Shown: piece after piece, positions 1 to 64,000 of the stretch | How the letters are laid out: every line of letters begins with the position of its first letter | Numbering within the stretch: the stretch's first letter is position 1 | DNA from: a virus | Length of the DNA stretch: 64,000 bases | Direction: 5' to 3' (one strand) | IMG/VR virus record: IMGVR_UViG_3300023174_000123 | Location: 1-64,000 of that record | Notes under the pieces: generated by a model | Seen by the model: the letters and a program-made list of their open reading frames with translations, nothing else | The model's database searches: none | Told to the model about the DNA's origin: nothing | Translations under genes and position numbers: made by a program

Positions 1-2
1 CC

Positions 3-2066
3 AACGCAGTATCTGGATTCACATTCAACAAAGCATCAAACGTACTCACAGTAGGTGCCAACGTCAATGCAAGCAATTTCAATGGCAATGTGTTTGGCAC
101 CTCAGTCAGTGCCAGTGGCACTGTGACAGCGGCCAGTACAGTGGGTGGTGTAATCACTGGATCAAGCGCCAGTGTAACAGGCACTGTCACGGCTGCCAGC
201 ACAGTGGGTGGTGTCATAACCGGATCAACAGCCAGTCTAACTGGCAACATCAATGGCGCCAATCTCATACTGTCATCGGGCTTTGTAGATGGTCCAGCCG
301 CAGGCAGGATCACCATCAATGGTTCAGACCTTGACACTGACTTTGCAGTAGATGGCGATACTTTGGCCAACGTGTTCTATGTGGATGCCGGAACTGGCAC
401 AGCCAGCTTTGGCTCAAGCACACAGGTTACCAATGCCATCGTAAACTTTGACACAACCACGTCAATCAAAGCGCCAGTGGGCAATACTGCTCAGCGACCC
501 AGCACAGGCGTCACAGGCATGTTGCGTTTCAACACCACTACCAACGCTGTGGAAGTCTACGACAACAGTCAATGGACTTCGGTGGGTGTGCCAGTGTTTA
601 CTGTCATAGCCGACGAGCAGTTCAACGGCGACGGAAGCACAGTGGCTTTTACGCTAGGCAGCACACAGACCACAAATAGCTGTATCGTCAGCATCAACGG
701 TGTGGTACAGATTCCAACCCTGGCCTATGCTGTGGCAGGAACCAATCCAACCTGTGTGCTCACATTCACAGAAGCTCCAGCAAGCGGTGACGTGATTGAT
801 GTGCGCCAAATCACCACAACAACCACGGTTACTCAGATCAGCAACAGCCCTGGCAATGCTGTGGTATCAGTTAGTCCAACCACTGCACAGGTCAATGTCA
901 CAGGCGACCTCAGTGTCAACGGAACTATTTTGGGCGGAAACATCAACAGCACTGCTATCACCAACGGCACGTCAAACATGACAGTTATTGCCAGTGGTGG
1001 TAACATCCGTGCCAACATAGCCGGTACAACCGTACAAACAATCAGTGCAGGATTGGTAGCTATAACAGGCGACTTGAGCGTATCTGGCAATGCCACACTC
1101 AGCGGAAACATCCTGGGTGATCGTATACAAAACGGCACCACACAGATTGATATCCAAACACCCGGTGGCAACGCCAACATCACAGTTGGTGGCACAAGCA
1201 ATACGGCGGTATTCAGTACCAGTGCATTGACCCTGGCAACAAACCTGTTGCCCAGTGCCAACATCACCTACAATTTGGGTAGCACAACTCAACGCTGGAA
1301 CGATTTATGGTTGGCCAACAGCACGATCTATTTGGGTAACAGCCAGATCAGTGCCAACGCCACATCGCTGATATTTACAAACCCGGCCGGAGGCCAAACT
1401 GTATTAGCAGGTGCCACAGCAGGCATTACCGGTGCCACAGTCAGTGCCAGTGGTAATGTCACGGGTGGTAACATAATAACCGGTGGCGACGTCAGTCTAG
1501 GTGGTAACATTGTTGACACAGGTGCATTGACCATCAGCACCGGCTCCAACGGCAACATTACCTTGTCACCCAATGGCACAGGTGTTATTGTTGCCAACAA
1601 AGACATTGTCAACGGACAAGCCAACGCTACTGGCAACATTGGTAGTGCTACTAACTACTTCAACACTGTGTTTGCCAAAGCAACTTCAGCACAATACGCT
1701 GACTTGGCAGAAAAATACACCGCTGACGCAGATTATGCTCCTGGTACCGTGGTAAGTTTTGGTGGAAGCCAAGAAGTTACTATTGCCAGTGTGGCATCTG
1801 ACACACGTGTGGCAGGTGTGATTTCAACTAACCCCAGCTATAGAATGAACGACGGCTTGCAAAGTGCGCACACAGCCATGGTAGCACTTACAGGTCGTGT
1901 GCCCACAAGCGTAACTGGTACAGTACGCAAAGGCGACATGATGGTAAGTGCCGGCAACGGTCTAGCCCGTGCAGAGGCCAATCCTGCCATTGGCACTGTG
2001 ATTGGAAAAGCTCTAGCTGACAGTGACGGTGATTCAGTAATAGAAATCGTGGTTGGTCGCGTGTAA
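3..2066 (+). CDS. Tail fibre-like protein, 5' truncated, with C-terminal peptidase G2/IMC-like autocleaving chaperone domain
   Basis: Frame is open from base 3 (NAVSGFTFNK...). Gly/Thr/Ser repeats. C-terminus YADLAEKY...PGTVV...RVAGVISTNP...VALTGRVP...KGD...IGKAL...IEIVVGR resembles intramolecular-chaperone domains of phage fibres. Confidence 0.75.
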   Translation, partial: NAVSGFTFNKASNVLTVGANVNASNFNGNVFGTSVSASGTVTAASTVGGVITGSSASVTGTVTAASTVGGVITGSTASLTGNINGANLILSSGFVDGPAAGRITINGSDLDTDFAVDGDTLANVFYVDAGTGTASFGSSTQVTNAIVNFDTTTSIKAPVGNTAQRPSTGVTGMLRFNTTTNAVEVYDNSQWTSVGVPVFTVIADEQFNGDGSTVAFTLGSTQTTNSCIVSINGVVQIPTLAYAVAGTNPTCVLTFTEAPASGDVIDVRQITTTTTVTQISNSPGNAVVSVSPTTAQVNVTGDLSVNGTILGGNINSTAITNGTSNMTVIASGGNIRANIAGTTVQTISAGLVAITGDLSVSGNATLSGNILGDRIQNGTTQIDIQTPGGNANITVGGTSNTAVFSTSALTLATNLLPSANITYNLGSTTQRWNDLWLANSTIYLGNSQISANATSLIFTNPAGGQTVLAGATAGITGATVSASGNVTGGNIITGGDVSLGGNIVDTGALTISTGSNGNITLSPNGTGVIVANKDIVNGQANATGNIGSATNYFNTVFAKATSAQYADLAEKYTADADYAPGTVVSFGGSQEVTIASVASDTRVAGVISTNPSYRMNDGLQSAHTAMVALTGRVPTSVTGTVRKGDMMVSAGNGLARAEANPAIGTVIGKALADSDGDSVIEIVVGRV

Positions 2067-2088
2067 ACAACGCACACACCCAGAAAAG

Positions 2089-2116
2089 TAAGGCTCTCAG
2101 CGGGCCTTATTTTTTT
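2089..2116 (+). terminator. Rho-independent terminator
   Basis: TAAGGCTC-TCAGC-GGGCCTTA stem-loop followed by T7, 22 nt after the stop codon. Confidence 0.8.
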
Positions 2117-2118
2117 GG

Positions 2119-2125
2119 CTAAATA
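2119..2125 (+). promoter_or_regulatory. T4-type late promoter (CTAAATA)
   Basis: TAAATA core directly after the terminator and before a fibre gene; the same core recurs at about 19 intergenic sites. Confidence 0.7.
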
Positions 2126-2146
2126 TTGGATAATAATGGAACAACC

Positions 2147-5100
2147 ATGGGCTTAACCAAACCGCGTGCCGCGCAGATATTTAACCTAGACTACAAACAG
2201 TCCACGCGAGTAGTTACCACCACCAATGTCACCTTGAGCGGTGGAGCACCCAGCTTGGTCGATGGCATCACACTGAGCCTGGGCGATCGTGTACTAGTCA
2301 CAGGTCAAACAACAGGCAGTCAAAACGGACTCTACTACATTACTACCTTGGGATCGGGCGCCAATGGCACCTGGGCCAGGACCAGCGACGGCAACGAAAA
2401 CGGTGAAATTGAAGCCGGCATGATCGTCATGGTCACAGAAGGTGCCATCTATGCCGACACACAGTGGAAACTGATCACTGACGATCCCATTGTAATCAAC
2501 ACCACAGCTCTGACCTTCACACAAAACTACATGGCCAACTCCATATCAGGTGGCACGTCAAATGTGGTGGTCAATTCAAATGCCGCTGTGACCATAAGCA
2601 GTGCTGGCACAGCCAACGTGGCTGCATTTACTGCCACGGCGATCACAGCTACAGCCAATATCAATCCCTCGGCCAATGTGACCTACAGCCTGGGCAACAC
2701 AACCAATCGTTGGAAAGACCTCTGGCTAGCCAATAGCACCATTTACATGGGCAACATCAATCTAGCTGCCACCGCAACAAGTCTGACTGTAGACGGCTTG
2801 CCGGTTCTCACCGGCGGCGCAGGGGGCAATACTGTCAGTGTCACAGGCAACATAACCGGCGGTAACCTACTCACAAGTGGCCTGATCAGTGCTACCGGCA
2901 ACATAACTGGAAATTATTTTTTAGGTAATGGTAGCCAACTCACAGGGTTGCCAGCAACATATTCCAATGCCAACGTGGCCGCGTTCTTGGCCGCTTATGG
3001 CAGCAATACTATAAGTTCTACAGGAACCATAACCGCTGGCAACATCACTGGTGGTAATATTCTTACTAGTGGATTGATTTCAGCCACAGGCAATGTTTCA
3101 GGAAATTACATATTAGGAAATGGTAGTTTGCTCACCGGTGTGATAACCAGCGTGGCTAATATCAACAATGGTACAAGTAATGTCACAGTAGTCAGTTCTG
3201 GTGGCAATGTCACAGTTGGAGTGGGTGGCACCGGTAACATAGCAGTGTTCAGTACCAGTGGGCTAGACGTCACAGGTCGAGTCAGTGTCACAGGCAATAT
3301 TACTTCTGGCAATATCAGTGCCACCAATCACACAGGCACAGCAGTCAGTGTCACAGGTACTGTAACAGCTTCCTCAGTGGCAGGTGGCGTAATAACCGGA
3401 ACTAGTACCAGTGTCACCGGAACTCAAACTGCAGCCAGTACAGTGGGCGGAGTCATAACAGGTACATCAACATCAGTGAGTGGTGGTGTAACAGCCAACA
3501 GTGTGGCTGCAATCAACAACGGGGCAGGAACCAACTTCCGAGTGGGTGACGACGTCTGGATTGGCGATATCAACATTGCAGATACCATGAGCGTTCGTGG
3601 TCAGCAGAGTGCTCTTAACGGATACATTGTGTTTGGTAATGCTGATAGCACAGCACTGGGTCGAGCTGGCTCTGGACCGTTGACCTACGGCGGCGCATTT
3701 AGTGCCTCTGGCAACGTCACCGGTGGCAACATCTTAACTGCTGGATTGGCCAGTGTTACCGGAAACATCACCGGTGGCAACATCCAGGCCACAAATCATA
3801 CAGGTACCAATTTATCAGTAACAGGAACGGTGACAACTGCTTCAACTGTAGGTGGTGTGATCACAGGAACATCAACAAGTGTCACAGGTACACAAACAGC
3901 GGCTAGTACAGTGGGTGGTGTAATCACCGGGTCAAGTTCTAGTGTCACCGGTACAGCTACAGCCGCAAGTACTGTGGGTGGTGTTATTACTGGTAGTTCA
4001 GCATCAGTGACTGGAGCAGTATCAGGTGCCAGTGCTAGTGTATCAGGTGGCGTTACAGCTGCCAGTGTAGCTGGTGGTGTCATAACCGGCACATCGACGT
4101 CAGTAACAGGAACACAAACCGCTGCAAGTACTGTGGGTGGAGTAATAACCGGCACATCAACGTCAGTAACAGGAACACAAACCGCTGCAAGTACTGTGGG
4201 TGGAGTAATCACTGGCTCAAGTACAAGTGTTACAGGAACAACAACAGCCGCAAGCGTAGTTGGTGGAGTGATAACAGGTACAAGCGCCAGCGTAACTGGC
4301 AACGTCACAGGTGCCAATTTGGTTGTAGCCACAAACATCTATGATGCCAGTACGATGAACATTGTCACAGGTGCTGGCGACATCAATCTTCAGCCGGCTG
4401 GCAACGTAGTCATAAACAGCAAAAACATCAATGGTCTGGCACAACCAGTGCAAAATCAGGATGCGGCCACCAAGTTGTATGTGGACAATGCGGTGTCAAC
4501 AGCAATTAGTTATCATCAACCTGTGGTTGCAGCTACTACCACAACCTTGGCCACTACTACAGGTGGTACAATCACCTACACTCAACCCAATGGTGCCAGC
4601 AACGGTGTTGGTGCGCTGTTGACCACAACAGGCACGTTCAATCTCATTGACACAGCCAATGTGCAAACTGTGGGCACACGTATCTTGGTCAAGAACGAAG
4701 CCAATGCAGTATTCAACGGTGTTTATACCTGGGCCAACGCCACAAACATTGTGCGTGCTACAGATGCAGACACCTACGGTGCTGGCAGTCAGTCAACCCT
4801 GAGCATCAATGACTACTTCTTTGTGTCGTCGGGCAACGTTAACGCGGGGTCAGCTTTCATTGTCAGTGCTCCAACAGGCACCATTACATTTGGTACCAGC
4901 AACATTGTTTTTTCTCAGTTCAGTTCAAGTCAAACATATACAGCCAATACCAGTGCTGGTATTGTTCTAAATGGCACAGTATTCTCAGCTAAAGTTGATG
5001 GTGTGACCACAGCCTTTGATGGCGGTGGCAATATCTCGGTCAAGGCCAGTGCCACATTGACCACGCCCAACATTGGAGCCGCCACAGGTACTAGTTTGAG

Positions 5101-6385
5101 TGTAACCGGTGCTGTTACTGCCGCAAGTACAGTGGGTGGTGTCATAACCGGATCAAGCGCAAGTGTCACGGGTGGAGTCACGGCTGCATCAGTGGCTGGA
5201 GGTGTCATAACCGGCACAAGCATGTCAGTCACTGGAACGGTAACTGGTGCAAGTTTAGCAGGAACAATCACCACAGCCAGTCAAACAAATATCACCGCAG
5301 TTGGCACATTAACAAGTTTATCGGCCAGTGGCAATATCACCGGTGGCAACATAAGTGCCACCAATCACACAGGAACCACAGTCAGTGTCACTGGCGGAGT
5401 TACATCGGCCAGCGTAGCTGGTGGAGTAATCACAGGAACAAGTACCAGTGTCACTGGTACACAAACAGCCGCAAGTACAGTAGGTGGTGTAATCACTGGA
5501 ACAAGCACAAGTGTCACAGGTGCTGTAACTGCTGCCAGTGTAGTAGGTGGAGTAATCACAGGTTCAAGTACAAGTGTCACTGGCACTACCACAGCCGCTT
5601 CAGTGGCAGGTGGTGTGATAACAGGTACAAGTGTCAGTGTCACAGGTGGAGTCACAGCCGCATCAGTGGCCGGGGGTGTTATAACAGGTACAAGTGTCAG
5701 TGTCACCGGTACAGCTACAGCCGCAAGCACTGTGGGTGGTGTGATTACCGGAAGTTCTAGTTCAGTTACTGGTACGCAAACGGCAGCTAGTACAGTTGGT
5801 GGTGTTATCACTGGTAGTAGTTCTTCATTGAGTGGAAACGTCACGGGTGGTAACATACTGACAGGTGGTATTGTAAGTGCCACTGGTAATATCACTGGCG
5901 GTAACATCCTGGGCAACGGTGCCGGCTTGTCTGGTATCAATGCGTTCAGCAACGTCACGGTCACTGGTGGCAACAGTGCCGTGGCAGATAGCATAGCCGA
6001 TACCCTGACTTTGACAGCCGGCACTGGTATCAGTATTACAGTTGATCCCGCCACAGACACCATAACCATTGGTGCTCAGGGTGTCAGTGACATTTTTGTG
6101 GACGGCGCAGATTTTGGCACAGTGACTGAACCAGTTACGTTATCAGACGATCTGGGACTGGTAACCGAAGCTGTAGATGCTGAATCAGATCTTGGAACGC
6201 TGGTTATATCGGGCTTGATCTATCCAAATCAGTTTGTTTTGCCCAGTTATACCACCAGTACGTTGCCCAGTGCCGCGATAGCCGGGGCCATGATATATGT
6301 GACCAACGAAACCGGCGGACCAGTACCGGCCTTTGCTGACGGCACAAATTGGCGCAGAGTAACAGACCGTGCAATAGTAACATAA
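2147..6385 (+). CDS. Long tail fibre/adhesin-like protein with 21-aa tandem repeats
   Basis: Likely start ATG 2147 (MGLTKPR). N-terminal DGITLSLGDRVLVTGQTTGSQNGLY fibre module, recurring as VGTRILVKNEANAVFNGVY; DAATKLYVD motif; TAASTVGGVITGxSxSVTG repeats. Confidence 0.75.
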   Translation: MGLTKPRAAQIFNLDYKQSTRVVTTTNVTLSGGAPSLVDGITLSLGDRVLVTGQTTGSQNGLYYITTLGSGANGTWARTSDGNENGEIEAGMIVMVTEGAIYADTQWKLITDDPIVINTTALTFTQNYMANSISGGTSNVVVNSNAAVTISSAGTANVAAFTATAITATANINPSANVTYSLGNTTNRWKDLWLANSTIYMGNINLAATATSLTVDGLPVLTGGAGGNTVSVTGNITGGNLLTSGLISATGNITGNYFLGNGSQLTGLPATYSNANVAAFLAAYGSNTISSTGTITAGNITGGNILTSGLISATGNVSGNYILGNGSLLTGVITSVANINNGTSNVTVVSSGGNVTVGVGGTGNIAVFSTSGLDVTGRVSVTGNITSGNISATNHTGTAVSVTGTVTASSVAGGVITGTSTSVTGTQTAASTVGGVITGTSTSVSGGVTANSVAAINNGAGTNFRVGDDVWIGDINIADTMSVRGQQSALNGYIVFGNADSTALGRAGSGPLTYGGAFSASGNVTGGNILTAGLASVTGNITGGNIQATNHTGTNLSVTGTVTTASTVGGVITGTSTSVTGTQTAASTVGGVITGSSSSVTGTATAASTVGGVITGSSASVTGAVSGASASVSGGVTAASVAGGVITGTSTSVTGTQTAASTVGGVITGTSTSVTGTQTAASTVGGVITGSSTSVTGTTTAASVVGGVITGTSASVTGNVTGANLVVATNIYDASTMNIVTGAGDINLQPAGNVVINSKNINGLAQPVQNQDAATKLYVDNAVSTAISYHQPVVAATTTTLATTTGGTITYTQPNGASNGVGALLTTTGTFNLIDTANVQTVGTRILVKNEANAVFNGVYTWANATNIVRATDADTYGAGSQSTLSINDYFFVSSGNVNAGSAFIVSAPTGTITFGTSNIVFSQFSSSQTYTANTSAGIVLNGTVFSAKVDGVTTAFDGGGNISVKASATLTTPNIGAATGTSLSVTGAVTAASTVGGVITGSSASVTGGVTAASVAGGVITGTSMSVTGTVTGASLAGTITTASQTNITAVGTLTSLSASGNITGGNISATNHTGTTVSVTGGVTSASVAGGVITGTSTSVTGTQTAASTVGGVITGTSTSVTGAVTAASVVGGVITGSSTSVTGTTTAASVAGGVITGTSVSVTGGVTAASVAGGVITGTSVSVTGTATAASTVGGVITGSSSSVTGTQTAASTVGGVITGSSSSLSGNVTGGNILTGGIVSATGNITGGNILGNGAGLSGINAFSNVTVTGGNSAVADSIADTLTLTAGTGISITVDPATDTITIGAQGVSDIFVDGADFGTVTEPVTLSDDLGLVTEAVDAESDLGTLVISGLIYPNQFVLPSYTTSTLPSAAIAGAMIYVTNETGGPVPAFADGTNWRRVTDRAIVT
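3810..4310 (+). repeat. 63-bp (21-aa) tandem repeat array 1 in fibre gene
   Basis: Unit TAASTVGGVITGTSTSVTGTQ; 4082-4144 and 4145-4207 are near-identical at DNA level. Confidence 0.85.
5370..5830 (+). repeat. 63-bp (21-aa) tandem repeat array 2 in fibre gene
   Basis: About 7 consecutive TAAS(T/V)(V/A)GGVITG(T/S)SxSVTG units. Confidence 0.85.
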
Positions 6386-6388
6386 ATA
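6382..6388 (+). promoter_or_regulatory. Late promoter (ATAAATA) overlapping upstream stop codon
   Basis: CATAAATAG; its TAA is the upstream stop; AGGA Shine-Dalgarno and ATG 6406 follow. Confidence 0.7.
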
Positions 6389-6405
6389 GCATATAGGAAC
6401 TTAAA

Positions 6406-7473
6406 ATGGCAACACAAGTACAATATAGACGCGGAACCAATGCACAAAATGCGGCATTTACCGGTGCCCTGGGTGAAATCACAGTGGATACCACAAATGG
6501 TACCTTGCGGGTGCATGATGCTATCACAGCGGGCGGCAGCAACATTGCCACTGTGTCCTATGTAACCAGCCAAATATCAGCTCTGAGTGCCAACAGCATC
6601 AGCTTTGGAACATCAAGTGTGGCAGTAATTGCTTCGGGCGGAAACATACGTAGCAACGTGGCCGGCTCAACAGTCATGACTATCAGTCCAGGCCTTGTAG
6701 ACATTGCAGGAAATCTCACAGTGTCAGGCAATGCCACACTGAGTGGTAACATTCTGGGTGATCGTGTTCAAAATGGTACAACCAGCATTGACATCCAAAC
6801 CGCCAGCGGCAATGCCAACATCACTGTAGGCGGAACCAGCAATGTTGCAGTGTTTACCACAACTGGTGTCGTGGTCACTGGAGACATAAGTGTAACCGGA
6901 AACATCACTGACACAGGTGCATTGACCATCAGCACCGGCAGCAACGGCAACATCAGTTTGGCGCCCAACGGTACTGGAAATATCAACACCGGCGCCAATA
7001 TCATGCCAACAGCCAATGCCACGGCAAATATTGGCAGCGCCACATTGAGCTACAACACCATATTTGCCCGAGCCACTTCAGCACAATACGCCGACTTGGC
7101 CGAGATGTATGTGGCCGATGCCTACTACGCACCCGGCACCGTGGTAGAATTTGGTGGCACAGCCGAAGTAACACAAAGCACTGCAAGCCATAGCACTCGT
7201 GTGGCCGGCATCGTATCAACCAATCCTAGTTATTTGATGAATGCCACACTCACAGGCGATCATGTGATTCCGGTGGCTCTGGTAGGACGAGTTCCTTGCC
7301 AGGTTGTTGGGAGCATTGCCAAAGGTGACCGTTTAGTGGCCAGCACTGCTCCAGGGGTTGCAACAACTCTTGATGCAACGCAATATCAACCAGCCTGCAT
7401 AATTGGCAAGGCATTGGAAGATTACAATTCTGACACCGTGGGTATCATAGAAGTTGCAGTAGGCAGGACCTGA
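6406..7473 (+). CDS. Short tail fibre with Mtd-N-like N-terminus and peptidase G2/IMC-like C-terminus
   Basis: MATQVQYRRGT...FTGALGEITVDT...LRVHD..TAGG start; YADLAEMY...VALVGRVP...IGKAL C-terminus paralogous to gene 3..2066. Confidence 0.75.
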   Translation: MATQVQYRRGTNAQNAAFTGALGEITVDTTNGTLRVHDAITAGGSNIATVSYVTSQISALSANSISFGTSSVAVIASGGNIRSNVAGSTVMTISPGLVDIAGNLTVSGNATLSGNILGDRVQNGTTSIDIQTASGNANITVGGTSNVAVFTTTGVVVTGDISVTGNITDTGALTISTGSNGNISLAPNGTGNINTGANIMPTANATANIGSATLSYNTIFARATSAQYADLAEMYVADAYYAPGTVVEFGGTAEVTQSTASHSTRVAGIVSTNPSYLMNATLTGDHVIPVALVGRVPCQVVGSIAKGDRLVASTAPGVATTLDATQYQPACIIGKALEDYNSDTVGIIEVAVGRT

Positions 7474-8135
7474 TGCAAGCCCGATATCGCACAGACTACG
7501 CTGGCGAATTTGTGGTAGTTGAATCGCGCTGGGGCGGTGGTAAGAAAAACGAAAACCGCGAATGGATTCCTAATCCCATTGAAAATCATCATATCTCGGG
7601 ACGTGCTGCGTGCATTGGCAGCAGTTTTGATCGGTCGCAATTCAACCACACTATTTTACAACGCCATCGTGGCGGATTGTTGGGTTCATTGAAGTTACAA
7701 ACTTACGGCGTAGGAGAGATTGCGCAGGAAATGCGGCTAGACTTTGTGGTCGAGACCAACCGCACAAAACTCAACGAAATCTTAGCCACCAATTATCAGC
7801 AAGACAACATTGTTTATACCAGCGCACACAACTGTGTGGCCAACCCAGGTCAGTTCTATCTTGTGCCCTACAAACCTCATCTGTTGGACATAGCAACTTT
7901 AGTGTATCTGGCAGCATTTGACGGACACCGAGAAGTCTTCTTGTTAGGATACAACGACGAAACGCCTGTGGAACATCCTGCCTGGCAGGATCAAGTGGCA
8001 GAAGTTTTCACAGCCTACTCGGGCACGCAGTTTTGGTTGATTGGAGAAAAGACCCGCATGCCAGACGTTTGGGTCAACTGCTCCAACGTAAGGATCATGA
8101 GCTATCTTGATTTTATTGGCTACTGTGATGTGTGA
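7473..8135 (+). CDS. Hypothetical protein, possibly MptE/DUF115-like Rossmann fold
   Basis: Coupled by TGATG overlap; AACIGSS and YLAAFDGHREVFLLGY motifs loosely resemble DUF115/sialyltransferase-like proteins. Confidence 0.5.
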   Translation: MQARYRTDYAGEFVVVESRWGGGKKNENREWIPNPIENHHISGRAACIGSSFDRSQFNHTILQRHRGGLLGSLKLQTYGVGEIAQEMRLDFVVETNRTKLNEILATNYQQDNIVYTSAHNCVANPGQFYLVPYKPHLLDIATLVYLAAFDGHREVFLLGYNDETPVEHPAWQDQVAEVFTAYSGTQFWLIGEKTRMPDVWVNCSNVRIMSYLDFIGYCDV

Positions 8136-8560
8136 ACAGTGGACTCAATCACACTTATCTTGTTCTGCACAGCTTCAAAATTTATAGTAGACCACAATCC
8201 CGGGTGCATGGGTCTGGGCCAGATGCCAGAATCTATCCAGGCATATCCAAGGTGTTCGTGGTTGAGTTCGGGCACAAATTCTTGTTCTACGCTGCAATAA
8301 AAAGTATGATAGGCAAATACTCCATCAACAGTGGTGAACTTTTCAATGGGTATCAACCGCATGAAGTCGGGAACAAATCCCAATTCTTCTCTGCACTCTC
8401 TGAACATGGCATCACGTAGGCTTTCGCCTGCTTCTATCTTGCCACCAGGCAGGCCCCATGATCCTGGATGTTTTGGATCATCTCGCATGAGATACAGATA
8501 GCGACCGGTATCTACAGCGTAGAACCAAACTCCTACAGCGTTTATAGCACTAGGCTCCAT
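8120..8560 (-). CDS. Nudix hydrolase
   Basis: Nudix box WGLPGGKIEAGESLRDAMFRECREELG; likely start ATG 8560. Confidence 0.9.
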   Translation of the reverse strand: MEPSAINAVGVWFYAVDTGRYLYLMRDDPKHPGSWGLPGGKIEAGESLRDAMFRECREELGFVPDFMRLIPIEKFTTVDGVFAYHTFYCSVEQEFVPELNHEHLGYAWIDSGIWPRPMHPGLWSTINFEAVQNKISVIESTVHTSQ

Positions 8561-9933
8561 GTGCCTCCAGGATAAAGGCCTTGATAACTCTTGACCCAGG
8601 TCGTGCCGGTCCATTGATATTGTATTTCTGTGGTGATATTTGTGACATACTGTATATTATCAGGACTTGAGGTCGAGTCAAAAGAAATCTGCCATCTTGA
8701 TCCATCGTATTCCACAATGTCATTGGCATGTGCCACTAGTGGTTGATCGCTGGTTCCGGCCCAGGCTTCAGCATATCCATCATCAAACGATCCGGTATCC
8801 TCGGTAAACAAATACCTTTGGCCAACGGCAGCTGGCGCAAGCCCTGCACCAGGCCCACTGCGCAAAGGATCAATGACACTCAATACCGGATCTAAGGTAT
8901 TGGCCGGAACAGTGTCAATGTCGACCGTGAACAACAAAAATCTGTCATCGGTGGGATCGTAGGCCACTGTACCCACAACATCGGTGCCGTCCTCTTGCTC
9001 CAGTCGGATCAGACTTATTCCGGGTCTGAGTACACCATACACCCCAATAAGGTTGTGCCATAGCAAATTGCTTTCTGGACTGTCAGGTGGTGTTAAACTG
9101 GCATTGCTTTGATCTACAACTTGTTGTTCTCTCAAGGCCTGTAGTTTGCCACCAATCAACAAGACCTGGTATGCATATGGAGTGAACACCTGGCGTGTGC
9201 CCAACAACAAATCGTTGTCTAGGATGGCATTTGACGCATCGCCTTGGGCATCAAAAACTGATGCAACAATACGTTCGACCACTCCCAATTTCTTGACCTT
9301 GGCTGGACTGGAGATCCAGATGGGTATGCTGAAAGTCAAGGTAGCTATGTCTATGGGATTGTCTGCGTTGACAGGTATGACTCTACTTGACCAGTTTACA
9401 CGTTCAAGATTGCACACACTCATGCTGGTCCAGTCAATATAGTTGTCTGTGCTTTGAATTTCCAAAGCAGGATTAAACAACACCAAGACCTGTTCCAAGA
9501 TCTGCATTTTTTGATTGGTGTTTGATGTCCAGATATCTAGATTTATGGTCAATTTATAAGGCACAGGCATCAGACGTTCTATGGTAAAAGCATTGCCTTG
9601 TGTGGTGTCATAGGTATCTGTGTCTGAATCATATGTTCGCTGTCGCACTTGAATATTGCTGACAAAATTTGGTTCTTGTATCCTGGGGCGATCATAATCC
9701 AAGGCCGTGATGTAAAAGGTCATCAACGGAGTGCTTGGCATGTCGTTGGCAGAATTTTCTTGCAAAATAGTCTGTGCTTGACGGCTGGCATCACCGTAGC
9801 GCACTGGCACACGCACCAAGGTGTCTTCCTTGCCGGCCTGGTTGATACCATAGGCCACCTGGAAGTTTGAAAAGATTCTAGCAAACTGTAAGAGGAAGCG
9901 ACGAATTTGTTCGTCATAAAAAAACGTTGCCAC
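8542..9933 (-). CDS. T4 gp15-like tail terminator/sheath stabiliser with C-terminal extension
   Basis: FFYDEQIRRFLLQFARIFSNF...RVPVRYG and PVPYKLTINLDIW...QILEQVL.LFNP resemble gp15; downstream of a gp14-like gene. Confidence 0.75.
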   Translation of the reverse strand: MATFFYDEQIRRFLLQFARIFSNFQVAYGINQAGKEDTLVRVPVRYGDASRQAQTILQENSANDMPSTPLMTFYITALDYDRPRIQEPNFVSNIQVRQRTYDSDTDTYDTTQGNAFTIERLMPVPYKLTINLDIWTSNTNQKMQILEQVLVLFNPALEIQSTDNYIDWTSMSVCNLERVNWSSRVIPVNADNPIDIATLTFSIPIWISSPAKVKKLGVVERIVASVFDAQGDASNAILDNDLLLGTRQVFTPYAYQVLLIGGKLQALREQQVVDQSNASLTPPDSPESNLLWHNLIGVYGVLRPGISLIRLEQEDGTDVVGTVAYDPTDDRFLLFTVDIDTVPANTLDPVLSVIDPLRSGPGAGLAPAAVGQRYLFTEDTGSFDDGYAEAWAGTSDQPLVAHANDIVEYDGSRWQISFDSTSSPDNIQYVTNITTEIQYQWTGTTWVKSYQGLYPGGTWSLVL

Positions 9934-10424
9934 TATAGCTCTCCTCTTTTACGAGCTTCTCTAGTAAATGCGGATTGACTCATCAAAATCTTAGTGCCTT
10001 CTTTATGTTTCTTGCCCCTCATTGCCCCACCATCTATTCTTTTCCATCCGCCTTCTCGTCCCTCGGTTCTTCTACGAGTATGGGCTTTTCTTTGAGCATT
10101 CTTCATTCTCTCAATACTTTCTGCACTGTGTCTTTTATTGTTGCCGGTGCCTCTATTGTTATATAAAACCACACCTTGAGCTCGTAACTTATTGGCCCAT
10201 AGTGTTTCTAACTCATTGAGTTGATCGATATCACCGGCACTGTCAACCACTTCCCATAAAAAGTTTTCAACGCCGTACTTTCTTATGCTGTCATATAAAT
10301 GACTTTTTTTGCCCGATCGGGAATCTGCCTGATGACTATACCACCGCATCTTGGCATTAGACTGAACTGTCTGTCCAACATACATTTTGCCATTGAAGAG
10401 ATTTTTTATAGTGTAGATATACAT
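9933..10424 (-). mobile_element. Free-standing GIY-YIG homing endonuclease (seg-like) with NUMOD3-like repeats
   Basis: MYIYTIKNLFNGKMYVGQT motif with conserved R, E and N; KRHSAESIERM and GKKHKEGTKILMS NUMOD3-like motifs; more AT-rich than neighbours. Confidence 0.88.
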
Positions 10425-11788
10425 TATCGTCCTGGTGGTCTTGGATTGGGCGGCAAATTGCCACCTTGGTCACCGTTGTCGGCCTGCGGTTTGAGTATTT
10501 GGCTAAGACTCTGACGACTAGGTATGTTGCCTAGATCTGTGGTGCTCACTGTGTAGGTGTTGTTGACAAAGCTGGCACGCTGGGTAAGAGCATTTGTGGC
10601 CAAGTCGAGATCTGTTCTCACATTGTCTTCGATCTTGACCCAGGTCTTGCCATTGTATCTAAACAGGCGATTGGGGAAATAATCTAAACGCAAGGCATAA
10701 TCGCCGACCACTGGATTCTGCGGGAAGCTCACCCCTGGTGTCACAGGCAGGCCATTGGGCGCATATTGATCTCCAGTGAGATAGCCCATGGTATAGCCAA
10801 AGCTTTTGGGTGTGTTGCCTTCACCAGTTTGCGTGCTGTCCACTGTGGGATATGTGTCGTCAGCGGTCAACCCAGCACCACCTGGCTGTCCAAAGGCTGT
10901 GGGTAGAATATAAAATTTGGTAACATCGTAACCACTTAGTGGCACATCGGCCTGTGCTTGTGCAAGCAAGGCATCATTGAGTGCCAGATCTTTGGGTCTG
11001 GTGCTCATCTTGTCGCCCACTGTGGAGGGTGTGGTCGGAGTCCAGTAAGGCAGTCCAGTGTTGGGGTTTATGGCATCAATGGCTGTTCCTGGTGGCACAT
11101 TGCCATTGGCGGTGTAATATGTATTGCCATTGTTGACCACGGTGCCGTTGGGATAAAAGTTTCCTGGATCCCAAATGTTTTCGGGCATGAACGGCTGATC
11201 AACAATTTGTTTGAATTCTTGTGCATTGACCATGGGGGTGGCCTTGATACGCCACAGATGTGGTTGCCAGGTTTGGCTAAAGCCCTCGCTGGCAAAATTG
11301 CCATCTTGTATCACATAGTATCTGGGCAAACTGCGTGGCAAGTTACGATCCAAGGGATGATAGTCTGTGAGATTGGGCACTTCAATAACATCACCACTCA
11401 TGAGCTTGCGACCCAGGGTGTCAATCATGTCGTTGTAGTGAAAGGTCATGAACAAGGTGTCACCGTTCAAGAACAGGCCAAACTGTGTGAGATCAAAATC
11501 TATGTCTTGAGTTCTATACACTCCGCGCATGACAAAAATGTCAGGATCATAGGCTCGGTCACGATTTTCCAACAACAATAAATCTTCAATAAACAAAGGA
11601 TTTGTGCTGTCGTAGATGGGCAAGGTAGCATCGCCTGGATTGTTGGCCTGCGCAGGATCTACGATAGGACCCAGATATTTGTGGACATAGATATCGATAC
11701 CGCCCACAGTGAACATTTCACTGATGTTGCGGTCAAGGTATTGATAATCAGCTGTTCTGTTGGGGCGATAAAGGCTAAGGCGCGGCAT
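10424..11788 (-). CDS. T4 gp14-like neck/head-completion protein
   Basis: Start ATG 11788 (MPRLSLYRP). G.DIYVHKY, LENRDR, FDLTQFGL, GRKLMSGDVIE motifs; neighbours gp15. Confidence 0.7.
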   Translation of the reverse strand: MPRLSLYRPNRTADYQYLDRNISEMFTVGGIDIYVHKYLGPIVDPAQANNPGDATLPIYDSTNPLFIEDLLLLENRDRAYDPDIFVMRGVYRTQDIDFDLTQFGLFLNGDTLFMTFHYNDMIDTLGRKLMSGDVIEVPNLTDYHPLDRNLPRSLPRYYVIQDGNFASEGFSQTWQPHLWRIKATPMVNAQEFKQIVDQPFMPENIWDPGNFYPNGTVVNNGNTYYTANGNVPPGTAIDAINPNTGLPYWTPTTPSTVGDKMSTRPKDLALNDALLAQAQADVPLSGYDVTKFYILPTAFGQPGGAGLTADDTYPTVDSTQTGEGNTPKSFGYTMGYLTGDQYAPNGLPVTPGVSFPQNPVVGDYALRLDYFPNRLFRYNGKTWVKIEDNVRTDLDLATNALTQRASFVNNTYTVSTTDLGNIPSRQSLSQILKPQADNGDQGGNLPPNPRPPGR

Positions 11789-11795
11789 AGTCTTG

Positions 11796-11802
11796 TATTT
11801 AT
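11796..11802 (-). promoter_or_regulatory. Late promoter (ATAAATA) for gp14-HEG-gp15-Nudix operon
   Basis: TATTTAT on the + strand, 7 nt from the ATG. Confidence 0.75.
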
Positions 11803-11810
11803 GGGTCAAA

Positions 11811-11839
11811 TTGACTTGAAACCCAAAAGCAGATATAAT
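11811..11839 (+). promoter_or_regulatory. Sigma70-type early promoter, leaderless
   Basis: TTGACT-17 bp-TATAAT; ATG lies 7 nt after the -10. Confidence 0.85.
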
Positions 11840-11846
11840 TAATTAC

Positions 11847-12101
11847 ATGGATGAATTACTGGATCGTTTGGACAAAATTGAGCGTGCTATTCCACAGATA
11901 CGAAATAAAACAGCTCGCAAAGATCTGCTGAAAATGTTGCGTAACATAGACACGGCCATGAATGCGGTCAGTAGAGAAAGTGTGGAATGCCGACGATTGC
12001 ACAGAGAAACCCTGCACCACAGAGAACTGGTCAAAAAAGCCGACGAACTCATCACCAATCTGGAGCAACATCTAACATTTGCGGCATTGTTGAACGGTTG
12101 A
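11847..12101 (+). CDS. Small hypothetical early protein
   Basis: 84-aa helical ORF directly after the promoter. Confidence 0.7.
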   Translation: MDELLDRLDKIERAIPQIRNKTARKDLLKMLRNIDTAMNAVSRESVECRRLHRETLHHRELVKKADELITNLEQHLTFAALLNG

Positions 12102-12126
12102 CCAAAAAAGAGTCGGGTGTTATAAT
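12098..12126 (+). promoter_or_regulatory. Sigma70-type early promoter
   Basis: TTGACC-17 bp-TATAAT with extended TG; AGGAG SD before ATG 12151. Confidence 0.85.
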
Positions 12127-12150
12127 AATACTTTACACTTAGGAGAACGC

Positions 12151-13296
12151 ATGAACGCACGAGCCGCAACTGTGATCAAGCCCTTGAATCCCAAAGGAGC
12201 AGAAACCAAATATGTTGGGCACGAGCCTGACTGGAAATTCCAACCCACAGAAGAAAATCGCATCAGTGCATTCAGCAAGGCCTTTGCCTGGTACAACTAT
12301 CACTATGGCAAAAAAGATGCCAAAGACATGCTGTGCCAGTACCTGGACGTCAATCACAGACCCAAGGATGCCAAACTCATGCGTGGCATTCCAGACAGTC
12401 AGATCCGTCTCACACCGGCCTGGGTAGCCAGGATGACCTTGATGGGCCTGCAACTTAATGAGCATGAACAGTGCATCATTGACGAGCAGATTGCCACGAT
12501 GTTGAAAATAAAACAAGAAATAAAAAAGGTCATTGACGAGGCCGAAGTGGCAGTAGCAAAACTCACAATCCAAGACCATCTGCGTGAAAAAGTTTCAGAA
12601 TGTGCCGGCGAACTAGAAGGCATGTTCGATGAATTTATTGCAGCTGGTGCCAAAATGACCGCAGACTGGAAACCCATTGCACAGATACGTGGGATGAATA
12701 TCAGCCCCAACATGGTGGGTACCATCGCTGATACCTGGAAGATCAAGTTGGCCGAGTTTGAAGAAGTGCTAGAAGGAGAAGATGCCGACCTGGTGGAGGG
12801 TTACAGCCATCTCACCAAGAATCAAATCAAACAATGTGTTAAATTTATTGAGCAGGTCATTGCCGACTGCGGTAATTATGTGCAGATCAAGAAAGTGGAA
12901 CGCAAGCCACGTGCTAAAAAAGCTGTGAGCCCAGAAAAACTTTCATCCAAATTTAAGCACATGAAAGACTTTGCCGAGCTCAAGCTCACAGGCGTTGCAC
13001 CGGCACAGTTGGTGGGCGCCAGCGAAGCTTGGTTGTATGATACCAAAAAACGCAAACTAGTCCATGTGATAGCTGACAGTCACCTGGGCACATTCAGTGT
13101 CAAAGGATCGGCTATAGTGGGTTTTGATACCACACAGACTGTGCAGAAAACTCTACGCAAACCAGCAGACCAGCTCAAAGAGTTACTGGGCGGTGGTAAA
13201 CCCGCGGCACGCAAAGTGTTCAAGGACATCAAGGCCACAGAAACCAAGTTCAACGGGCGTGGCAACGAGAATCTGATCATACTCAAGGCCTGGTAA
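12151..13296 (+). CDS. Hypothetical early protein (381 aa)
   Basis: Long ORF with own promoter and SD; no recognised motif. Confidence 0.75.
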   Translation: MNARAATVIKPLNPKGAETKYVGHEPDWKFQPTEENRISAFSKAFAWYNYHYGKKDAKDMLCQYLDVNHRPKDAKLMRGIPDSQIRLTPAWVARMTLMGLQLNEHEQCIIDEQIATMLKIKQEIKKVIDEAEVAVAKLTIQDHLREKVSECAGELEGMFDEFIAAGAKMTADWKPIAQIRGMNISPNMVGTIADTWKIKLAEFEEVLEGEDADLVEGYSHLTKNQIKQCVKFIEQVIADCGNYVQIKKVERKPRAKKAVSPEKLSSKFKHMKDFAELKLTGVAPAQLVGASEAWLYDTKKRKLVHVIADSHLGTFSVKGSAIVGFDTTQTVQKTLRKPADQLKELLGGGKPAARKVFKDIKATETKFNGRGNENLIILKAW

Positions 13297-13299
13297 ATA
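13293..13299 (+). promoter_or_regulatory. Late promoter (GTAAATA)
   Basis: Overlaps the upstream TAA and precedes the gp13-like gene. Confidence 0.7.
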
Positions 13300-13320
13300 C
13301 AAGGGAACGGAGTTCCCTTT

Positions 13321-14091
13321 ATGGCCTTAGAAAATCAATCCAGCTTAGAAACCTTAAAACAGAATCTATTTGACTATGTAAGCCTGCAACTGGGCAGTCA
13401 GATCATTGATCTTGAGCTGGATGCCGAACATTATGAAGCAGCTTATCAGAGAACCATTGGAGTTTACAGACAACGGGCACAGAATGCCTACGAAGAAAGT
13501 TATAGTTTTTTAGAGCTAGTGACAAATGTCAACATCTACGACTTGCCACAAGAAGTAATCACTGTGCGTCAAATTTTCCGTAGGACTTTTGGCGATAGCA
13601 CAGGTCCATTTGCCAGCAACTTCGATCCGTTCAGCCAAGCAAGTTTGAATGTGTATCTCATGAATTTCAATGTGGCTGGTGGATTGGCCACCTATGATTT
13701 CTACAGCCAATATGTTGAACAGGCTGGCAAAATGTTTGGTGCCTATATGAACTACACCTGGAATCCTGTGACCAAAAAACTGCAGCTAATACGTGATCCC
13801 AAAGGCACAGGCGAGAATGTGTTGCTTTGGACCTATAATCTCAAACCCGAATTCAATCTGCTCAAAGATTATCAAATCCAACAATGGATACGCGACTACA
13901 TGGTGGCCAACTGTAAAATGATCATAGGCGAAGCACGTGAAAAATTTGGACAGTATGCAGGCCCACAGGGCGGCAGCCAGCTTAATGGTACCGCTCTTAA
14001 AACCGAAGCACAAACTCAAATGGATGGCCTCATTGAGGATCTGCGTAGATACGTTGATGGCAGTCAACCCTTAACCTGGGTCATAGGTTAA
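13321..14091 (+). CDS. T4 gp13-like neck protein
   Basis: LG..IIDLEL, WIRDY..A.CK..IGEAREKF...GPQGG.QLNG motifs. Confidence 0.8.
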   Translation: MALENQSSLETLKQNLFDYVSLQLGSQIIDLELDAEHYEAAYQRTIGVYRQRAQNAYEESYSFLELVTNVNIYDLPQEVITVRQIFRRTFGDSTGPFASNFDPFSQASLNVYLMNFNVAGGLATYDFYSQYVEQAGKMFGAYMNYTWNPVTKKLQLIRDPKGTGENVLLWTYNLKPEFNLLKDYQIQQWIRDYMVANCKMIIGEAREKFGQYAGPQGGSQLNGTALKTEAQTQMDGLIEDLRRYVDGSQPLTWVIG

Positions 14092-14097
14092 ACATCA

Positions 14098-14126
14098 TAG
14101 ACTAACACCAAAATTCATGCTATAAT
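14098..14126 (+). promoter_or_regulatory. Sigma70-type promoter, leaderless
   Basis: TAGACT-17 bp-TATAAT with extended TG; ATG 6 nt after the -10, no SD. Confidence 0.8.
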
Positions 14127-14132
14127 ATCAGC

Positions 14133-14654
14133 ATGAGCTCATTGATGATCGACATAGAAGGCCTGGCCACTGGACCAGATGCTACCATACTGACCATTGC
14201 GGCCCAGAGCTTTGATCCGTTTGGTACCGGCTACTACGATCGTTGCTACTATGCTCGCATCACACTAGAGAGTCAAGAAAATCGTGCCATAGAAGAAGGT
14301 ACCTTGCAGTGGTGGTCAACCCAGAAAGAAGCACAGGTAGAAGCATTCATGGAAGAAGGGCGTGTGCCACTAGATCAAGCACTTGATAGTCTTTACAAAC
14401 TGGCCTGGCAACACAAATTCATATGGATGAACGGACCCACGTATGATGCAAATATCTTAGAACACGCTTATAAGAGCTATAGCAAACCTTTGCCTTGGAA
14501 ATTTTACAATGTGCGTGATGCTAGAACTGTGTATAGTTTGTGGCCCGAACTGCCCAAGCCTGCTACCAGCCATCATGCTCTGGAAGACTGCCGCAGGCAA
14601 ATTGACATGCTACAACAAACACTCAAACACTTGAACGTAAAGGAAATCAGATGA
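14133..14654 (+). CDS. DEDDh 3'-5' exonuclease (DexA/Rv2179c-like)
   Basis: MIDIE, NGPTYD, RDART, HHALED motifs. Confidence 0.85.
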   Translation: MSSLMIDIEGLATGPDATILTIAAQSFDPFGTGYYDRCYYARITLESQENRAIEEGTLQWWSTQKEAQVEAFMEEGRVPLDQALDSLYKLAWQHKFIWMNGPTYDANILEHAYKSYSKPLPWKFYNVRDARTVYSLWPELPKPATSHHALEDCRRQIDMLQQTLKHLNVKEIR

Positions 14655-15298
14655 TCATTGGGGTATGCGGACTTATTGGTGCTGGCAAAGATACCATAGC
14701 AGACTATCTGGTAAACATACATCAGTTCCGCAGAGAAAGTTTTGCCAACACACTCAAAGACGCTGTGAGTTCAGTGTTTGGCTGGGATCGTGAACTGCTG
14801 GAAGGGCGTACCAAACACAGCAGGGCCTGGCGTGAGCAAGTGGATCCATGGTGGGCCGAACGCTTGGGCATGCCTGATTTGACTCCGCGATGGGTGCTAC
14901 AATACTGGGGAACAGAAGTAGTGCGTAGAGCGTTTCATGATGATACCTGGATTGCCAGCCTGGAAAACAAACTGCGTAAAACCACGGACGATGTGGTAAT
15001 TTCAGACTGCAGATTCCCTAATGAAATTGCAGCCATTAGAAATGCCGGCGGTTTAGTTATAAGAGTGCACCGTGGTCCAGACCCAGATTGGTATAATTTA
15101 GCAGAAATCAGCAATTCCGGTCCACAAAACTTGCAGTGGACCACAGCAAAAATAGCTCTTGAAAAATACAATATACATGCCAGCGAAACTTCCTGGATTG
15201 GCACCCGTTTTGATGCAGTCATAGACAACAACGGCACCATGGATCATTTATACTCGCAGATCAACGATCTGGTTCAAGATCCCCGGGTTTCCAGATAA
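14651..15298 (+). CDS. Deoxynucleoside monophosphate kinase (T4 gp1-like)
   Basis: IIGVCGLIGAGKDT P-loop; PRWVLQYWGTE; ISDCRFPNE; HASE. Confidence 0.9.
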   Translation: MIIGVCGLIGAGKDTIADYLVNIHQFRRESFANTLKDAVSSVFGWDRELLEGRTKHSRAWREQVDPWWAERLGMPDLTPRWVLQYWGTEVVRRAFHDDTWIASLENKLRKTTDDVVISDCRFPNEIAAIRNAGGLVIRVHRGPDPDWYNLAEISNSGPQNLQWTTAKIALEKYNIHASETSWIGTRFDAVIDNNGTMDHLYSQINDLVQDPRVSR

Positions 15299-15608
15299 TA
15301 TCTGATTTTTTAATTTCTACAGCACAGTTTTGACACACAGTTTTTAGATTGCGTAGACTGCTGTTGTTGAGATTTCCATCTACATGGAACACTATAAGTT
15401 GTGCAGCATATCTTGACCTGAATCCACAGCGATCGCAGGCATTCTTTTTCTTGTAGCCAGACGATCGCCATCGTGGCTCAGGGGTCTTTATTCCCCGGCC
15501 ACGCCGTATGCAGTGCTCACAACGGCCGCGATAATGTGTGACATCTTCTTTAATGTAATTTACAGCACAAAATCTTTGGTTGCAGGCCTGGCAAACGGGT
15601 CGATCCAT
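15261..15608 (-). CDS. HNH-like zinc-binding protein
   Basis: Four CxxC pairs; FHVDGNLNN...NLKTVCQNC. Confidence 0.75.
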   Translation of the reverse strand: MDRPVCQACNQRFCAVNYIKEDVTHYRGRCEHCIRRGRGIKTPEPRWRSSGYKKKNACDRCGFRSRYAAQLIVFHVDGNLNNSSLRNLKTVCQNCAVEIKKSDIIWKPGDLEPDR

Positions 15609-15612
15609 GCTG

Positions 15613-15678
15613 TATTTACACCAAAACCTTTGCCAAAGGGACAGAATACGAGAACCTTTTTGCCTTTTTTAATAAATA
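15613..15678. promoter_or_regulatory. Divergent late promoter pair
   Basis: GTAAATA on - (15613-15619, 4 nt from ATG) and ATAAATA on + (15672-15678) before the sheath gene. Confidence 0.75.
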
Positions 15679-15704
15679 TCAATAACTAGAAAAAAGGATT
15701 TACC

Positions 15705-18700
15705 ATGGCACTAATATCACCAGGCGTAGAAGTCACAGTCATTGACGAAAGTCAGTACATTCCTGCCGCTACCAACTCGGTCCCTTACATCTTGATAGCC
15801 ACAGCACAGAACAAAGTTTCTGGCACAGGCGTAGGTGTTGCTGCCGGCACACTCAAGGCCAATGCTAACAGGCCTTATTTGATTACCAGTCAACGTGATC
15901 TATCGGCCACGTTTGGTGTGCCATTCTTTTACAAGACCACTGCAGGAACTCCTATCAATGGTTACGAGCTCAATGAATACGGTTTGTTGGCTGCTTACAG
16001 TGCCCTGGGTATTACCAATCGTGCCTATATCCAACGTGCTGACATTGATCTAGCCGCACTCACAGCTAGCCTGGTACGTCCAACAGGAAATCCTGACAAC
16101 GGAACCTACTGGTTTGATACCGCCGACAGCCTGTGGGGTATATTCCAGTGGAATCAAACCACAGCTGCCTTTACCAATCAGATCCCCACAGTGATCACTG
16201 ACACCACAGATCTTGAACCTAGTTCCACAGTGCCATTGCAGAGTATCGGCGCAATTGGTGATTATGCTGTGGTCACAACCAATGTAAACAACCCTGGTTA
16301 TTTCAAGCGCGGTGGACCCACAGTGGATCAAACCAGCGCCACTGACCTCAGTGATTACTACAATACCTGGGTTGAAATCGGTAGCGATGAATGGAAAACC
16401 TCTTGGCCCACAATACAAGGCACTTTGGCTCCGGCTACATTGACTGCTGGCAACACATTCCGTGTCAATGGCACTCTTATCACAGTGCCACCATCAACTA
16501 ATAACACCGTAGAAGGTGTCAGCGATGCCATCAACTCTGCCGCTATTACTGGAGTTTATTCATCATTCATCGACGGCAAACTACAGATTTATGCCAACAG
16601 CTTGGCCACAGCTGATGGCAGTACCGGTGGTGAAGGCGCAGTAGAAATCAATGCAGGCACAGGCACAGTGTTAACTGATCTTGGTATCAGCACCGGCACC
16701 AGCTATGCTCCAGCTTTCTTGGCAGCTCCCAACTATTCTTCACCACGTTGGAGAAGCACCGATGATCAACCTGAACCCACAGGTTCAGTATGGCAACGTA
16801 CCAACAATGTGAACCTTGGTGCTAACTTGGTAGTCAAGAAATACAATACCACACTGGGACAATTTGTACAGCAAGGTTGCGCTATCTATTCCAGCACCAG
16901 CCAAGCAACTTACACAATAGATCCATCCGGTGGTGGACGCAACATCCTGGCTGGAACCACAGTGGCCACAACCAATCCAGAATTTAATAACCCTGTGACA
17001 TTTGGCCTTGAAATTTTTGAAAGATACAGCACGGGATCTACTATTGTCACAGGTAGCACCAGTACACCTGGACCGTTTGTCAGTGGAAACAGATTTGACA
17101 TAGCAGCCACAATTCCTGGATCGGCCACATTGGCCAGCTCGGTCACAGCCGAGTTAACTGGCACTACAGTGGCAGATTTCGTCACAGCAGTGAGCGCTGC
17201 TGTGGGTTCGTCCACATTTGCAAGCTACGTGACAGCATCAGTCAACAGTGCAGGTTCCATTGTGTTTACACACTCAGCAGGTGGCGACATCGTATTGACC
17301 AACAACACAGGTACACCGCTGACCACCGCAGGATTTACCACCAGCACAGAATTTGTGCGTCCAGGCAACGGTAGCTCTTTGGTGTTGAGTTACTGGGTAG
17401 GTTCGCCAACATTTACCTACACAGCCAGCGCTACAGCACCCGATCAAGATCCTGCGTCTGGCACATATTGGTATTACAGTGCCACCACACAAGCAGATAT
17501 CATGATCCAGAACAATGGAATGTGGATGGGTTATCAGAATGTCACCAACGATGTGCGTGGTGACAACTTGAGTCTGACCAATGCCACTGGTCCTATATTC
17601 AGCACCACCGCACCTACCACACAGACTAACACAGCACAGAGTCCATTACAGTATGGTGATCTGTGGATTGATACCAGTGATTTGGAAAACTATCCTGTGA
17701 TCAGTCGTTGGAGTAACATTGAAGGTGCAGATCAGTGGGTGCAGATCAGCAACACAGATCAAACCACTCAGAATGGTATCTTGTTCGCAGATGCTCGTTG
17801 GGCTCCCAATGGCACAACCAACCCTATCACTGGCAATATTCCTACCATAGTGAGTTTGTTAACCAGCAACTATTTGGATCTAGATGCTCCAAATCCTGCA
17901 CTGTATCCACAAGGAACCTTGCTGTTCAACACACGCCGCAGTGGATTCAATGTCAAACAGTTTGAAGCAGATTATTTCAATACTTCTGCCTTTAATCTGG
18001 ATGTGTATGACAGCACCACACAATATGCCTACAATGATTTTGTCAACTACAATGGTGTGATTTATGTTTGCACAGCAACTCCTCCCACAGCAGGCATAGC
18101 TCCCAGCAACACAAGCTATTGGGCTGCCATTGAAACCAATACCTGGGTCACAGCCTCTGGCAACAAGTCTTCGGGCGCACCTTACATGGGTCGCCAGGCT
18201 CAGCGGGCTATCATAGTGGCTGCTCTCAAAAGCGGAATTGATTCCAGCGTGGAGATCCGCGAAGAACAACGTCAGTTTAACTTGATGGCTTGTCCACAGT
18301 ATCCTGAGTTGATTCCCAACATGGTTGAGCTGAACAACGATCGCAAAAACACAGCATTTGTAATTGGCGATACGCCATTGCGTCTTGGACCCGACGGCAA
18401 CCAAATCAGTGACTGGGCCAATGATGCAGGAGCAAGTGCAATTACTGGAGATGCTTTGGCCACCGGAGACGTATACCTTGGAGTATTCTATCCCAGCTGC
18501 CAGACCACAGACTTGAGCGGCAGCCCAGTGGTTACAGCTCCCAGCCACATGATGATTCGCACTATCATACGCAGTGATGAAGTTGCATTTCCTTGGTTGG
18601 CACCGGCCGGAACACGCCGCGGTGTGGTGGACAATGCCGCACGCATTGGTTATGTAAATGCTACCACTGGTGAGTTTATCACCATCGGTGTAAGTCAGAG

Positions 18701-19151
18701 TCTACGTGATGTGTTGTATCAATTGCGTATCAACCCAATCACTTTTGTGCCTGGAATTGGTATAACCAACTTTGGTAACAAGACCACGACTGCTAATATT
18801 ACAGCACTAGATCGCATCAACGTGGCACGCTTGGTAGCGTTTATACGTGGTAGATTGCAAGAAATTGGCAACACATTCTTGTTTGAACCCAATGATCAGA
18901 TCACTCGCAACGAGATCAAGAACACTATCGACAGTCTCATGATTGACTTGGTCAACAAGCGTGGTATCTATGACTACCTGGTGGTTTGCGACTTGACCAA
19001 CAACACGCCAGCTCGTATTGATGCCAACGAACTCTATGTTGATATTGCTATTGAACCAGTCAAAGCAGTTGAATTCATCTACATTCCACTGCGTATCAAG
19101 AACACTGGCGAAATTGCTACCAGCATCAGCACCGTGGCAACGGCAGCGTAA
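15705..19151 (+). CDS. Tail sheath protein (T4 gp18-like), enlarged
   Basis: MALISPGVEVTVIDES start; PWLAPAGTRRG, LYQLRINPI, GNKT, LDRINVARL, FEPND, IEPVKAVEFIYI C-terminal motifs. Confidence 0.95.
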   Translation: MALISPGVEVTVIDESQYIPAATNSVPYILIATAQNKVSGTGVGVAAGTLKANANRPYLITSQRDLSATFGVPFFYKTTAGTPINGYELNEYGLLAAYSALGITNRAYIQRADIDLAALTASLVRPTGNPDNGTYWFDTADSLWGIFQWNQTTAAFTNQIPTVITDTTDLEPSSTVPLQSIGAIGDYAVVTTNVNNPGYFKRGGPTVDQTSATDLSDYYNTWVEIGSDEWKTSWPTIQGTLAPATLTAGNTFRVNGTLITVPPSTNNTVEGVSDAINSAAITGVYSSFIDGKLQIYANSLATADGSTGGEGAVEINAGTGTVLTDLGISTGTSYAPAFLAAPNYSSPRWRSTDDQPEPTGSVWQRTNNVNLGANLVVKKYNTTLGQFVQQGCAIYSSTSQATYTIDPSGGGRNILAGTTVATTNPEFNNPVTFGLEIFERYSTGSTIVTGSTSTPGPFVSGNRFDIAATIPGSATLASSVTAELTGTTVADFVTAVSAAVGSSTFASYVTASVNSAGSIVFTHSAGGDIVLTNNTGTPLTTAGFTTSTEFVRPGNGSSLVLSYWVGSPTFTYTASATAPDQDPASGTYWYYSATTQADIMIQNNGMWMGYQNVTNDVRGDNLSLTNATGPIFSTTAPTTQTNTAQSPLQYGDLWIDTSDLENYPVISRWSNIEGADQWVQISNTDQTTQNGILFADARWAPNGTTNPITGNIPTIVSLLTSNYLDLDAPNPALYPQGTLLFNTRRSGFNVKQFEADYFNTSAFNLDVYDSTTQYAYNDFVNYNGVIYVCTATPPTAGIAPSNTSYWAAIETNTWVTASGNKSSGAPYMGRQAQRAIIVAALKSGIDSSVEIREEQRQFNLMACPQYPELIPNMVELNNDRKNTAFVIGDTPLRLGPDGNQISDWANDAGASAITGDALATGDVYLGVFYPSCQTTDLSGSPVVTAPSHMMIRTIIRSDEVAFPWLAPAGTRRGVVDNAARIGYVNATTGEFITIGVSQSLRDVLYQLRINPITFVPGIGITNFGNKTTTANITALDRINVARLVAFIRGRLQEIGNTFLFEPNDQITRNEIKNTIDSLMIDLVNKRGIYDYLVVCDLTNNTPARIDANELYVDIAIEPVKAVEFIYIPLRIKNTGEIATSISTVATAA

Positions 19152-19170
19152 CACCATGGTCCAAACAACC

Positions 19171-19177
19171 ATAAATA
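19171..19177 (+). promoter_or_regulatory. Late promoter (ATAAATA)
   Basis: Intergenic; followed by AGGAG SD and the tube gene. Confidence 0.75.
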
Positions 19178-19198
19178 AAGTATATAGGAGATAATACC

Positions 19199-19819
19199 AT
19201 GGCAGTTTCATCGTTGACAAGAATGACAGTGCCTTTGGCCAGTGACCAAAGCAATCCAAATCAGGGCTTGTTGATGCCCAAACTCAAGTATCGCTTTAGA
19301 GTGATATTTGAAAATTTTGGAGTCAGCACGCCTCGCACAGAACTCACCAAGCAAGTGATCGACTTCACTCGCCCCAGCGTGACTTTTGCTGACATTGATG
19401 TGCCCATCTATAACAGCACTGTGAAACTGGCTGGCAAATACACCTGGGATAACATTACCTGTAACCTGCGTGATGACGCCGGCGGCAATGTTTCCAGGCT
19501 GGTTGGTGAACAGCTACAGAAGCAGTTGGACTTCATGGAAATGGCGTCAGCAGCCTCAGGTATTGACTACAAGTTCTTGACCCGATTTGAAATCCTAGAC
19601 GGCGGCAATGGTGTTGCTGAACCCGTAGTTTTGGAAAACTGGGAAATCTATGGTTGCTACTTGCAAGGCGTAAATTACAACAACGTGGACTATGGTGCCA
19701 GCGAAGCTGTGACAATCACCATGACCATACGCTTTGACAACGCCAACCAGACTCCTGGACAAGGTGTTGGAACATTGGTTGGAAGAACAGTGGGTGACGT
19801 AGCTACCGGGGTAGGCTAA
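19199..19819 (+). CDS. Tail tube protein (T4 gp19-like)
   Basis: Follows sheath; PKLKYRFRV, KLAGK.TW.....LRDD, W.IYGC, ITMTIRFD motifs. Confidence 0.88.
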   Translation: MAVSSLTRMTVPLASDQSNPNQGLLMPKLKYRFRVIFENFGVSTPRTELTKQVIDFTRPSVTFADIDVPIYNSTVKLAGKYTWDNITCNLRDDAGGNVSRLVGEQLQKQLDFMEMASAASGIDYKFLTRFEILDGGNGVAEPVVLENWEIYGCYLQGVNYNNVDYGASEAVTITMTIRFDNANQTPGQGVGTLVGRTVGDVATGVG

Positions 19820-19824
19820 ACGTC

Positions 19825-21051
19825 ATGGCCTGGGGACAAGATTTCCTCAAAGGATTTTTTGGCGCTGATGCATTAAAAACTTACAGTCACGCCAGCAAAA
19901 CTTTCCTAACCAACGGATACGAACTAGCCCCGCGGCAGAAGTTCTTATTCCATGTTTACTTTACCATAAACACACAGCAGGTTCCTGCACTTCGTGATGC
20001 CTTTCCTAACCAGGATGTAGCACAGGTTGGCCTCATGGTCAAGAACATACAGTTGCCCAGTTACCAGATGAGTGTGGAAACACTGAATCAATACAACCGT
20101 AAAAGGCTGGCACAGACCAAGATTGACTACAATCCTGTGCAGGTAGAATTCCACGACGATGGTGGGGATCTAGTGCGCAACATGTGGTATAACTATTTCA
20201 AATACTACTACAAAGATCCCAGCCAAAAATACGACAACGTTTCCAGCACCAACGGTCAAATGGCCGCCATGATGCAAAGCCCAGTGGGATTCAGCTACAA
20301 CAACAGAGACATCTACGACAACAGTCGCACCGTCAATGACTGGGGCTACATTGGTGAAAGCGCCAACGACGGTTATACTACTCTAGATGGATCAGCTTCA
20401 GGCAAGCCTCCGTTCTTCCGTGACATACGTATCTATGGACTGAACCAACGCAGATTCGCCGAGTATATACTAATCAATCCCATGGTCACAGAGTGGAATC
20501 ATGATACCTATGATTATTCACAAGGTGGCGGAACCATGAGTCACAGGATGACGGTGCGCTATGAAACAGTCAAATACTATACCGGAGCCATTGGAGGCGT
20601 AAGGCCTGATACCAACGTGGTTGGATTTGCTGACCCAGCCTATTACGACACTGTGCCCAGCGCCCTGGCACGACCTGGAGCCACACAGACTGTTTTGGGT
20701 CAAGGTGGATTGTTGGATGCTGGCATAGGCATCATTGAAGATCTACAGAGCGGCGGAGTGGCCGGCGCCATTGGTGCAGTGCAAAAAGCTGGCACTGCCT
20801 ACTACACATTCAAAGACAAAAATATCCGCGCCACAGTCAACGAAGAAATCAATCAAAGTGCCAGAAACATCATACGTGGCAGTCTACCCGGAGCTGTTCG
20901 TGGTGCCATTGGAAGCACTGCGTCATCGCCTAATCCTTTGGGCATACCCACACCAAATCGTGGACAGTTGGATGGCATATTCTTTCCAACACCGCCAAGG
21001 TCGGCCACCACTACACCGCCTTTTAATCCTGCTGGTGGAGGCGGAGCATGA
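19825..21051 (+). CDS. Tube-fold baseplate/tail-tube junction protein (gp54/gp48-like)
   Basis: KFLFHVYF, VKNIQLPS, YNPVQVEFHDD, MTVRYE echo the tube fold. Confidence 0.55.
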   Translation: MAWGQDFLKGFFGADALKTYSHASKTFLTNGYELAPRQKFLFHVYFTINTQQVPALRDAFPNQDVAQVGLMVKNIQLPSYQMSVETLNQYNRKRLAQTKIDYNPVQVEFHDDGGDLVRNMWYNYFKYYYKDPSQKYDNVSSTNGQMAAMMQSPVGFSYNNRDIYDNSRTVNDWGYIGESANDGYTTLDGSASGKPPFFRDIRIYGLNQRRFAEYILINPMVTEWNHDTYDYSQGGGTMSHRMTVRYETVKYYTGAIGGVRPDTNVVGFADPAYYDTVPSALARPGATQTVLGQGGLLDAGIGIIEDLQSGGVAGAIGAVQKAGTAYYTFKDKNIRATVNEEINQSARNIIRGSLPGAVRGAIGSTASSPNPLGIPTPNRGQLDGIFFPTPPRSATTTPPFNPAGGGGA

Positions 21052-21413
21052 GCACAATAAACACAGCCAACCCTACAATAGATCAAACAGTGCGCATCTA
21101 TGATGCGTTCTACAACTACGCTGCTAATATTCCTGCAGAAGAATATGATGCCGTGCTGAGCTATTTCAAAAATGTGTTTACCACTAGATTGGCCGCAGAA
21201 AATTTTACTTCAGCTCTGTTTAGAGTGGCCGAAGAAACCAATCAAAGTGCCTTGACCCTGTTGCAAACATTCCAACAAGGTGGGCAAAGTGAGCCAGAAG
21301 TCACCATACTCATGGCCTACTATCTCAACAGTGTGCGCAGTCCAGCTACCTTGTTGGGTGTGTTGACTCCTACCCAGCCCAACTTCTACGCTGCCAGAAA
21401 CGTAAAGGCCTGA
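21048..21413 (+). CDS. Hypothetical virion protein
   Basis: ATGA overlap within the tail operon. Confidence 0.65.
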   Translation: MSTINTANPTIDQTVRIYDAFYNYAANIPAEEYDAVLSYFKNVFTTRLAAENFTSALFRVAEETNQSALTLLQTFQQGGQSEPEVTILMAYYLNSVRSPATLLGVLTPTQPNFYAARNVKA

Positions 21414-21415
21414 TC

Positions 21416-21859
21416 ATGGCCAATTTCCGTCAAGGCGTATACACTGTTAGGAATCCTCAAAAATACGTGGGCAAAGGCACCCCCAGATACAGATCGGGCT
21501 GGGAGCTTACTTTTATGATGTTTCTTGACAGCAATGACAACATTGTTCAATGGGCTTCAGAAAGCATTACCATACCCTATAGAAATCCCATCACCGGCAA
21601 GCAAAGCATGTATGTGCCAGATTTTTTTGTGACTTACCGTGGACGTGACAATACCACACGTGCCGAACTGATAGAAATCAAGCCCAAAAAACAAAGTCTA
21701 ATTGAAAGTAAAATGAGCGACCGAGACCGTGCTATTGTGGCAGTCAACTACGCCAAGTGGGATTCTGCAACCAAATGGGCACGGCGCAACGGACTCACAT
21801 TTAGAGTAATCAACGAAGACATGATATTCCATCAAGGTAGTCGAAAAACCGGTAAATAG
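21416..21859 (+). CDS. Head completion nuclease (T4 gp4-like, TnsA-N fold)
   Basis: NPQKYVG, YRSGWE, WASE...IPY, YVPDF, ELIEIKP, N.AKW..A motifs. Confidence 0.9.
   Translation: MANFRQGVYTVRNPQKYVGKGTPRYRSGWELTFMMFLDSNDNIVQWASESITIPYRNPITGKQSMYVPDFFVTYRGRDNTTRAELIEIKPKKQSLIESKMSDRDRAIVAVNYAKWDSATKWARRNGLTFRVINEDMIFHQGSRKTGK
21852..21858 (+). promoter_or_regulatory. Late promoter (GTAAATA), leaderless
   Basis: ATG lies 4 nt downstream. Confidence 0.7.
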
Positions 21860-21862
21860 GTC

Positions 21863-22360
21863 ATGACTCGTCGCCTTGAAGAACTGTTTGATTTGCCACC
21901 CAGTGGTAGCACCAGCGAAACCACTGAACCCGAATCTATTCCTGCCACGCAGATAGCACTCAAAGAAATCAATGCTACCATAGACAAAATTGACGAAGCC
22001 CTGCCGGCTGTGCGAGGCTTGGATGCGTCTGACACTGAAATGGATGAAATAGCAGCCAAGGCACAAGAGACCTTTGACAATTTGATGGACTTGGGGTTCA
22101 ATGTAGATAGTCGTTACAGCGGCGAAATATTTGCAGTGGCTGGCACCATGCTGGGCCATGCGCTCACAGCCAAAACGGCCAAGCTAAACAAGAAGTTGAA
22201 AATGGTCGATCTGCAACTGAAAAAGCTCAAAATGGATCAGGATCGGGCCAGCACTGCCGGAGATGAAGCAGTGGAAACGGCACACGGACAGATATTGAGC
22301 CGCAATGATTTGCTAGAGCGTCTGATGGCGTCTAGAGACCAAAAAGATACAAAAGCATAA
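21863..22360 (+). CDS. Probable terminase small subunit (gp16-like)
   Basis: Size, helical/coiled-coil character, LEELFDL start, late promoter; family assignment is inference. Confidence 0.5.
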   Translation: MTRRLEELFDLPPSGSTSETTEPESIPATQIALKEINATIDKIDEALPAVRGLDASDTEMDEIAAKAQETFDNLMDLGFNVDSRYSGEIFAVAGTMLGHALTAKTAKLNKKLKMVDLQLKKLKMDQDRASTAGDEAVETAHGQILSRNDLLERLMASRDQKDTKA

Positions 22361-22363
22361 ATA
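22357..22363 (+). promoter_or_regulatory. Late promoter (ATAAATA)
   Basis: Overlaps the upstream TAA and heads the 22382-28293 gene run. Confidence 0.75.
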
Positions 22364-22381
22364 TCATATAGGGATACAAAT

Positions 22382-22990
22382 ATGAAAAAATTTCAAGAAT
22401 ACCTGGCCGAAAGCGAAAGAACCTACCGCTATAGGATCAAAATCGTGGGTGACGTAGCACCTGACTTTGTCAAGATGCTGACTGAAAAACTCAAACAGTT
22501 TGATCCGGTCAAGATTGGTTCGCCAAAAACCACGCCGGTGCAACTCAAGCCTGCTGACTTCCCCAAGCACAGCAATGACTCAGTGACCAGCATGGATTGT
22601 GAATTCCGCTATCCAGCCATTGAACCACAGATCAAACAGATCGCACAGTTATTGTTCTTGGATCCTAATAGAATCATCATGTTGACCACACCGCACGAAG
22701 ACAGCATGGACGTCGAGCGTGAAAAGATCGCGGATCAAAACAAAGATCTGCTCACTGACACAGACTATCCTGCTCCTGACGCTGAACAAAAGGCACTCAG
22801 CAAAGATTATTCGGCACCCTATGACGAACATGCTGTGTTGAAGAATGCCTATCGCAGTGACTTCACAGTAGCTGGAGGCAAGACACCACCAGCCAAGACT
22901 ACAAATGATTTGCCTATGGGCACATCAAGCCCTATGACCAAGGTCAAGCGACCACCACGCCCAGCCACTGGCGCCAACCCAAGAGGATAA
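22382..22990 (+). CDS. Putative internal head protein
   Basis: N-terminus MKKFQEYLAE resembles the T4 capsid-targeting sequence MKTYQEFIAE. Confidence 0.6.
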   Translation: MKKFQEYLAESERTYRYRIKIVGDVAPDFVKMLTEKLKQFDPVKIGSPKTTPVQLKPADFPKHSNDSVTSMDCEFRYPAIEPQIKQIAQLLFLDPNRIIMLTTPHEDSMDVEREKIADQNKDLLTDTDYPAPDAEQKALSKDYSAPYDEHAVLKNAYRSDFTVAGGKTPPAKTTNDLPMGTSSPMTKVKRPPRPATGANPRG

Positions 22991-22994
22991 CAGC

Positions 22995-24905
22995 ATGACA
23001 TTTTTTTACGACCTAAATAAGAAGTTGGCTGACCTGGCCAAGAAACAAGACCTTGTTGAGAGTGCTCAGCCAGTGGCTGAACGTAGCACTGGTGACTACT
23101 CGGCCAAGAAAGCTGCTGCGGGCAAAGACATTGGTAAGCCTGGCAAGATGTTTTCAAAGATTGCTAAGTCGGCAGGCGAGCGTTATGGCTCCAAAGAGCG
23201 TGGCGAGAAAGTTGCAGGTGCTGTATTAGCCAAACTGCGTGCCAAAGAAAGTGCCGGCAACATGGATGAGAGTGCTCTCCAAGCATACCTGGGTAAAAAG
23301 AAATACGGCGAGACTGGCATGAAGGCCCTGCAGAAAGCCGGCCGTGAAGGCGCCAGCAAAGAGACCATGGCCAAGATCCGTGCCAAACACGACAAGATGG
23401 ACGAAGAAATAGCCGACGAAGGCAACGCATTTACAGCCAAGCTCAAGAGCACACCCAAGGGTGGCGAGTTTGAACTGGATGGCAAAAAATACAAAGACAC
23501 CAGCAACATCGAAGAGAAAAAAGAAACCAAAAAATCTCGCAGTGCTGGCACAGCATTTGATCCTGAAGTGGCCAAATCAATGTTTGCCACCAAAGACGAG
23601 CATCCAAGATATGATGTCAAAGACACAGGCTACAGTAAACGTTACACAAGAAAAGAAGAACCTGAAGAAAAAGATGATGTAGAAGTCACGGATCAACCCA
23701 AGAAGAAAGGTCGTCCAAAAGGTCCTGAGAAAGGTCCTGAGCGTGTAACCAAAGGCAGCCACAAGTACAAAATGGTCAATGGCAAGCGTGTCAAGAAAGA
23801 AAAGACCGAAGAAGATCTTGACACCGACGGCGTCATGATGACACGTCCGTCAAACATGAGTTCGGAAGACATTGAAAGTGTCAGCCTGATCAACAAAGGT
23901 GAATACGATCGTGAAGGCGAAATGGCCAAGGACGATTTGGAAAGTCTTGCCATGGCTGCCAAAGAGTTGCATGCCATTCTTGGCGACGATGAAAATCTGC
24001 CTGAGTGGGTCCAAAGCAAAATCACCAAGGCCTTGGATTATATCAACAGCAGCAATCAATACATGCATCAACAAAAAGATGATGCAGAACCCGTGGCAGA
24101 AAAAGCCGTCAGCCAGGCACAACGCAGAGCCGCTGGCATAGCACATGCCGCACAAAAAGGCGAGATCCCCAAAAGCGAGTTGCGTGGCGCGTCAAAAGAA
24201 ATGGCCCGGATGCCCAAGGGTGAACTGCACAAGTTTGCAGCGACCAAAGAAAAAGGTCTTCCAAAGAAAGTCAAAGAAGCCGGCAAACCCGACTTTTTAG
24301 ATCTTGACAAGGATGGCAACAAGTCCGAACCCATGAAACAAGCTGCCAAACAAGCCAAAGGCAAGACGAAAGAAGAAGCCGTTGACGAAACAACTGTAGC
24401 CGGATCAGTGGCCACAGCACCCACTGGTGGTAAATCCAAGGGCGGTGTGCAGTTTGGCAAGGGCGTGTATGAAAGCCTGGATCGAAAGTTCCGGCAGGCA
24501 CTCACAGAAGGCATGAACGTAAGTGTGAACATGAACACTGGTCCTGATGGTAATCCCAGCAAGAACATCACTGTCAGTGCCGACGGTGAAGATGCAGAAG
24601 CCTTGGCCGCATTGTTAAAGATGGCTGGCATGGGCGGTCACGACAACGCAGAAAGCTGTGGCACCTGTGGCAAAGCACCCTGTGGCTGTGAGGAATTAGA
24701 TGAGAACAGCCCAGACTGGCCCACAAACACAGAAACCAGCGACAATGCCATGCAGTATTCAGGAGGCCTCAATGGTCCTAAATCAACTGGACAAACAACA
24801 GTTCCTGTGATTGCCAGCCAACTGCGTCGCCAAGTTTCAATGGAAGAGTCAATGGAACTTGAGCGCAATCTGTTCCGTTTATACCAAAACTATAAAGCAC
24901 AATGA
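22995..24905 (+). CDS. Highly charged modular head/core protein containing a DUF3008-like module
   Basis: AVSQAQRRAAGIAHAAQKGEIPKSELRGASKEMA...KFAATKEKGLP (DUF3008-like), PDFLDLDKDGN and LPEWVQSKITKA modules; many hydrophobic-x-E sites. Confidence 0.65.
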   Translation: MTFFYDLNKKLADLAKKQDLVESAQPVAERSTGDYSAKKAAAGKDIGKPGKMFSKIAKSAGERYGSKERGEKVAGAVLAKLRAKESAGNMDESALQAYLGKKKYGETGMKALQKAGREGASKETMAKIRAKHDKMDEEIADEGNAFTAKLKSTPKGGEFELDGKKYKDTSNIEEKKETKKSRSAGTAFDPEVAKSMFATKDEHPRYDVKDTGYSKRYTRKEEPEEKDDVEVTDQPKKKGRPKGPEKGPERVTKGSHKYKMVNGKRVKKEKTEEDLDTDGVMMTRPSNMSSEDIESVSLINKGEYDREGEMAKDDLESLAMAAKELHAILGDDENLPEWVQSKITKALDYINSSNQYMHQQKDDAEPVAEKAVSQAQRRAAGIAHAAQKGEIPKSELRGASKEMARMPKGELHKFAATKEKGLPKKVKEAGKPDFLDLDKDGNKSEPMKQAAKQAKGKTKEEAVDETTVAGSVATAPTGGKSKGGVQFGKGVYESLDRKFRQALTEGMNVSVNMNTGPDGNPSKNITVSADGEDAEALAALLKMAGMGGHDNAESCGTCGKAPCGCEELDENSPDWPTNTETSDNAMQYSGGLNGPKSTGQTTVPVIASQLRRQVSMEESMELERNLFRLYQNYKAQ

Positions 24906-25639
24906 AATCGCTAAAAGACTATCTCGTAGAAAGTGAACAATGGATGAACACACCTGCTGCAGGTGACATCTTTGCGTTTGAACTTCCTGATGAAGTCTTG
25001 TGTGAGACCTACGTCATTGAAGTTGCTGATGATTGTATCCTACTAGATTCTACACCAGAGATCAACGCAGCCTTGGCCGAATGGGCCACTCTTGAAGACT
25101 CCGACGAAGGTGATTCAGGTGTGATCATGGAAACCATGGGCTACGGCACCTTGGTCGGCGAAGGCGCCATGAAAAAAGAAATGCACGCAGCCGCAGAAGA
25201 AATGAGCCTGGAAGATTTCAAAGACCGCTATGGTGACGAAGACTGGATTGAAGAATTTTGGCGAGTCAGTAACGGTGTGGATAAAGATATCGACGAAGAC
25301 CAAGATGCGGCTGTGGTAGCTGGCAAAGAGGCTGCTATTGATGCCGCACAACGCTTGGCCACCGACGAAGCCGAATATCAAGGCCGCAAAGTAGCCCTGG
25401 GCAAGCCCATGGCAGGTGATGTCAAAAAGTTTAAGGTGTATGTCAAAGATCCCAAGACAGGCAATGTAAAGAAAGTGAACTTTGGGCATGGTGGCACCAG
25501 CGCCAAACGTGCTGGCCAAAAGACAATGCGTATCAAAAAATCAAATCCTGCACGTAGAAAAAGTTTCCGGGCCCGTCACAACTGTGCCAACCCAGGCCCA
25601 AGAACAAAAGCACGCTATTGGTCGTGCCGTAAATGGTAA
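24902..25639 (+). CDS. Putative internal head protein with basic C-terminal domain (DUF6321-like)
   Basis: MKSLKDYLVE start; acidic N-half; KKFKVYVK...KVNFG...RRKSFRARHNC...ARYWSCRKW. Confidence 0.65.
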   Translation: MKSLKDYLVESEQWMNTPAAGDIFAFELPDEVLCETYVIEVADDCILLDSTPEINAALAEWATLEDSDEGDSGVIMETMGYGTLVGEGAMKKEMHAAAEEMSLEDFKDRYGDEDWIEEFWRVSNGVDKDIDEDQDAAVVAGKEAAIDAAQRLATDEAEYQGRKVALGKPMAGDVKKFKVYVKDPKTGNVKKVNFGHGGTSAKRAGQKTMRIKKSNPARRKSFRARHNCANPGPRTKARYWSCRKW

Positions 25640-25654
25640 TCAAGGAAAACAAAA

Positions 25655-25948
25655 ATGGCCGCAAACGTATATACCACACTAGCTAACACAACTGTTTACA
25701 CAGACAAACTACAGATTGCCACGGCGGCTAATGCTGTGACATACCAAGTCTATGCAACCGCATTGGGTTCAGCCGCAGCCGTGGGCAACTTATATTCTAC
25801 ACCAATCACCATTCCGCCCAACACAGTGTTTGAAGTATATTCAGGAGCTGGCAACAAAGTCACTGTCACCGGAACACCATTTACAGCCCTGGAATTAGGA
25901 ACCCAAAGTTCTGCTCAATATAGCGTTTTTAATTCCGCAGGACAATAA
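25655..25948 (+). CDS. Small beta-rich virion protein
   Basis: AAGGA SD; Thr/Ala-rich 97 aa in late operon. Confidence 0.65.
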   Translation: MAANVYTTLANTTVYTDKLQIATAANAVTYQVYATALGSAAAVGNLYSTPITIPPNTVFEVYSGAGNKVTVTGTPFTALELGTQSSAQYSVFNSAGQ

Positions 25949-25950
25949 CA

Positions 25951-26331
25951 GTGCGTGCCCGAGAATTTGTCTCCGAAGCCAAACGGGGAGGAGCCCGATC
26001 TGCACCTGCTCACGAATTTGAACAAGCTCATCCTGGCCTAGTCATGCCCGGCGGCAAAGGTGATGTGTATTGGGGCCGCTACTATGATCACTATCGTGTT
26101 AGCAGTTTGGCTGGCATGGATCCAGCGGACATTGACAAAATAGATGAAATTAATTTTTGGGGCAACTTGCCTGTGTTTAGTGCCTACACTGAATATGATC
26201 GCCGCAAACTCAAAGCGATCATGAAAAAACTTAAAATGAATCCCACAGATGCCATTGGCGACGGCAGTTATGAAACCACAGGCACCAACAAGACCAGTCC
26301 TGTCAAGGCCTTTCGAGGCTACACTCGCTAA
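25951..26331 (+). CDS. MRAREF-family paralogue 1 (putative internal protein)
   Basis: MRAREFVSEA...TNKTSPVKAFRGYTR. Confidence 0.7.
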   Translation: MRAREFVSEAKRGGARSAPAHEFEQAHPGLVMPGGKGDVYWGRYYDHYRVSSLAGMDPADIDKIDEINFWGNLPVFSAYTEYDRRKLKAIMKKLKMNPTDAIGDGSYETTGTNKTSPVKAFRGYTR

Positions 26332-27210
26332 ATGTGCGTGATCGTTGCCAAATGGTTTGACGGCACGGGCTGGGCCGGTGCCAAGAACCGTGACAGAACC
26401 TACACACCTGAATTAGATTTCATTGAAAGCAAAGCTGGCAATGTTGATCGCATGATGATGCATGATCTTGTCACTGGCTATAAAGAAGGTATCAACAGCC
26501 AGGGTGTCAGCATATTGAACACCAGCCTGGACGTTGGCAACGACGAAACCGAAGTAGAAAGCGGCCGAGTCAAGTCCAGTCCCGACGGGCGGATCATAGC
26601 CGAAGCCTTGTCTTTACCCACGGCCGAACAAGCCGCTGGTTTGTTGATAAAGAATCAATTGTGTGGTTGTACCATGGTGTTTGATCAAGACGACATGATC
26701 TTGATCGAAGCTTCAAACTGGGATGGTAAAAGGCCCTATAGATTCCGGGCACGAAGGATACCTAAAACACAAACAGTGGCCAGGACCAATCACGGCATCT
26801 GGATGCCCACAGCTGGCATGCAACGTGACAAACGAGATAAACAAAAAACGCTAGATCGCATCAGCAGTGAAAGCCGTTTATTGCTGGCTGAGGAAGTGGT
26901 AAAACAAGCACAACGACCCGAAGATCTAGTGGATGGCATGTGCCGTGTCTACATCAATGACCCGCAACTAAATATACTTAGGACCAGCACAGATGGGCGT
27001 AAAATGCGCACAACCAGCCAACAACTGTGTGTGCCAAAAGAACGAACCTTGTATTGTCGTCCTGTGAGTAGTCACATGAAGTTTGATTTTTGGAGCCTGA
27101 ATCGCCCTACTACAGATGTGTGGGTTGAGCTAATGAGCAACAGAGAATTATGGCAGAATGTCAAAGGTGATCCACCTTTTGGCAGTATGCAGTTAAAGGA
27201 CATGGAATGA
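26332..27210 (+). CDS. N-terminal nucleophile (Ntn) cysteine hydrolase
   Basis: Cys2 (MCVIV), AKNRD, EGINSQGV, RTNHG and SESR motifs as in TANGO2/NRDE and C45/C69-type Ntn hydrolases. Confidence 0.75.
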   Translation: MCVIVAKWFDGTGWAGAKNRDRTYTPELDFIESKAGNVDRMMMHDLVTGYKEGINSQGVSILNTSLDVGNDETEVESGRVKSSPDGRIIAEALSLPTAEQAAGLLIKNQLCGCTMVFDQDDMILIEASNWDGKRPYRFRARRIPKTQTVARTNHGIWMPTAGMQRDKRDKQKTLDRISSESRLLLAEEVVKQAQRPEDLVDGMCRVYINDPQLNILRTSTDGRKMRTTSQQLCVPKERTLYCRPVSSHMKFDFWSLNRPTTDVWVELMSNRELWQNVKGDPPFGSMQLKDME

Positions 27211-27605
27211 GAGCAAGAGAATTTGTAGCTGAACAACGCTATGGCGCCGCCAAGGATGTACCGGCCAGCGGAAAAAAACTACCTAAATCTCATCGCAGTG
27301 CTATCAAAGGCGCAATCAGCATGCCTGACATCAGCCAGACCAAACAAGGCGGCAGTCCTTACACACAGTGGCGATTTGGCATAGCCATGGCCGGTGCACC
27401 TGATTATCCTACACCACCTGCAGGTGCCTTTGCCGGCGATCCGCTGTTGGCCACCTATTCGGATGCCGACTTGAAAATCATCAACGCAGCTGCCAAATCA
27501 GTGGGAGCTGGTGAAGTCAAGAAGCTCACAGACAATCGCAGCACCGAAGCAGACTGGGTCAACAAGACTAGCCCTGTGACAGGATTTGGGGGATACGGCC
27601 GATGA
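27207..27605 (+). CDS. MRAREF-family paralogue 2
   Basis: MRAREFVAEQ...YTQWRFGIAMAGA...VNKTSPVTGFGGYGR. Confidence 0.7.
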   Translation: MRAREFVAEQRYGAAKDVPASGKKLPKSHRSAIKGAISMPDISQTKQGGSPYTQWRFGIAMAGAPDYPTPPAGAFAGDPLLATYSDADLKIINAAAKSVGAGEVKKLTDNRSTEADWVNKTSPVTGFGGYGR

Positions 27606-27994
27606 GAGCCCGAGAGTTCATCCGTGAACAACGAGAGCTTCCGCCCGAGATCTCGGAACCTTTGCGGTATACATACATACTGCCTGGACTCAGTGCCGCA
27701 GATCCTTACAGAAACTACAGATTTGGTGTGGCCATGGCCCGTGCTAGAAGTGACCGCGGCAAAGATCAAGATCAAGTAGATCACTTTATGCCGCCCTGGG
27801 AAGCAGAAACAGCCTTTGGCGAACATGGTGTGATATCGGGTTTTGATGCCAATGTGGATCCAGTGATCGACATGGCGCTAAAAATGACCAAGACACCCGG
27901 GGGCAAAAAGCTGGTCAGCTCGGCTGCTAGTGAAGAACCCGCCAGCACGGATAAAGTCAGTCCCATCAAACCTTTCCGAGGATATCCTAGATAA
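27602..27994 (+). CDS. MRAREF-family paralogue 3
   Basis: MRAREFIREQ...YRNYRFGVAMARA...TDKVSPIKPFRGYPR. Confidence 0.7.
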   Translation: MRAREFIREQRELPPEISEPLRYTYILPGLSAADPYRNYRFGVAMARARSDRGKDQDQVDHFMPPWEAETAFGEHGVISGFDANVDPVIDMALKMTKTPGGKKLVSSAASEEPASTDKVSPIKPFRGYPR

Positions 27995-28293
27995 TGGCCA
28001 ATCCGCCACCGCCCTACGACGATCTCACGGGCATAAGCCGTACCGTGATGAAAGACAACGCCCAGGAAACAGTCACAAACTACAACGGCAACGCCAGACC
28101 CGCCGAAATGACCGTGAACATCAACACCAATGAAATCTACATTGGCAATGCCACTGGAGCACTCACAAAAATCATACAGGTCACCGGATCCAACACCTTT
28201 TTGGGCAATGTGCGTGTGGCAAATTCTACCGCTGGACTCAATCAGCTGTATTTTGATCCGGCCACAGGTGAAATAGTCTACTACCAGCCCTAA
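27994..28293 (+). CDS. Small virion protein with fibre N-terminal-like motif
   Basis: TAATG coupling; GNARPAEMTVNINTNEIYIGNATG resembles fibre attachment motifs. Confidence 0.6.
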   Translation: MANPPPPYDDLTGISRTVMKDNAQETVTNYNGNARPAEMTVNINTNEIYIGNATGALTKIIQVTGSNTFLGNVRVANSTAGLNQLYFDPATGEIVYYQP

Positions 28294-28294
28294 G

Positions 28295-28301
28295 CTAAAT
28301 A
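28295..28301 (+). promoter_or_regulatory. Late promoter (CTAAATA)
   Basis: Intergenic, followed by AAGGA SD. Confidence 0.7.
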
Positions 28302-28322
28302 AGCATTAAGGAACCTACGGAA

Positions 28323-28730
28323 ATGAAAATTGCAGATATCTTAAGAACACTAGCAGCTAATTTGGAACATGCCCAGGGCGGCACACCCGATCCACGCATA
28401 CAGAATCCAGCTCAATTGATTGATGTAGTTGCTGTGGCAGACAACGATAAACCCAGCCCCAATGGGACTACGGATTCGGGCAACGACAAGGCACCAGAAA
28501 ACACATTCCTGCCACCACTACAACAAAAGCAAGAATTGTTGAAAAAAGCAGTAGGGGTGGAGAATGTGTATGATGATGGCGGGCCAGAACATCAACACGC
28601 TGAAGAAACGGCTGAACAAGATGACATGACAGATGAACGTGATGACATAGTGGATCGTATCCGGCAACTCAGCGGAGTGCCCACAGCCGCTGTGCAAGAA
28701 CTCAGCAACGACGAAGTATTTGACGACTAA
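28323..28730 (+). CDS. Acidic hypothetical late protein
   Basis: MKIADILR start; PPLQQKQELLKK and VDRIRQLSG motifs. Confidence 0.7.
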   Translation: MKIADILRTLAANLEHAQGGTPDPRIQNPAQLIDVVAVADNDKPSPNGTTDSGNDKAPENTFLPPLQQKQELLKKAVGVENVYDDGGPEHQHAEETAEQDDMTDERDDIVDRIRQLSGVPTAAVQELSNDEVFDD

Positions 28731-28740
28731 GGTGTAGTCT

Positions 28741-31700
28741 ATGAGCTACATCCAAAACTTATTCACCAGCCGAGACAACAACGCCCAGGGCAATACCTAT
28801 GTGGGCCAAGAAGGCCGCATCTGGTGGAATCCTGATACCAATGCATTTTACTACAGCGACGGCAACACAGCCGGTGGTATTCCTGTGGGTACTGGCGGCG
28901 GCGGTCCTGGTGTGCCTGGTGGTCCTACCAACTCAATACAATACAACGCAGGTGGTGGCAGCTTTGGTGGCTCAGCTAATCTAGTAGTTTCAGGAACTGG
29001 CCTAAGTGCTGTAGGTAACATCGCAGCGGCCTGGTTCATAGGAAATGTATCTGCCACGGGCAACATAGCTGGCGGCAACATCTTCAGCAACAACTATCTT
29101 TATGCCAATGGTCAGAGCATATTTGCCAACATCTCATTGACTGGCAATGTGAATCTGGGCAATCTGTATGTGTCAGACCAAACCATCTACGGCAAGAATC
29201 TCAATGCCAACATAGGTCTCAGCCCCGAGGGTGATGGCTGGGTCACGGTGCCCAAGATCGACATAGATGGCATGACCATTGCCAACACTGGCACTGCACT
29301 GCAATTTGATACCGACGCTGGCATTGACATCCAGTTTGGTCCTGGCACCGGCGGCAACATACTCACGGCCGGAACCATAAAACCCACTGGCAACAATACG
29401 GCTGGCCTGGGTGCCGCCGGCAGTCGCTACACTGATCTTTGGCTGGGATCGGGCAACATCAATCTCATTGACCAAACTCTAAACCAAAACCAACAGATCT
29501 ACGCCAATCAAGGCAACTTGATCATTGGCAATGCCACAGGTCTTTCATTTGGCAACTTCCTGTTCTATGGCAATGTCATGGCCTTGGCCAATGCCGCAGC
29601 CAACATTGAGATAGGCACTGCCAATGCCACGGGTTGGGTGCAGTTCAATCGTGCCATAGCGGTCAGCACTCAAGTGGGTCAAACAGCCTTTGCTGTGGAA
29701 CGCGATGGCACTGTAGAGATCAACGTGCCCGGTGGCATTCCGGGTAACACAGCTGGTGCTCTCAACATTGTAGCCACCGCCGACGGTGCCTATCAGAATG
29801 TGACCAACTCGGGTGGTGTCATACATGCCACCGGTCCTAACAACAGCATAGCACGTGTGACCATTGATGCCTTTGGCACCTCGGTAGCCAACAGTGTGTT
29901 TGGACAATTTATTGGACGTGCTGGACGAGGCACTGCCAATGTGCCAGTGGCCTTGCAAGCCAATGATGTCATGGCCAGATTTGGTGCCGCAGGCTGGATT
30001 GACAGCACCAACAAATTCGCTCCTCAAGGACTGCCCACACCCACGGCCATTGAAATGGTAGCTGCTGAAGCGCTTACAGCCAATACCTTGGGCAGCAAAA
30101 TCAACATTTATGTCACACCCATTGGATCCAATGTTCGCACCTTGGCTACCACTGTCAATGGCAACGGCATCAACTTCCCCAACACAGGTGCTGGGGGCAC
30201 AGGCAATCTTGGCATAACCTTCCAGGACGGCTCGTTCCAGAACACGGCCTATTCACCAAGCAATTCGGTCAGCAGTCTCACAGCCGGTGCCGGCATCAAC
30301 TTGTCCGGCAGCACCGGCAACATAACCATAACCAACACTGGTATCCTTGGCGTCAACGGCACACCTAATCGTGTGTTGGTGACCAGCAACGTGGCCGGTG
30401 TGGTCACTCTCAGCACACCACAGGATCTCAACACCACAGCCAATGTCACACTCTACAGCTTGACCGTGACCGACCTCAGCATCATTGGCAATGTCAGCAA
30501 TGTCATACCCAGCACCGTGGATGGACCAGTGGTCTATGTGGCCAACACAGCCACGGTCTACAACAACATCAACAATTCGGGTCTTGTTATCGGCAACATA
30601 GCCAACAATGTCAGTGCTGGGATCTTGTACAAGACCAGCTCCAACACCTGGAATTTTGATTATGGCAATGCCTGGGGTATCACAGCCAACACTGTGTATG
30701 GCAACACAGGCCAGTTCAATGACCTTTTGCATGTGGGCTTTGGCAATGCCACTATAGATTTCCCCAATGCCAGTCTACAGGCCGATTGCAACATTGACAG
30801 CTACAATCAGATCGTTATCCACAATCATTTCCAGGGAGCCAACGCCAGTTCAGACTTCGTGGCCGTGGCCAACAACGGCGATGACAGCAGTTACTACATA
30901 GACATGGGCATCAACAGCAATGTTTACAACAATGCAGATTATGCCGTCACTGGACCCAATGATGGATATCTGTATGTGAATGGCGGCAACTTGATCATTG
31001 GCACTCAGACTGCCAACAAGACCATAAGATTCTTCACTGGTGGAACCAATACAGCCACCAATGTGCGTGGTACACTGAGTGATTCAGGACTCAGCATGGT
31101 GGGCAATGTGTCGGCCAACAACTTTGCAGGCAACACAGTGTCAGTGACCACAGTGTCGGCCACCACAGTCACCGGCACTACCGTATCAGCCACAGGCGTG
31201 GTCACAGCACCCAGCATCACCGGCGGAATAGTTTCTACCACAGGCACCATCACTGGCGGCAACTTGAGAACTGGCGGCAGCATATCTGCCACTGGCAATG
31301 TTACGGCTGGTAATTTGATCACGGCAACCACGGTCATAGACGGTGGGGTCAGTACCACAGGCACAGTCACAGCGGCCAACATCAGCGGAGCCAACATCAC
31401 GGCCTCTGGCACTGTCAGTGCCATTGGCAATATTAGCACGCCCAATTTGAATGCGTCTATTGCTATTGTGTCAACCCTGCTCAGCATCACCGGCAACATC
31501 GACGGTGGCAACCTACGCACTTCAGGCATAATTTCAACCACGGGCAATGCCACATTTGGCAATGTGCAGACCACAGGACGTGTCAGCGTCACTGGCAACA
31601 TTGACGGCGGAAATGTTCGTACCGCAGGTTTGGTCACTGCCACCGGCAACATCAGCACCGCAGGTTATTTCTTGGGTGACGGTGGCCTGCTCAGCAACAT

Positions 31701-32409
31701 CACAGCCTCAACAGGAACCAAGATTGTAAACGGCACCAGCTGGGCCAACATAGCCGCATCAGGTGGCAACCTGGTCATGGCCATAGCCGGCAACACAATA
31801 GGAACCATCAGCGCAGGTGGAGCCAACATCACTGGTTACGCCAGTGTGTCAGGCAATGTCACAGGTGGAAACCTTGTGGGACAAAATCTCACCGCAGGTC
31901 GTGTGGCCATTGTGGGATCGGGCAAAGAAGTCAGCGACGATGCAGAATTTACCTACAACAGCTCAACCAATGTGCTCAGTGTGGCCGGCAACATAAATGC
32001 CACCAACTTTATTGGCAACCTCATTTCGGCCACCAACGTCAGCAACGTGGGCAATTTGTATGTGCAAGGCAATATACAGTATAACCTGAACATTGATGAC
32101 GGCGGCAATGTCACACAGCTCACAAACAAATCTACCGCAGTGACCTGCAACGGTAGGACTGGTCGCATCACCACCAGCGGTGCGGCCTTGGCCGGGGGCA
32201 CCGAAGTTACATTTGTGGTCAACAATACCTATGTTCAGCAGTACGACTTGATCATACTCAACATCAAAGATCCTGTGCGGGCCAACACCTATCTGGCCAC
32301 AGTGGCCGGAGTGGGCACAAACAGTTTCAACATTATGATTACCAATTTAGACAACAACAGTCACAGCGATGCCATCGTCTTGAGTTTTGCTGTGATACAG
32401 GTCCGATAG
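28741..32409 (+). CDS. Tail fibre/adhesin-like protein (1222 aa)
   Basis: YVGQEGRIWW...YYSDGNTAGG N-terminal attachment motif; PGGPTNSIQYN..G.FGGS; Gly/Asn/Thr-rich GNITGGN repeats. Confidence 0.75.
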   Translation: MSYIQNLFTSRDNNAQGNTYVGQEGRIWWNPDTNAFYYSDGNTAGGIPVGTGGGGPGVPGGPTNSIQYNAGGGSFGGSANLVVSGTGLSAVGNIAAAWFIGNVSATGNIAGGNIFSNNYLYANGQSIFANISLTGNVNLGNLYVSDQTIYGKNLNANIGLSPEGDGWVTVPKIDIDGMTIANTGTALQFDTDAGIDIQFGPGTGGNILTAGTIKPTGNNTAGLGAAGSRYTDLWLGSGNINLIDQTLNQNQQIYANQGNLIIGNATGLSFGNFLFYGNVMALANAAANIEIGTANATGWVQFNRAIAVSTQVGQTAFAVERDGTVEINVPGGIPGNTAGALNIVATADGAYQNVTNSGGVIHATGPNNSIARVTIDAFGTSVANSVFGQFIGRAGRGTANVPVALQANDVMARFGAAGWIDSTNKFAPQGLPTPTAIEMVAAEALTANTLGSKINIYVTPIGSNVRTLATTVNGNGINFPNTGAGGTGNLGITFQDGSFQNTAYSPSNSVSSLTAGAGINLSGSTGNITITNTGILGVNGTPNRVLVTSNVAGVVTLSTPQDLNTTANVTLYSLTVTDLSIIGNVSNVIPSTVDGPVVYVANTATVYNNINNSGLVIGNIANNVSAGILYKTSSNTWNFDYGNAWGITANTVYGNTGQFNDLLHVGFGNATIDFPNASLQADCNIDSYNQIVIHNHFQGANASSDFVAVANNGDDSSYYIDMGINSNVYNNADYAVTGPNDGYLYVNGGNLIIGTQTANKTIRFFTGGTNTATNVRGTLSDSGLSMVGNVSANNFAGNTVSVTTVSATTVTGTTVSATGVVTAPSITGGIVSTTGTITGGNLRTGGSISATGNVTAGNLITATTVIDGGVSTTGTVTAANISGANITASGTVSAIGNISTPNLNASIAIVSTLLSITGNIDGGNLRTSGIISTTGNATFGNVQTTGRVSVTGNIDGGNVRTAGLVTATGNISTAGYFLGDGGLLSNITASTGTKIVNGTSWANIAASGGNLVMAIAGNTIGTISAGGANITGYASVSGNVTGGNLVGQNLTAGRVAIVGSGKEVSDDAEFTYNSSTNVLSVAGNINATNFIGNLISATNVSNVGNLYVQGNIQYNLNIDDGGNVTQLTNKSTAVTCNGRTGRITTSGAALAGGTEVTFVVNNTYVQQYDLIILNIKDPVRANTYLATVAGVGTNSFNIMITNLDNNSHSDAIVLSFAVIQVR

Positions 32410-32419
32410 GAACGAAAAA

Positions 32420-33133
32420 ATGAAACGACTACTATTCATCGCATTGTTTGCCCCTGTCCTGACTTGGGCACAGATAGCACAACAATGCCCGCAGTTCCTG
32501 CCCAATGGTCCTGTGTCCTATCAAGCACAGCCAGGCGATCAAGAACTCTGCAAAACCAACTATGCTGTTATCCATCGTTGCAACGCCAAGGCTCCTGTGG
32601 CTGTGTTTGAACACCTGACCGCAACAGGCATGAACGGCCCTGCCAAACGCAGAGACGATTTCCGACCAGATCCTGCTGTGGTCGAGCAATGCCGTGCCAG
32701 CCTAGCAGACTATGCCACAGTGGGTCGAACACACGATCGCGGACACATGAGTCCGGCAGCTAACAACAGCCAGAGCGACGCCATCATGAGTGAAAGTTTC
32801 TTTCTTTCAAACATGCTGGCACAGGTGGCCAACAACAATCGTGGCGCCTGGCGCTTGTTGGAAGTGGCTGTGCGCCAGTGGGCCAGCCAACCTGGCACAG
32901 ATTTCTATGTGATTTCGGGTGGCATATTTGATCCAGGACATCTGGTCACAGGCAACGGCTTGGGAATACCTACCCGGCTTTACAAGATTGTGGTTGAACG
33001 CAACAGCCGCCAGGTTCAGGCCTACTTGTTTCCTAACGCACCTATAAGTCCAGCCACGTCTTGGCCACAATATCAGACCACCATGACCGAAATCGAGCGT
33101 GCCACAGGTATAAGGTTCAATCTAGGACAATGA
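32420..33133 (+). CDS. DNA/RNA non-specific endonuclease (NucA/EndoG family) with signal peptide
   Basis: DRGH active site (HDRGHMSPAA), FFLSNM..Q...NNRGAWRLLE; N-terminal MKRLLFIALFAPVLTWA. Confidence 0.92.
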   Translation: MKRLLFIALFAPVLTWAQIAQQCPQFLPNGPVSYQAQPGDQELCKTNYAVIHRCNAKAPVAVFEHLTATGMNGPAKRRDDFRPDPAVVEQCRASLADYATVGRTHDRGHMSPAANNSQSDAIMSESFFLSNMLAQVANNNRGAWRLLEVAVRQWASQPGTDFYVISGGIFDPGHLVTGNGLGIPTRLYKIVVERNSRQVQAYLFPNAPISPATSWPQYQTTMTEIERATGIRFNLGQ

Positions 33134-33324
33134 GATTCTCAGAGTTTGGCAGGAGTGTATATCCCAAGTCCAAGTTAAAACCTCTTGCGGGCAGTAATAT
33201 ATCAAAAACAGGCACACATGTGGCCCGTTTCCAACGCAACAAAAACATCCAACCCGGCACCGAACCTTGGTTCAAATTATGGTTTGCCAAACCTGGCCTC
33301 ACCGGCGAAAATCCCTATAAGTAG
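33130..33324 (+). CDS. Small basic hypothetical protein
   Basis: ATGA overlap at 33130; MRFSEF start; IQPGTEPWFKLWF. Confidence 0.6.
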   Translation: MRFSEFGRSVYPKSKLKPLAGSNISKTGTHVARFQRNKNIQPGTEPWFKLWFAKPGLTGENPYK

Positions 33325-33327
33325 TTG

Positions 33328-34452
33328 ATGTCAAAAGTTTACTGTGCAGCTCCTTGGCGAGGCTTGCACATCAACCCACGTGGTGATGTCAAAACCTGTT
33401 GTGCCGGCGATCCCAACATGTTGGGCAATCTCAACGAGCACAACATTGAACAGATCCTGCACGGCCCTGTCATGCAGGAAATACGCCAAACTCTGCGGCA
33501 AGGCCGCATGCACCCTGAATTTTGCCAAAACTGCATACAGGCCGAACGCTATGGCCGCAGTGAACGTGACTGGCACAACCGTCTGAATTCAGGATTTGAT
33601 CCTGACACTGTGTCTGATCAAGATCATCAACCGGTGTTGATAGATGTGCGTTGGAATATCACCTGTAATCTCAGCTGTAACTACTGTGGAGACAAGTGCA
33701 GTAGCAAGTGGGCTGATTTAAAAGGTGTTCCAGTGCGTTCGGGCACCAGACCCTATATCGAACAGGTTTGCGAATACCTGTCACTACATCAACACAGCAT
33801 ACGGCAAGTGGCCCTGGTGGGCGGGGAACCCTTGTTGCTGAAAGAAAATGAATCAGTGTTGGACGTGACTCCAGATTCAGCTTTGGTCAATTTGATAACC
33901 AACCTCAGTGTGGATCTTGACACAAACCGTATTTTCCAACGCCTGGCTCAACGACCGCGTGTGGGATGGAATGTGAGCTTTGACAATGTTGGATCACGAT
34001 TTGAATATGTGCGCCACGGTGGCCGTTGGGATCTTTTAGAAAAAAACATACAGAGAATACGGCAGTGTGTGGGACATGAAATTGGTATCCATGCTGTGTA
34101 TAATGTTTACAATGCCACACGATTAGATGAGTTTGTGACCTGGGCCAAGAGCCAGCAACTTGACATACACTGGCAAAGCCTGTTCCAACCCGAATACCTG
34201 GATCCTCTGCAACTGGGTCCAGGCATACAGAAACTGGCCTTGCAAGAATTACACAGTGTCCTAGCAAGGTCTGACCTGTCATCGGGCGAGCGAGGATTTT
34301 TAGAACAAGCACGTAAAAATCTGGAGCAGGCCAAATCAGATTCCTTGATCCAGCAGTTCAAATCGCACATCGTAGAAATTGAATCAACATATCATCCAGA
34401 TCAACAAGGAAAGTTCGCCCAATTATGGCCGGAACTAAGTACGTTACTATGA
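33328..34452 (+). CDS. Radical SAM enzyme with N-terminal SPASM/twitch domain
   Basis: YCAAPW...GDVKTCC...CQNC twitch; CNLSCNYC; GGEPLL; YVRHG..W. Confidence 0.9.
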   Translation: MSKVYCAAPWRGLHINPRGDVKTCCAGDPNMLGNLNEHNIEQILHGPVMQEIRQTLRQGRMHPEFCQNCIQAERYGRSERDWHNRLNSGFDPDTVSDQDHQPVLIDVRWNITCNLSCNYCGDKCSSKWADLKGVPVRSGTRPYIEQVCEYLSLHQHSIRQVALVGGEPLLLKENESVLDVTPDSALVNLITNLSVDLDTNRIFQRLAQRPRVGWNVSFDNVGSRFEYVRHGGRWDLLEKNIQRIRQCVGHEIGIHAVYNVYNATRLDEFVTWAKSQQLDIHWQSLFQPEYLDPLQLGPGIQKLALQELHSVLARSDLSSGERGFLEQARKNLEQAKSDSLIQQFKSHIVEIESTYHPDQQGKFAQLWPELSTLL

Positions 34453-36014
34453 GCAAAGACGCCTCTACTCTAGTTAAATCACCCTATCGCAAGCAGAGTT
34501 GGACCGATCAGCAACTGGCTGAATTCATGGCCTGTGCAGATCCTGACACAGGACCGCAGTATTTCATGGACAACTTTTTCTACATACAGCATCCCACACG
34601 AGGCAAGATGTTGTACCACCCTTTTGACTATCAGAAACGTTTGATAGATACCTACCACAACTTCAGATACAGTATCAGCATGATGCCCAGGCAGACCGGT
34701 AAGTCAACGTCGGCTGCAGGTTACCTCCTATGGATGGCCATGTTCCGTCCAGACTCGACCATCCTGATTGCCGCACACAAGTACACTGGCTCACAGGAGA
34801 TCATGCAACGTATCCGTTATGCCTACGAACTGTGTCCAGACCATATTCGTGCCGGAGTCACCAGTTACAACAAAGGCAACCTGGATTTTGAAAACGGCAG
34901 CCGCATAGTTTCAACTACCACAACAGAAAACACCGGTCGTGGTATGTCCATTACCTTGCTGTATTGTGACGAGTTTGCATTCGTGCGGCCCACCATAGCC
35001 CGAGAGTTCTGGACATCCATAGCACCTACCTTGGCCACTGGTGGTAAGGCCATTATTACGTCGACGCCCAACTCAGATGAAGATCAGTTTGCCTTGCTGT
35101 GGAAAGGTGCCAACAAATGCGAAGATGCCTACGGCAATCCCACTGAATTGGGCATCAACGGATTCAAAGCCTATCGCAGTTACTGGAACGAACACCCAGA
35201 TCGTGATGAAGCCTGGGCCACTGAACAACGGGCACAGCTAGGCGAAGATCGTTTCCGGCGTGAGATGAATTGTGAATTTGTAATAAATGATGAGACCTTG
35301 ATAGCTCCTGCCAAGCTCCTGGATTTACAAGGGCATGAACCTCTCTACAAAACTGGACAGGTACGCTGGTATCAACGACCTAAAAAAGATCGTACCTACG
35401 TGGTAGCACTTGATCCAAGCCTGGGCACCGGTGGCGATCCTGCGGCCATACAGGTATACGAAGCAGAAACCACTGAACAAGTGGCAGAATGGCGGCACAA
35501 CAGGACCACCATACCCGAACAGGTGCGTATCTTGGCCAGCATCTGTGCCCATATCAATGAAACTGTGCAGGATCCTCAACGAGTCTATTACAGCATAGAA
35601 AACAACACCATTGGCGAAGCGGCCTTGATCAGCATAGCTGAGTACGGTGAAGAAAACATACAGGGCTATTTCCTCAGTGAACCCGGCACGGGCGGCAACC
35701 GCAGATATCGCAAAGGATTCAACACCACTAACAAGCCCAAGTTGGCAGCCTGCAACAAGCTCAAATTGTTGATAGAAACAGCCAGAATGAAAATACGTAG
35801 CACGGGCCTGGTCAGCGAGCTCAAAACCTTTGTGGCTTCAGGCATGGGCTATGCGGCCAAACCCGGCGAAACTGACGATCTTGTCATGAGCACAGTGCTG
35901 GCAGTGCGCATGTTACAACTGCTACAAACTTATGACAGCACCATAAACAACCAACTGCGTGACCATGGCGATGATATAAAACCGCCTATGCCCTTCATAG
36001 CAGTACTACGATAA
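34449..36014 (+). CDS. Terminase large subunit (T4 gp17-like)
   Basis: PRQTGKST Walker A, LLYCDEFAF Walker B, ITSTPN, ALDPSLGTGGD and DDLVM nuclease motifs; start ATG 34449. Confidence 0.96.
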   Translation: MSKDASTLVKSPYRKQSWTDQQLAEFMACADPDTGPQYFMDNFFYIQHPTRGKMLYHPFDYQKRLIDTYHNFRYSISMMPRQTGKSTSAAGYLLWMAMFRPDSTILIAAHKYTGSQEIMQRIRYAYELCPDHIRAGVTSYNKGNLDFENGSRIVSTTTTENTGRGMSITLLYCDEFAFVRPTIAREFWTSIAPTLATGGKAIITSTPNSDEDQFALLWKGANKCEDAYGNPTELGINGFKAYRSYWNEHPDRDEAWATEQRAQLGEDRFRREMNCEFVINDETLIAPAKLLDLQGHEPLYKTGQVRWYQRPKKDRTYVVALDPSLGTGGDPAAIQVYEAETTEQVAEWRHNRTTIPEQVRILASICAHINETVQDPQRVYYSIENNTIGEAALISIAEYGEENIQGYFLSEPGTGGNRRYRKGFNTTNKPKLAACNKLKLLIETARMKIRSTGLVSELKTFVASGMGYAAKPGETDDLVMSTVLAVRMLQLLQTYDSTINNQLRDHGDDIKPPMPFIAVLR

Positions 36015-36017
36015 ATA
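36011..36017 (+). promoter_or_regulatory. Late promoter (ATAAATA)
   Basis: Overlaps terminase stop; ATG 7 nt downstream. Confidence 0.75.
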
Positions 36018-36024
36018 CACTACT

Positions 36025-37827
36025 ATGGCAAATATAACACCCGCCCGCAAACTGTTTGATCTTTTGGTCACCAGAGATTTTGATCCAGAAATCCTGGATG
36101 CCGCTGGAAAATCCGCTGCTGATCCTAGCCAAGCGGAAATATTCAGTTTTGACTTCCGTGCTGAATCCGGCAAGGACTATGGCACTGTTGTGATCATGCT
36201 TAGTGATGACGGAGCCCTGGAAGTTTACTGTGCCGACAACGTGGGCAAAACCATGGAAGGTGCCGATAAAACCGACTGGTTCAACTTTTTAGAGCAACTC
36301 AAACATTTTGCCGTGCGCACCAATCGATTAGATTTTGGTGTGAAGAATTTGAATCACCTGCGCTACAGCATGCAAGGACAAGCTGCCATCAAAGAAGGCT
36401 TGTTTGAGTCATGGCAAGGAAAGAAGGACGTCAGCTGGAATGCTGGCGCCAACGAAAGCCGACTCATGATCAAACACAAACGCAACCTGGGTGAAGGCGA
36501 AGCCAGATTCCGTTATGTAGAAAGCCTGTTTATTGAAACAGCCGAAGGAGAACGTTACAAGTTACCTTTCCGCAATCTCACTGCCGGCAAGGCCATGCTG
36601 GAACATGTGCGCAATGGTGGCCGTCCTTATGACCTACGTGGACAACACATTGCTGAAATGGTCACGGAACTCACTGTGCTGAGTCGATTTAGACGTGCCA
36701 ATGCTGGCAAGCTGTTAGAAGGTGACACTGCCCAGCTGGTCGAGCGTGCCAATGTCTACTACGAAAACTTACAAAAAAATCTCAAGAGCTTGACCAACCG
36801 CAGAGGTTACCACACATATTTTGAATCATGGACTCCCTTGGACGTAAAAGAAGAGACTGTGGTCATAGAAGGACTCAAGCACTTGTTTGTCACACAAAGC
36901 ATTGATCAGCGGATCGAAGATGCCTTGCCAGTGATAGCCCGAATACAACAACAGGAAAACGCTATGAAAGAAGCCAACATATTTGAAGCCTGGGCCAATC
37001 AGCTCATGGAAGGAACCTGGCAAACACCAGACACACCCGAAAAGCAAGCCAAGCTGATCGAACTGCTCAGCCAAGACTTGCCAGTGGGTGCGGATGCTAC
37101 CAATGCCACCGAACAGTTGTATGATCTCATTGGTGATGATGAACTGTTTGACCAACTGCAGGAATTGGCCGATCGTGATGCCAATGCCGACGCACGCCAG
37201 ATCGTGTTGAACCGCATGCAGGAATTGGCACATGATCCTGACATCATGAAGGTCATCACCAGCTTGAACATCGATGACAAGTATGCAATGAATCCGCCTG
37301 AGCAGACACCCGCTGATCTTGGCTCAGAAGAAGACAAGGTTGAAGAAATGTTGGGCGGTGATGCCGCAGATGACCTGATCACCGACATCGAAGTGCCTGA
37401 GCAAGGCGAGGAAATGGAAGAAACTGTCAAAGATCCTGCCACACAGACCGAAGATCCACCAGGTGCTGGCCAGCCAGCCTATCCAGAATATGATCAAGAC
37501 TTGAGTAGTATCTTGAAACATGCTGGTGTGCCTGCTCAAGAAAGACCTGCACCAGACTACGAACTAGAAGTGGCCGAAACGGCCAATCCTGGTGTGACCC
37601 CGGCCGACATTGACGGTGTGCCCACAGAGGAACTTGATGAAGCCAGCCGTTGCAACATGACCGAAGCTGGTGAAAGTTGCCCAGTTCATGGACTCAAAGA
37701 GTGTGGCATGTACGAAGCCTCAGCCCTGCAAGGACAGTATGGACACAGCGGCCGCATGAAACCGGTGGCCCAAGATACTGGATTCTTGACCCGCCTCAAA
37801 GAACTAAGCGGCATGATCAAAACCTAG
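36025..37827 (+). CDS. Hypothetical late protein with acidic C-terminal half (possible head/core protein)
   Basis: Late promoter; many hydrophobic-x-E sites; ends LTRLKELSG. Confidence 0.65.
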   Translation: MANITPARKLFDLLVTRDFDPEILDAAGKSAADPSQAEIFSFDFRAESGKDYGTVVIMLSDDGALEVYCADNVGKTMEGADKTDWFNFLEQLKHFAVRTNRLDFGVKNLNHLRYSMQGQAAIKEGLFESWQGKKDVSWNAGANESRLMIKHKRNLGEGEARFRYVESLFIETAEGERYKLPFRNLTAGKAMLEHVRNGGRPYDLRGQHIAEMVTELTVLSRFRRANAGKLLEGDTAQLVERANVYYENLQKNLKSLTNRRGYHTYFESWTPLDVKEETVVIEGLKHLFVTQSIDQRIEDALPVIARIQQQENAMKEANIFEAWANQLMEGTWQTPDTPEKQAKLIELLSQDLPVGADATNATEQLYDLIGDDELFDQLQELADRDANADARQIVLNRMQELAHDPDIMKVITSLNIDDKYAMNPPEQTPADLGSEEDKVEEMLGGDAADDLITDIEVPEQGEEMEETVKDPATQTEDPPGAGQPAYPEYDQDLSSILKHAGVPAQERPAPDYELEVAETANPGVTPADIDGVPTEELDEASRCNMTEAGESCPVHGLKECGMYEASALQGQYGHSGRMKPVAQDTGFLTRLKELSGMIKT

Positions 37828-37845
37828 CATCTGAACAACCGCGTC

Positions 37846-37884
37846 ATAAATACACTTGACGCTACGAAATAAAGCGTATATACT
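37846..37884 (+). promoter_or_regulatory. Tandem late (ATAAATA) and sigma70 (TTGACG-17-TATACT) promoters of gp32
   Basis: ATAAATA 37846-37852; TTGACG 37856-37861; TATACT 37879-37884. Confidence 0.75.
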
Positions 37885-37911
37885 AACTCAAGTGTATGCG
37901 CTTTTTACTTT
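37871..37911 (+). terminator. Hairpin plus T-tract overlapping the gp32 -10 box
   Basis: AAAGCGTATATACT-AACTCA-AGTGTATGCGCTTT (14 bp with two G-U pairs), then TTACTTT. Confidence 0.55.
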
Positions 37912-37919
37912 AGCATCAC

Positions 37920-37979
37920 AGGCAACGTAACATCTAAACATTTAGATAGGCAACACATAGTAAACTTTAGAAAGGCAAC
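37920..37979 (+). repeat. Three AGGCAAC direct repeats in the gp32 leader
   Basis: At 37920, 37948 and 37973; the last two extend to TTTAGA(T/A)AGGCAAC. Confidence 0.8.
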
Positions 37980-37985
37980 TCAACT

Positions 37986-38969
37986 ATGGCATCATTAGCA
38001 GAAATTCGCGCAAGACTAGCCGCCAGCGAATCCAAACAAGGCGGAAACTCCACAGGCGGTGACAACTCGATTTACCCACATTGGAACATGGAAGAAGGCC
38101 AAAGTGCCACACTCCGTTTCTTGCCTGATGGTAATTCAAAGAACACATTCTTTTGGCAAGAACGAGCCATGATCCGCTTGCCATTCAATGGCATCAAAGG
38201 CGAAGCAGATTCTAAACAAGTTTATGTCCAAGTGCCATGCATGGAGATGTGGCAAGAGACCTGCCCAGTGCTCACAGAAGTTCGCACCTGGTTCAAGGAC
38301 AAAGCACTAGAAGACATGGGTCGCAAGTATTGGAAAAAACGCAGTTATATTTTTCAAGGCTTTGTGCGTGAGAATCCCTTGGCCGATGACAAGAGCCCCG
38401 AGAATCCAATCCGTAGATTTATCATTGGTCCACAGATCTTCACCATCATCAAAGGCGCACTGATGGATCCAGAACTGGAAGAATTGCCAACAGACTTGTT
38501 GCGTGGCTTGGACTTCCGTATCACCAAGACCAGCAAAGGTGGTTTTGCAGACTACAACAGTAGTAAATGGGCACGCAAAGAAAGCGCACTCACAGAAGCC
38601 GAACAAGCCGCAGTAGACAAGTATGGCCTGTTTGATTTGAGCACATTCTTGCCCAAGAAGCCAAGCGAAGCCGAAGTCAAGGTCATCAAGGAAATGTTTG
38701 AAGCATCAGTGGATGGTCAGACCTATGATACCGAACGTTGGGGTCAATATTTCCGCCCAGCAGGCGTCAATGCTCCAGCTGGTGGATCTGGTGCCGCACA
38801 CGCCGACGAAGATGCTCCAGCACCTGCGGCCCGACCAGCTCCTGCGACATCAAGTAGTTTTGATGAAGACGATGCACCGGCAGTAGCAAGTGCACCAGTA
38901 GAAGCCAAACCTTCGACTCAAAAGGCCGAAGACATCTTGGCCATGATCCGGGCTAGACAAAAGCAGTAA
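37986..38969 (+). CDS. Single-stranded DNA-binding protein (T4 gp32-like)
   Basis: LRFLPD, C......CPV, YWKKRSY, G.DFRITK..KGG.ADY..SKW; acidic tail; precedes uvsX. Confidence 0.9.
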   Translation: MASLAEIRARLAASESKQGGNSTGGDNSIYPHWNMEEGQSATLRFLPDGNSKNTFFWQERAMIRLPFNGIKGEADSKQVYVQVPCMEMWQETCPVLTEVRTWFKDKALEDMGRKYWKKRSYIFQGFVRENPLADDKSPENPIRRFIIGPQIFTIIKGALMDPELEELPTDLLRGLDFRITKTSKGGFADYNSSKWARKESALTEAEQAAVDKYGLFDLSTFLPKKPSEAEVKVIKEMFEASVDGQTYDTERWGQYFRPAGVNAPAGGSGAAHADEDAPAPAARPAPATSSSFDEDDAPAVASAPVEAKPSTQKAEDILAMIRARQKQ

Positions 38970-38985
38970 TACATAGTATCATACA

Positions 38986-39009
38986 GCACAGGGGAGAGAT
39001 CCCTTGTGC
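38986..39009 (+). terminator. GNRA-capped hairpin between gp32 and uvsX (weak terminator or stability element)
   Basis: GCACAGGGGA-GAGA-TCCCTTGTGC; weak pyrimidine tail. Confidence 0.55.
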
Positions 39010-39032
39010 CTCTTCTTAACTATAGGTGAATT

Positions 39033-40091
39033 ATGGGTAAACCATTTGATGTAAGTAAATTTCGAAAAGAAATAACAAAAAGTATTGACGGCCTCAGTAT
39101 TGGCTTCAACGATCCCACTGACTGGATCAGCACAGGCAACTACGCACTCAACTACTTGATAAGCGGAGACTTCAACAAAGGCATTCCACTCGGTAAAGTG
39201 ACAGTATTTGCCGGCGAGTCTGGTGCTGGCAAGAGTTATATCTGTAGTGGTAATATTGCTAGGAACGCACAACAGCAAGGTATTTTTGTTGTGTTGATTG
39301 ACAGTGAAAACGCACTAGATGAGGATTGGCTCAAGGCCTTGGGTGTAGACACCAGTGAAAGCAAATTGCTGAAATTAAGCATGGCCATGATCGACGATGT
39401 GGCCAAAACCATCTCAACATTTATGAGTGACTACAAAGCACTACCCGACGGTGAGCGTCCTAAAGTCATGTTTATCATTGACAGCTTGGGCATGCTATTG
39501 ACACCCACTGATGTCAATCAATTTGATGCAGGTGAAATGAAAGGCGACCTGGGTCGCAAGCCTAAGGCATTGACAGCACTTGTGCGTAACTGTGTCAACA
39601 TGTTTGGTAGTTACAACGTAGGCCTGGTATGTACCAATCATACCTATGCGTCACAGGACATGTTTGATCCTGACGACAAAATTTCAGGCGGACAAGGCTT
39701 TATCTATGCGTCAAGTATCGTGGTCGCTATGAAGAAAATGAAACTCAAAGAGGACGAAGATGGCAACAAGATTTCAGAAGTCATGGGCATCCGTGCCGGT
39801 TGTAAAGTAATGAAAACACGCTATGCCAAACCCTTTGAAGGTGTGCAGGTCAAGATTCCGTATGAAACAGGCATGAATCCTTACAGTGGACTTGTGGACT
39901 TGGCTGAAAAGAAAGGCTTGCTAAAAAAGGATGGCAACAGACTCATGTTTGTGACATCGGATGGGGAGATAATCAAACAGTTCCGCAAGGCCTGGGAAAA
40001 CAACGAAGAAGGATGCTTGGACAAGGTCATGGCTGATTTTGCAAATCAGAAGGAAACGGTAAGTACTGAAGAAACAGCCACGGAGGAATAA
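39033..40091 (+). CDS. uvsX: RecA-like recombinase
   Basis: ISTGNYALN, GESGAGKS, IDSENA, IIDSLG, NHTY, SGGQG..YASS motifs. Confidence 0.93.
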   Translation: MGKPFDVSKFRKEITKSIDGLSIGFNDPTDWISTGNYALNYLISGDFNKGIPLGKVTVFAGESGAGKSYICSGNIARNAQQQGIFVVLIDSENALDEDWLKALGVDTSESKLLKLSMAMIDDVAKTISTFMSDYKALPDGERPKVMFIIDSLGMLLTPTDVNQFDAGEMKGDLGRKPKALTALVRNCVNMFGSYNVGLVCTNHTYASQDMFDPDDKISGGQGFIYASSIVVAMKKMKLKEDEDGNKISEVMGIRAGCKVMKTRYAKPFEGVQVKIPYETGMNPYSGLVDLAEKKGLLKKDGNRLMFVTSDGEIIKQFRKAWENNEEGCLDKVMADFANQKETVSTEETATEE

Positions 40092-40094
40092 AGG

Positions 40095-40343
40095 ATGTCA
40101 GTAGAATTAAGCCGAGAAATTTGGGACGAACTCAAACGTTATGTAAACCCTCAAGATCGTAACGAAGCTGCAGAAACCTTGATCAATGTCCTGATTGACA
40201 ATGATGTTGATGCCGACGAAATCCGAGAAACATTTAAAGGCGACAGCGAAGTAAAACGTGCCTTGACCAGTTATCTGAAAGATCATGAAGATGAAGAGGA
40301 TAACGAAGAAGAGGATTACGAGGACGAGGACGAGGATTATTGA
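40095..40343 (+). CDS. Small acidic hypothetical protein
   Basis: SD upstream; D/E-rich tail. Confidence 0.7.
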   Translation: MSVELSREIWDELKRYVNPQDRNEAAETLINVLIDNDVDADEIRETFKGDSEVKRALTSYLKDHEDEEDNEEEDYEDEDEDY

Positions 40344-40795
40344 TGTGGTATAGTCGTGTGGTCGCTGATCTGGGTGCTATTCCAGACTTTATAGCCTACT
40401 ACGAAAACGAGCTGGAAGATGCCAAACGTGATGTGCGTGTGGGCGGTCTAATTGAAAAAAACATCAAAGAATTGCCCGGTATCACCGAACACAGATTTAA
40501 TCAGCTCCAAGAAATTGAAGCCATACTTAATCACTTGAATATACAGTTGAGAAAGATTCGTAGAAAACACTTTCAAAAATATCTAGAAGGCTATCAACGT
40601 GCCTTGACTTCAAGAGATGCAGAGAAGTATGTGGATGGTGAGGACGAAGTCATCGACTTTGAAACCATTATCAACGAAGTGGCCTTGTTGCGCAATCGTT
40701 GGTTGGGTATCATGAAAGGCCTGGATTCAAAATCATGGATGAGCGGTCATATTGTGCGTCTACGCACAGCCGGCATGGAAGACATACAGGTATGA
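40343..40795 (+). CDS. uvsY: Recombination mediator (UvsY-like)
   Basis: Helical 150 aa; ALTSRDAEKYVDGE and IMKGLDSKSW resemble UvsY; near uvsX. Confidence 0.7.
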   Translation: MWYSRVVADLGAIPDFIAYYENELEDAKRDVRVGGLIEKNIKELPGITEHRFNQLQEIEAILNHLNIQLRKIRRKHFQKYLEGYQRALTSRDAEKYVDGEDEVIDFETIINEVALLRNRWLGIMKGLDSKSWMSGHIVRLRTAGMEDIQV

Positions 40796-41547
40796 CTTTT
40801 GCCTACCCTGGAGACAGTCATCAACACAGCCTGAAAACACTAAATGTTCTGTACGAGCATGATGACTTCATGGCCAGCATACGCAACGTGATTGATCTTG
40901 GATGCGGTACTGGAGAGGATCTGGTATGGTGGGCAACAAGAACTACTCGAGACGAAATTCCAGAACCTTTGAATATCCAATGCACCGGAGTAGACCTATC
41001 TGCAAAATCTGTATTGCTCAAAAATCATTCCAACATAATCTACGAACAAACTGATTTTGAACAGGAAATCAAACAGTGTCCAGACGGATTTGATGTCTTA
41101 TGGTGCCATGACAGTTTTCAATACGCAAAAAATCCTTTGCAGACTTTGAGTCGGTGGTGGCACCTAGCCAGCGACGGAGCCATGCTATGTATTAGTGTGC
41201 CTATCACTCAAAGAATGCATCGCCGTCAGTTCGACTACTATTTGTCTAGCGGTTGTTATTATCACTATAGCCTGGTCAGTTTGATTTATTTGTTGGCCAC
41301 CACCGGTTGGGATTGTAGATCGGGATTTTTTAAACAAATACCACAAGATCCATGGTTACACGCAGTGGTATACAAAAGCTCACACGAACCCTTAGATCCT
41401 GCAACTGCCACTTGGTACCGTTTGTCCGAACTCAAATTGGTTCCAGAATCTGCAGATGCCAGCATACATGCTCATGGTTATCTCAATCAGCAAGATTTGG
41501 TTTTACCGTGGATAGATCACAGCTTGATGAGCATGGCTATAAGATAA
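40792..41547 (+). CDS. Class I SAM-dependent methyltransferase
   Basis: VIDLGCGTG, GVDL, FDVLWCHDSFQY; start ATG 40792 (ATGA overlap). Confidence 0.85.
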   Translation: MTFAYPGDSHQHSLKTLNVLYEHDDFMASIRNVIDLGCGTGEDLVWWATRTTRDEIPEPLNIQCTGVDLSAKSVLLKNHSNIIYEQTDFEQEIKQCPDGFDVLWCHDSFQYAKNPLQTLSRWWHLASDGAMLCISVPITQRMHRRQFDYYLSSGCYYHYSLVSLIYLLATTGWDCRSGFFKQIPQDPWLHAVVYKSSHEPLDPATATWYRLSELKLVPESADASIHAHGYLNQQDLVLPWIDHSLMSMAIR

Positions 41548-41566
41548 ATTCTGGCCATAAACAGCA

Positions 41567-41574
41567 TATAAATA
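41567..41574 (+). promoter_or_regulatory. Perfect T4 late promoter TATAAATA, leaderless
   Basis: ATG 41580 lies 5 nt downstream. Confidence 0.85.
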
Positions 41575-41579
41575 TCCAC

Positions 41580-42338
41580 ATGACGACTATAGTAGTAGTA
41601 AGCGGTGGATTTGATCCTGTGCATTCTGGGCACATCCGACTGATCAAAGCAGCCAGGATGTTGGGTGATCAGCTGATAGTGGGTATCAACAGCGATGAGT
41701 GGTTGGCCCGTAAAAAAGGTCGTGCATTTATGCCTTGGCAAGAACGACTGACAGTGCTGAACAATCTTAAGCCTGTGGACGAAGTTTACACCTTTGATGA
41801 CGAGGACGGCACAGCCTGCCACTTGTTGCAACAGGTCCGAGCACACTATCCAGAAGCACGTATTGTATTTGCCAATGGCGGCGACCGCACCAAGGACAAC
41901 ATTCCAGAAATGACAGTGCCAGGTGTAGAGTTTGTGTTTGGAGTAGGAGGCGAGGACAAAGCCAATTCTAGCTCGTGGATATTGCAAGAGTGGAAAGCAC
42001 CCAGGACCGAACGTGCCTGGGGATACTATCGTGTGTTGCACGAAGATGGTTCGCAAGTCAAGGTCAAAGAACTCACAGTTTTGCCTGGACAAAGTCTCAG
42101 CATGCAACGTCACAGTCAACGTGCTGAACATTGGTTTGTAGCTCAAGGTACGGCTACAGTTTATACTATTAACCGGAAAAGTGATGCTGAATTGTTAGGA
42201 GAATTTAATCGGCATCAGCACATACATATTGATTCTAATGAATGGCATCAGTTGTGTAACGAAACAGATAAACCCTTGCGTGTGGTAGAAATACAATACG
42301 GTGAAAATTGTGTGGAAGAGGACATAGTAAGACTGTGA
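41580..42338 (+). CDS. Cytidylyltransferase fused to mannose-6-phosphate-isomerase-like cupin
   Basis: SGGFDPVHSGH, FANGGDR, KANSSS; then RAWG.Y, LSMQRH..RAEHW, VVEIQYG...EEDIVR. Confidence 0.9.
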   Translation: MTTIVVVSGGFDPVHSGHIRLIKAARMLGDQLIVGINSDEWLARKKGRAFMPWQERLTVLNNLKPVDEVYTFDDEDGTACHLLQQVRAHYPEARIVFANGGDRTKDNIPEMTVPGVEFVFGVGGEDKANSSSWILQEWKAPRTERAWGYYRVLHEDGSQVKVKELTVLPGQSLSMQRHSQRAEHWFVAQGTATVYTINRKSDAELLGEFNRHQHIHIDSNEWHQLCNETDKPLRVVEIQYGENCVEEDIVRL

Positions 42339-43018
42339 CTCCTTTACCAATCTTTGTGGGCTACGATCCTAGAGAAGCTATAGCCTATCATGTCTGTGTT
42401 AACAGTATAATTCGGCATGCCAGCCAGCCGGTGGCTATCATGCCTGTGGCATTGAACTTGTTCCAGGACTATGAAGAAACACACGGTGACAACAGCAACC
42501 ATTTTGTTTATACCCGATTCCTAGTGCCACATCTCATGAGTTATAGCGATTGGGCTATATTCATTGACGGCGACATGGTGCTACGTGATGACATTGTCAA
42601 ACTTTGGAGTTTGAGAGAGTATGACAAAGATGTCATGGTAGTCAAACACGACTATAAAACACGCATGACAGAAAAATACATGGGGGCCAAAAACGAAGAC
42701 TATCCCAGAAAGAATTGGTCAAGTGTAATACTATGGAATTGTAGTAGCTGGCCCAATCGTAGGTTAACTCCAGAATTTGTGCAAAATCAACCCGGCAGTT
42801 ACCTTCATAGATTTGCCTGGTTAGAAGATGCCCGCATCGGCGAATTACCCCGAGAATGGAACTGGTTGCCAGATGAGTATGGTGCTAATCCCGAGGCCAA
42901 GTTGTTGCACTATACCTTGGGCACTCCGTGTTTTCATGAGTTTGCAAACACGCCACAAGCCGAAGAATGGCACCAGGAAAGAATCTTTACTGAACATTGC
43001 CAACAACGTGAGATTTAG
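42335..43018 (+). CDS. GT-A glycosyltransferase (GT8/CDI-like)
   Basis: IFVGYDPRE, F.YTRFLVP, FIDGDM (DxD), YPRKNWSS, LHYTLGTP. Confidence 0.85.
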   Translation: MTPLPIFVGYDPREAIAYHVCVNSIIRHASQPVAIMPVALNLFQDYEETHGDNSNHFVYTRFLVPHLMSYSDWAIFIDGDMVLRDDIVKLWSLREYDKDVMVVKHDYKTRMTEKYMGAKNEDYPRKNWSSVILWNCSSWPNRRLTPEFVQNQPGSYLHRFAWLEDARIGELPREWNWLPDEYGANPEAKLLHYTLGTPCFHEFANTPQAEEWHQERIFTEHCQQREI

Positions 43019-43021
43019 TAT

Positions 43022-43957
43022 ATGACCTTGAGAATTGCAGTATATCATCTCAGCGTGCCTCGAAAACCTAATTATGAAAAAACACACATGTTGCAGTTTT
43101 TTTCACAAGGTGTAAAACAGGTTGGAGATCAGGCCATTGATGTGCGAGATTATTCTGTCGTTGACAGTGATGTAGCTGTGATACAAGGTTGGATCAGTGA
43201 TCAAATTGAGAGCCCACATCTCAAACTTAGACAAGAGGTGATAGCGCAACAACTACAGCAAAGACGTTATGTAATCACTGCCGACAGCAACTTGTTCTTG
43301 TATTCAAACACTGAAAATCCCTTGCACTATTTGCGATACAGTGCCAATGGAGTATTTCCTAATACCGGTATATATTTTGACAACAAAGTTGACCCGGCTA
43401 GATGGATCCAGATACAGAAAGACCTTAACATCCAGTTAAAAGACTACAGGATCGATGGCAGGCATATTTTGATTTGTTTGCAACGCAACGGTGGATGGAG
43501 CATGGGCACGACCACGGTTTCTTGTTGGACAGAGAATGTGTTGGACACTCTTCGTCGACATACCAAAAGACCTATAGTGATCCGAGCACATCCGGGAGAT
43601 CGCCAAGCTAAACATTATCTTAGATCATTGGCCGCTTTGTCCGGCCATTACAATTTTGTTATTTCTGAAAACAAGACACTGTTAGAAGATTTACAGGACT
43701 GCTGGGCGGTAGTGAATCACAACAGCAGTCCGGCAGTGGCTGCGGCCATAGAAGGATATCCGGTATTTGTTACAGATCCAGAACGCAGCCAGTGCAAGGA
43801 AATTGCCAATGTTTGTCTGGCCAACATTGAACGACCATGGTTGCCAGATCGTTTGACCTGGGCGCAAAGATTGGCAATGAGTCATTGGAAGTTTGAGGAG
43901 CTCAAGTCTGGTGCGGCATGGCAACACTTGCGTTGGTTTGTTCGCGATAATCCTTAA
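43022..43957 (+). CDS. Capsule-synthesis (KpsS/KpsC-like) GT-B protein
   Basis: IVIRAHP and VVNHNSSPAVAAAIEGYPVF motifs. Confidence 0.65.
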   Translation: MTLRIAVYHLSVPRKPNYEKTHMLQFFSQGVKQVGDQAIDVRDYSVVDSDVAVIQGWISDQIESPHLKLRQEVIAQQLQQRRYVITADSNLFLYSNTENPLHYLRYSANGVFPNTGIYFDNKVDPARWIQIQKDLNIQLKDYRIDGRHILICLQRNGGWSMGTTTVSCWTENVLDTLRRHTKRPIVIRAHPGDRQAKHYLRSLAALSGHYNFVISENKTLLEDLQDCWAVVNHNSSPAVAAAIEGYPVFVTDPERSQCKEIANVCLANIERPWLPDRLTWAQRLAMSHWKFEELKSGAAWQHLRWFVRDNP

Positions 43958-44621
43958 GACGTTGAGCCCACTGAGATCTTAACAGTTGCATGCTTTCGTG
44001 ATTGAAGGCTTTTTTGTTGTATCTGCGATCTAGATAGGTCTGATCTAGATTGTTGCCAGTTACATCATAGCGATCATGTAACACTGTCACTGGAATCTCT
44101 AACACGGCACCGGCTTCGTGGCAGATGTTCTGTATCCAAGTGTCGGTAATTTGTGTGTGACTGATTTCACCAAATAAGTCATTCCAAACTCTGGGAATAA
44201 TAGGAAATAATGTAAGATTAGGTTTAAAATTTTGTGTGGTCATGTGCAACATGCCAACAAAATTGTTTTGTTTTTTGATATGTTGATCCCAACCTTGAGT
44301 CAGCATAACAGCATCATCATTCCAGATCACAAACCACTGGCCCTGAGCTTGTTGGGCCATGATATTGTAGTAGCGATTTAATTCCCAGTAACCCCAGGCC
44401 GGGCATGGCAATGCTCTACAAGAACCACCCCAGGCCGAGCAATCAGTACTCCATTTTGAGCTGGAAAAATATTCTATACTGGGCAAATCTGTGTCGTCGT
44501 GGGCCACAATTACTTCTATGTTTCCAGGATCATCACTCAAGTCAAACAGGCTGGCCATACTTCGTCGCAATAAATCTACGCGATTTTTTGTTGGTATAAG
44601 AACGCTGACTAAAATTGACAT
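43902..44621 (-). CDS. GT2-family glycosyltransferase
   Basis: VSVLIPTKNR, IEVIVAHDD, WFVIWNDD; start ATG 44621. Confidence 0.85.
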   Translation of the reverse strand: MSILVSVLIPTKNRVDLLRRSMASLFDLSDDPGNIEVIVAHDDTDLPSIEYFSSSKWSTDCSAWGGSCRALPCPAWGYWELNRYYNIMAQQAQGQWFVIWNDDAVMLTQGWDQHIKKQNNFVGMLHMTTQNFKPNLTLFPIIPRVWNDLFGEISHTQITDTWIQNICHEAGAVLEIPVTVLHDRYDVTGNNLDQTYLDRRYNKKAFNHESMQLLRSQWAQRLKDYREQTNASVAMPHQT

Positions 44622-44628
44622 GTTATTA

Positions 44629-44657
44629 TATTTAATCAAAAACTACGCATATAAATA
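44629..44657. promoter_or_regulatory. Back-to-back late promoters
   Basis: TTAAATA on - (44629-44635, 7 nt to ATG) and TATAAATA on + (44650-44657, 5 nt to ATG). Confidence 0.8.
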
Positions 44658-44662
44658 TTCCC

Positions 44663-45361
44663 ATGCGAGCATATGTGATCGGTCTTGGTCGGATTCCAAG
44701 TTCTTTTGAAAGTGCTGTCCAGGTATATAATACTTTAAGGTCATATGGACTTGACGTGGCCTTTCATGAAGGAACATACGGTGACGAAGTTGAAGAAATT
44801 TTTGCCCAAGAACAACGAATTTTATATCACACCAGCTTCAAAGGTAATCCGGTAGACGAGCAATACCGTCAGAGCAGCATGCGTTTTGGAGTCATGGCCT
44901 GTTTTCACAGTCATTATCGACTATGGCAACGATGTGTAGAGTTAAATGAACCAATACTGATTTTTGAAGATGATGTGATTTTTGAACGGGAGTGGATGCC
45001 AGTGGAATGGCAAGATGTGTTGTTGGTTGCCACTGGCAAAAGTGTTTATCGAGACGATTGGTATGCACAAAAATTATACCAACCCGAAGGTATTGCTCAA
45101 GCAGTGCCACTAAATCGCAAGGTCATGCCCGGAGCAGTAGGTTATGGATTGACCCCACAGGGCGCTGGTAAACTAACTGAATTTTATAAAACGTGTTTCT
45201 TGCCCGCTGACAATGCTATGAATGCCCAGGTAGTGCAACTAGAATGTCACACCTACCTCATGGGGCGTGCAGCACTCGAAGAAGACGGTAAAAAAAGTCT
45301 TACCAAAACTCGTATGTGGAGCAAACTCAAAAACGCCAATACGCCTCGGGACGAGCAATAA
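44663..45361 (+). CDS. GT25-family glycosyltransferase
   Basis: AYVIGL, GVMACFHSHYRLWQRC, ILIFEDD, GY.LTP.GA.KL, PAD. Confidence 0.88.
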   Translation: MRAYVIGLGRIPSSFESAVQVYNTLRSYGLDVAFHEGTYGDEVEEIFAQEQRILYHTSFKGNPVDEQYRQSSMRFGVMACFHSHYRLWQRCVELNEPILIFEDDVIFEREWMPVEWQDVLLVATGKSVYRDDWYAQKLYQPEGIAQAVPLNRKVMPGAVGYGLTPQGAGKLTEFYKTCFLPADNAMNAQVVQLECHTYLMGRAALEEDGKKSLTKTRMWSKLKNANTPRDEQ

Positions 45362-46130
45362 CAAGATCTTGTGGGCGGCTGCGTCCTTGTTGTTTTCTTG
45401 AGCCTTTCAAATGATCCATAAATCTACCAAGTTCTGAGTTTATAAAAGGATGTCCAGCTCGCCCAGGTCCTGGCATAGTTGAAGTCAAATTATAAAATTT
45501 ATGCAGTGCTTGATATTGACGTCGTACCACGTCCCACACATAACTGTCATGCCATTCGGGTAGATTAAAAATAAGATCTTGATCATACATGGCACGCAGA
45601 TCCTGTATAAAATTTCTGGTAGCAGGATGATCAAGATTATATGCCACCCATCCACATTCGCTATGATACTTTTCTCCGCGACCCAGATAGCCAATCATGG
45701 CATCTGGCGCACACAACCGGTCCAGATCCACAACATGTATTGGACTATGAGTCACTGTGTCTGCATCCAACCATATCAGCCAACCCTCACTGGTATAATT
45801 GGCCACCAAACTTATGGCATAAATCTTGTAGGCAAACCGCACTGCGTTCCAACGGAAACTTTTTTTAGGATCAAACACTTCTGGCGGTCCTGCCAGTCCA
45901 TGAGCTAGAGGATTATTCTTGTGTCGTTCAACAAAAGAGTTCAGGGCAAAACTCAAGTTCAATAAGTCGTAAACTTGCGTGTTGGATCTTAAAGTTTGTG
46001 GAGTGCAATTTTCTGCGCACACAACTAGGTCAACTTCTGCTGGCCAATGTTGTTCAAATGCGTTGATCATGCGTTGACCATATTGTTTAAGACCGTCGGC
46101 ATTGAAAGTGGTAACTACAGTATATTTCAC
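45327..46130 (-). CDS. GT-A glycosyltransferase-like protein
   Basis: AVRFAYKIYA, WLIWLDAD (DxD), SECGW, EWHDS, DHLKG.RK. Confidence 0.75.
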   Translation of the reverse strand: MKYTVVTTFNADGLKQYGQRMINAFEQHWPAEVDLVVCAENCTPQTLRSNTQVYDLLNLSFALNSFVERHKNNPLAHGLAGPPEVFDPKKSFRWNAVRFAYKIYAISLVANYTSEGWLIWLDADTVTHSPIHVVDLDRLCAPDAMIGYLGRGEKYHSECGWVAYNLDHPATRNFIQDLRAMYDQDLIFNLPEWHDSYVWDVVRRQYQALHKFYNLTSTMPGPGRAGHPFINSELGRFMDHLKGSRKQQGRSRPQDLVIARPEAYWRF

Positions 46131-46135
46131 CTGGA

Positions 46136-46142
46136 TATTTAG
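46136..46142 (-). promoter_or_regulatory. Late promoter (CTAAATA), leaderless
   Basis: 5 nt from the GTG start at 46130. Confidence 0.7.
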
Positions 46143-46990
46143 TGATCAAAACAGTTGCCTATTTTCCTTCTCAGTTGGCCCAAAACAGTGGACCGGTCTT
46201 GTCAGCCATGTTGTCGGCCCTACAACAACATGGCATACGTATCTGTGAAAACAGCTATGATGCCGACGCGGCCATAATATGGAGTGTGCTATGGTCGGGC
46301 CGCATGGCCGCCAATCAAGAAGTCTGGGTGCGTTACCGAGATTCCAAGCGACCTGTGATAGTAGCCGATGTAGGTTCCCTATATCGTGGAGAAACCTGGA
46401 AGATAGCACTTAACTCGATCACAGCCAATGGTTGTTATGGACACACAGAAAATCTAGATTGGGATCGTCCTAAAAAACTGGGCATCAGCCAGGCTATCAA
46501 TGTCTCTAGAAATCCTAGGATCGTTATAGCCGCACAACATGCCCGTAGTCTACAAGTAGCAGGCCTGGTCAGCATGGAAGGCTGGGTTGTTCAACAAGTG
46601 GAACGACTACGCACAGTCACGGACCGTCCTATCGTGGTTAGGCCACATCCTAGAAGTCCTTTGGATTGGGCTGGACTGGTTCATTTGCCCCCGGATGTTG
46701 TCATAGAAAAACCTGTTAAGGTAGCCAATACCTATGACAGCTACAACCTGGCCTTTGATTGCCATGCATTGGTCAATCATAATTCGGGTCCAGGCATACA
46801 AGCAGCCTTGGCCGGTACCAGGCCCATTGTGGACTCCTCTAGCTTGGCTTATCCAGTCAGCATACAATTAGCGGATATCGAACAGCCATATACAGTGGAT
46901 AGAGACCAGTGGTTGGTAGAAATATGTCATACCGAATACACAGTGAAAGAAATCAAGCAAGGCTTATGGATACATCGCCTGGGACTATAG
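46142..46990 (+). CDS. Second capsule-synthesis-like GT-B protein
   Basis: RPIVVRPHP and LVNHNSGPGIQAALAG; paralogous to 43022..43957. Confidence 0.65.
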   Translation: MIKTVAYFPSQLAQNSGPVLSAMLSALQQHGIRICENSYDADAAIIWSVLWSGRMAANQEVWVRYRDSKRPVIVADVGSLYRGETWKIALNSITANGCYGHTENLDWDRPKKLGISQAINVSRNPRIVIAAQHARSLQVAGLVSMEGWVVQQVERLRTVTDRPIVVRPHPRSPLDWAGLVHLPPDVVIEKPVKVANTYDSYNLAFDCHALVNHNSGPGIQAALAGTRPIVDSSSLAYPVSIQLADIEQPYTVDRDQWLVEICHTEYTVKEIKQGLWIHRLGL

Positions 46991-47688
46991 ACTGCGCCTG
47001 TGTGATTCACGGCGATGCATATTCTTGGCAATATGTAGACCGTCTTTACAACATGTTGAAACGCAACATTTCTGCCGACATAACACTGCATGTTTACACC
47101 GAGTTTGACAGACCAGTGCCTGCTACATTTGTCAAACATGTTTTACACCCATGGAATATCCACGGCCCTCGTCAAGGCTGGTGGTATAAAATGCAGTTGT
47201 TTGACACGCAACATCATGCTGGGCCTTTGCTTTATTTTGATTTAGATACAGTTATTGTTTCTAACATAGATTGGATTTGGCAAAGTCCACTCAAATATTT
47301 TTGGGCAGTTAGAGATTTCAAATACCTTTGGGAACCCACTGATTTTGAAATTAATAGCAGTGTAATGTGGTGGGACACACGGCAATTTGATCATGTATGG
47401 CAAGCATTCCAACGCCAAGAGCTTAGAAAAATCATAAGCCAATATCGCGGCGATCAAGATTATTTGAGCATGGCCATCGGTCCCGATCATCGCAGATTGT
47501 TTGATCCAGATCGAATCAAAAGCTGGCGTTGGCAATGCTTGGACGGAGGATATACGTTTGAAAAGAGATCCTACAAACATCCTGGATTGGGCACTAGAAT
47601 AGACTCTAAAACCAGCGTATTGATATTTCACGGCAATCCCAAACCCGCAGATGTACCCGATCCAGTGGTTTTACAACATTGGCAATAA
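46966..47688 (+). CDS. GT-A glycosyltransferase-like protein
   Basis: YVDRLYNM, GWWYKMQLF, LYFDLD (DxD), NSSVM, GDQDY, IFHGNPKP. Confidence 0.8.
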   Translation: MDTSPGTIDCACVIHGDAYSWQYVDRLYNMLKRNISADITLHVYTEFDRPVPATFVKHVLHPWNIHGPRQGWWYKMQLFDTQHHAGPLLYFDLDTVIVSNIDWIWQSPLKYFWAVRDFKYLWEPTDFEINSSVMWWDTRQFDHVWQAFQRQELRKIISQYRGDQDYLSMAIGPDHRRLFDPDRIKSWRWQCLDGGYTFEKRSYKHPGLGTRIDSKTSVLIFHGNPKPADVPDPVVLQHWQ

Positions 47689-47694
47689 TATTCA

Positions 47695-47701
47695 ATAAAT
47701 A
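47695..47701 (+). promoter_or_regulatory. Late promoter (ATAAATA)
   Basis: Intergenic; AGGAG SD follows. Confidence 0.7.
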
Positions 47702-47721
47702 TCCTGGACAGGAGATTGAAT

Positions 47722-48225
47722 ATGACAAACAGAACTATTCGAATATGCGGTTGGGGCACAGGTCAAAGTCCGGCCACTGTAACAGCCACGGTAGATGGCG
47801 AGCAAGTTTTTGCTGGTAAGATCGATCTGGTTGAATTACGTGCTGATAATCAAGGAGAATTTACAGCACCAGTACTTTTTACATTTGAGGTGCCCATGGA
47901 TTTCGTAGGTACCAAACACATGCGAGTAGTAGTAGAAGATGCCACGGTTAGATTTGCCTATGTGCAAGCCAACTATGTAACTGTAATGGGCAGATCTTCA
48001 GGACCTGACATGTATGTAGACTGTTCCGGATGCATCGACGGAGTCACAGACGCCAGGAAAAATGTGGTCATTGATGGCATTCTACAAACAGTGGATCGTA
48101 CCAAGGGCTATGGTGCCTGGCACTGGTTTATTGAACCCGGGTCAGTCATGGAGCATGATTTGGTAATATCTGCGGCTTTATTGGACACACTCAACCCCGA
48201 ACTTCAACAATTACCAACCTGGTAA
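47722..48225 (+). CDS. Hypothetical beta-rich late protein
   Basis: SD and ATG 47722; no recognised motif. Confidence 0.65.
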   Translation: MTNRTIRICGWGTGQSPATVTATVDGEQVFAGKIDLVELRADNQGEFTAPVLFTFEVPMDFVGTKHMRVVVEDATVRFAYVQANYVTVMGRSSGPDMYVDCSGCIDGVTDARKNVVIDGILQTVDRTKGYGAWHWFIEPGSVMEHDLVISAALLDTLNPELQQLPTW

Positions 48226-48232
48226 TATCAGG

Positions 48233-48261
48233 TTGACCAAATAATCCTGTTTTGCTATAAT
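48233..48261 (+). promoter_or_regulatory. Sigma70-type early promoter
   Basis: TTGACC-17 bp-TATAAT with extended TG. Confidence 0.85.
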
Positions 48262-48309
48262 TGTTACATAATGTAGTTTTTATACAACATTTTTGTAGAA
48301 AGGCAAAAT

Positions 48310-48534
48310 ATGAATCAAAAATTAAGAGCAGGTTTACAAACAGCCACAATCGGCGCATTCTGCGTGGCAGTGACATTTGCTTTCCAATACATGTCTGCCA
48401 ATATGACCCCTGAGCAGTTTGTGATTGGACTGGCAGTCATGGGCATAACCGCTTGTTTTTATACGATTTATTCTGTGTTATTGTCTCGTATTGAGTATCA
48501 AGACCACTTGAAGAGCATGGTTGACAAGAAATAA
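48310..48534 (+). CDS. Small early membrane protein (two predicted TM helices)
   Basis: Two hydrophobic stretches in 74 aa. Confidence 0.7.
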   Translation: MNQKLRAGLQTATIGAFCVAVTFAFQYMSANMTPEQFVIGLAVMGITACFYTIYSVLLSRIEYQDHLKSMVDKK

Positions 48535-48549
48535 TCCATTTGCTATAAT
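48521..48549 (+). promoter_or_regulatory. Consensus sigma70 early promoter
   Basis: TTGACA-17 bp-TATAAT with extended TG; AAGGAG SD downstream. Confidence 0.9.
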
Positions 48550-48581
48550 ATTATTATTAAAACAATCAACAAGGAGCTTGT

Positions 48582-49601
48582 ATGTCAACAATCGTGGTCA
48601 AATCTGGCAGTTATCGCAACACCCCTGTGAATAATGTCACATTCGCCTTGGTCAAGGGTTTTCAAACTGGGGCCAAGGGAGGCTATGTTACCGTGAAAGC
48701 AGATGGTTATTTTGGCCCCGAAGTGCCAGAAGTAGTTCGTATCAAAGTAGACAGCATTGAAGATTTGGAGTTCACCACTGACTCAGTGATTGCAGATCGC
48801 CCTGTGGTGACTCAGACTCCTGTGGAGACCGATGATGAAGTCATGGATCGTATTGGGCAGAGATTTGAAATCCTGCAAGAAATGACCCGTGCCACCATCG
48901 CTGGTGATGTCCGTGCCATGATCGTGGTAGGCCCTCCTGGAGTAGGTAAAAGTTACGGCGTAGAATACGAACTAGAAAAGTCTGGCCTGTTTGAACGCAT
49001 CACTGGTCGCAAGATCAAGTATGAAGTGATCAAAGGTGCCATGACTCCGATTGGGCTCTACTGCACGTTGTACAAACATTCAGATCCCAACAATGTCTTG
49101 GTGTTTGACGACTGTGACTCAGTGTTCCAAGATGACTTGAGCTTGAACATTCTCAAGGCTGCCCTGGACTCAGGCAAGAAGCGTAGGATCTACTGGAACT
49201 CAGACTCAGCCATGTTGCGCAGAGAAGGTGTTCCTGACTGTTTTGACTTCAAAGGTGGCTGTATTTTCATCACCAACTTGAAGTTTGACAACCTGCAGAG
49301 CAAGAAGATGAAGGACCATTTGGAGGCACTACAGAGTCGTTGCCACTTCTTGGACTTGACCTTGAACACCATGCGTGACAAGTTCTTGCGTATCAAGCAG
49401 ATCTTCCGCCAAGGACAACTGTTCAATGACTATGACTTTACACCAGAAAAAGGTGAAGAGATCCTGAACTTTATGGATGCCAACAAGGACCGCCTGCGTG
49501 AAATGAGCCTGCGTATGGCCTTGAAAATCGCAGACTTGACCAAGGTGTCTGACACCAACTGGAAGGCCCTGGCTGTATCAACATGTATGAAAAATTCTTA
49601 A
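48582..49601 (+). CDS. AAA+-type P-loop ATPase of unknown function
   Basis: GPPGVGKS, VLVFDDCD, IFITN sensor, ALQSRC arginine finger. Confidence 0.85.
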   Translation: MSTIVVKSGSYRNTPVNNVTFALVKGFQTGAKGGYVTVKADGYFGPEVPEVVRIKVDSIEDLEFTTDSVIADRPVVTQTPVETDDEVMDRIGQRFEILQEMTRATIAGDVRAMIVVGPPGVGKSYGVEYELEKSGLFERITGRKIKYEVIKGAMTPIGLYCTLYKHSDPNNVLVFDDCDSVFQDDLSLNILKAALDSGKKRRIYWNSDSAMLRREGVPDCFDFKGGCIFITNLKFDNLQSKKMKDHLEALQSRCHFLDLTLNTMRDKFLRIKQIFRQGQLFNDYDFTPEKGEEILNFMDANKDRLREMSLRMALKIADLTKVSDTNWKALAVSTCMKNS

Positions 49602-49664
49602 TCGTGTGCAAAACGGTTAAGTAATCGGTAGCTCCTGGGTAGACTCAAAAACTACCCATTTAAC

Positions 49665-49690
49665 ACAGGCACTTAGGTGCCTGTTTTTTT
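49665..49690 (+). terminator. Rho-independent terminator
   Basis: ACAGGCAC-TTAG-GTGCCTGT followed by T6. Confidence 0.9.
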
Positions 49691-49718
49691 GATCTTTGTC
49701 TGATAAGTATGTTATACT
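49689..49718 (+). promoter_or_regulatory. Extended -10 sigma70 promoter, leaderless
   Basis: TTGATC-18 bp-TATACT with TG; ATG 6 nt after the -10. Confidence 0.65.
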
Positions 49719-49724
49719 AGTTCC

Positions 49725-50270
49725 ATGCACTTTGTTTTCCCAGAAAATCTTTCAACAGTCAAGCCGCAAAATCTCTACAAGTGGGCGAGCATCTGGGGCA
49801 GCGTGCAAAAAAGATACTATCAAGATCAGGTGTATCTCAGGCGAGAACGGCAGATAGAAGATTTTATTACCTTGAATCAATTGACGCCGGTGTATGTGGA
49901 AAAAGACACAGACGTTTTAAAAAACTTGCAGTCAGTCTCACACCCGTCACAGGCCCGACTCGCAGTGATCACCGATCAACGCTTTAGTAGAATGCCATGT
50001 GTGGGCATAATCGAGCGCATTGATCAGCTTCTACAGCAGTGCCCTAGACTGTTCCTGTGCTTGAACCGTCACTACATCAATATTGATGACAGTTTCTGTG
50101 ATCCCACGCTGGATGACAATTTGAATTTGGCCGTTACTCAGTGGTTGCGTAAAAGTTTGCCGCAGGACAAGATACTAGACCTGAGTTTGGATTATTTAGA
50201 CCATGGTGATTGGTTTACTTGGGTGGTGCCTGACCGTATGTATTATATCGAGCGACATGAGATTAGTTGA
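49725..50270 (+). CDS. Hypothetical protein
   Basis: 181-aa ORF at promoter, overlapping the next gene. Confidence 0.65.
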   Translation: MHFVFPENLSTVKPQNLYKWASIWGSVQKRYYQDQVYLRRERQIEDFITLNQLTPVYVEKDTDVLKNLQSVSHPSQARLAVITDQRFSRMPCVGIIERIDQLLQQCPRLFLCLNRHYINIDDSFCDPTLDDNLNLAVTQWLRKSLPQDKILDLSLDYLDHGDWFTWVVPDRMYYIERHEIS

Positions 50271-50943
50271 ACAAATAATCAAAAACGAGCACAAAGAAAA
50301 TTTCAAGACTCGATACATCAAGTATCGAGCCGGAAGACTCAAGCATCAGTATTGGTTGTGGAATCGCAAACAAGATCAAAAAATCATAGACGAATATGAT
50401 GCCAAGATCTTGCGTAATTGTCAGCCTGGACGCACTGCTTTCTTTTCCAGTGCTGGTTACTATCTCAAAGACATTTGGCCCGAGATAGACTCTATTGAAA
50501 TGTATCCGGAGGTGCAGGAGTTTTATCCTGAAGTCATAACCGTGGAAAGCCGAAGCCAGTTGGCTGAAATTGTCACAGGCAAATACGATAACTTTGCTGT
50601 GGTAAACAATCGTGCCGACCACTGGGTATCCACACAGGGCCTGACCCAACACTTGCAAAATTATTCTAGTATCCTGAATCCAGGAGCTCGCGTGTTCTAT
50701 TCTTTTAGAGACACACAGATACACTATAACCGTCTCCGTATACAGGCTCGCCAACACTTCATGGACTGGGCCCTGGGCTTGAGTGACATTGGGCTGGATC
50801 TAGTCTGGTCTGACCTACAGTTTCGTCCCAAGATCAAAGACGGCCAGGGCAACTATGATGCCTTTGAAAATCCCGACACAGTCAATGGCAATTTAAAATT
50901 TTGGTTTGTTTATCAAGGACAGCCATGGAAGCCTGAACTATGA
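50257..50943 (+). CDS. Hypothetical protein, possible degenerate methyltransferase fold
   Basis: Start ATG 50257; KYDNFAV and ILNPGARVF weakly suggest a Rossmann methyltransferase. Confidence 0.55.
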   Translation: MRLVEQIIKNEHKENFKTRYIKYRAGRLKHQYWLWNRKQDQKIIDEYDAKILRNCQPGRTAFFSSAGYYLKDIWPEIDSIEMYPEVQEFYPEVITVESRSQLAEIVTGKYDNFAVVNNRADHWVSTQGLTQHLQNYSSILNPGARVFYSFRDTQIHYNRLRIQARQHFMDWALGLSDIGLDLVWSDLQFRPKIKDGQGNYDAFENPDTVNGNLKFWFVYQGQPWKPEL

Positions 50944-51473
50944 ATCATATAGTTTGCTACACCGGAGGAACCTGTGGAGATCTGATTGCGGCCATGATAG
51001 ATTCCACCGATGTAGAAGTTAAAAATCGTGTGATAATGCACGCCGAACAAAGGCAACGGCTTAAAAAACCGCACACCTTTGCCAACGATCAACAAAAGAC
51101 CGAATACCTTGACACTATATTCCAGACCTATAAGAGCGTGCCCAGTCATGATTTGAACTATCACGTGAACAACAGGCATAAATTTATAGCAATCACTGTG
51201 CAAGATTTTGCAACCGCTGTGTGGGCAGCCGAACGATTCAAACTGGTGCATAGACCACATGTGTGGCAAGAAATGACTCGTGCCTGTGGAGCCGACACTG
51301 TGGAGGACTATGCACAAATCTTGATTGATTATTCCCGCATGGTAGTGCAACATACTGATCAGGTGCTTGAATTAGAACGCATCGTCAAAGGGCATGCCGT
51401 GGATGATCTAAAACAATATGTAGACACTGACCTTGATCAGGGTTTATACTTGAACTGGTTAAACAGACAATGA
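50940..51473 (+). CDS. Hypothetical protein, possible sulfotransferase-like P-loop fold
   Basis: IVCYTGGTCGDLI start; ATGA overlaps at both ends. Confidence 0.55.
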   Translation: MNHIVCYTGGTCGDLIAAMIDSTDVEVKNRVIMHAEQRQRLKKPHTFANDQQKTEYLDTIFQTYKSVPSHDLNYHVNNRHKFIAITVQDFATAVWAAERFKLVHRPHVWQEMTRACGADTVEDYAQILIDYSRMVVQHTDQVLELERIVKGHAVDDLKQYVDTDLDQGLYLNWLNRQ

Positions 51474-52933
51474 GAACAGCAACTATTATCATACGCGACG
51501 AAGTCAATATCAAGATTGAAGGTCTTGAGTTAGATGCTCGTCGTAGTTGTGTCAATGCATTCAAATATGATGTGCCTTATGCACGGTATCTGCCTGCCGT
51601 GAGATTGGGTCGTTGGGACGGCAAGGTTTCGTATTTCCAACTAGGCGGTAGCACTTATGTGAACTTGTTGCCAGAAATCATACCCATATTAGAAAAGTTC
51701 AACTACGACATTGAAGTAGATGATCAGCGAGAATATTCCACCACTTTTGAATTCAAGCAAGTCACTGAAGACAGTTACAGCCATATAGCCTGGCCCAAAG
51801 GACATCCGGCCGCAGGTGAACCCATGAAACTGCGTGACTATCAGGTAGAGATCATCAACAACTTCTTGGCCAATCCACAGTGCCTGCAAGAGGTGGCCAC
51901 AGGTGCTGGTAAGACTGTGATGACCGCGGCACTCAGTGATGCTGTCACAGCCTATGGTCGTAGCATCGTGATCGTGCCCAACAAGAGCTTGGTCACGCAA
52001 ACAGAAAAAGACTACATCAACATGGGACTGGATGTGGGTGTGTACTTTGGCGATCGTAAAGAATGGGGGTGTCAGCACACTATTTGTACCTGGCAGAGCT
52101 TGAACGTGCTACTCAAAAACACAAAAAATGGCACCACCGAGGATGACTGCACCATAGGTGAGTTTATAGAAGGTGTGGCGTGCGTGATTGTGGACGAAGT
52201 GCATATGGCCAAGGCCGATGCACTGAAGACCTTGCTAACAGGAGTAATGAGTCGCATACCCATACGCTGGGGACTCACTGGAACCATACCCAAAGAAAAG
52301 TTTGAAAGCGTGGCGCTCTTGGTCAGTCTTGGTCCGGTAATCAGCAAGCTCAGTGCCAGTGAACTGCAAAGTCAAGGTGTCTTGGCACAGTGCCATGTGA
52401 ACATCGTGCAGTTGGAAGATCATGCAGAGTTCTCAAACTATCAAAGCGAGCTCAAATACTTGTTGGAAGAACCCGACAGGCTGAAAACCATAGCTGACCT
52501 GGTGCGACAAGTCAATGCCACAGGCAATACCTTGGTCCTGGTAGATCGTATCGCCGCAGGCCAGGCTCTAGTAGAACAACTCAAGGATGCAGTATTTGTT
52601 AGCGGTGCAACCAAAGCAAAGGATAGACAAGATGAATATGACGAAGTGGCTGTGGCAGACGGTAAAATCATCGTGGCCACTTATGGCGTTGCTGCTGTGG
52701 GTATCAATATACCTAGGATTTTTAACCTGGTGCTCATTGAACCAGGTAAGTCCTTTGTCCGTGTTATTCAAAGCATAGGACGTGGTATCCGCAAGGCCGA
52801 AGACAAGGATCATGTGCAGATCTGGGACGTGACCAGTACCTGTAGATTTGCCAAACGGCATCTAACCAAACGCAAGACCTTTTACAAAGAAGCCAACTAC
52901 CCATTCACACAGGAAAAGTTGCAGTGGAAGTAG
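51470..52933 (+). CDS. uvsW: SF2 DNA helicase (UvsW-like)
   Basis: LRDYQ, ATGAGKT, DEVH, GLTGT, GINIP, QSIGRGIR. Confidence 0.9.
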   Translation: MRTATIIIRDEVNIKIEGLELDARRSCVNAFKYDVPYARYLPAVRLGRWDGKVSYFQLGGSTYVNLLPEIIPILEKFNYDIEVDDQREYSTTFEFKQVTEDSYSHIAWPKGHPAAGEPMKLRDYQVEIINNFLANPQCLQEVATGAGKTVMTAALSDAVTAYGRSIVIVPNKSLVTQTEKDYINMGLDVGVYFGDRKEWGCQHTICTWQSLNVLLKNTKNGTTEDDCTIGEFIEGVACVIVDEVHMAKADALKTLLTGVMSRIPIRWGLTGTIPKEKFESVALLVSLGPVISKLSASELQSQGVLAQCHVNIVQLEDHAEFSNYQSELKYLLEEPDRLKTIADLVRQVNATGNTLVLVDRIAAGQALVEQLKDAVFVSGATKAKDRQDEYDEVAVADGKIIVATYGVAAVGINIPRIFNLVLIEPGKSFVRVIQSIGRGIRKAEDKDHVQIWDVTSTCRFAKRHLTKRKTFYKEANYPFTQEKLQWK

Positions 52934-52936
52934 TGG

Positions 52937-52964
52937 TTGCTCTTGCGAAAATATATGTTATAAT
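52937..52964 (+). promoter_or_regulatory. Extended -10 sigma70 promoter, leaderless
   Basis: TTGCTC-16 bp-TATAAT with TG; ATG 6 nt after the -10. Confidence 0.75.
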
Positions 52965-52970
52965 CAATGT

Positions 52971-53471
52971 ATGAGAATATTAACACTGGACAACGAACCA
53001 TTTGACCTAGATCACTTGCCAGAAGAAGTGGATGACATGAGATTTGCTATATTTGACAACAGCGATCCCAAAGATCCTGATTATCATTACATACCTTTGA
53101 TCTTTCTAGAAAGCTTCACAGCGCCGGCCTTGGTTTTACGCATCGGTGAATATAGAGTCAAAATGCCCGTGGACTGGCAAATCCTGATCGGCGAGCCCGA
53201 TCTTGGCGACTTGGAAGTCCTACCGTTGACAGCTATCAATGATCGCGGATTCAAGGCCTTCCAGTTTAATCCCTTGAGCAGTTTCAGACCCAGTTTTTTG
53301 GATGTAGAGATCATTGACGTGTATCAAGAGGTTACCTGGTATGCGCCCAAACTCAAGAACGGTCAGATGTTGTGTGTGCCTATAGGTGAAGGTCTCAAAC
53401 CCGACTGCGTATATTTTGTCAAAGATATCAGCAGAAACTGTGAAGTAGTAAACTATAATCAGGCCTGGTAG
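52971..53471 (+). CDS. Hypothetical beta-rich protein
   Basis: First gene of the operon; 166 aa. Confidence 0.75.
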   Translation: MRILTLDNEPFDLDHLPEEVDDMRFAIFDNSDPKDPDYHYIPLIFLESFTAPALVLRIGEYRVKMPVDWQILIGEPDLGDLEVLPLTAINDRGFKAFQFNPLSSFRPSFLDVEIIDVYQEVTWYAPKLKNGQMLCVPIGEGLKPDCVYFVKDISRNCEVVNYNQAW

Positions 53472-53917
53472 TGGAAAAACTCAGTATACAAAATGAAATG
53501 TCCCAGTTTGATCGCAAGAATCGCAGATTCTATGATGAACTGACCAACGAAGAAAAGAAAAAGTTTAGTAACTATCTCATGATACGCTGGGGCAGTTGTG
53601 TGCAAGGTTCAAGGGACCTACAAGAGTTTTATTTGATCTCTACCAATGAACGCTTGAACAAGAGATTTTTTGACATCAACCGCCATCCTCGATTGCAGTG
53701 GCTCATAGCTACTACAGTGAGCCCTGGCATGGGCACTCATAGACATCAATGGATAGCTCCCAAGAAAAAAGAAGCAGGAGCCACGGCCATACGTAAGCAG
53801 TTGGCTGAACTATATACACATCTCAAAGATGATGAACTGGACCTGTTGGCCAAGATTACCACAAAAAAAGACATAGACGAATATATAAAAGCCGCAGGGC
53901 AAGACACAAAAAAATGA
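53471..53917 (+). CDS. Clamp-loader small subunit-like protein (T4 gp62-like)
   Basis: KFSNYLMIRWGS...NERLN...LQWL...QWIAPKKK pattern resembles gp62 of T4-like phages. Confidence 0.55.
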   Translation: MEKLSIQNEMSQFDRKNRRFYDELTNEEKKKFSNYLMIRWGSCVQGSRDLQEFYLISTNERLNKRFFDINRHPRLQWLIATTVSPGMGTHRHQWIAPKKKEAGATAIRKQLAELYTHLKDDELDLLAKITTKKDIDEYIKAAGQDTKK

Positions 53918-54663
53918 AACAGTACAAAAATTTACTAGTCTCAGGGTGCAGTTTTAGTCAAGATTTTTGGTTTAATGGTATAGGCGGCGAACCTCCTAGC
54001 GAAACATCGCCAGGCGATTGTGTGTATATCACCGATCCTAAATTCTCAGTTGAGATGCCTAGAAGCTGGTCTGGATTCTTGGCAAAAAAATTAGAAGTTA
54101 CCAGTTTTGTGAATGTTGCGGCAAGTGCCCACGGAAACATATTGGTCGCACATTCTATTTTAGAATGTATAAACAGATTTTATTATACAGCGGAAGACAC
54201 GTTAGTAGTGATTAATCTTTCTGAACCATGGCGGCTCGATTTATTTTGTGAATATGATCATCCAGAAGTTGATAAAAAATATATTCCATGGAAGCAATCT
54301 TTTATACCTTATTCTTATTTAGATGCCAATGGTAAAATCACATCAGAGCTCCGTAAAAATATTGGTCTTGAGCAGGTAGGAGTTATCACATCAAATTCTA
54401 TAGATTTTTTATTTAATTTTTTACAAAACAAAAAAATAGATTTTTATTTTTTGTTAATGAGTGATTTTGATAACACTGTATTAAAACCGGTGATTGATAG
54501 ATTCAGAGAGCATCAGATAGAACTGACACCAGGATCAAACATGATCTCGTTTGGACAACTCACAAAAACATACGTATCAGAATCTAACTGGCATCTAGGA
54601 GTCAAAGGTGCCAGCCTGGTCGCCGATCAAATATATCGCCATATCAAAAGCAAACAAGAATGA
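53914..54663 (+). CDS. AT-rich SGNH-hydrolase-like accessory protein
   Basis: LLVSGCSFS, NVAASAHGN, LSEPWRLD, C-terminal WHLG..G. Confidence 0.6.
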   Translation: MKQYKNLLVSGCSFSQDFWFNGIGGEPPSETSPGDCVYITDPKFSVEMPRSWSGFLAKKLEVTSFVNVAASAHGNILVAHSILECINRFYYTAEDTLVVINLSEPWRLDLFCEYDHPEVDKKYIPWKQSFIPYSYLDANGKITSELRKNIGLEQVGVITSNSIDFLFNFLQNKKIDFYFLLMSDFDNTVLKPVIDRFREHQIELTPGSNMISFGQLTKTYVSESNWHLGVKGASLVADQIYRHIKSKQE

Positions 54664-55334
54664 AGTATACCTGTCAGTATTGTAAGAAGGACTTTATAAA
54701 GGAGAGTAGTCTTGCGGTGCACAGTTGCGAGCCGCGACGGCGTCGCATGGAAAAAGATGAAGCAGGTGTGCGATTAGGATTCCATGCTTATTTGAAGTTC
54801 TATGAGCTGACACAGGGTAGTGCAAAGTTAAAAACCCATGATGACTTTTGTGAAAGTCCTTACTATCGTGCCTTTGTAAAGTTTGGTCGCTACTGTGTGG
54901 ACATTCGTGCTGTCAATCCGGCACGTTTTGTAGAATGGGTACTAAAACAAAACAAAAAGATTGATCACTGGTGTCGAGATACTATATATACCGAATACCT
55001 AATAGACTATTTGCGTATAGAAAATATCAATGATGCTCTGGCCCGTGCCATGGAGTTTGGTATTGATTGGGCAGAGAAGTCCGGACATCCAGCAGAAGAT
55101 TGCTTGCGTTATGGCAACACAAATGCCATGGTCTATGCGATAACTGCCGGTCGCATCAGTCCGTGGATCGTTTATAATTGTGAAAGTGGTCAAAAGTTTT
55201 TGAGCGAACTTGATGCCACACAGATTGCCATGATATGGCCTTACATTGATTCAGAAGTGTGGATGAAAAAATTTGCAGACTATGTGGCAGATCAGGAATA
55301 TGCTCGAAATATATTGACAGAGGCAGGTTGGTAA
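54660..55334 (+). CDS. Hypothetical protein with N-terminal C2HC/C2H2-like zinc finger
   Basis: YTCQYCKKDFIKESSLAVHSC. Confidence 0.75.
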   Translation: MKYTCQYCKKDFIKESSLAVHSCEPRRRRMEKDEAGVRLGFHAYLKFYELTQGSAKLKTHDDFCESPYYRAFVKFGRYCVDIRAVNPARFVEWVLKQNKKIDHWCRDTIYTEYLIDYLRIENINDALARAMEFGIDWAEKSGHPAEDCLRYGNTNAMVYAITAGRISPWIVYNCESGQKFLSELDATQIAMIWPYIDSEVWMKKFADYVADQEYARNILTEAGW

Positions 55335-56737
55335 TGGAAAAAAATAAAGAAATTGATCTCAAAGATCACCATGTGGTTATTGCTGGAATGCCTTTGGTTA
55401 ATTCTATACATGCTCCATTGGCAGCACCTGCGGTACTGAAATCTTCTTTGAATCTATCTGGTATAAAAGCCACGGCCCTGGATCTTAACATTGAGGTTTT
55501 GTTAAAAATCAAATCTCATCCTGAATACAACAATCTATTAAAATTTTTCAAGGAGCAACAAGCTGAGGACTGGGTAACTCAGGAAATTTCAAAAATATTA
55601 TTTTATTGTGCTCATAGAATCATTGATTTAAAACCAACAGTGATTGCATTGAGTTTACTAACTTACGAATGTCAAAATTTTACACTTTGGCTGTGTGCTG
55701 TGTTACGTGATTTGTGCCCTGAAATCAAGATAGTGGCTGGAGGGCCTGGTATCAAATATTCAGTATCGAATTTTGATGATACGACCTTCCGAGACACTGC
55801 AAAAGAATTAAATCTAATAGATGACTGGATCGCCGGCGACGGTGATCAATCTTTAATTGAATATGTAAAAGGTAATTGTACTTTTCCTGGAATAAACAAT
55901 GATGTCTGGCAACCCATCGCCGATCTGGACTCTTTGCCTTATCCAGACTGGTCTGATTATAATTTTTATCTGTATTCTCAAAACTTTATGCCGATAGTAG
56001 ACGCCAAAGGCTGTGTTAGAAATTGTGAATTTTGTGACGTGATTGAGTATTGGAAAAAATTTCAATCCAGAGATGCAGAATCAATTTTTGAAGAAATGTT
56101 ATATCAAATGGAAAAATATAACATGAGAGATTTTGACTTCAGGAGCAGCATTACCAATGGCAATCTGCGAGAGTTTAAAAAATTGTTAAAGTTAATGGAC
56201 GACTACAACAAGGACAAATATAGGCCAGAGCAGATAAGTTGGAATGCCAGTTTTATTATACGACAACAAAGCCAACATACCGAAGAGATGTTTAGACAAA
56301 TGGGCGCCACCCATGCTACCTTGAGCCTGGGCGTGGAAAGTATCGTGCCCGAAGTTCGAAAAAAACTAGGCAAAACATTTGAAAATTCTGACATAGATTA
56401 TCATTTGCAAATGGCCGAAAAATATAATGTAAAAGTTATTTTAATGATTATAACCGGGTACCCTTCAGAAACTCTTCAAGATTATGAGTTTACCAAACAA
56501 TGGTTTCGAGATAGAGCACACTATAAAAATGTTATTTCGAGATTATTTTTGTCTCCGGCAGAGATCATACCCGGAACTCAATTACACAAGAATATGGACA
56601 AACATAAAATTATTCCTATCAAAGAAAATAAGAAATGGCAGACTGAGACCATAACCATCGAAGAGAGAAAAAAATATCACAATGAATTGGTACATTTATG
56701 CTCAAAAGAACTAGGATTTAACATTGAAGTCTACTAA
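55334..56737 (+). CDS. Cobalamin-binding-domain radical SAM enzyme (class B methyltransferase-like), AT-rich
   Basis: PLAAPAVLKS, KIVAGGP, GDGD, DLDSLPYPDW, KGCVRNCEFC, LGVES, ITGYPSET; start ATG 55334. Confidence 0.88.
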   Translation: MEKNKEIDLKDHHVVIAGMPLVNSIHAPLAAPAVLKSSLNLSGIKATALDLNIEVLLKIKSHPEYNNLLKFFKEQQAEDWVTQEISKILFYCAHRIIDLKPTVIALSLLTYECQNFTLWLCAVLRDLCPEIKIVAGGPGIKYSVSNFDDTTFRDTAKELNLIDDWIAGDGDQSLIEYVKGNCTFPGINNDVWQPIADLDSLPYPDWSDYNFYLYSQNFMPIVDAKGCVRNCEFCDVIEYWKKFQSRDAESIFEEMLYQMEKYNMRDFDFRSSITNGNLREFKKLLKLMDDYNKDKYRPEQISWNASFIIRQQSQHTEEMFRQMGATHATLSLGVESIVPEVRKKLGKTFENSDIDYHLQMAEKYNVKVILMIITGYPSETLQDYEFTKQWFRDRAHYKNVISRLFLSPAEIIPGTQLHKNMDKHKIIPIKENKKWQTETITIEERKKYHNELVHLCSKELGFNIEVY

Positions 56738-57116
56738 TATTAAATTACTGCTTGAATTCTCACATCCGGCGATTGATCTAAAAATTTTTGATAGGCATGG
56801 AAAGATATTGATTGATCAAACAAATAATCAATCAATATCATTGATTAATTTTTGTATATCCATGCCCAATCAACTTACCATTGCGATCGATAATGTGTTA
56901 CCTGGATACATTGTAAAGGTGTTAGAAATGAAAATAGGACCTATAAAATTATCTAATTCAATTCTTTCTCAAATTTTTTCATTTTACGATCAACAAGACA
57001 ATCAAGTTACCACCTATGTTTGGCGATCAAATGGAAAAGCAGTGGTTGATTTGTTTTCTGAAGATTGGATACAATATCATTTGCTGTATAGAAACAAAAT
57101 ACAAACTGACCAATAA
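56724..57116 (+). CDS. AT-rich hypothetical protein
   Basis: Fills the gap after the radical SAM gene; TTG start uncertain. Confidence 0.55.
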   Translation: MKSTNIKLLLEFSHPAIDLKIFDRHGKILIDQTNNQSISLINFCISMPNQLTIAIDNVLPGYIVKVLEMKIGPIKLSNSILSQIFSFYDQQDNQVTTYVWRSNGKAVVDLFSEDWIQYHLLYRNKIQTDQ

Positions 57117-57124
57117 AAATAATC

Positions 57125-57688
57125 ATGAGCGCAGACATCGATATTGATCTTGCAGACAGAGATCAGTTGTTGAAATTAATCCAGGCCGTTCCGGCACGAC
57201 AATCAAATCAAGGACAGGTGCGTCGCCACAACAGTGGTGTATATGTCACTGACATTCCCTACGATCCAATCAATGCTTGTGCAACTATTGACTATGAACA
57301 AGCAGAAAAACTGGGCTATTTTAAAATTGATCTATTGAATATGTCGGTGTATCAATTAATACAAAGTCCAGAACACTACCAAGAGATACTGACCAAAGAG
57401 GCGCCTTGGACAAGATTGTGGACCGACGCAGACTGGGCCAGCCAGTTAGTTCATGTAGGCAATTACCCAAACTTACTACAGTCAATGAAACCCGACAACA
57501 TCCCCAGGATGGCAGCTTTTATCAGTATCATACGACCTGGCAAAGCACACTTGCAAAATCGTCCCTGGGACCAAGTATTTGAGTCGGTTTGGGATGGGGA
57601 TGACAGCCGTGGATTTGTGTTCAAGAAATCGCATGCAATTTCTTATGCAGCCTTGGTGGCCTTGCACATGAACTTATTAAACACATGA
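57125..57688 (+). CDS. Miniature DnaE/Pol III alpha-like (C-family) polymerase core
   Basis: Collinear DIDID, RHNSGV, LGYFKIDLL, IRPG and FKKSHAISYA motifs in 187 aa. Confidence 0.8.
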   Translation: MSADIDIDLADRDQLLKLIQAVPARQSNQGQVRRHNSGVYVTDIPYDPINACATIDYEQAEKLGYFKIDLLNMSVYQLIQSPEHYQEILTKEAPWTRLWTDADWASQLVHVGNYPNLLQSMKPDNIPRMAAFISIIRPGKAHLQNRPWDQVFESVWDGDDSRGFVFKKSHAISYAALVALHMNLLNT

Positions 57689-58374
57689 CCATATTATACA
57701 GCAATGGATGTAGTTATACTGCTAACTATAATATTGAGAGATCAGAAAGATATCCTATATTGATAGCCAAACATTTTAAGTGGATGGTTCAGGATAAAGC
57801 TATTCCTGGAAATTGTAATAGCAAAATCATTCGTTCTGCAATGAGAGATTGCGTTAGCTTGCTGAAACAAGAAAAACCGATCGTGGCCATGATCCAATTG
57901 ACTCATCAAGAACGATTTGAATATGCGGGTAAGCCTACCAAAGAGAATGCGTGGAAGTACGGATTGTTGCATGACCAGGTAGAAAACATAGACAAACAAA
58001 TCTTTGATCAATTTGAATCTATAAATCCAATGGACGAAAAACATTGGCCCAAAGAGATTGTTCAGTATGCCAAACAACATTTAATTTTGCAAAAAATTGA
58101 TGCTTTGAATACTAATTTATTTCATAGTATCATTGGCCTGGCTTCTTTTTTTAGAACTAACAACATAAAATATTTGATCTATGCCGGTCCATCTTTTTAT
58201 AATCCAGAAATAGACAATGATCCTTTTTATAGATATCTGCTAAACGACAAAAATGTAATAGATTTAAATAATTTTAACATGTTGTCCATCACCGGGTTAT
58301 CAAAACATCCAGATTCCAGTGGCATGAAAAAGATAGCTGATTATTTTATTAATCTACTCGACGAACCAAAGTAA
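57685..58374 (+). CDS. AT-rich SGNH-hydrolase-like accessory protein
   Basis: LYSNGCSYT, AIPGNCNSKI.R, IQLTHQERFE, KHPDSSG...IAD. Confidence 0.65.
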   Translation: MTILYSNGCSYTANYNIERSERYPILIAKHFKWMVQDKAIPGNCNSKIIRSAMRDCVSLLKQEKPIVAMIQLTHQERFEYAGKPTKENAWKYGLLHDQVENIDKQIFDQFESINPMDEKHWPKEIVQYAKQHLILQKIDALNTNLFHSIIGLASFFRTNNIKYLIYAGPSFYNPEIDNDPFYRYLLNDKNVIDLNNFNMLSITGLSKHPDSSGMKKIADYFINLLDEPK

Positions 58375-58726
58375 TACTTTTTCTTTTGCTTTTTTTCCTA
58401 CCGATCTCGCCGAGACTGCATATGGGTCCATGCACGACTTCTAGATCTTTGTTGGTAAATGTGCGTAGATAAGGACGGAAAACGTCCCACTCACCTTTTA
58501 AGAATATGTTTATGGGCACAGTTCTGTTGCTTTCCCACCACCAAATGTTGGCCAGTTCTAGGAACCGGCGTTTGATTTCTATGTCTTGTATGGCGCCAAA
58601 ATCGTAGATGGTAGTAATGGCATCGTCTTGATTTTGTATGATACCCACGTATTCCGTGGTGGCATACACACACAAGGTAATAAACGGATACTTTTCCGCT
58701 AATTGGGCAAAAAAATCAGTGCTCAT
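58349..58726 (-). CDS. Hypothetical late protein
   Basis: 125 aa, WWWESNR..PINIFL; late promoter upstream. Confidence 0.75.
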   Translation of the reverse strand: MSTDFFAQLAEKYPFITLCVYATTEYVGIIQNQDDAITTIYDFGAIQDIEIKRRFLELANIWWWESNRTVPINIFLKGEWDVFRPYLRTFTNKDLEVVHGPICSLGEIGRKKSKRKSITLVRRVD

Positions 58727-58736
58727 AAGTTACGGA

Positions 58737-58781
58737 TATTTACCAAACCGTTTTTGAGCCAGGTCGAGATTTCGCTAAATA
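58737..58781. promoter_or_regulatory. Divergent late promoter pair
   Basis: GTAAATA on - (58737-58743) and CTAAATA on + (58775-58781, 6 nt to ATG). Confidence 0.75.
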
Positions 58782-58787
58782 CTCTGT

Positions 58788-59933
58788 ATGTATTCAACCC
58801 AAGTCTATATCTATCAGCAGATCACCAGAGTCTTGCTCATGGACACAGGTGCGGGCGAAACTTTTATCTATAGGTATGATCCTGTGTACGCCAAAGTCCT
58901 GACCATAAACAAAGGTGTTGATAATGTGCTCCTGTTTGAGTTTATCAACCAGCAAGAAAAACCTGTGAACATCACAGGTAGCACGTTCCTGTTCCGAGTG
59001 ATCAGCACCGAGGGTGATGTTTTACTTTTAGAAAAACCCATGGTGATCTTGAATGCTCCCACTGGCCGCGCCAAAGTAACCTTGACCAGCGCAGAACTTT
59101 TAGAAGTCTTGGCACAACCAGCCAACTACAGCATACAACGCAGCAGTGGAAACTTGGTAGAAGCAGTGTTTGTGGATGCTCAGGCCGGAGCCCGTGCTCC
59201 TGTAAACATTGTAGACAGCATCTTGCCACAGTATGTGCCAAGTGCACCACTCACAATACCCACTATCAAACTCAGCGCCCAGGGTAGCCCAGATGGTATT
59301 GCCTGGACTCAATGGCCTTCCAATCCATATTATTCTGGCAACCCCAACGGTGGAAATTACTACAACAGTTTTTTGAATACCGAATACTTCAGTAGTTTTA
59401 TTGAACCCACCAAAGGCGTTACCACAGTGCAGATGACCTTGGTGGGTTACACAGGCACGATCAAAGCACAGGCCGCAGAAAACTATCAAAGCATATTCTA
59501 CAACGTCACAGAGTCTACTACCTATTACGACGAAACCAGAACCATATACATGAACATTGTGGGATGGCATCCTATAATTAGATTGTGCTTCAACAACAGC
59601 ATTTTTGCCGTGCCAGATCAACCTGGCACTCCGGCACTGGCCACGGCCATTACAGAAAACGGTGTAGTCACTGCCATCAACGTGGTCAACGGTGGCAGCG
59701 GATATCTAGCACCGCCCAAGATCAACATCATTGGCAGCGGGTCCGGCGCTACAGCAGAAGCTACCATCTCGGGCGGTGTGGTCACAGGGATTACAGTGAC
59801 CAATGGCGGAAGTGGTTATTGGTATCTACCAAATGCCGGCTCAACCAGCGTGGTCAGTCCTGCTCCTCCGTCGACATCCAGCGCTGCTGTGGTAATCAGC
59901 ACCGGTTATGTGGTTGATCTATTGTATAGATAA
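58788..59933 (+). CDS. Virion structural protein (BppU-like Ig N-terminus, NGGSGY repeat domain)
   Basis: KGVDN...F.FINQQEKPVNITG; V..I.V.NGGSGY twice; late promoter. Confidence 0.6.
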   Translation: MYSTQVYIYQQITRVLLMDTGAGETFIYRYDPVYAKVLTINKGVDNVLLFEFINQQEKPVNITGSTFLFRVISTEGDVLLLEKPMVILNAPTGRAKVTLTSAELLEVLAQPANYSIQRSSGNLVEAVFVDAQAGARAPVNIVDSILPQYVPSAPLTIPTIKLSAQGSPDGIAWTQWPSNPYYSGNPNGGNYYNSFLNTEYFSSFIEPTKGVTTVQMTLVGYTGTIKAQAAENYQSIFYNVTESTTYYDETRTIYMNIVGWHPIIRLCFNNSIFAVPDQPGTPALATAITENGVVTAINVVNGGSGYLAPPKINIIGSGSGATAEATISGGVVTGITVTNGGSGYWYLPNAGSTSVVSPAPPSTSSAAVVISTGYVVDLLYR

Positions 59934-59945
59934 TACCAAACACTG

Positions 59946-59974
59946 TTGAATTTTACCAAAAATCATGTTACAAT
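59946..59974 (+). promoter_or_regulatory. Sigma70-type promoter, leaderless
   Basis: TTGAAT-17 bp-TACAAT with TG; ATG 6 nt after the -10. Confidence 0.75.
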
Positions 59975-59980
59975 AACAGC

Positions 59981-60964
59981 ATGATTGATGTGATCTCTTA
60001 CCTGCCCGCACGACGCAAGCCCAGTGCTTCGGGTTGGATCAGTTTCAATGCACCCTGCTGTGAGCACATGGGAGAAAGTCGAGATCGACGTAGTCGTGGC
60101 GGTATCAAAACAAGCGATGCGGGCTGGAGCTATCATTGTTTCAATTGTGGCTACACTGCCAGCTTTATCATGGGACGCAATCTCAGTTTCAAGGCTCGTA
60201 AACTGCTGTCATGGTTGGGTGTACCTCCAGAAGAAGTAGAACGCATCAACTTGGAAAGTCTCCGACACAAAAACATGGAAGGCCTGCTGACTGATCGTCA
60301 ACGTGTTAGCAATACCCTGCAGGGCATAGAGTTTGAAGAACGTGACCTGCCACCTGCGGCAGAACTGGTCACCACAGTGCATCCTACGCATTGGCAGTAT
60401 CTGCGTGCTCGTGGTGTGCCAGCAGACTACCCTGTGATGACAGTGCTGCAGACTGACAAGGTACACTGGACCCGACCACAGGTCATTGTACCTTTTACCT
60501 ATGACAATCGTGTGGTAGGCTACAGTTGCCGTATGCTGGACAATCGTCAGCCCAAGTATATCCATGACACACAGCCGGGCTATGTGTTTGGCACAGACTT
60601 GCAAGGTGCGGCGTGGCGTTATGCCCTAGTGGTAGAAGGTGTGTTTGATGCACTCAGCATAGGTGGCCTGGCAGTGTTGCATGCCGAAATCAATGATGCA
60701 CAGGCCCGACTCATACGCAGTCTTGATAGAGAAGTCATAGTGGTGCCTGATCAGGACCTGGCCGGAATGAAACTGGTGGATCGTGCTCTAGAGCTAGGGT
60801 GGAGTGTAAGCATGCCCGAGTGGCCCGCTGATGTAAAAGATGTCAACGATGCTGTGATTCGTTGGGGCAGATTGGCCACTGTGATAACTATCTTGCAGGC
60901 ACGGGAAACCAGCCGAATCAAAATAGAACTAAGAAAAAAATGGTTATTAAAACAACTGAACTAA
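59981..60964 (+). CDS. DNA primase (T4 gp61-like)
   Basis: Zn-binding APCC...YHCFNCG; TOPRIM VVEGVFD, PDQDLAG, KDVND. Confidence 0.9.
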   Translation: MIDVISYLPARRKPSASGWISFNAPCCEHMGESRDRRSRGGIKTSDAGWSYHCFNCGYTASFIMGRNLSFKARKLLSWLGVPPEEVERINLESLRHKNMEGLLTDRQRVSNTLQGIEFEERDLPPAAELVTTVHPTHWQYLRARGVPADYPVMTVLQTDKVHWTRPQVIVPFTYDNRVVGYSCRMLDNRQPKYIHDTQPGYVFGTDLQGAAWRYALVVEGVFDALSIGGLAVLHAEINDAQARLIRSLDREVIVVPDQDLAGMKLVDRALELGWSVSMPEWPADVKDVNDAVIRWGRLATVITILQARETSRIKIELRKKWLLKQLN

Positions 60965-61527
60965 AAAATATCGTTGTTGTTGGAGATAGTTTTTCTGCAG
61001 ATACTGGCAATGACATCAGCTGGGTAGCTAAATTATCTAATAACTATAATGTAAAAAATTTTAGTCAACGAGGAATTTCAGAATACCGACTTTATAATAT
61101 TATACTAAAGAACATAGAGGAAATTTCCAAGGCCGACACAATAATTATTTTTCATACCAATCCCGATCGTGTATTTGTGCCAAACCACGTGCAGTTTCAA
61201 TCTCGACAATTACAAACACACCCTCACATGGATATGGTAGCGAACGATGCGTTAAATGATAAATGTTGGAAAAAGATCGCCGATTATTACTACAGATATT
61301 TTTATGATCAAGGACAACAAAATTGCATTTATGAACTGTTGGTTGAAAAAATTGATAGGTTGGTAAAAATACAGAAAATCCATTGTTCTGGGTTCAACGT
61401 AGCATGTGAATCTATTACAATGAACTTGTTTTATCAGACAAAAATAGATCATCCTGGAACAATTAATCATTTTAATTCTGCCGGCAATCAATTTGTTTAC
61501 AATTATTTAGAAAGTATAATTTGTTAA
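60940..61527 (+). CDS. AT-rich SGNH-hydrolase-like accessory protein
   Basis: IVVVGDSFS, NFSQRGISE, FHTNPDRV, INHFNSAGN; start ATG 60940. Confidence 0.65.
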   Translation: MVIKTTELKNIVVVGDSFSADTGNDISWVAKLSNNYNVKNFSQRGISEYRLYNIILKNIEEISKADTIIIFHTNPDRVFVPNHVQFQSRQLQTHPHMDMVANDALNDKCWKKIADYYYRYFYDQGQQNCIYELLVEKIDRLVKIQKIHCSGFNVACESITMNLFYQTKIDHPGTINHFNSAGNQFVYNYLESIIC

Positions 61528-62936
61528 AAGACTACGGACTTGAAGTCCAACGCCTATTCTTAGAAATGATGTTGCAAGACGCAGAGAGTTATGTGCGTGT
61601 GCAGAACATCTACAATCCAGAAAACTTTGATCGTAGTCTGAGACCTGCGGCTGAGTTTATCGCCCGGCACAGTGACGATCACAAGACCCTGCCCACGGCA
61701 GACCAGATACGAGCCAGCACTGGTGTTGCACTCAATCATATTCCAGATCTCAACGAAGGACACTTTGAGTGGTTCATGACCGAGTTTGAAGGATTTACTA
61801 GACGTCAAGAATTAGAACGTGCCATTCTTAAAAGTGCAGACTTGTTGGAAAAGGGCGAGTATGATCCTGTGGAGAAACTGATCAAAGATGCTGTACAGAT
61901 ATCGTTGACCAAAGACATGGGCACAGACTACTGGTCCGATCCCAAAACACGTATCAACAAGTATTTTAATTCAGGCGGACAAGTGTCAACAGGTTGGCCA
62001 CAGATGGACAAGATCTTGTATGGTGGCTTTAGCCGTGGCGAACTCAACATTTTTGCAGGCGGATCAGGATCTGGAAAGAGCTTGGTCATGATGAACATAG
62101 CACTCAGTTGGTTGCAGGCAGGACTGTCGGGTGTGTATATCAGTTTAGAACTCAGTGAAGAACTATGTGCCCTGAGAACTGATGCCATGTTGGCCGGCAT
62201 GAGCACCAAAGAGATACGCAAGGACATAGATCAGACTGAACTCAAGGTCAAGCTTGTGAGCAAGAAAGCCGGACAGTATCGTATCAAAGCTCTGCCAGCA
62301 CAAAGCAACATCAATGACATCCGTAGTTACATCAAAGAAGTGCAAGTGCAAACAGGATTGAAAGTGGATTTTGTCATGTGTGATTATTTAGACTTGCTGA
62401 TGCCTGTGAGTGCCAAAGTCAGCCCCAATGACTTGTTTGTCAAAGACAAGTATGTGAGTGAGGAACTACGTAACTTGGCCAAAGAACTCAACGTGTTATT
62501 TGTGACAGCCAGTCAGTTGAATCGTAGTGCCGTGGAGGAAATTGAATTTGATCACAGTCATATCTCGGGCGGTATTTCAAAGATCAATACAGCGGATAAT
62601 GTGTTTGGTATCTTTACAAGTCGTGCCATGCGTGAACGCGGCAAGTATCAAATACAATGTATGAAGAGCCGTAGTAGTACAGGTGTAGGACAAAAGATTG
62701 ACTTGGATTATAACATAGAAACCATGCGTATCACTGATCCAGGTGAAGATGCTAGTCCTGTAAATTCTTTCAAAAAGCCAGATATTTTGAGCAGTATCCG
62801 TACACAGAGTCGTGCCTTGCCGTCGGCAACAGACAATGAACAAGAATCGGACTCAATAGAAAACACAGGAAAAATCACAGCAGATGTTCAGAGTGCCAAA
62901 CTCAAACAATTATTAGGAAAAATCAAAACCACATGA
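61521..62936 (+). CDS. Replicative DnaB-like helicase (T4 gp41-like)
   Basis: GGSGSGKS, ISLELSE, DYLDL, TASQLNR, KSR. Confidence 0.93.
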   Translation: MLKDYGLEVQRLFLEMMLQDAESYVRVQNIYNPENFDRSLRPAAEFIARHSDDHKTLPTADQIRASTGVALNHIPDLNEGHFEWFMTEFEGFTRRQELERAILKSADLLEKGEYDPVEKLIKDAVQISLTKDMGTDYWSDPKTRINKYFNSGGQVSTGWPQMDKILYGGFSRGELNIFAGGSGSGKSLVMMNIALSWLQAGLSGVYISLELSEELCALRTDAMLAGMSTKEIRKDIDQTELKVKLVSKKAGQYRIKALPAQSNINDIRSYIKEVQVQTGLKVDFVMCDYLDLLMPVSAKVSPNDLFVKDKYVSEELRNLAKELNVLFVTASQLNRSAVEEIEFDHSHISGGISKINTADNVFGIFTSRAMRERGKYQIQCMKSRSSTGVGQKIDLDYNIETMRITDPGEDASPVNSFKKPDILSSIRTQSRALPSATDNEQESDSIENTGKITADVQSAKLKQLLGKIKTT

Positions 62937-63586
62937 ATCTAATTTGTTTCCCTCATTACACTTGTGGCGGATTACTATGTGACATCATGAACAAAACATT
63001 TTCTAAAGTTGCATCTAATGGTGGTATCGCTTCAATATATCATGCACTTGGCAAGATAGGTGATGCAGACACAGAGTTTGTGGATTATGATTCTCAGGAT
63101 CTGATCAAAAAAATACAGGAAATAAACTGTGATCAATCAACATGGGTTGGCACACACTGCTGGCCAGGAAAACTGGATTTGTCAATGTTTAATCGTGTAA
63201 TAGCAGTAACTACTACCAGTTATCGCAGCAAGTTGTATCGTTGGACACGAGCTTATCATCATTATTACTTGAAATCAATTCCGTGGACTAGCCTACAAGG
63301 GCAACACAGGATTGACAAGGAAAGAGAAACTGCTAAAAATTATCTCAAATCATTTGATCCTGTGTTTCACCCAAATGTGATCAACATAGAATTTTCAGAG
63401 ATTGTAGAAAATTCAATCGAGTTTCAACAGCTGATATACCCAGAAAAAATTAACGATCATCTTGAACGTTGGAAAAGTATAAACAAATTCCTGTATGAAG
63501 ATAATATCTGGAATGGAATTCCATTCAAACGTTTTTACGAAGCAGAATCTGAGTGCAATTTAGACAAATATTATGTCTACCAATAA
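62933..63586 (+). CDS. AT-rich hypothetical protein, possible sulfotransferase-like fold
   Basis: LICFPHYTCGGLL start resembles 50940..51473; ATGA overlap. Confidence 0.55.
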   Translation: MNLICFPHYTCGGLLCDIMNKTFSKVASNGGIASIYHALGKIGDADTEFVDYDSQDLIKKIQEINCDQSTWVGTHCWPGKLDLSMFNRVIAVTTTSYRSKLYRWTRAYHHYYLKSIPWTSLQGQHRIDKERETAKNYLKSFDPVFHPNVINIEFSEIVENSIEFQQLIYPEKINDHLERWKSINKFLYEDNIWNGIPFKRFYEAESECNLDKYYVYQ

Positions 63587-64000
63587 GATTTTTTGTTTTG
63601 GAGACGGATATGCTCATGGCCATATATGGCCCGAATGGCCGCAAATTTTACAGGCATTGTTGCCATCGAATCAAGTAGTTGTCAAATCTGGAATAGGTGC
63701 CGGTAATGAATTTCTAATAGATCAACTGTTAAACTCGTCTTGTCAGGGACATTCGGTGATTTTTCAATGGGCTCAAGCCAACAGATTTGATAAATTGCTA
63801 CAGGATGATCATTGGATGTGCATGGCCAAACAAGACCCTGTGTATTTTTTTAATTTTGAAACTAATTTATCTGGCACCTGGTGGCTATCCAGTGCCAGTC
63901 AAAATCAAAAAATAAAAGAATATCATAATTTTTTTGTTCAAAGTCAGCAGGCACAACTGCGTGAAAAAAATCAAAAAATTTTGGTAGAAAATTATCTACA
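63573..64000 (+). CDS. SGNH-like accessory protein, 3' truncated (absent from the ORF track)
   Basis: Open from ATG 63573 to window end: MSTNKIFCFGDGYA...WP...GAGNEF...IFQWAQANRFD. Confidence 0.65.
   Translation, partial: MSTNKIFCFGDGYAHGHIWPEWPQILQALLPSNQVVVKSGIGAGNEFLIDQLLNSSCQGHSVIFQWAQANRFDKLLQDDHWMCMAKQDPVYFFNFETNLSGTWWLSSASQNQKIKEYHNFFVQSQQAQLREKNQKILVENYL

What the first reader, a model, noticed from the sequence alone, without database searches (positions are those of the whole stretch)
57125..57688. A 187-aa minimal C-family DNA polymerase: DnaE catalytic motifs without PHP, most of the fingers, clamp-binding or OB domains
Seen: one frame encodes, in DnaE order, DIDID, RHNSGV, YEQAEKLGYFKIDLL, IRPG and GFVFKKSHAISYA. 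Known: Pol III alpha is over 1000 aa and uses PDxDxD plus KxD aspartates, with HAxGV, RPG and FNKSH motifs spread over several hundred residues. Here the intervening sequence is removed while all three aspartates are kept, which argues for selected miniaturisation and not decay. No other DnaE pieces are recognisable in the flanks. Inference: a stand-alone nucleotidyltransferase, primer extender or repair polymerase, or the catalytic subunit of a multi-protein enzyme built with the co-transcribed 52971, gp62-like and Zn-finger genes.
Basis: partly seen in the sequence, partly recalled or inferred. Interest (0 to 1): 0.85.

Follow-up and report, generated by a model that had tools for sequence, protein, structure and literature searches.

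The report
Half of a split mini Pol III
This 187-residue gene of an uncultured freshwater giant phage is the metal-binding half of a two-piece, stripped-down relative of the bacterial replicative DNA polymerase, an arrangement predicted by computer in 2021 and, as far as I could find, still untested at the bench.

Summary
It is a true C-family polymerase relative: phrog_11778 at E 7e-51, and a profile of 82 diverse homologues hits only DnaE chains at E below 1e-4. An AlphaFold model (pLDDT 96.3) matches only PolC and DnaE at Z 6.0-9.9 over 181-185 of 187 residues; the next fold scores Z 4.8.

It is not a stand-alone enzyme. It starts at the DxD strand and lacks the GS-motif, NTP-binding half of the palm. 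In three close relatives a separate 170-185 aa gene about 100 kb downstream supplies that half. By collinearity it would lie about 73 kb past the end of this 85-kb fragment. A co-fold of the two halves scored 0.91 against 0.00 for controls.

A natural 375-aa fusion exists. D4, D6, K67 and D69 are invariant, and dN/dS is about 0.09.

Iyer et al. 2021 (PMC7824862) already describe this split minimal Pol III alpha of group 2.2 jumbo phages. This scan has reached the same verdict on other genomes. One modest addition: a 224-aa Zn-finger gene is always just upstream.

The parts
57125..57688 (+). C-terminal (metal- and template-binding) unit of the split minimal Pol III alpha, 187 aa
   Evidence: ORF; phrog_11778 E 7.4e-51; profile hits to DnaE only; AF2 pLDDT 96.3; VIA Z 9.9-6.0 to PolC/DnaE only
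57134..57148 (+). DIDID, residues 4-8: first palm strand carrying the two metal-binding Asp (D4, D6) plus D8
   Evidence: D4 and D6 invariant and D8 >=90% in 82 diverse sequences; all three 81 of 81 in close relatives; strand E5-9 in the model; contacts the GS loop of the N-unit in the co-fold
57227..57238 (+). H35-N-S-G38, the HxxG hairpin motif of the palm
   Evidence: H35 and G38 >=90% conserved, 81 of 81 in relatives; aligned to the H-C-G-G of a 557-aa DnaE-like protein
57323..57331 (+). K67-I-D69: strand carrying the third catalytic Asp
   Evidence: K67 and D69 invariant; aligned to E. coli K553-F-D555
57533..57541 (+). R137-P-G139 finger motif
   Evidence: P138 invariant, R137 >=90%; aligned to the E. 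coli segment ending ...RPG at residue 641
57623..57634 (+). K167-K-S-H170 finger motif
   Evidence: K167 and H170 >=90%, 81 of 81 in relatives; aligned to E. coli N757-K-S-H760; touches the N-unit in the co-fold
54660..55334 (+). 224-aa C2H2-like Zn-finger protein (phrog_11058), conserved upstream neighbour and candidate third subunit
   Evidence: phrog_11058 E 2.4e-51; upstream on the same strand in 80 of 80 related loci; stop overlaps or abuts the C-unit start (TAATG where read) in 44 of 80; exactly 224 aa in 53 distinct sequences; present in 93 isolate phage records, next to the C-unit where I compared coordinates
55334..57116 (+). AT-rich insertion between the Zn-finger gene and the C-unit: B12-binding/radical-SAM gene (55334-56737) plus a 130-aa ORF (56724-57116)
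   Evidence: Radical_SAM E 1.9e-9; GC 0.355 and 0.298 against 0.425-0.443 for the flanking core genes; absent in 44 of 80 relatives; same arrangement bridged by contigs of independent 2023 drinking-water runs
52971..53917 (+). Two conserved upstream genes of unknown function (phrog_11279, 166 aa; phrog_11758, 148 aa)
   Evidence: PHROG hits E 5.7e-50 and 2.6e-19; no Pfam hit; same order in the related loci wherever the flank reaches
58349..58726 (-). Conserved convergent neighbour, 125 aa (phrog_11637), function unknown
   Evidence: E 2.2e-33; downstream on the opposite strand in 79 of 80 related loci

Best explanation
The ORF encodes the C-terminal unit of the split minimal DNA polymerase III alpha of group 2.2 jumbo phages. 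It carries the second half of the Pol-beta-like palm: the DxD strand, a short beta-hairpin where DnaE has its thumb, and the strand with the third Asp. It also carries a cut-down fingers domain with the RPG and K-x-S-H motifs. It cannot form an active site alone, because the first half of the palm (a helical part, one beta-strand and the G-R-G-S triphosphate-binding loop) sits on a separate protein of about 170 aa, encoded about 100 kb away in complete relatives and off the end of this contig. The two proteins most likely associate by strand-to-strand pairing (N-unit 133-138 against C-unit 5-9) into a heterodimer of about 357 residues, which is the palm plus partial fingers of a C-family polymerase without PHP, thumb, clamp-binding or OB parts. 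Shown here: homology, fold, conservation, purifying selection, the separate N-unit in relatives, a natural fusion, and a confident co-fold. Inferred only: that the heterodimer polymerises DNA. My odds are about 55-60% for templated dNTP incorporation. The likeliest role is an auxiliary enzyme beside the phage's family B replicase, such as primer extension or gap filling next to the adjacent primase and DnaB-like helicase genes.
For: Family: phrog_11778 E 7.4e-51; 96 isolate jumbo-phage records hold a homologue, 95 of them over >=80% of the query. Homology to DnaE: the profile of A1 hits 9 DnaE chains at E 4.7e-6 to 8.8e-5 and nothing else below 0.4; hhalign of A1 against a 557-aa DnaE-like phage protein gives E 4.3e-5. 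Fold: AF2 pLDDT 96.3, pTM 0.88. The first 17 Foldseek rows are all C-family polymerases. VIA-align against 48,161 representative chains: the top 7 are all PolC/DnaE, Z 9.9 (rmsd 3.5, 185 aligned) to 6.0, and the next is Z 4.8 over 80 residues; the model spans E. coli 399-777. Active site: D4, D6, K67, D69 and P138 are invariant in 82 sequences drawn from 50%-identity clusters. Selection: 70 of 80 pairs with the window have saturated dS at about 80% protein identity; 115 pairs with 0.05<dS<1.5 give median dN/dS 0.09, maximum 0.236. Missing half: P0184 finds an N-unit in 3 of 5 long related contigs, 97.6-108.5 kb downstream of the C-unit. The other two contigs end before that distance. The N-unit ORF ends in ...EFLR and matches PF07733 positions 29-94 at E 2.4e-6. 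8000 of 8000 scored N-unit candidates match, and 92 isolate records hold an N-unit. Natural fusion: P0184, 375 aa, carries both halves; PF07733 E 4.8e-16. Co-fold of the window C-unit (A1) with the N-unit of relative G001 (A2): score 0.91 in 3 of 3 runs, best of 3 controls 0.00. That mark was reached by 58 of 80 solved complexes and 2 of 110 mismatched pairs; the runs agree in >=94% of contacts; partner pLDDT >=88. The interface joins C-unit 2-10 and 167-170 to N-unit 131-144. Literature: Iyer et al. 2021 describe exactly this split.
Against: No N-unit is on this contig, so for this phage its presence is inferred from collinear relatives. The co-fold pairs proteins from two phages whose C-units are about 78% identical, used my own alignments, and concerns halves of a fold solved many times as one chain, so the pass may reflect memory of DnaE structures. 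Pfam itself barely sees the protein: DNA_pol3_finger E 0.15, below cut-off. A single-sequence search of PDB finds nothing. Structural Z values of 6-10 are only moderate. No thumb, clamp-binding or OB part is present, so how a primer-template would be held is unexplained. No activity data exist in any paper I could find. No evidence of expression was obtained.
Confidence: 0.85

Rival explanations
1. A stand-alone 187-aa minimal polymerase or nucleotidyltransferase: the single chain binds metals, nucleotide and primer by itself.
For: All three Asp and the finger motifs lie on this one chain. No other DnaE piece is on the 85-kb contig. Of the best 150 listed representatives, 149 are no longer than 233 aa.
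Against: The chain begins at the DxD strand, and the GS-motif half of the palm is absent. That half exists as a separate gene in 3 of 5 long relatives and in 92 isolate records. A natural fusion joins them. The co-fold buries residues 2-10 against the N-unit.
Confidence: 0.04
2. The heterodimer is real but is not a templated DNA polymerase. It may be a different nucleotidyltransferase, for example untemplated tailing, RNA-primer handling or synthesis of a small nucleotide product, as in other Pol-beta-fold enzymes.
For: Thumb, clamp-binding and OB parts are all missing. The phage lineage already has an 889-aa family B polymerase. No activity is published in the papers I searched.
Against: The finger motifs that mark the C-family fingers domain in DnaE (RPG, K-x-S-H) are kept and are invariant or nearly so. 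The best structural match is a PolC ternary complex with DNA and dGTP. The gene sits in a replication module between a UvsW-like helicase and primase plus DnaB-like helicase.
Confidence: 0.12
3. A catalytically dead structural or regulatory remnant of a once full-length phage DnaE.
For: About half of the DnaE 399-777 stretch is deleted. One relative (G001) also carries an intact 557-aa PHP-less DnaE-like gene, which shows that longer forms circulate in this lineage.
Against: D4, D6, K67 and D69 are invariant across 82 diverse sequences. dN/dS is 0.03-0.24. Length is stable at 186-197 aa in 81 of 81 close relatives. The 557-aa gene is in only 1 of 5 relatives.
Confidence: 0.03
4. A conventional split DnaE rejoined by a split intein (protein trans-splicing), as recalled for cyanobacterial dnaE.
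For: Two distant genes encode consecutive parts of one domain.
Against: There is no room for intein halves. The N-unit's match to PF07733 runs to residue 184 of 185 and the C-unit's DxD starts at residue 4. The natural fusion joins the two with only a short linker. No PHP domain exists anywhere in the complete relative G001, while the controls rang in 14 of 14 genomes.
Confidence: 0.01

Closest known systems
Split minimal DNA polymerase III alpha of group 2.2 jumbo phages (Iyer, Anantharaman, Krishnan, Burroughs, Aravind 2021, Viruses 13:63, PMC7824862; passages read)
   Same: It matches their C-terminal 'Mg2+- and DNA-template-binding' unit. It is phage-specific, has a separate N-terminal NTP-binding unit encoded by a distant gene, accompanies a family B polymerase, and no other Pol III domain is in the genome. 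Homologues lie in PA5oct-like, Rak2/PBECO4-like and Atu_ph07-like phages.
   Different: This copy comes from an uncultured freshwater phage, 35-42% identical to the isolate versions. In its lineage the two units lie about 100 kb apart, against about 30-34 kb in three isolates. An AT-rich radical-SAM cassette separates it from its usual Zn-finger neighbour. The paper's main text does not mention that Zn-finger neighbour; I could not see its figures or supplements.
Bacterial Pol III alpha (DnaE) and PolC
   Same: Same palm and fingers fold over E. coli 399-777, Thermus 460-834 and Geobacillus PolC 970-1292. Same DxD, KxD, RPG and K-S-H motifs.
   Different: 187 aa (about 357 with the N-unit) against chains of 910-1220 residues. 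No PHP, thumb, clamp-binding or OB parts. The palm is divided between two polypeptides.
PHP-less single-chain DnaE-like polymerases of phages (the 557-aa gene in relative G001; 'DnaE-like DNA polymerase III alpha' of Streptomyces phages)
   Same: A phage-borne C-family core without PHP. PF07733 E 1.5e-38 and DNA_pol3_finger E 1.9e-14. Motifs align with the C-unit profile at E 4.3e-5.
   Different: Those are one chain of about 560 aa with an uninterrupted palm and longer fingers. They are sporadic in this lineage, in 1 of 5 relatives, and are only distant relatives of the split form.

Membership tests
C-family DNA polymerase catalytic core (Pol III alpha / DnaE / PolC) | Pol-beta-like palm with a DxD pair and a third acidic residue on a neighbouring strand | tested here: met
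   D4, D6 and D69 invariant in 82 sequences; K67-x-D69 aligned to E. coli K553-x-D555; fold match Z 9.9-6.0 to PolC/DnaE only
C-family DNA polymerase catalytic core (Pol III alpha / DnaE / PolC) | N-terminal palm subdomain with the G-S triphosphate-binding loop on the same chain | tested here: not met
   The ORF starts at the DxD strand. No PF07733, P0184 N-half, GS regex or N-unit profile match anywhere on the 85-kb contig. A separate gene supplies it in relatives.
C-family DNA polymerase catalytic core (Pol III alpha / DnaE / PolC) | Fingers domain with RPG and (N/K)KSH motifs | tested here: met
   R137, P138, K167 and H170 conserved and aligned to the E. coli segments ending at 641 and 756-760. 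The fingers are shortened: about 97 E. coli residues between the two motifs correspond to about 10 profile positions.
C-family DNA polymerase catalytic core (Pol III alpha / DnaE / PolC) | PHP domain | tested here: not met
   No Pfam PHP hit in the protein. PF02811 found in 0 of 4 records, including the complete relative G001, while the control rang in 14 of 14 genomes.
C-family DNA polymerase catalytic core (Pol III alpha / DnaE / PolC) | Thumb, clamp-binding and OB/C-terminal domains | tested here: not met
   187 residues span E. coli 399-777 with roughly half of that stretch skipped, and nothing follows. No Pfam domain beyond a weak finger match.
C-family DNA polymerase catalytic core (Pol III alpha / DnaE / PolC) | Template-directed DNA synthesis | not testable with these tools
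   Needs a primer-extension assay. No published assay found.
Split minimal Pol III alpha of group 2.2 jumbo phages, C-terminal unit | Protein of about 190 aa holding the Mg-binding and template-binding subdomains; member of the phage family so annotated | tested here: met
   phrog_11778 E 7.4e-51 over 3-186; 35-42% identity to the PA5oct, Phosso, Atu_ph07 and PBECO4 genes, some annotated 'DNA polymerase III alpha'
Split minimal Pol III alpha of group 2.2 jumbo phages, C-terminal unit | A separate N-terminal NTP-binding unit encoded by a distant gene of the same genome | tested here: inconclusive
   Met in 3 of 5 long related contigs. Own contig ends 28 kb after the C-unit, and by collinearity with G001 (ligase at +26.9 against +26.6 kb, 96% identical) the N-unit would lie about 73 kb beyond the end.
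Split minimal Pol III alpha of group 2.2 jumbo phages, C-terminal unit | Host genome is a group 2 jumbo phage with family B polymerase, UvsW-type helicase and DnaB | tested here: inconclusive
   UvsW-like helicase and DnaB-like helicase are in the window. An 889-aa family B polymerase frame is present in relatives G001 and G002 but not on the own fragment.

The most novel reading that the evidence does not exclude
The two-piece palm is only the core of a larger phage-specific enzyme. The strictly 224-aa C2H2-like Zn-finger protein may be a third subunit that stands in for the missing thumb or DNA-holding parts. Its gene is always immediately upstream of the C-unit, its stop overlaps the C-unit start in most relatives, and it is found in about the same set of isolate jumbo phages. 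If so, the assembly would work as a primer-extension polymerase at the neighbouring primase and DnaB-like helicase, making it a minimal multi-subunit C-family replisome part with no cellular counterpart.
Probability: 0.2. Interest if true: 0.6.

Novelty: new member of a known kind. Interest (0 to 1): 0.3.

Why it matters
C-family polymerases are the replicases of all bacteria, and every studied one is a chain of about 900 residues or more. A natural version of about 357 residues in two pieces would define the smallest working core of this polymerase class. Iyer et al. also proposed it as a model of the ancestral form. For this window the value is mainly corrective. The gene should be annotated as 'split minimal Pol III alpha, C-terminal unit', not as a stand-alone polymerase, and the idea is not new. 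What remains open, and testable in cultured relatives such as PA5oct-like or PBECO4-like phages, is whether the heterodimer is active, on what substrate, and whether the conserved Zn-finger neighbour belongs to it.

Tried and rejected
Searches that gave nothing useful on the C-unit:
- Pfam on the single protein gave only DNA_pol3_finger at E 0.15, below cut-off.
- phmmer of the single protein against PDB gave no relevant hit.
- A megablast of 50000-64000 against isolate phages gave no match.
- The search for longer (fused) relatives of the window protein scored none of 675 word-sharing candidates. That is weak evidence. The one fusion I know, P0184, came from the representative library.

N-unit on the own contig: not found by PF07733, P0184, a GS-motif regex or the A2 profile. 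The contig is a 25% fragment, so this is no evidence that the phage lacks it.

Zn-finger protein as a hidden DnaE piece (my own early idea, from eyeballing a GS-like stretch): rejected.
- hhalign against the 557-aa DnaE-like protein gave probability 0.4%.
- A profile against PDB gave only insignificant C2H2 hits at E >= 0.09.
- The ESM Atlas returned only viral hypothetical or C2H2 clusters and no structure.
- Its AF2 model was too poor to search (pLDDT 64.2, pTM 0.43), so I ran no fold search on it.

Other checks:
- The 'gp62-like' label for 53471-53917 has no Pfam hit and only phrog_11758, of unknown function.
- Paralogy of the AT-rich inserted ORFs: blastp all-against-all of 10 ORFs gave no pair at E <= 0.01. 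Pfam gave only sub-threshold hits. I do not call them a family or SGNH proteins.
- Expression: the one RNA run laid (X13) gave a single 191-base contig inside the radical-SAM gene and nothing on the C-unit. Run X5 covered only parts. No conclusion on transcription.
- Timinskas et al. 2014 (PMC3919608) has no occurrence of 'phage', so it does not cover this form.
- A 2026 preprint on a split phage polymerase (PMC13648687; listing and start of abstract only) concerns chimalliviruses, not this system.
- Convergence of the three Asp in space could not be measured, because the tools return no coordinates.
- I could not see the supplementary files or figures of Iyer et al. They may list the neighbours, including the Zn-finger gene.
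Full report
OBSERVATION. The ORF listing gives one ORF at 57125..57688 on the + strand, ATG start, 187 aa. The window is the first 64 kb of an 85,331-base IMG/VR virus contig with a CheckV completeness of 25%. It is therefore a fragment of a phage of roughly 340 kb.

IT BELONGS TO A LARGE, UNIFORMLY SHORT FAMILY. Pfam alone barely sees it: DNA_pol3_finger at E 0.15, below cut-off. PHROGs places it in phrog_11778, labelled 'DNA polymerase' with a profile of 197 positions, at E 7.4e-51 over residues 3-186. A tblastn search finds it in 96 isolate phage records at 35-42% identity. All listed rows are jumbo phages or partial records of them, including PA5oct-like, PBECO4/Rak2-like, CBB, Atu_ph07 and Phosso. 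Some are annotated 'DNA polymerase III alpha'.

In the 5.8-billion-protein collection, 7959 of the 8000 scored candidates match at E <= 0.001, and the best 120 are 186-209 aa. In the 50%-identity representative library, 364 proteins match at E <= 0.001. Of the best 150 listed, 149 are at most 233 aa and one (P0184) is 375 aa. The short length is the norm, so this copy is not a unique remnant.

HOMOLOGY TO DnaE IS REAL. I aligned the window protein with 81 of those 150 representatives, leaving out fragments, partial matches and the fusion. D4, D6, K67, D69 and P138 are invariant. D8, H35, G38, R137, K140, K167 and H170 are at least 90% conserved. The profile of that alignment hits nine DnaE chains of E. 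coli, Thermus and M. tuberculosis at E 4.7e-6 to 8.8e-5, and nothing else below 0.4. It places K67-x-D69 on E. coli K553-x-D555, the RPG motif on the segment ending at 641, and F-K-K-S-H on F756-H760.

An AlphaFold2 model built on this alignment is very confident (pLDDT 96.3, pTM 0.88). The first 17 Foldseek rows are all C-family polymerases. VIA-align against 48,161 representative chains puts seven C-family polymerases on top:
- Geobacillus PolC: Z 9.9, rmsd 3.5, 185 residues aligned.
- M. tuberculosis DnaE1: Z 9.1.
- Thermus Pol III alpha: Z 8.9.
- The remaining four go down to Z 6.0.
- The next fold is a HAD cap at Z 4.8 over 80 residues.

The 187 residues span E. coli 399-777. About half of that stretch is deleted, including the region I recall as the thumb and about 87 residues between RPG and KSH. 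Nothing follows residue 777.

WHAT IS MISSING, AND WHERE IT IS. The chain starts three residues before the DxD strand. In the 375-aa representative P0184 the same C-terminal part (residues 190-373) is preceded by a segment with the classic G-R-G-S loop, and PF07733 matches it at E 4.8e-16. So the window protein lacks the first half of the palm.

P0184 finds only the known ORF on the own contig. PF07733, a GS regex and an N-unit profile also find nothing there. I searched five long IMG/VR contigs whose C-units are 78-84% identical to the window's. P0184 finds a second, separate match in three of them:
- G001 (337 kb, terminal repeats, 100% complete): C-unit at 17.5 kb, N-unit at 117.3 kb.
- G002: 23.9 kb and 132.4 kb.
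- G003: 23.6 kb and 121.2 kb.

The other two contigs end before that distance. The N-unit ORF is 185 aa, probably 170 from the second Met, which is the length of most homologues. It ends in ...EFLR and matches PF07733 positions 29-94. It is as abundant as the C-unit: 8000 of 8000 scored candidates match, and it occurs in 92 isolate phage records. In three isolates the two units are 30-34 kb apart.

The own contig is collinear with G001. Its last gene, a ligase, lies 26.9 kb after the C-unit, against 26.6 kb in G001, at 96% identity. The N-unit would therefore lie about 73 kb beyond the contig end.

DO THE HALVES FIT? I co-folded the window C-unit (alignment A1) with the G001 N-unit (alignment A2). 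The score was 0.91 in 3 of 3 runs, with the best of 3 controls at 0.00. That mark was reached by 58 of 80 solved complexes and 2 of 110 mismatched pairs. The runs agree in at least 94% of contacts, and the partner's pLDDT is at least 88. The interface joins C-unit 2-10 (the DxD strand), 41-49, 63-66 and 167-170 to N-unit 131-144 (the strand and GS loop) and 67-76. This is what a reconstituted palm and active site would look like.

Three caveats apply. I used my own alignments, so the calibration counts hold only roughly. The two proteins come from two related phages. And they are halves of a fold solved many times as one chain, so the pass may be memory of DnaE and not evidence that these copies bind.

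SELECTION. Across the 80 related loci plus the window, all CDS are intact and 186-197 aa long. D4, D6, D8, H35, G38, K67, D69, R137, P138, G139, K167 and H170 are kept in 81 of 81. Against the window, dS is saturated in 70 of 80 pairs while proteins stay about 80% identical. In the 115 pairs with 0.05 < dS < 1.5, median dN/dS is 0.09 and the maximum is 0.236.

CONTEXT. The gene order is conserved in the 80 loci wherever the flanks reach: UvsW-like helicase, phrog_11279, phrog_11758, Zn-finger protein (phrog_11058), C-unit, phrog_11637 on the opposite strand, a virion-type protein, primase, and DnaB-like helicase. It recurs in PA5oct-like PAC2 and in Phosso.

The Zn-finger gene is upstream in 80 of 80 loci. 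Its stop overlaps or abuts the C-unit start in 44 of 80 (TAATG in the four loci I read). The other 36 carry inserts of 354-2543 bases. It is exactly 224 aa in 53 distinct sequences. It occurs in 93 isolate records with the same organism breakdown as the C-unit, and it lies next to the C-unit in the records whose coordinates I compared (PA5oct, PBECO4, CBB, Phosso, Atu_ph07). I found no fold or family for it beyond a C2H2-like finger.

In the window a 1.8-kb AT-rich insert sits at the junction. It holds a B12-binding/radical-SAM gene and a 130-aa ORF, with GC 0.30-0.36 against 0.42-0.44 for the flanking genes. The inserted gene now uses the TAATG start. Contigs from independent drinking-water metagenomes of 2023 bridge 54954-57619 with 4 differing letters and 55259-58374 with 5. 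The arrangement is therefore not an assembly artefact.

REST OF THE GENOME. Relatives G001 and G002 encode an 889-aa family B polymerase frame far downstream. The own fragment does not reach it. No PHP domain is found in G000, G001, G002 or G003, while the control rang in 14 of 14 genomes. G001 alone also carries a single-chain 557-aa PHP-less DnaE-like gene: PF07733 E 1.5e-38, fingers E 1.9e-14, present in 1 of 5 relatives, and 26-27% identical to 'DnaE-like' genes of Streptomyces phages.

LITERATURE. I read passages of Iyer et al. 2021 (PMC7824862). [quoted passage not shown] They suggest it may cooperate with the family B enzyme in synthesis of one strand or in repair.

Their main text has no occurrence of C2H2 or zinc finger. 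I could not see their figures or supplements. Five full-text searches turned up no biochemical test of this enzyme. Sharanji's genome paper merely lists a 'DNA polymerase III DnaE' gene (passage). Weinheimer and Aylward 2022 note PF07733 as a marker of one marine jumbo-phage cluster (passage). Earlier follow-ups of this scan reached the same verdict on other genomes. I found the paper independently.

MECHANISM AND ODDS. Shown: homology, fold, an invariant catalytic triad, purifying selection, a separate N-unit in relatives, a natural fusion and a confident co-fold.

Inferred: the two proteins form a heterodimer of about 357 residues whose composite site uses D4, D6 and D69 for the metals. It would use the N-unit GS loop plus R137 and K167/H170 for the incoming nucleotide. 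My odds:
- About 0.85 that this gene is the C-terminal unit of that split enzyme.
- About 0.55-0.6 that the enzyme is a templated DNA polymerase.
- About 0.2 that the Zn-finger protein is a third subunit.

Its place between helicase and primase-helicase genes makes primer extension or gap filling beside the family B replicase the likeliest role. This draws on my recollection that Bacillus DnaE extends primers before PolC takes over. That is recalled and not tested here. H170 aligns with E. coli H760. I recall that residue as important for sugar selection, also untested here.

VERDICT. This is a new member of a known, computationally described kind, and the scan has met it repeatedly. The bench question is still open.

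Noticed in passing
window 53914-54663, 55334-57116, 57685-58374, 60940-61527, 62933-63586, 63573-63998: Small AT-rich ORFs (GC 0.30-0.36 against 0.42-0.51 for core genes) sit singly at the junctions of core replication genes. Relatives carry different inserts at the same junctions: 36 of 80 between the Zn-finger gene and the C-unit, and 17 of 79 between the C-unit and phrog_11637. blastp finds no similarity among the window's inserts at E <= 0.01. First readers already noted these; I only computed GC and the frequencies.
   Followed up: partly
L094:220-1893 (-), i.e. G001:C1:93752-95422: A complete relative genome carries a single-chain 557-aa PHP-less DnaE-like gene (PF07733 E 1.5e-38, fingers E 1.9e-14) in addition to the split form. 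Iyer et al. state that phages with the split version hold no other Pol III domains. It is in 1 of 5 relatives, 36.5% identical to a gene of an uncultured 484-kb phage and 26-27% to Streptomyces phage 'DnaE-like' genes.
   Followed up: partly
L093:1249-2725 and L091:1276-2807; L004:8130-9164: The N-unit gene is followed by a short ORF and then a Cpn10 (GroES-like) gene (PF00166 E 1.6e-6) in the freshwater relatives. A 'chaperonin 10 Kd subunit' gene also follows in the Vibrio phage 2.275.O record, so this second neighbourhood is conserved as well.
   Followed up: no
window 54660-58374: Near-identical DNA (0.94-0.95 of sampled words) occurs in drinking-water metagenomes of 2023, from a different study than the lake-water run that may be the source. 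Two of the five differing letters fall in the C-unit (57173 A>C, 57392 A>G). By my reading they change K17 and T90, both non-conserved positions.
   Followed up: partly
L005:287-2161 (+), contig 65618-67492, just beyond the window: A 625-aa ORF matches only phrog_455 of unknown function (E 1.2e-28). An earlier first-reader note calls it a PolX-like polymerase fused to a ligase-like domain. I did not test that.
   Followed up: no
L005:5327-6223 (+) and window 55334-56737: The contig carries two separate radical-SAM genes: phrog_13987 at E 1.8e-9 downstream, and the B12-binding/radical-SAM insert next to the C-unit.
   Followed up: no
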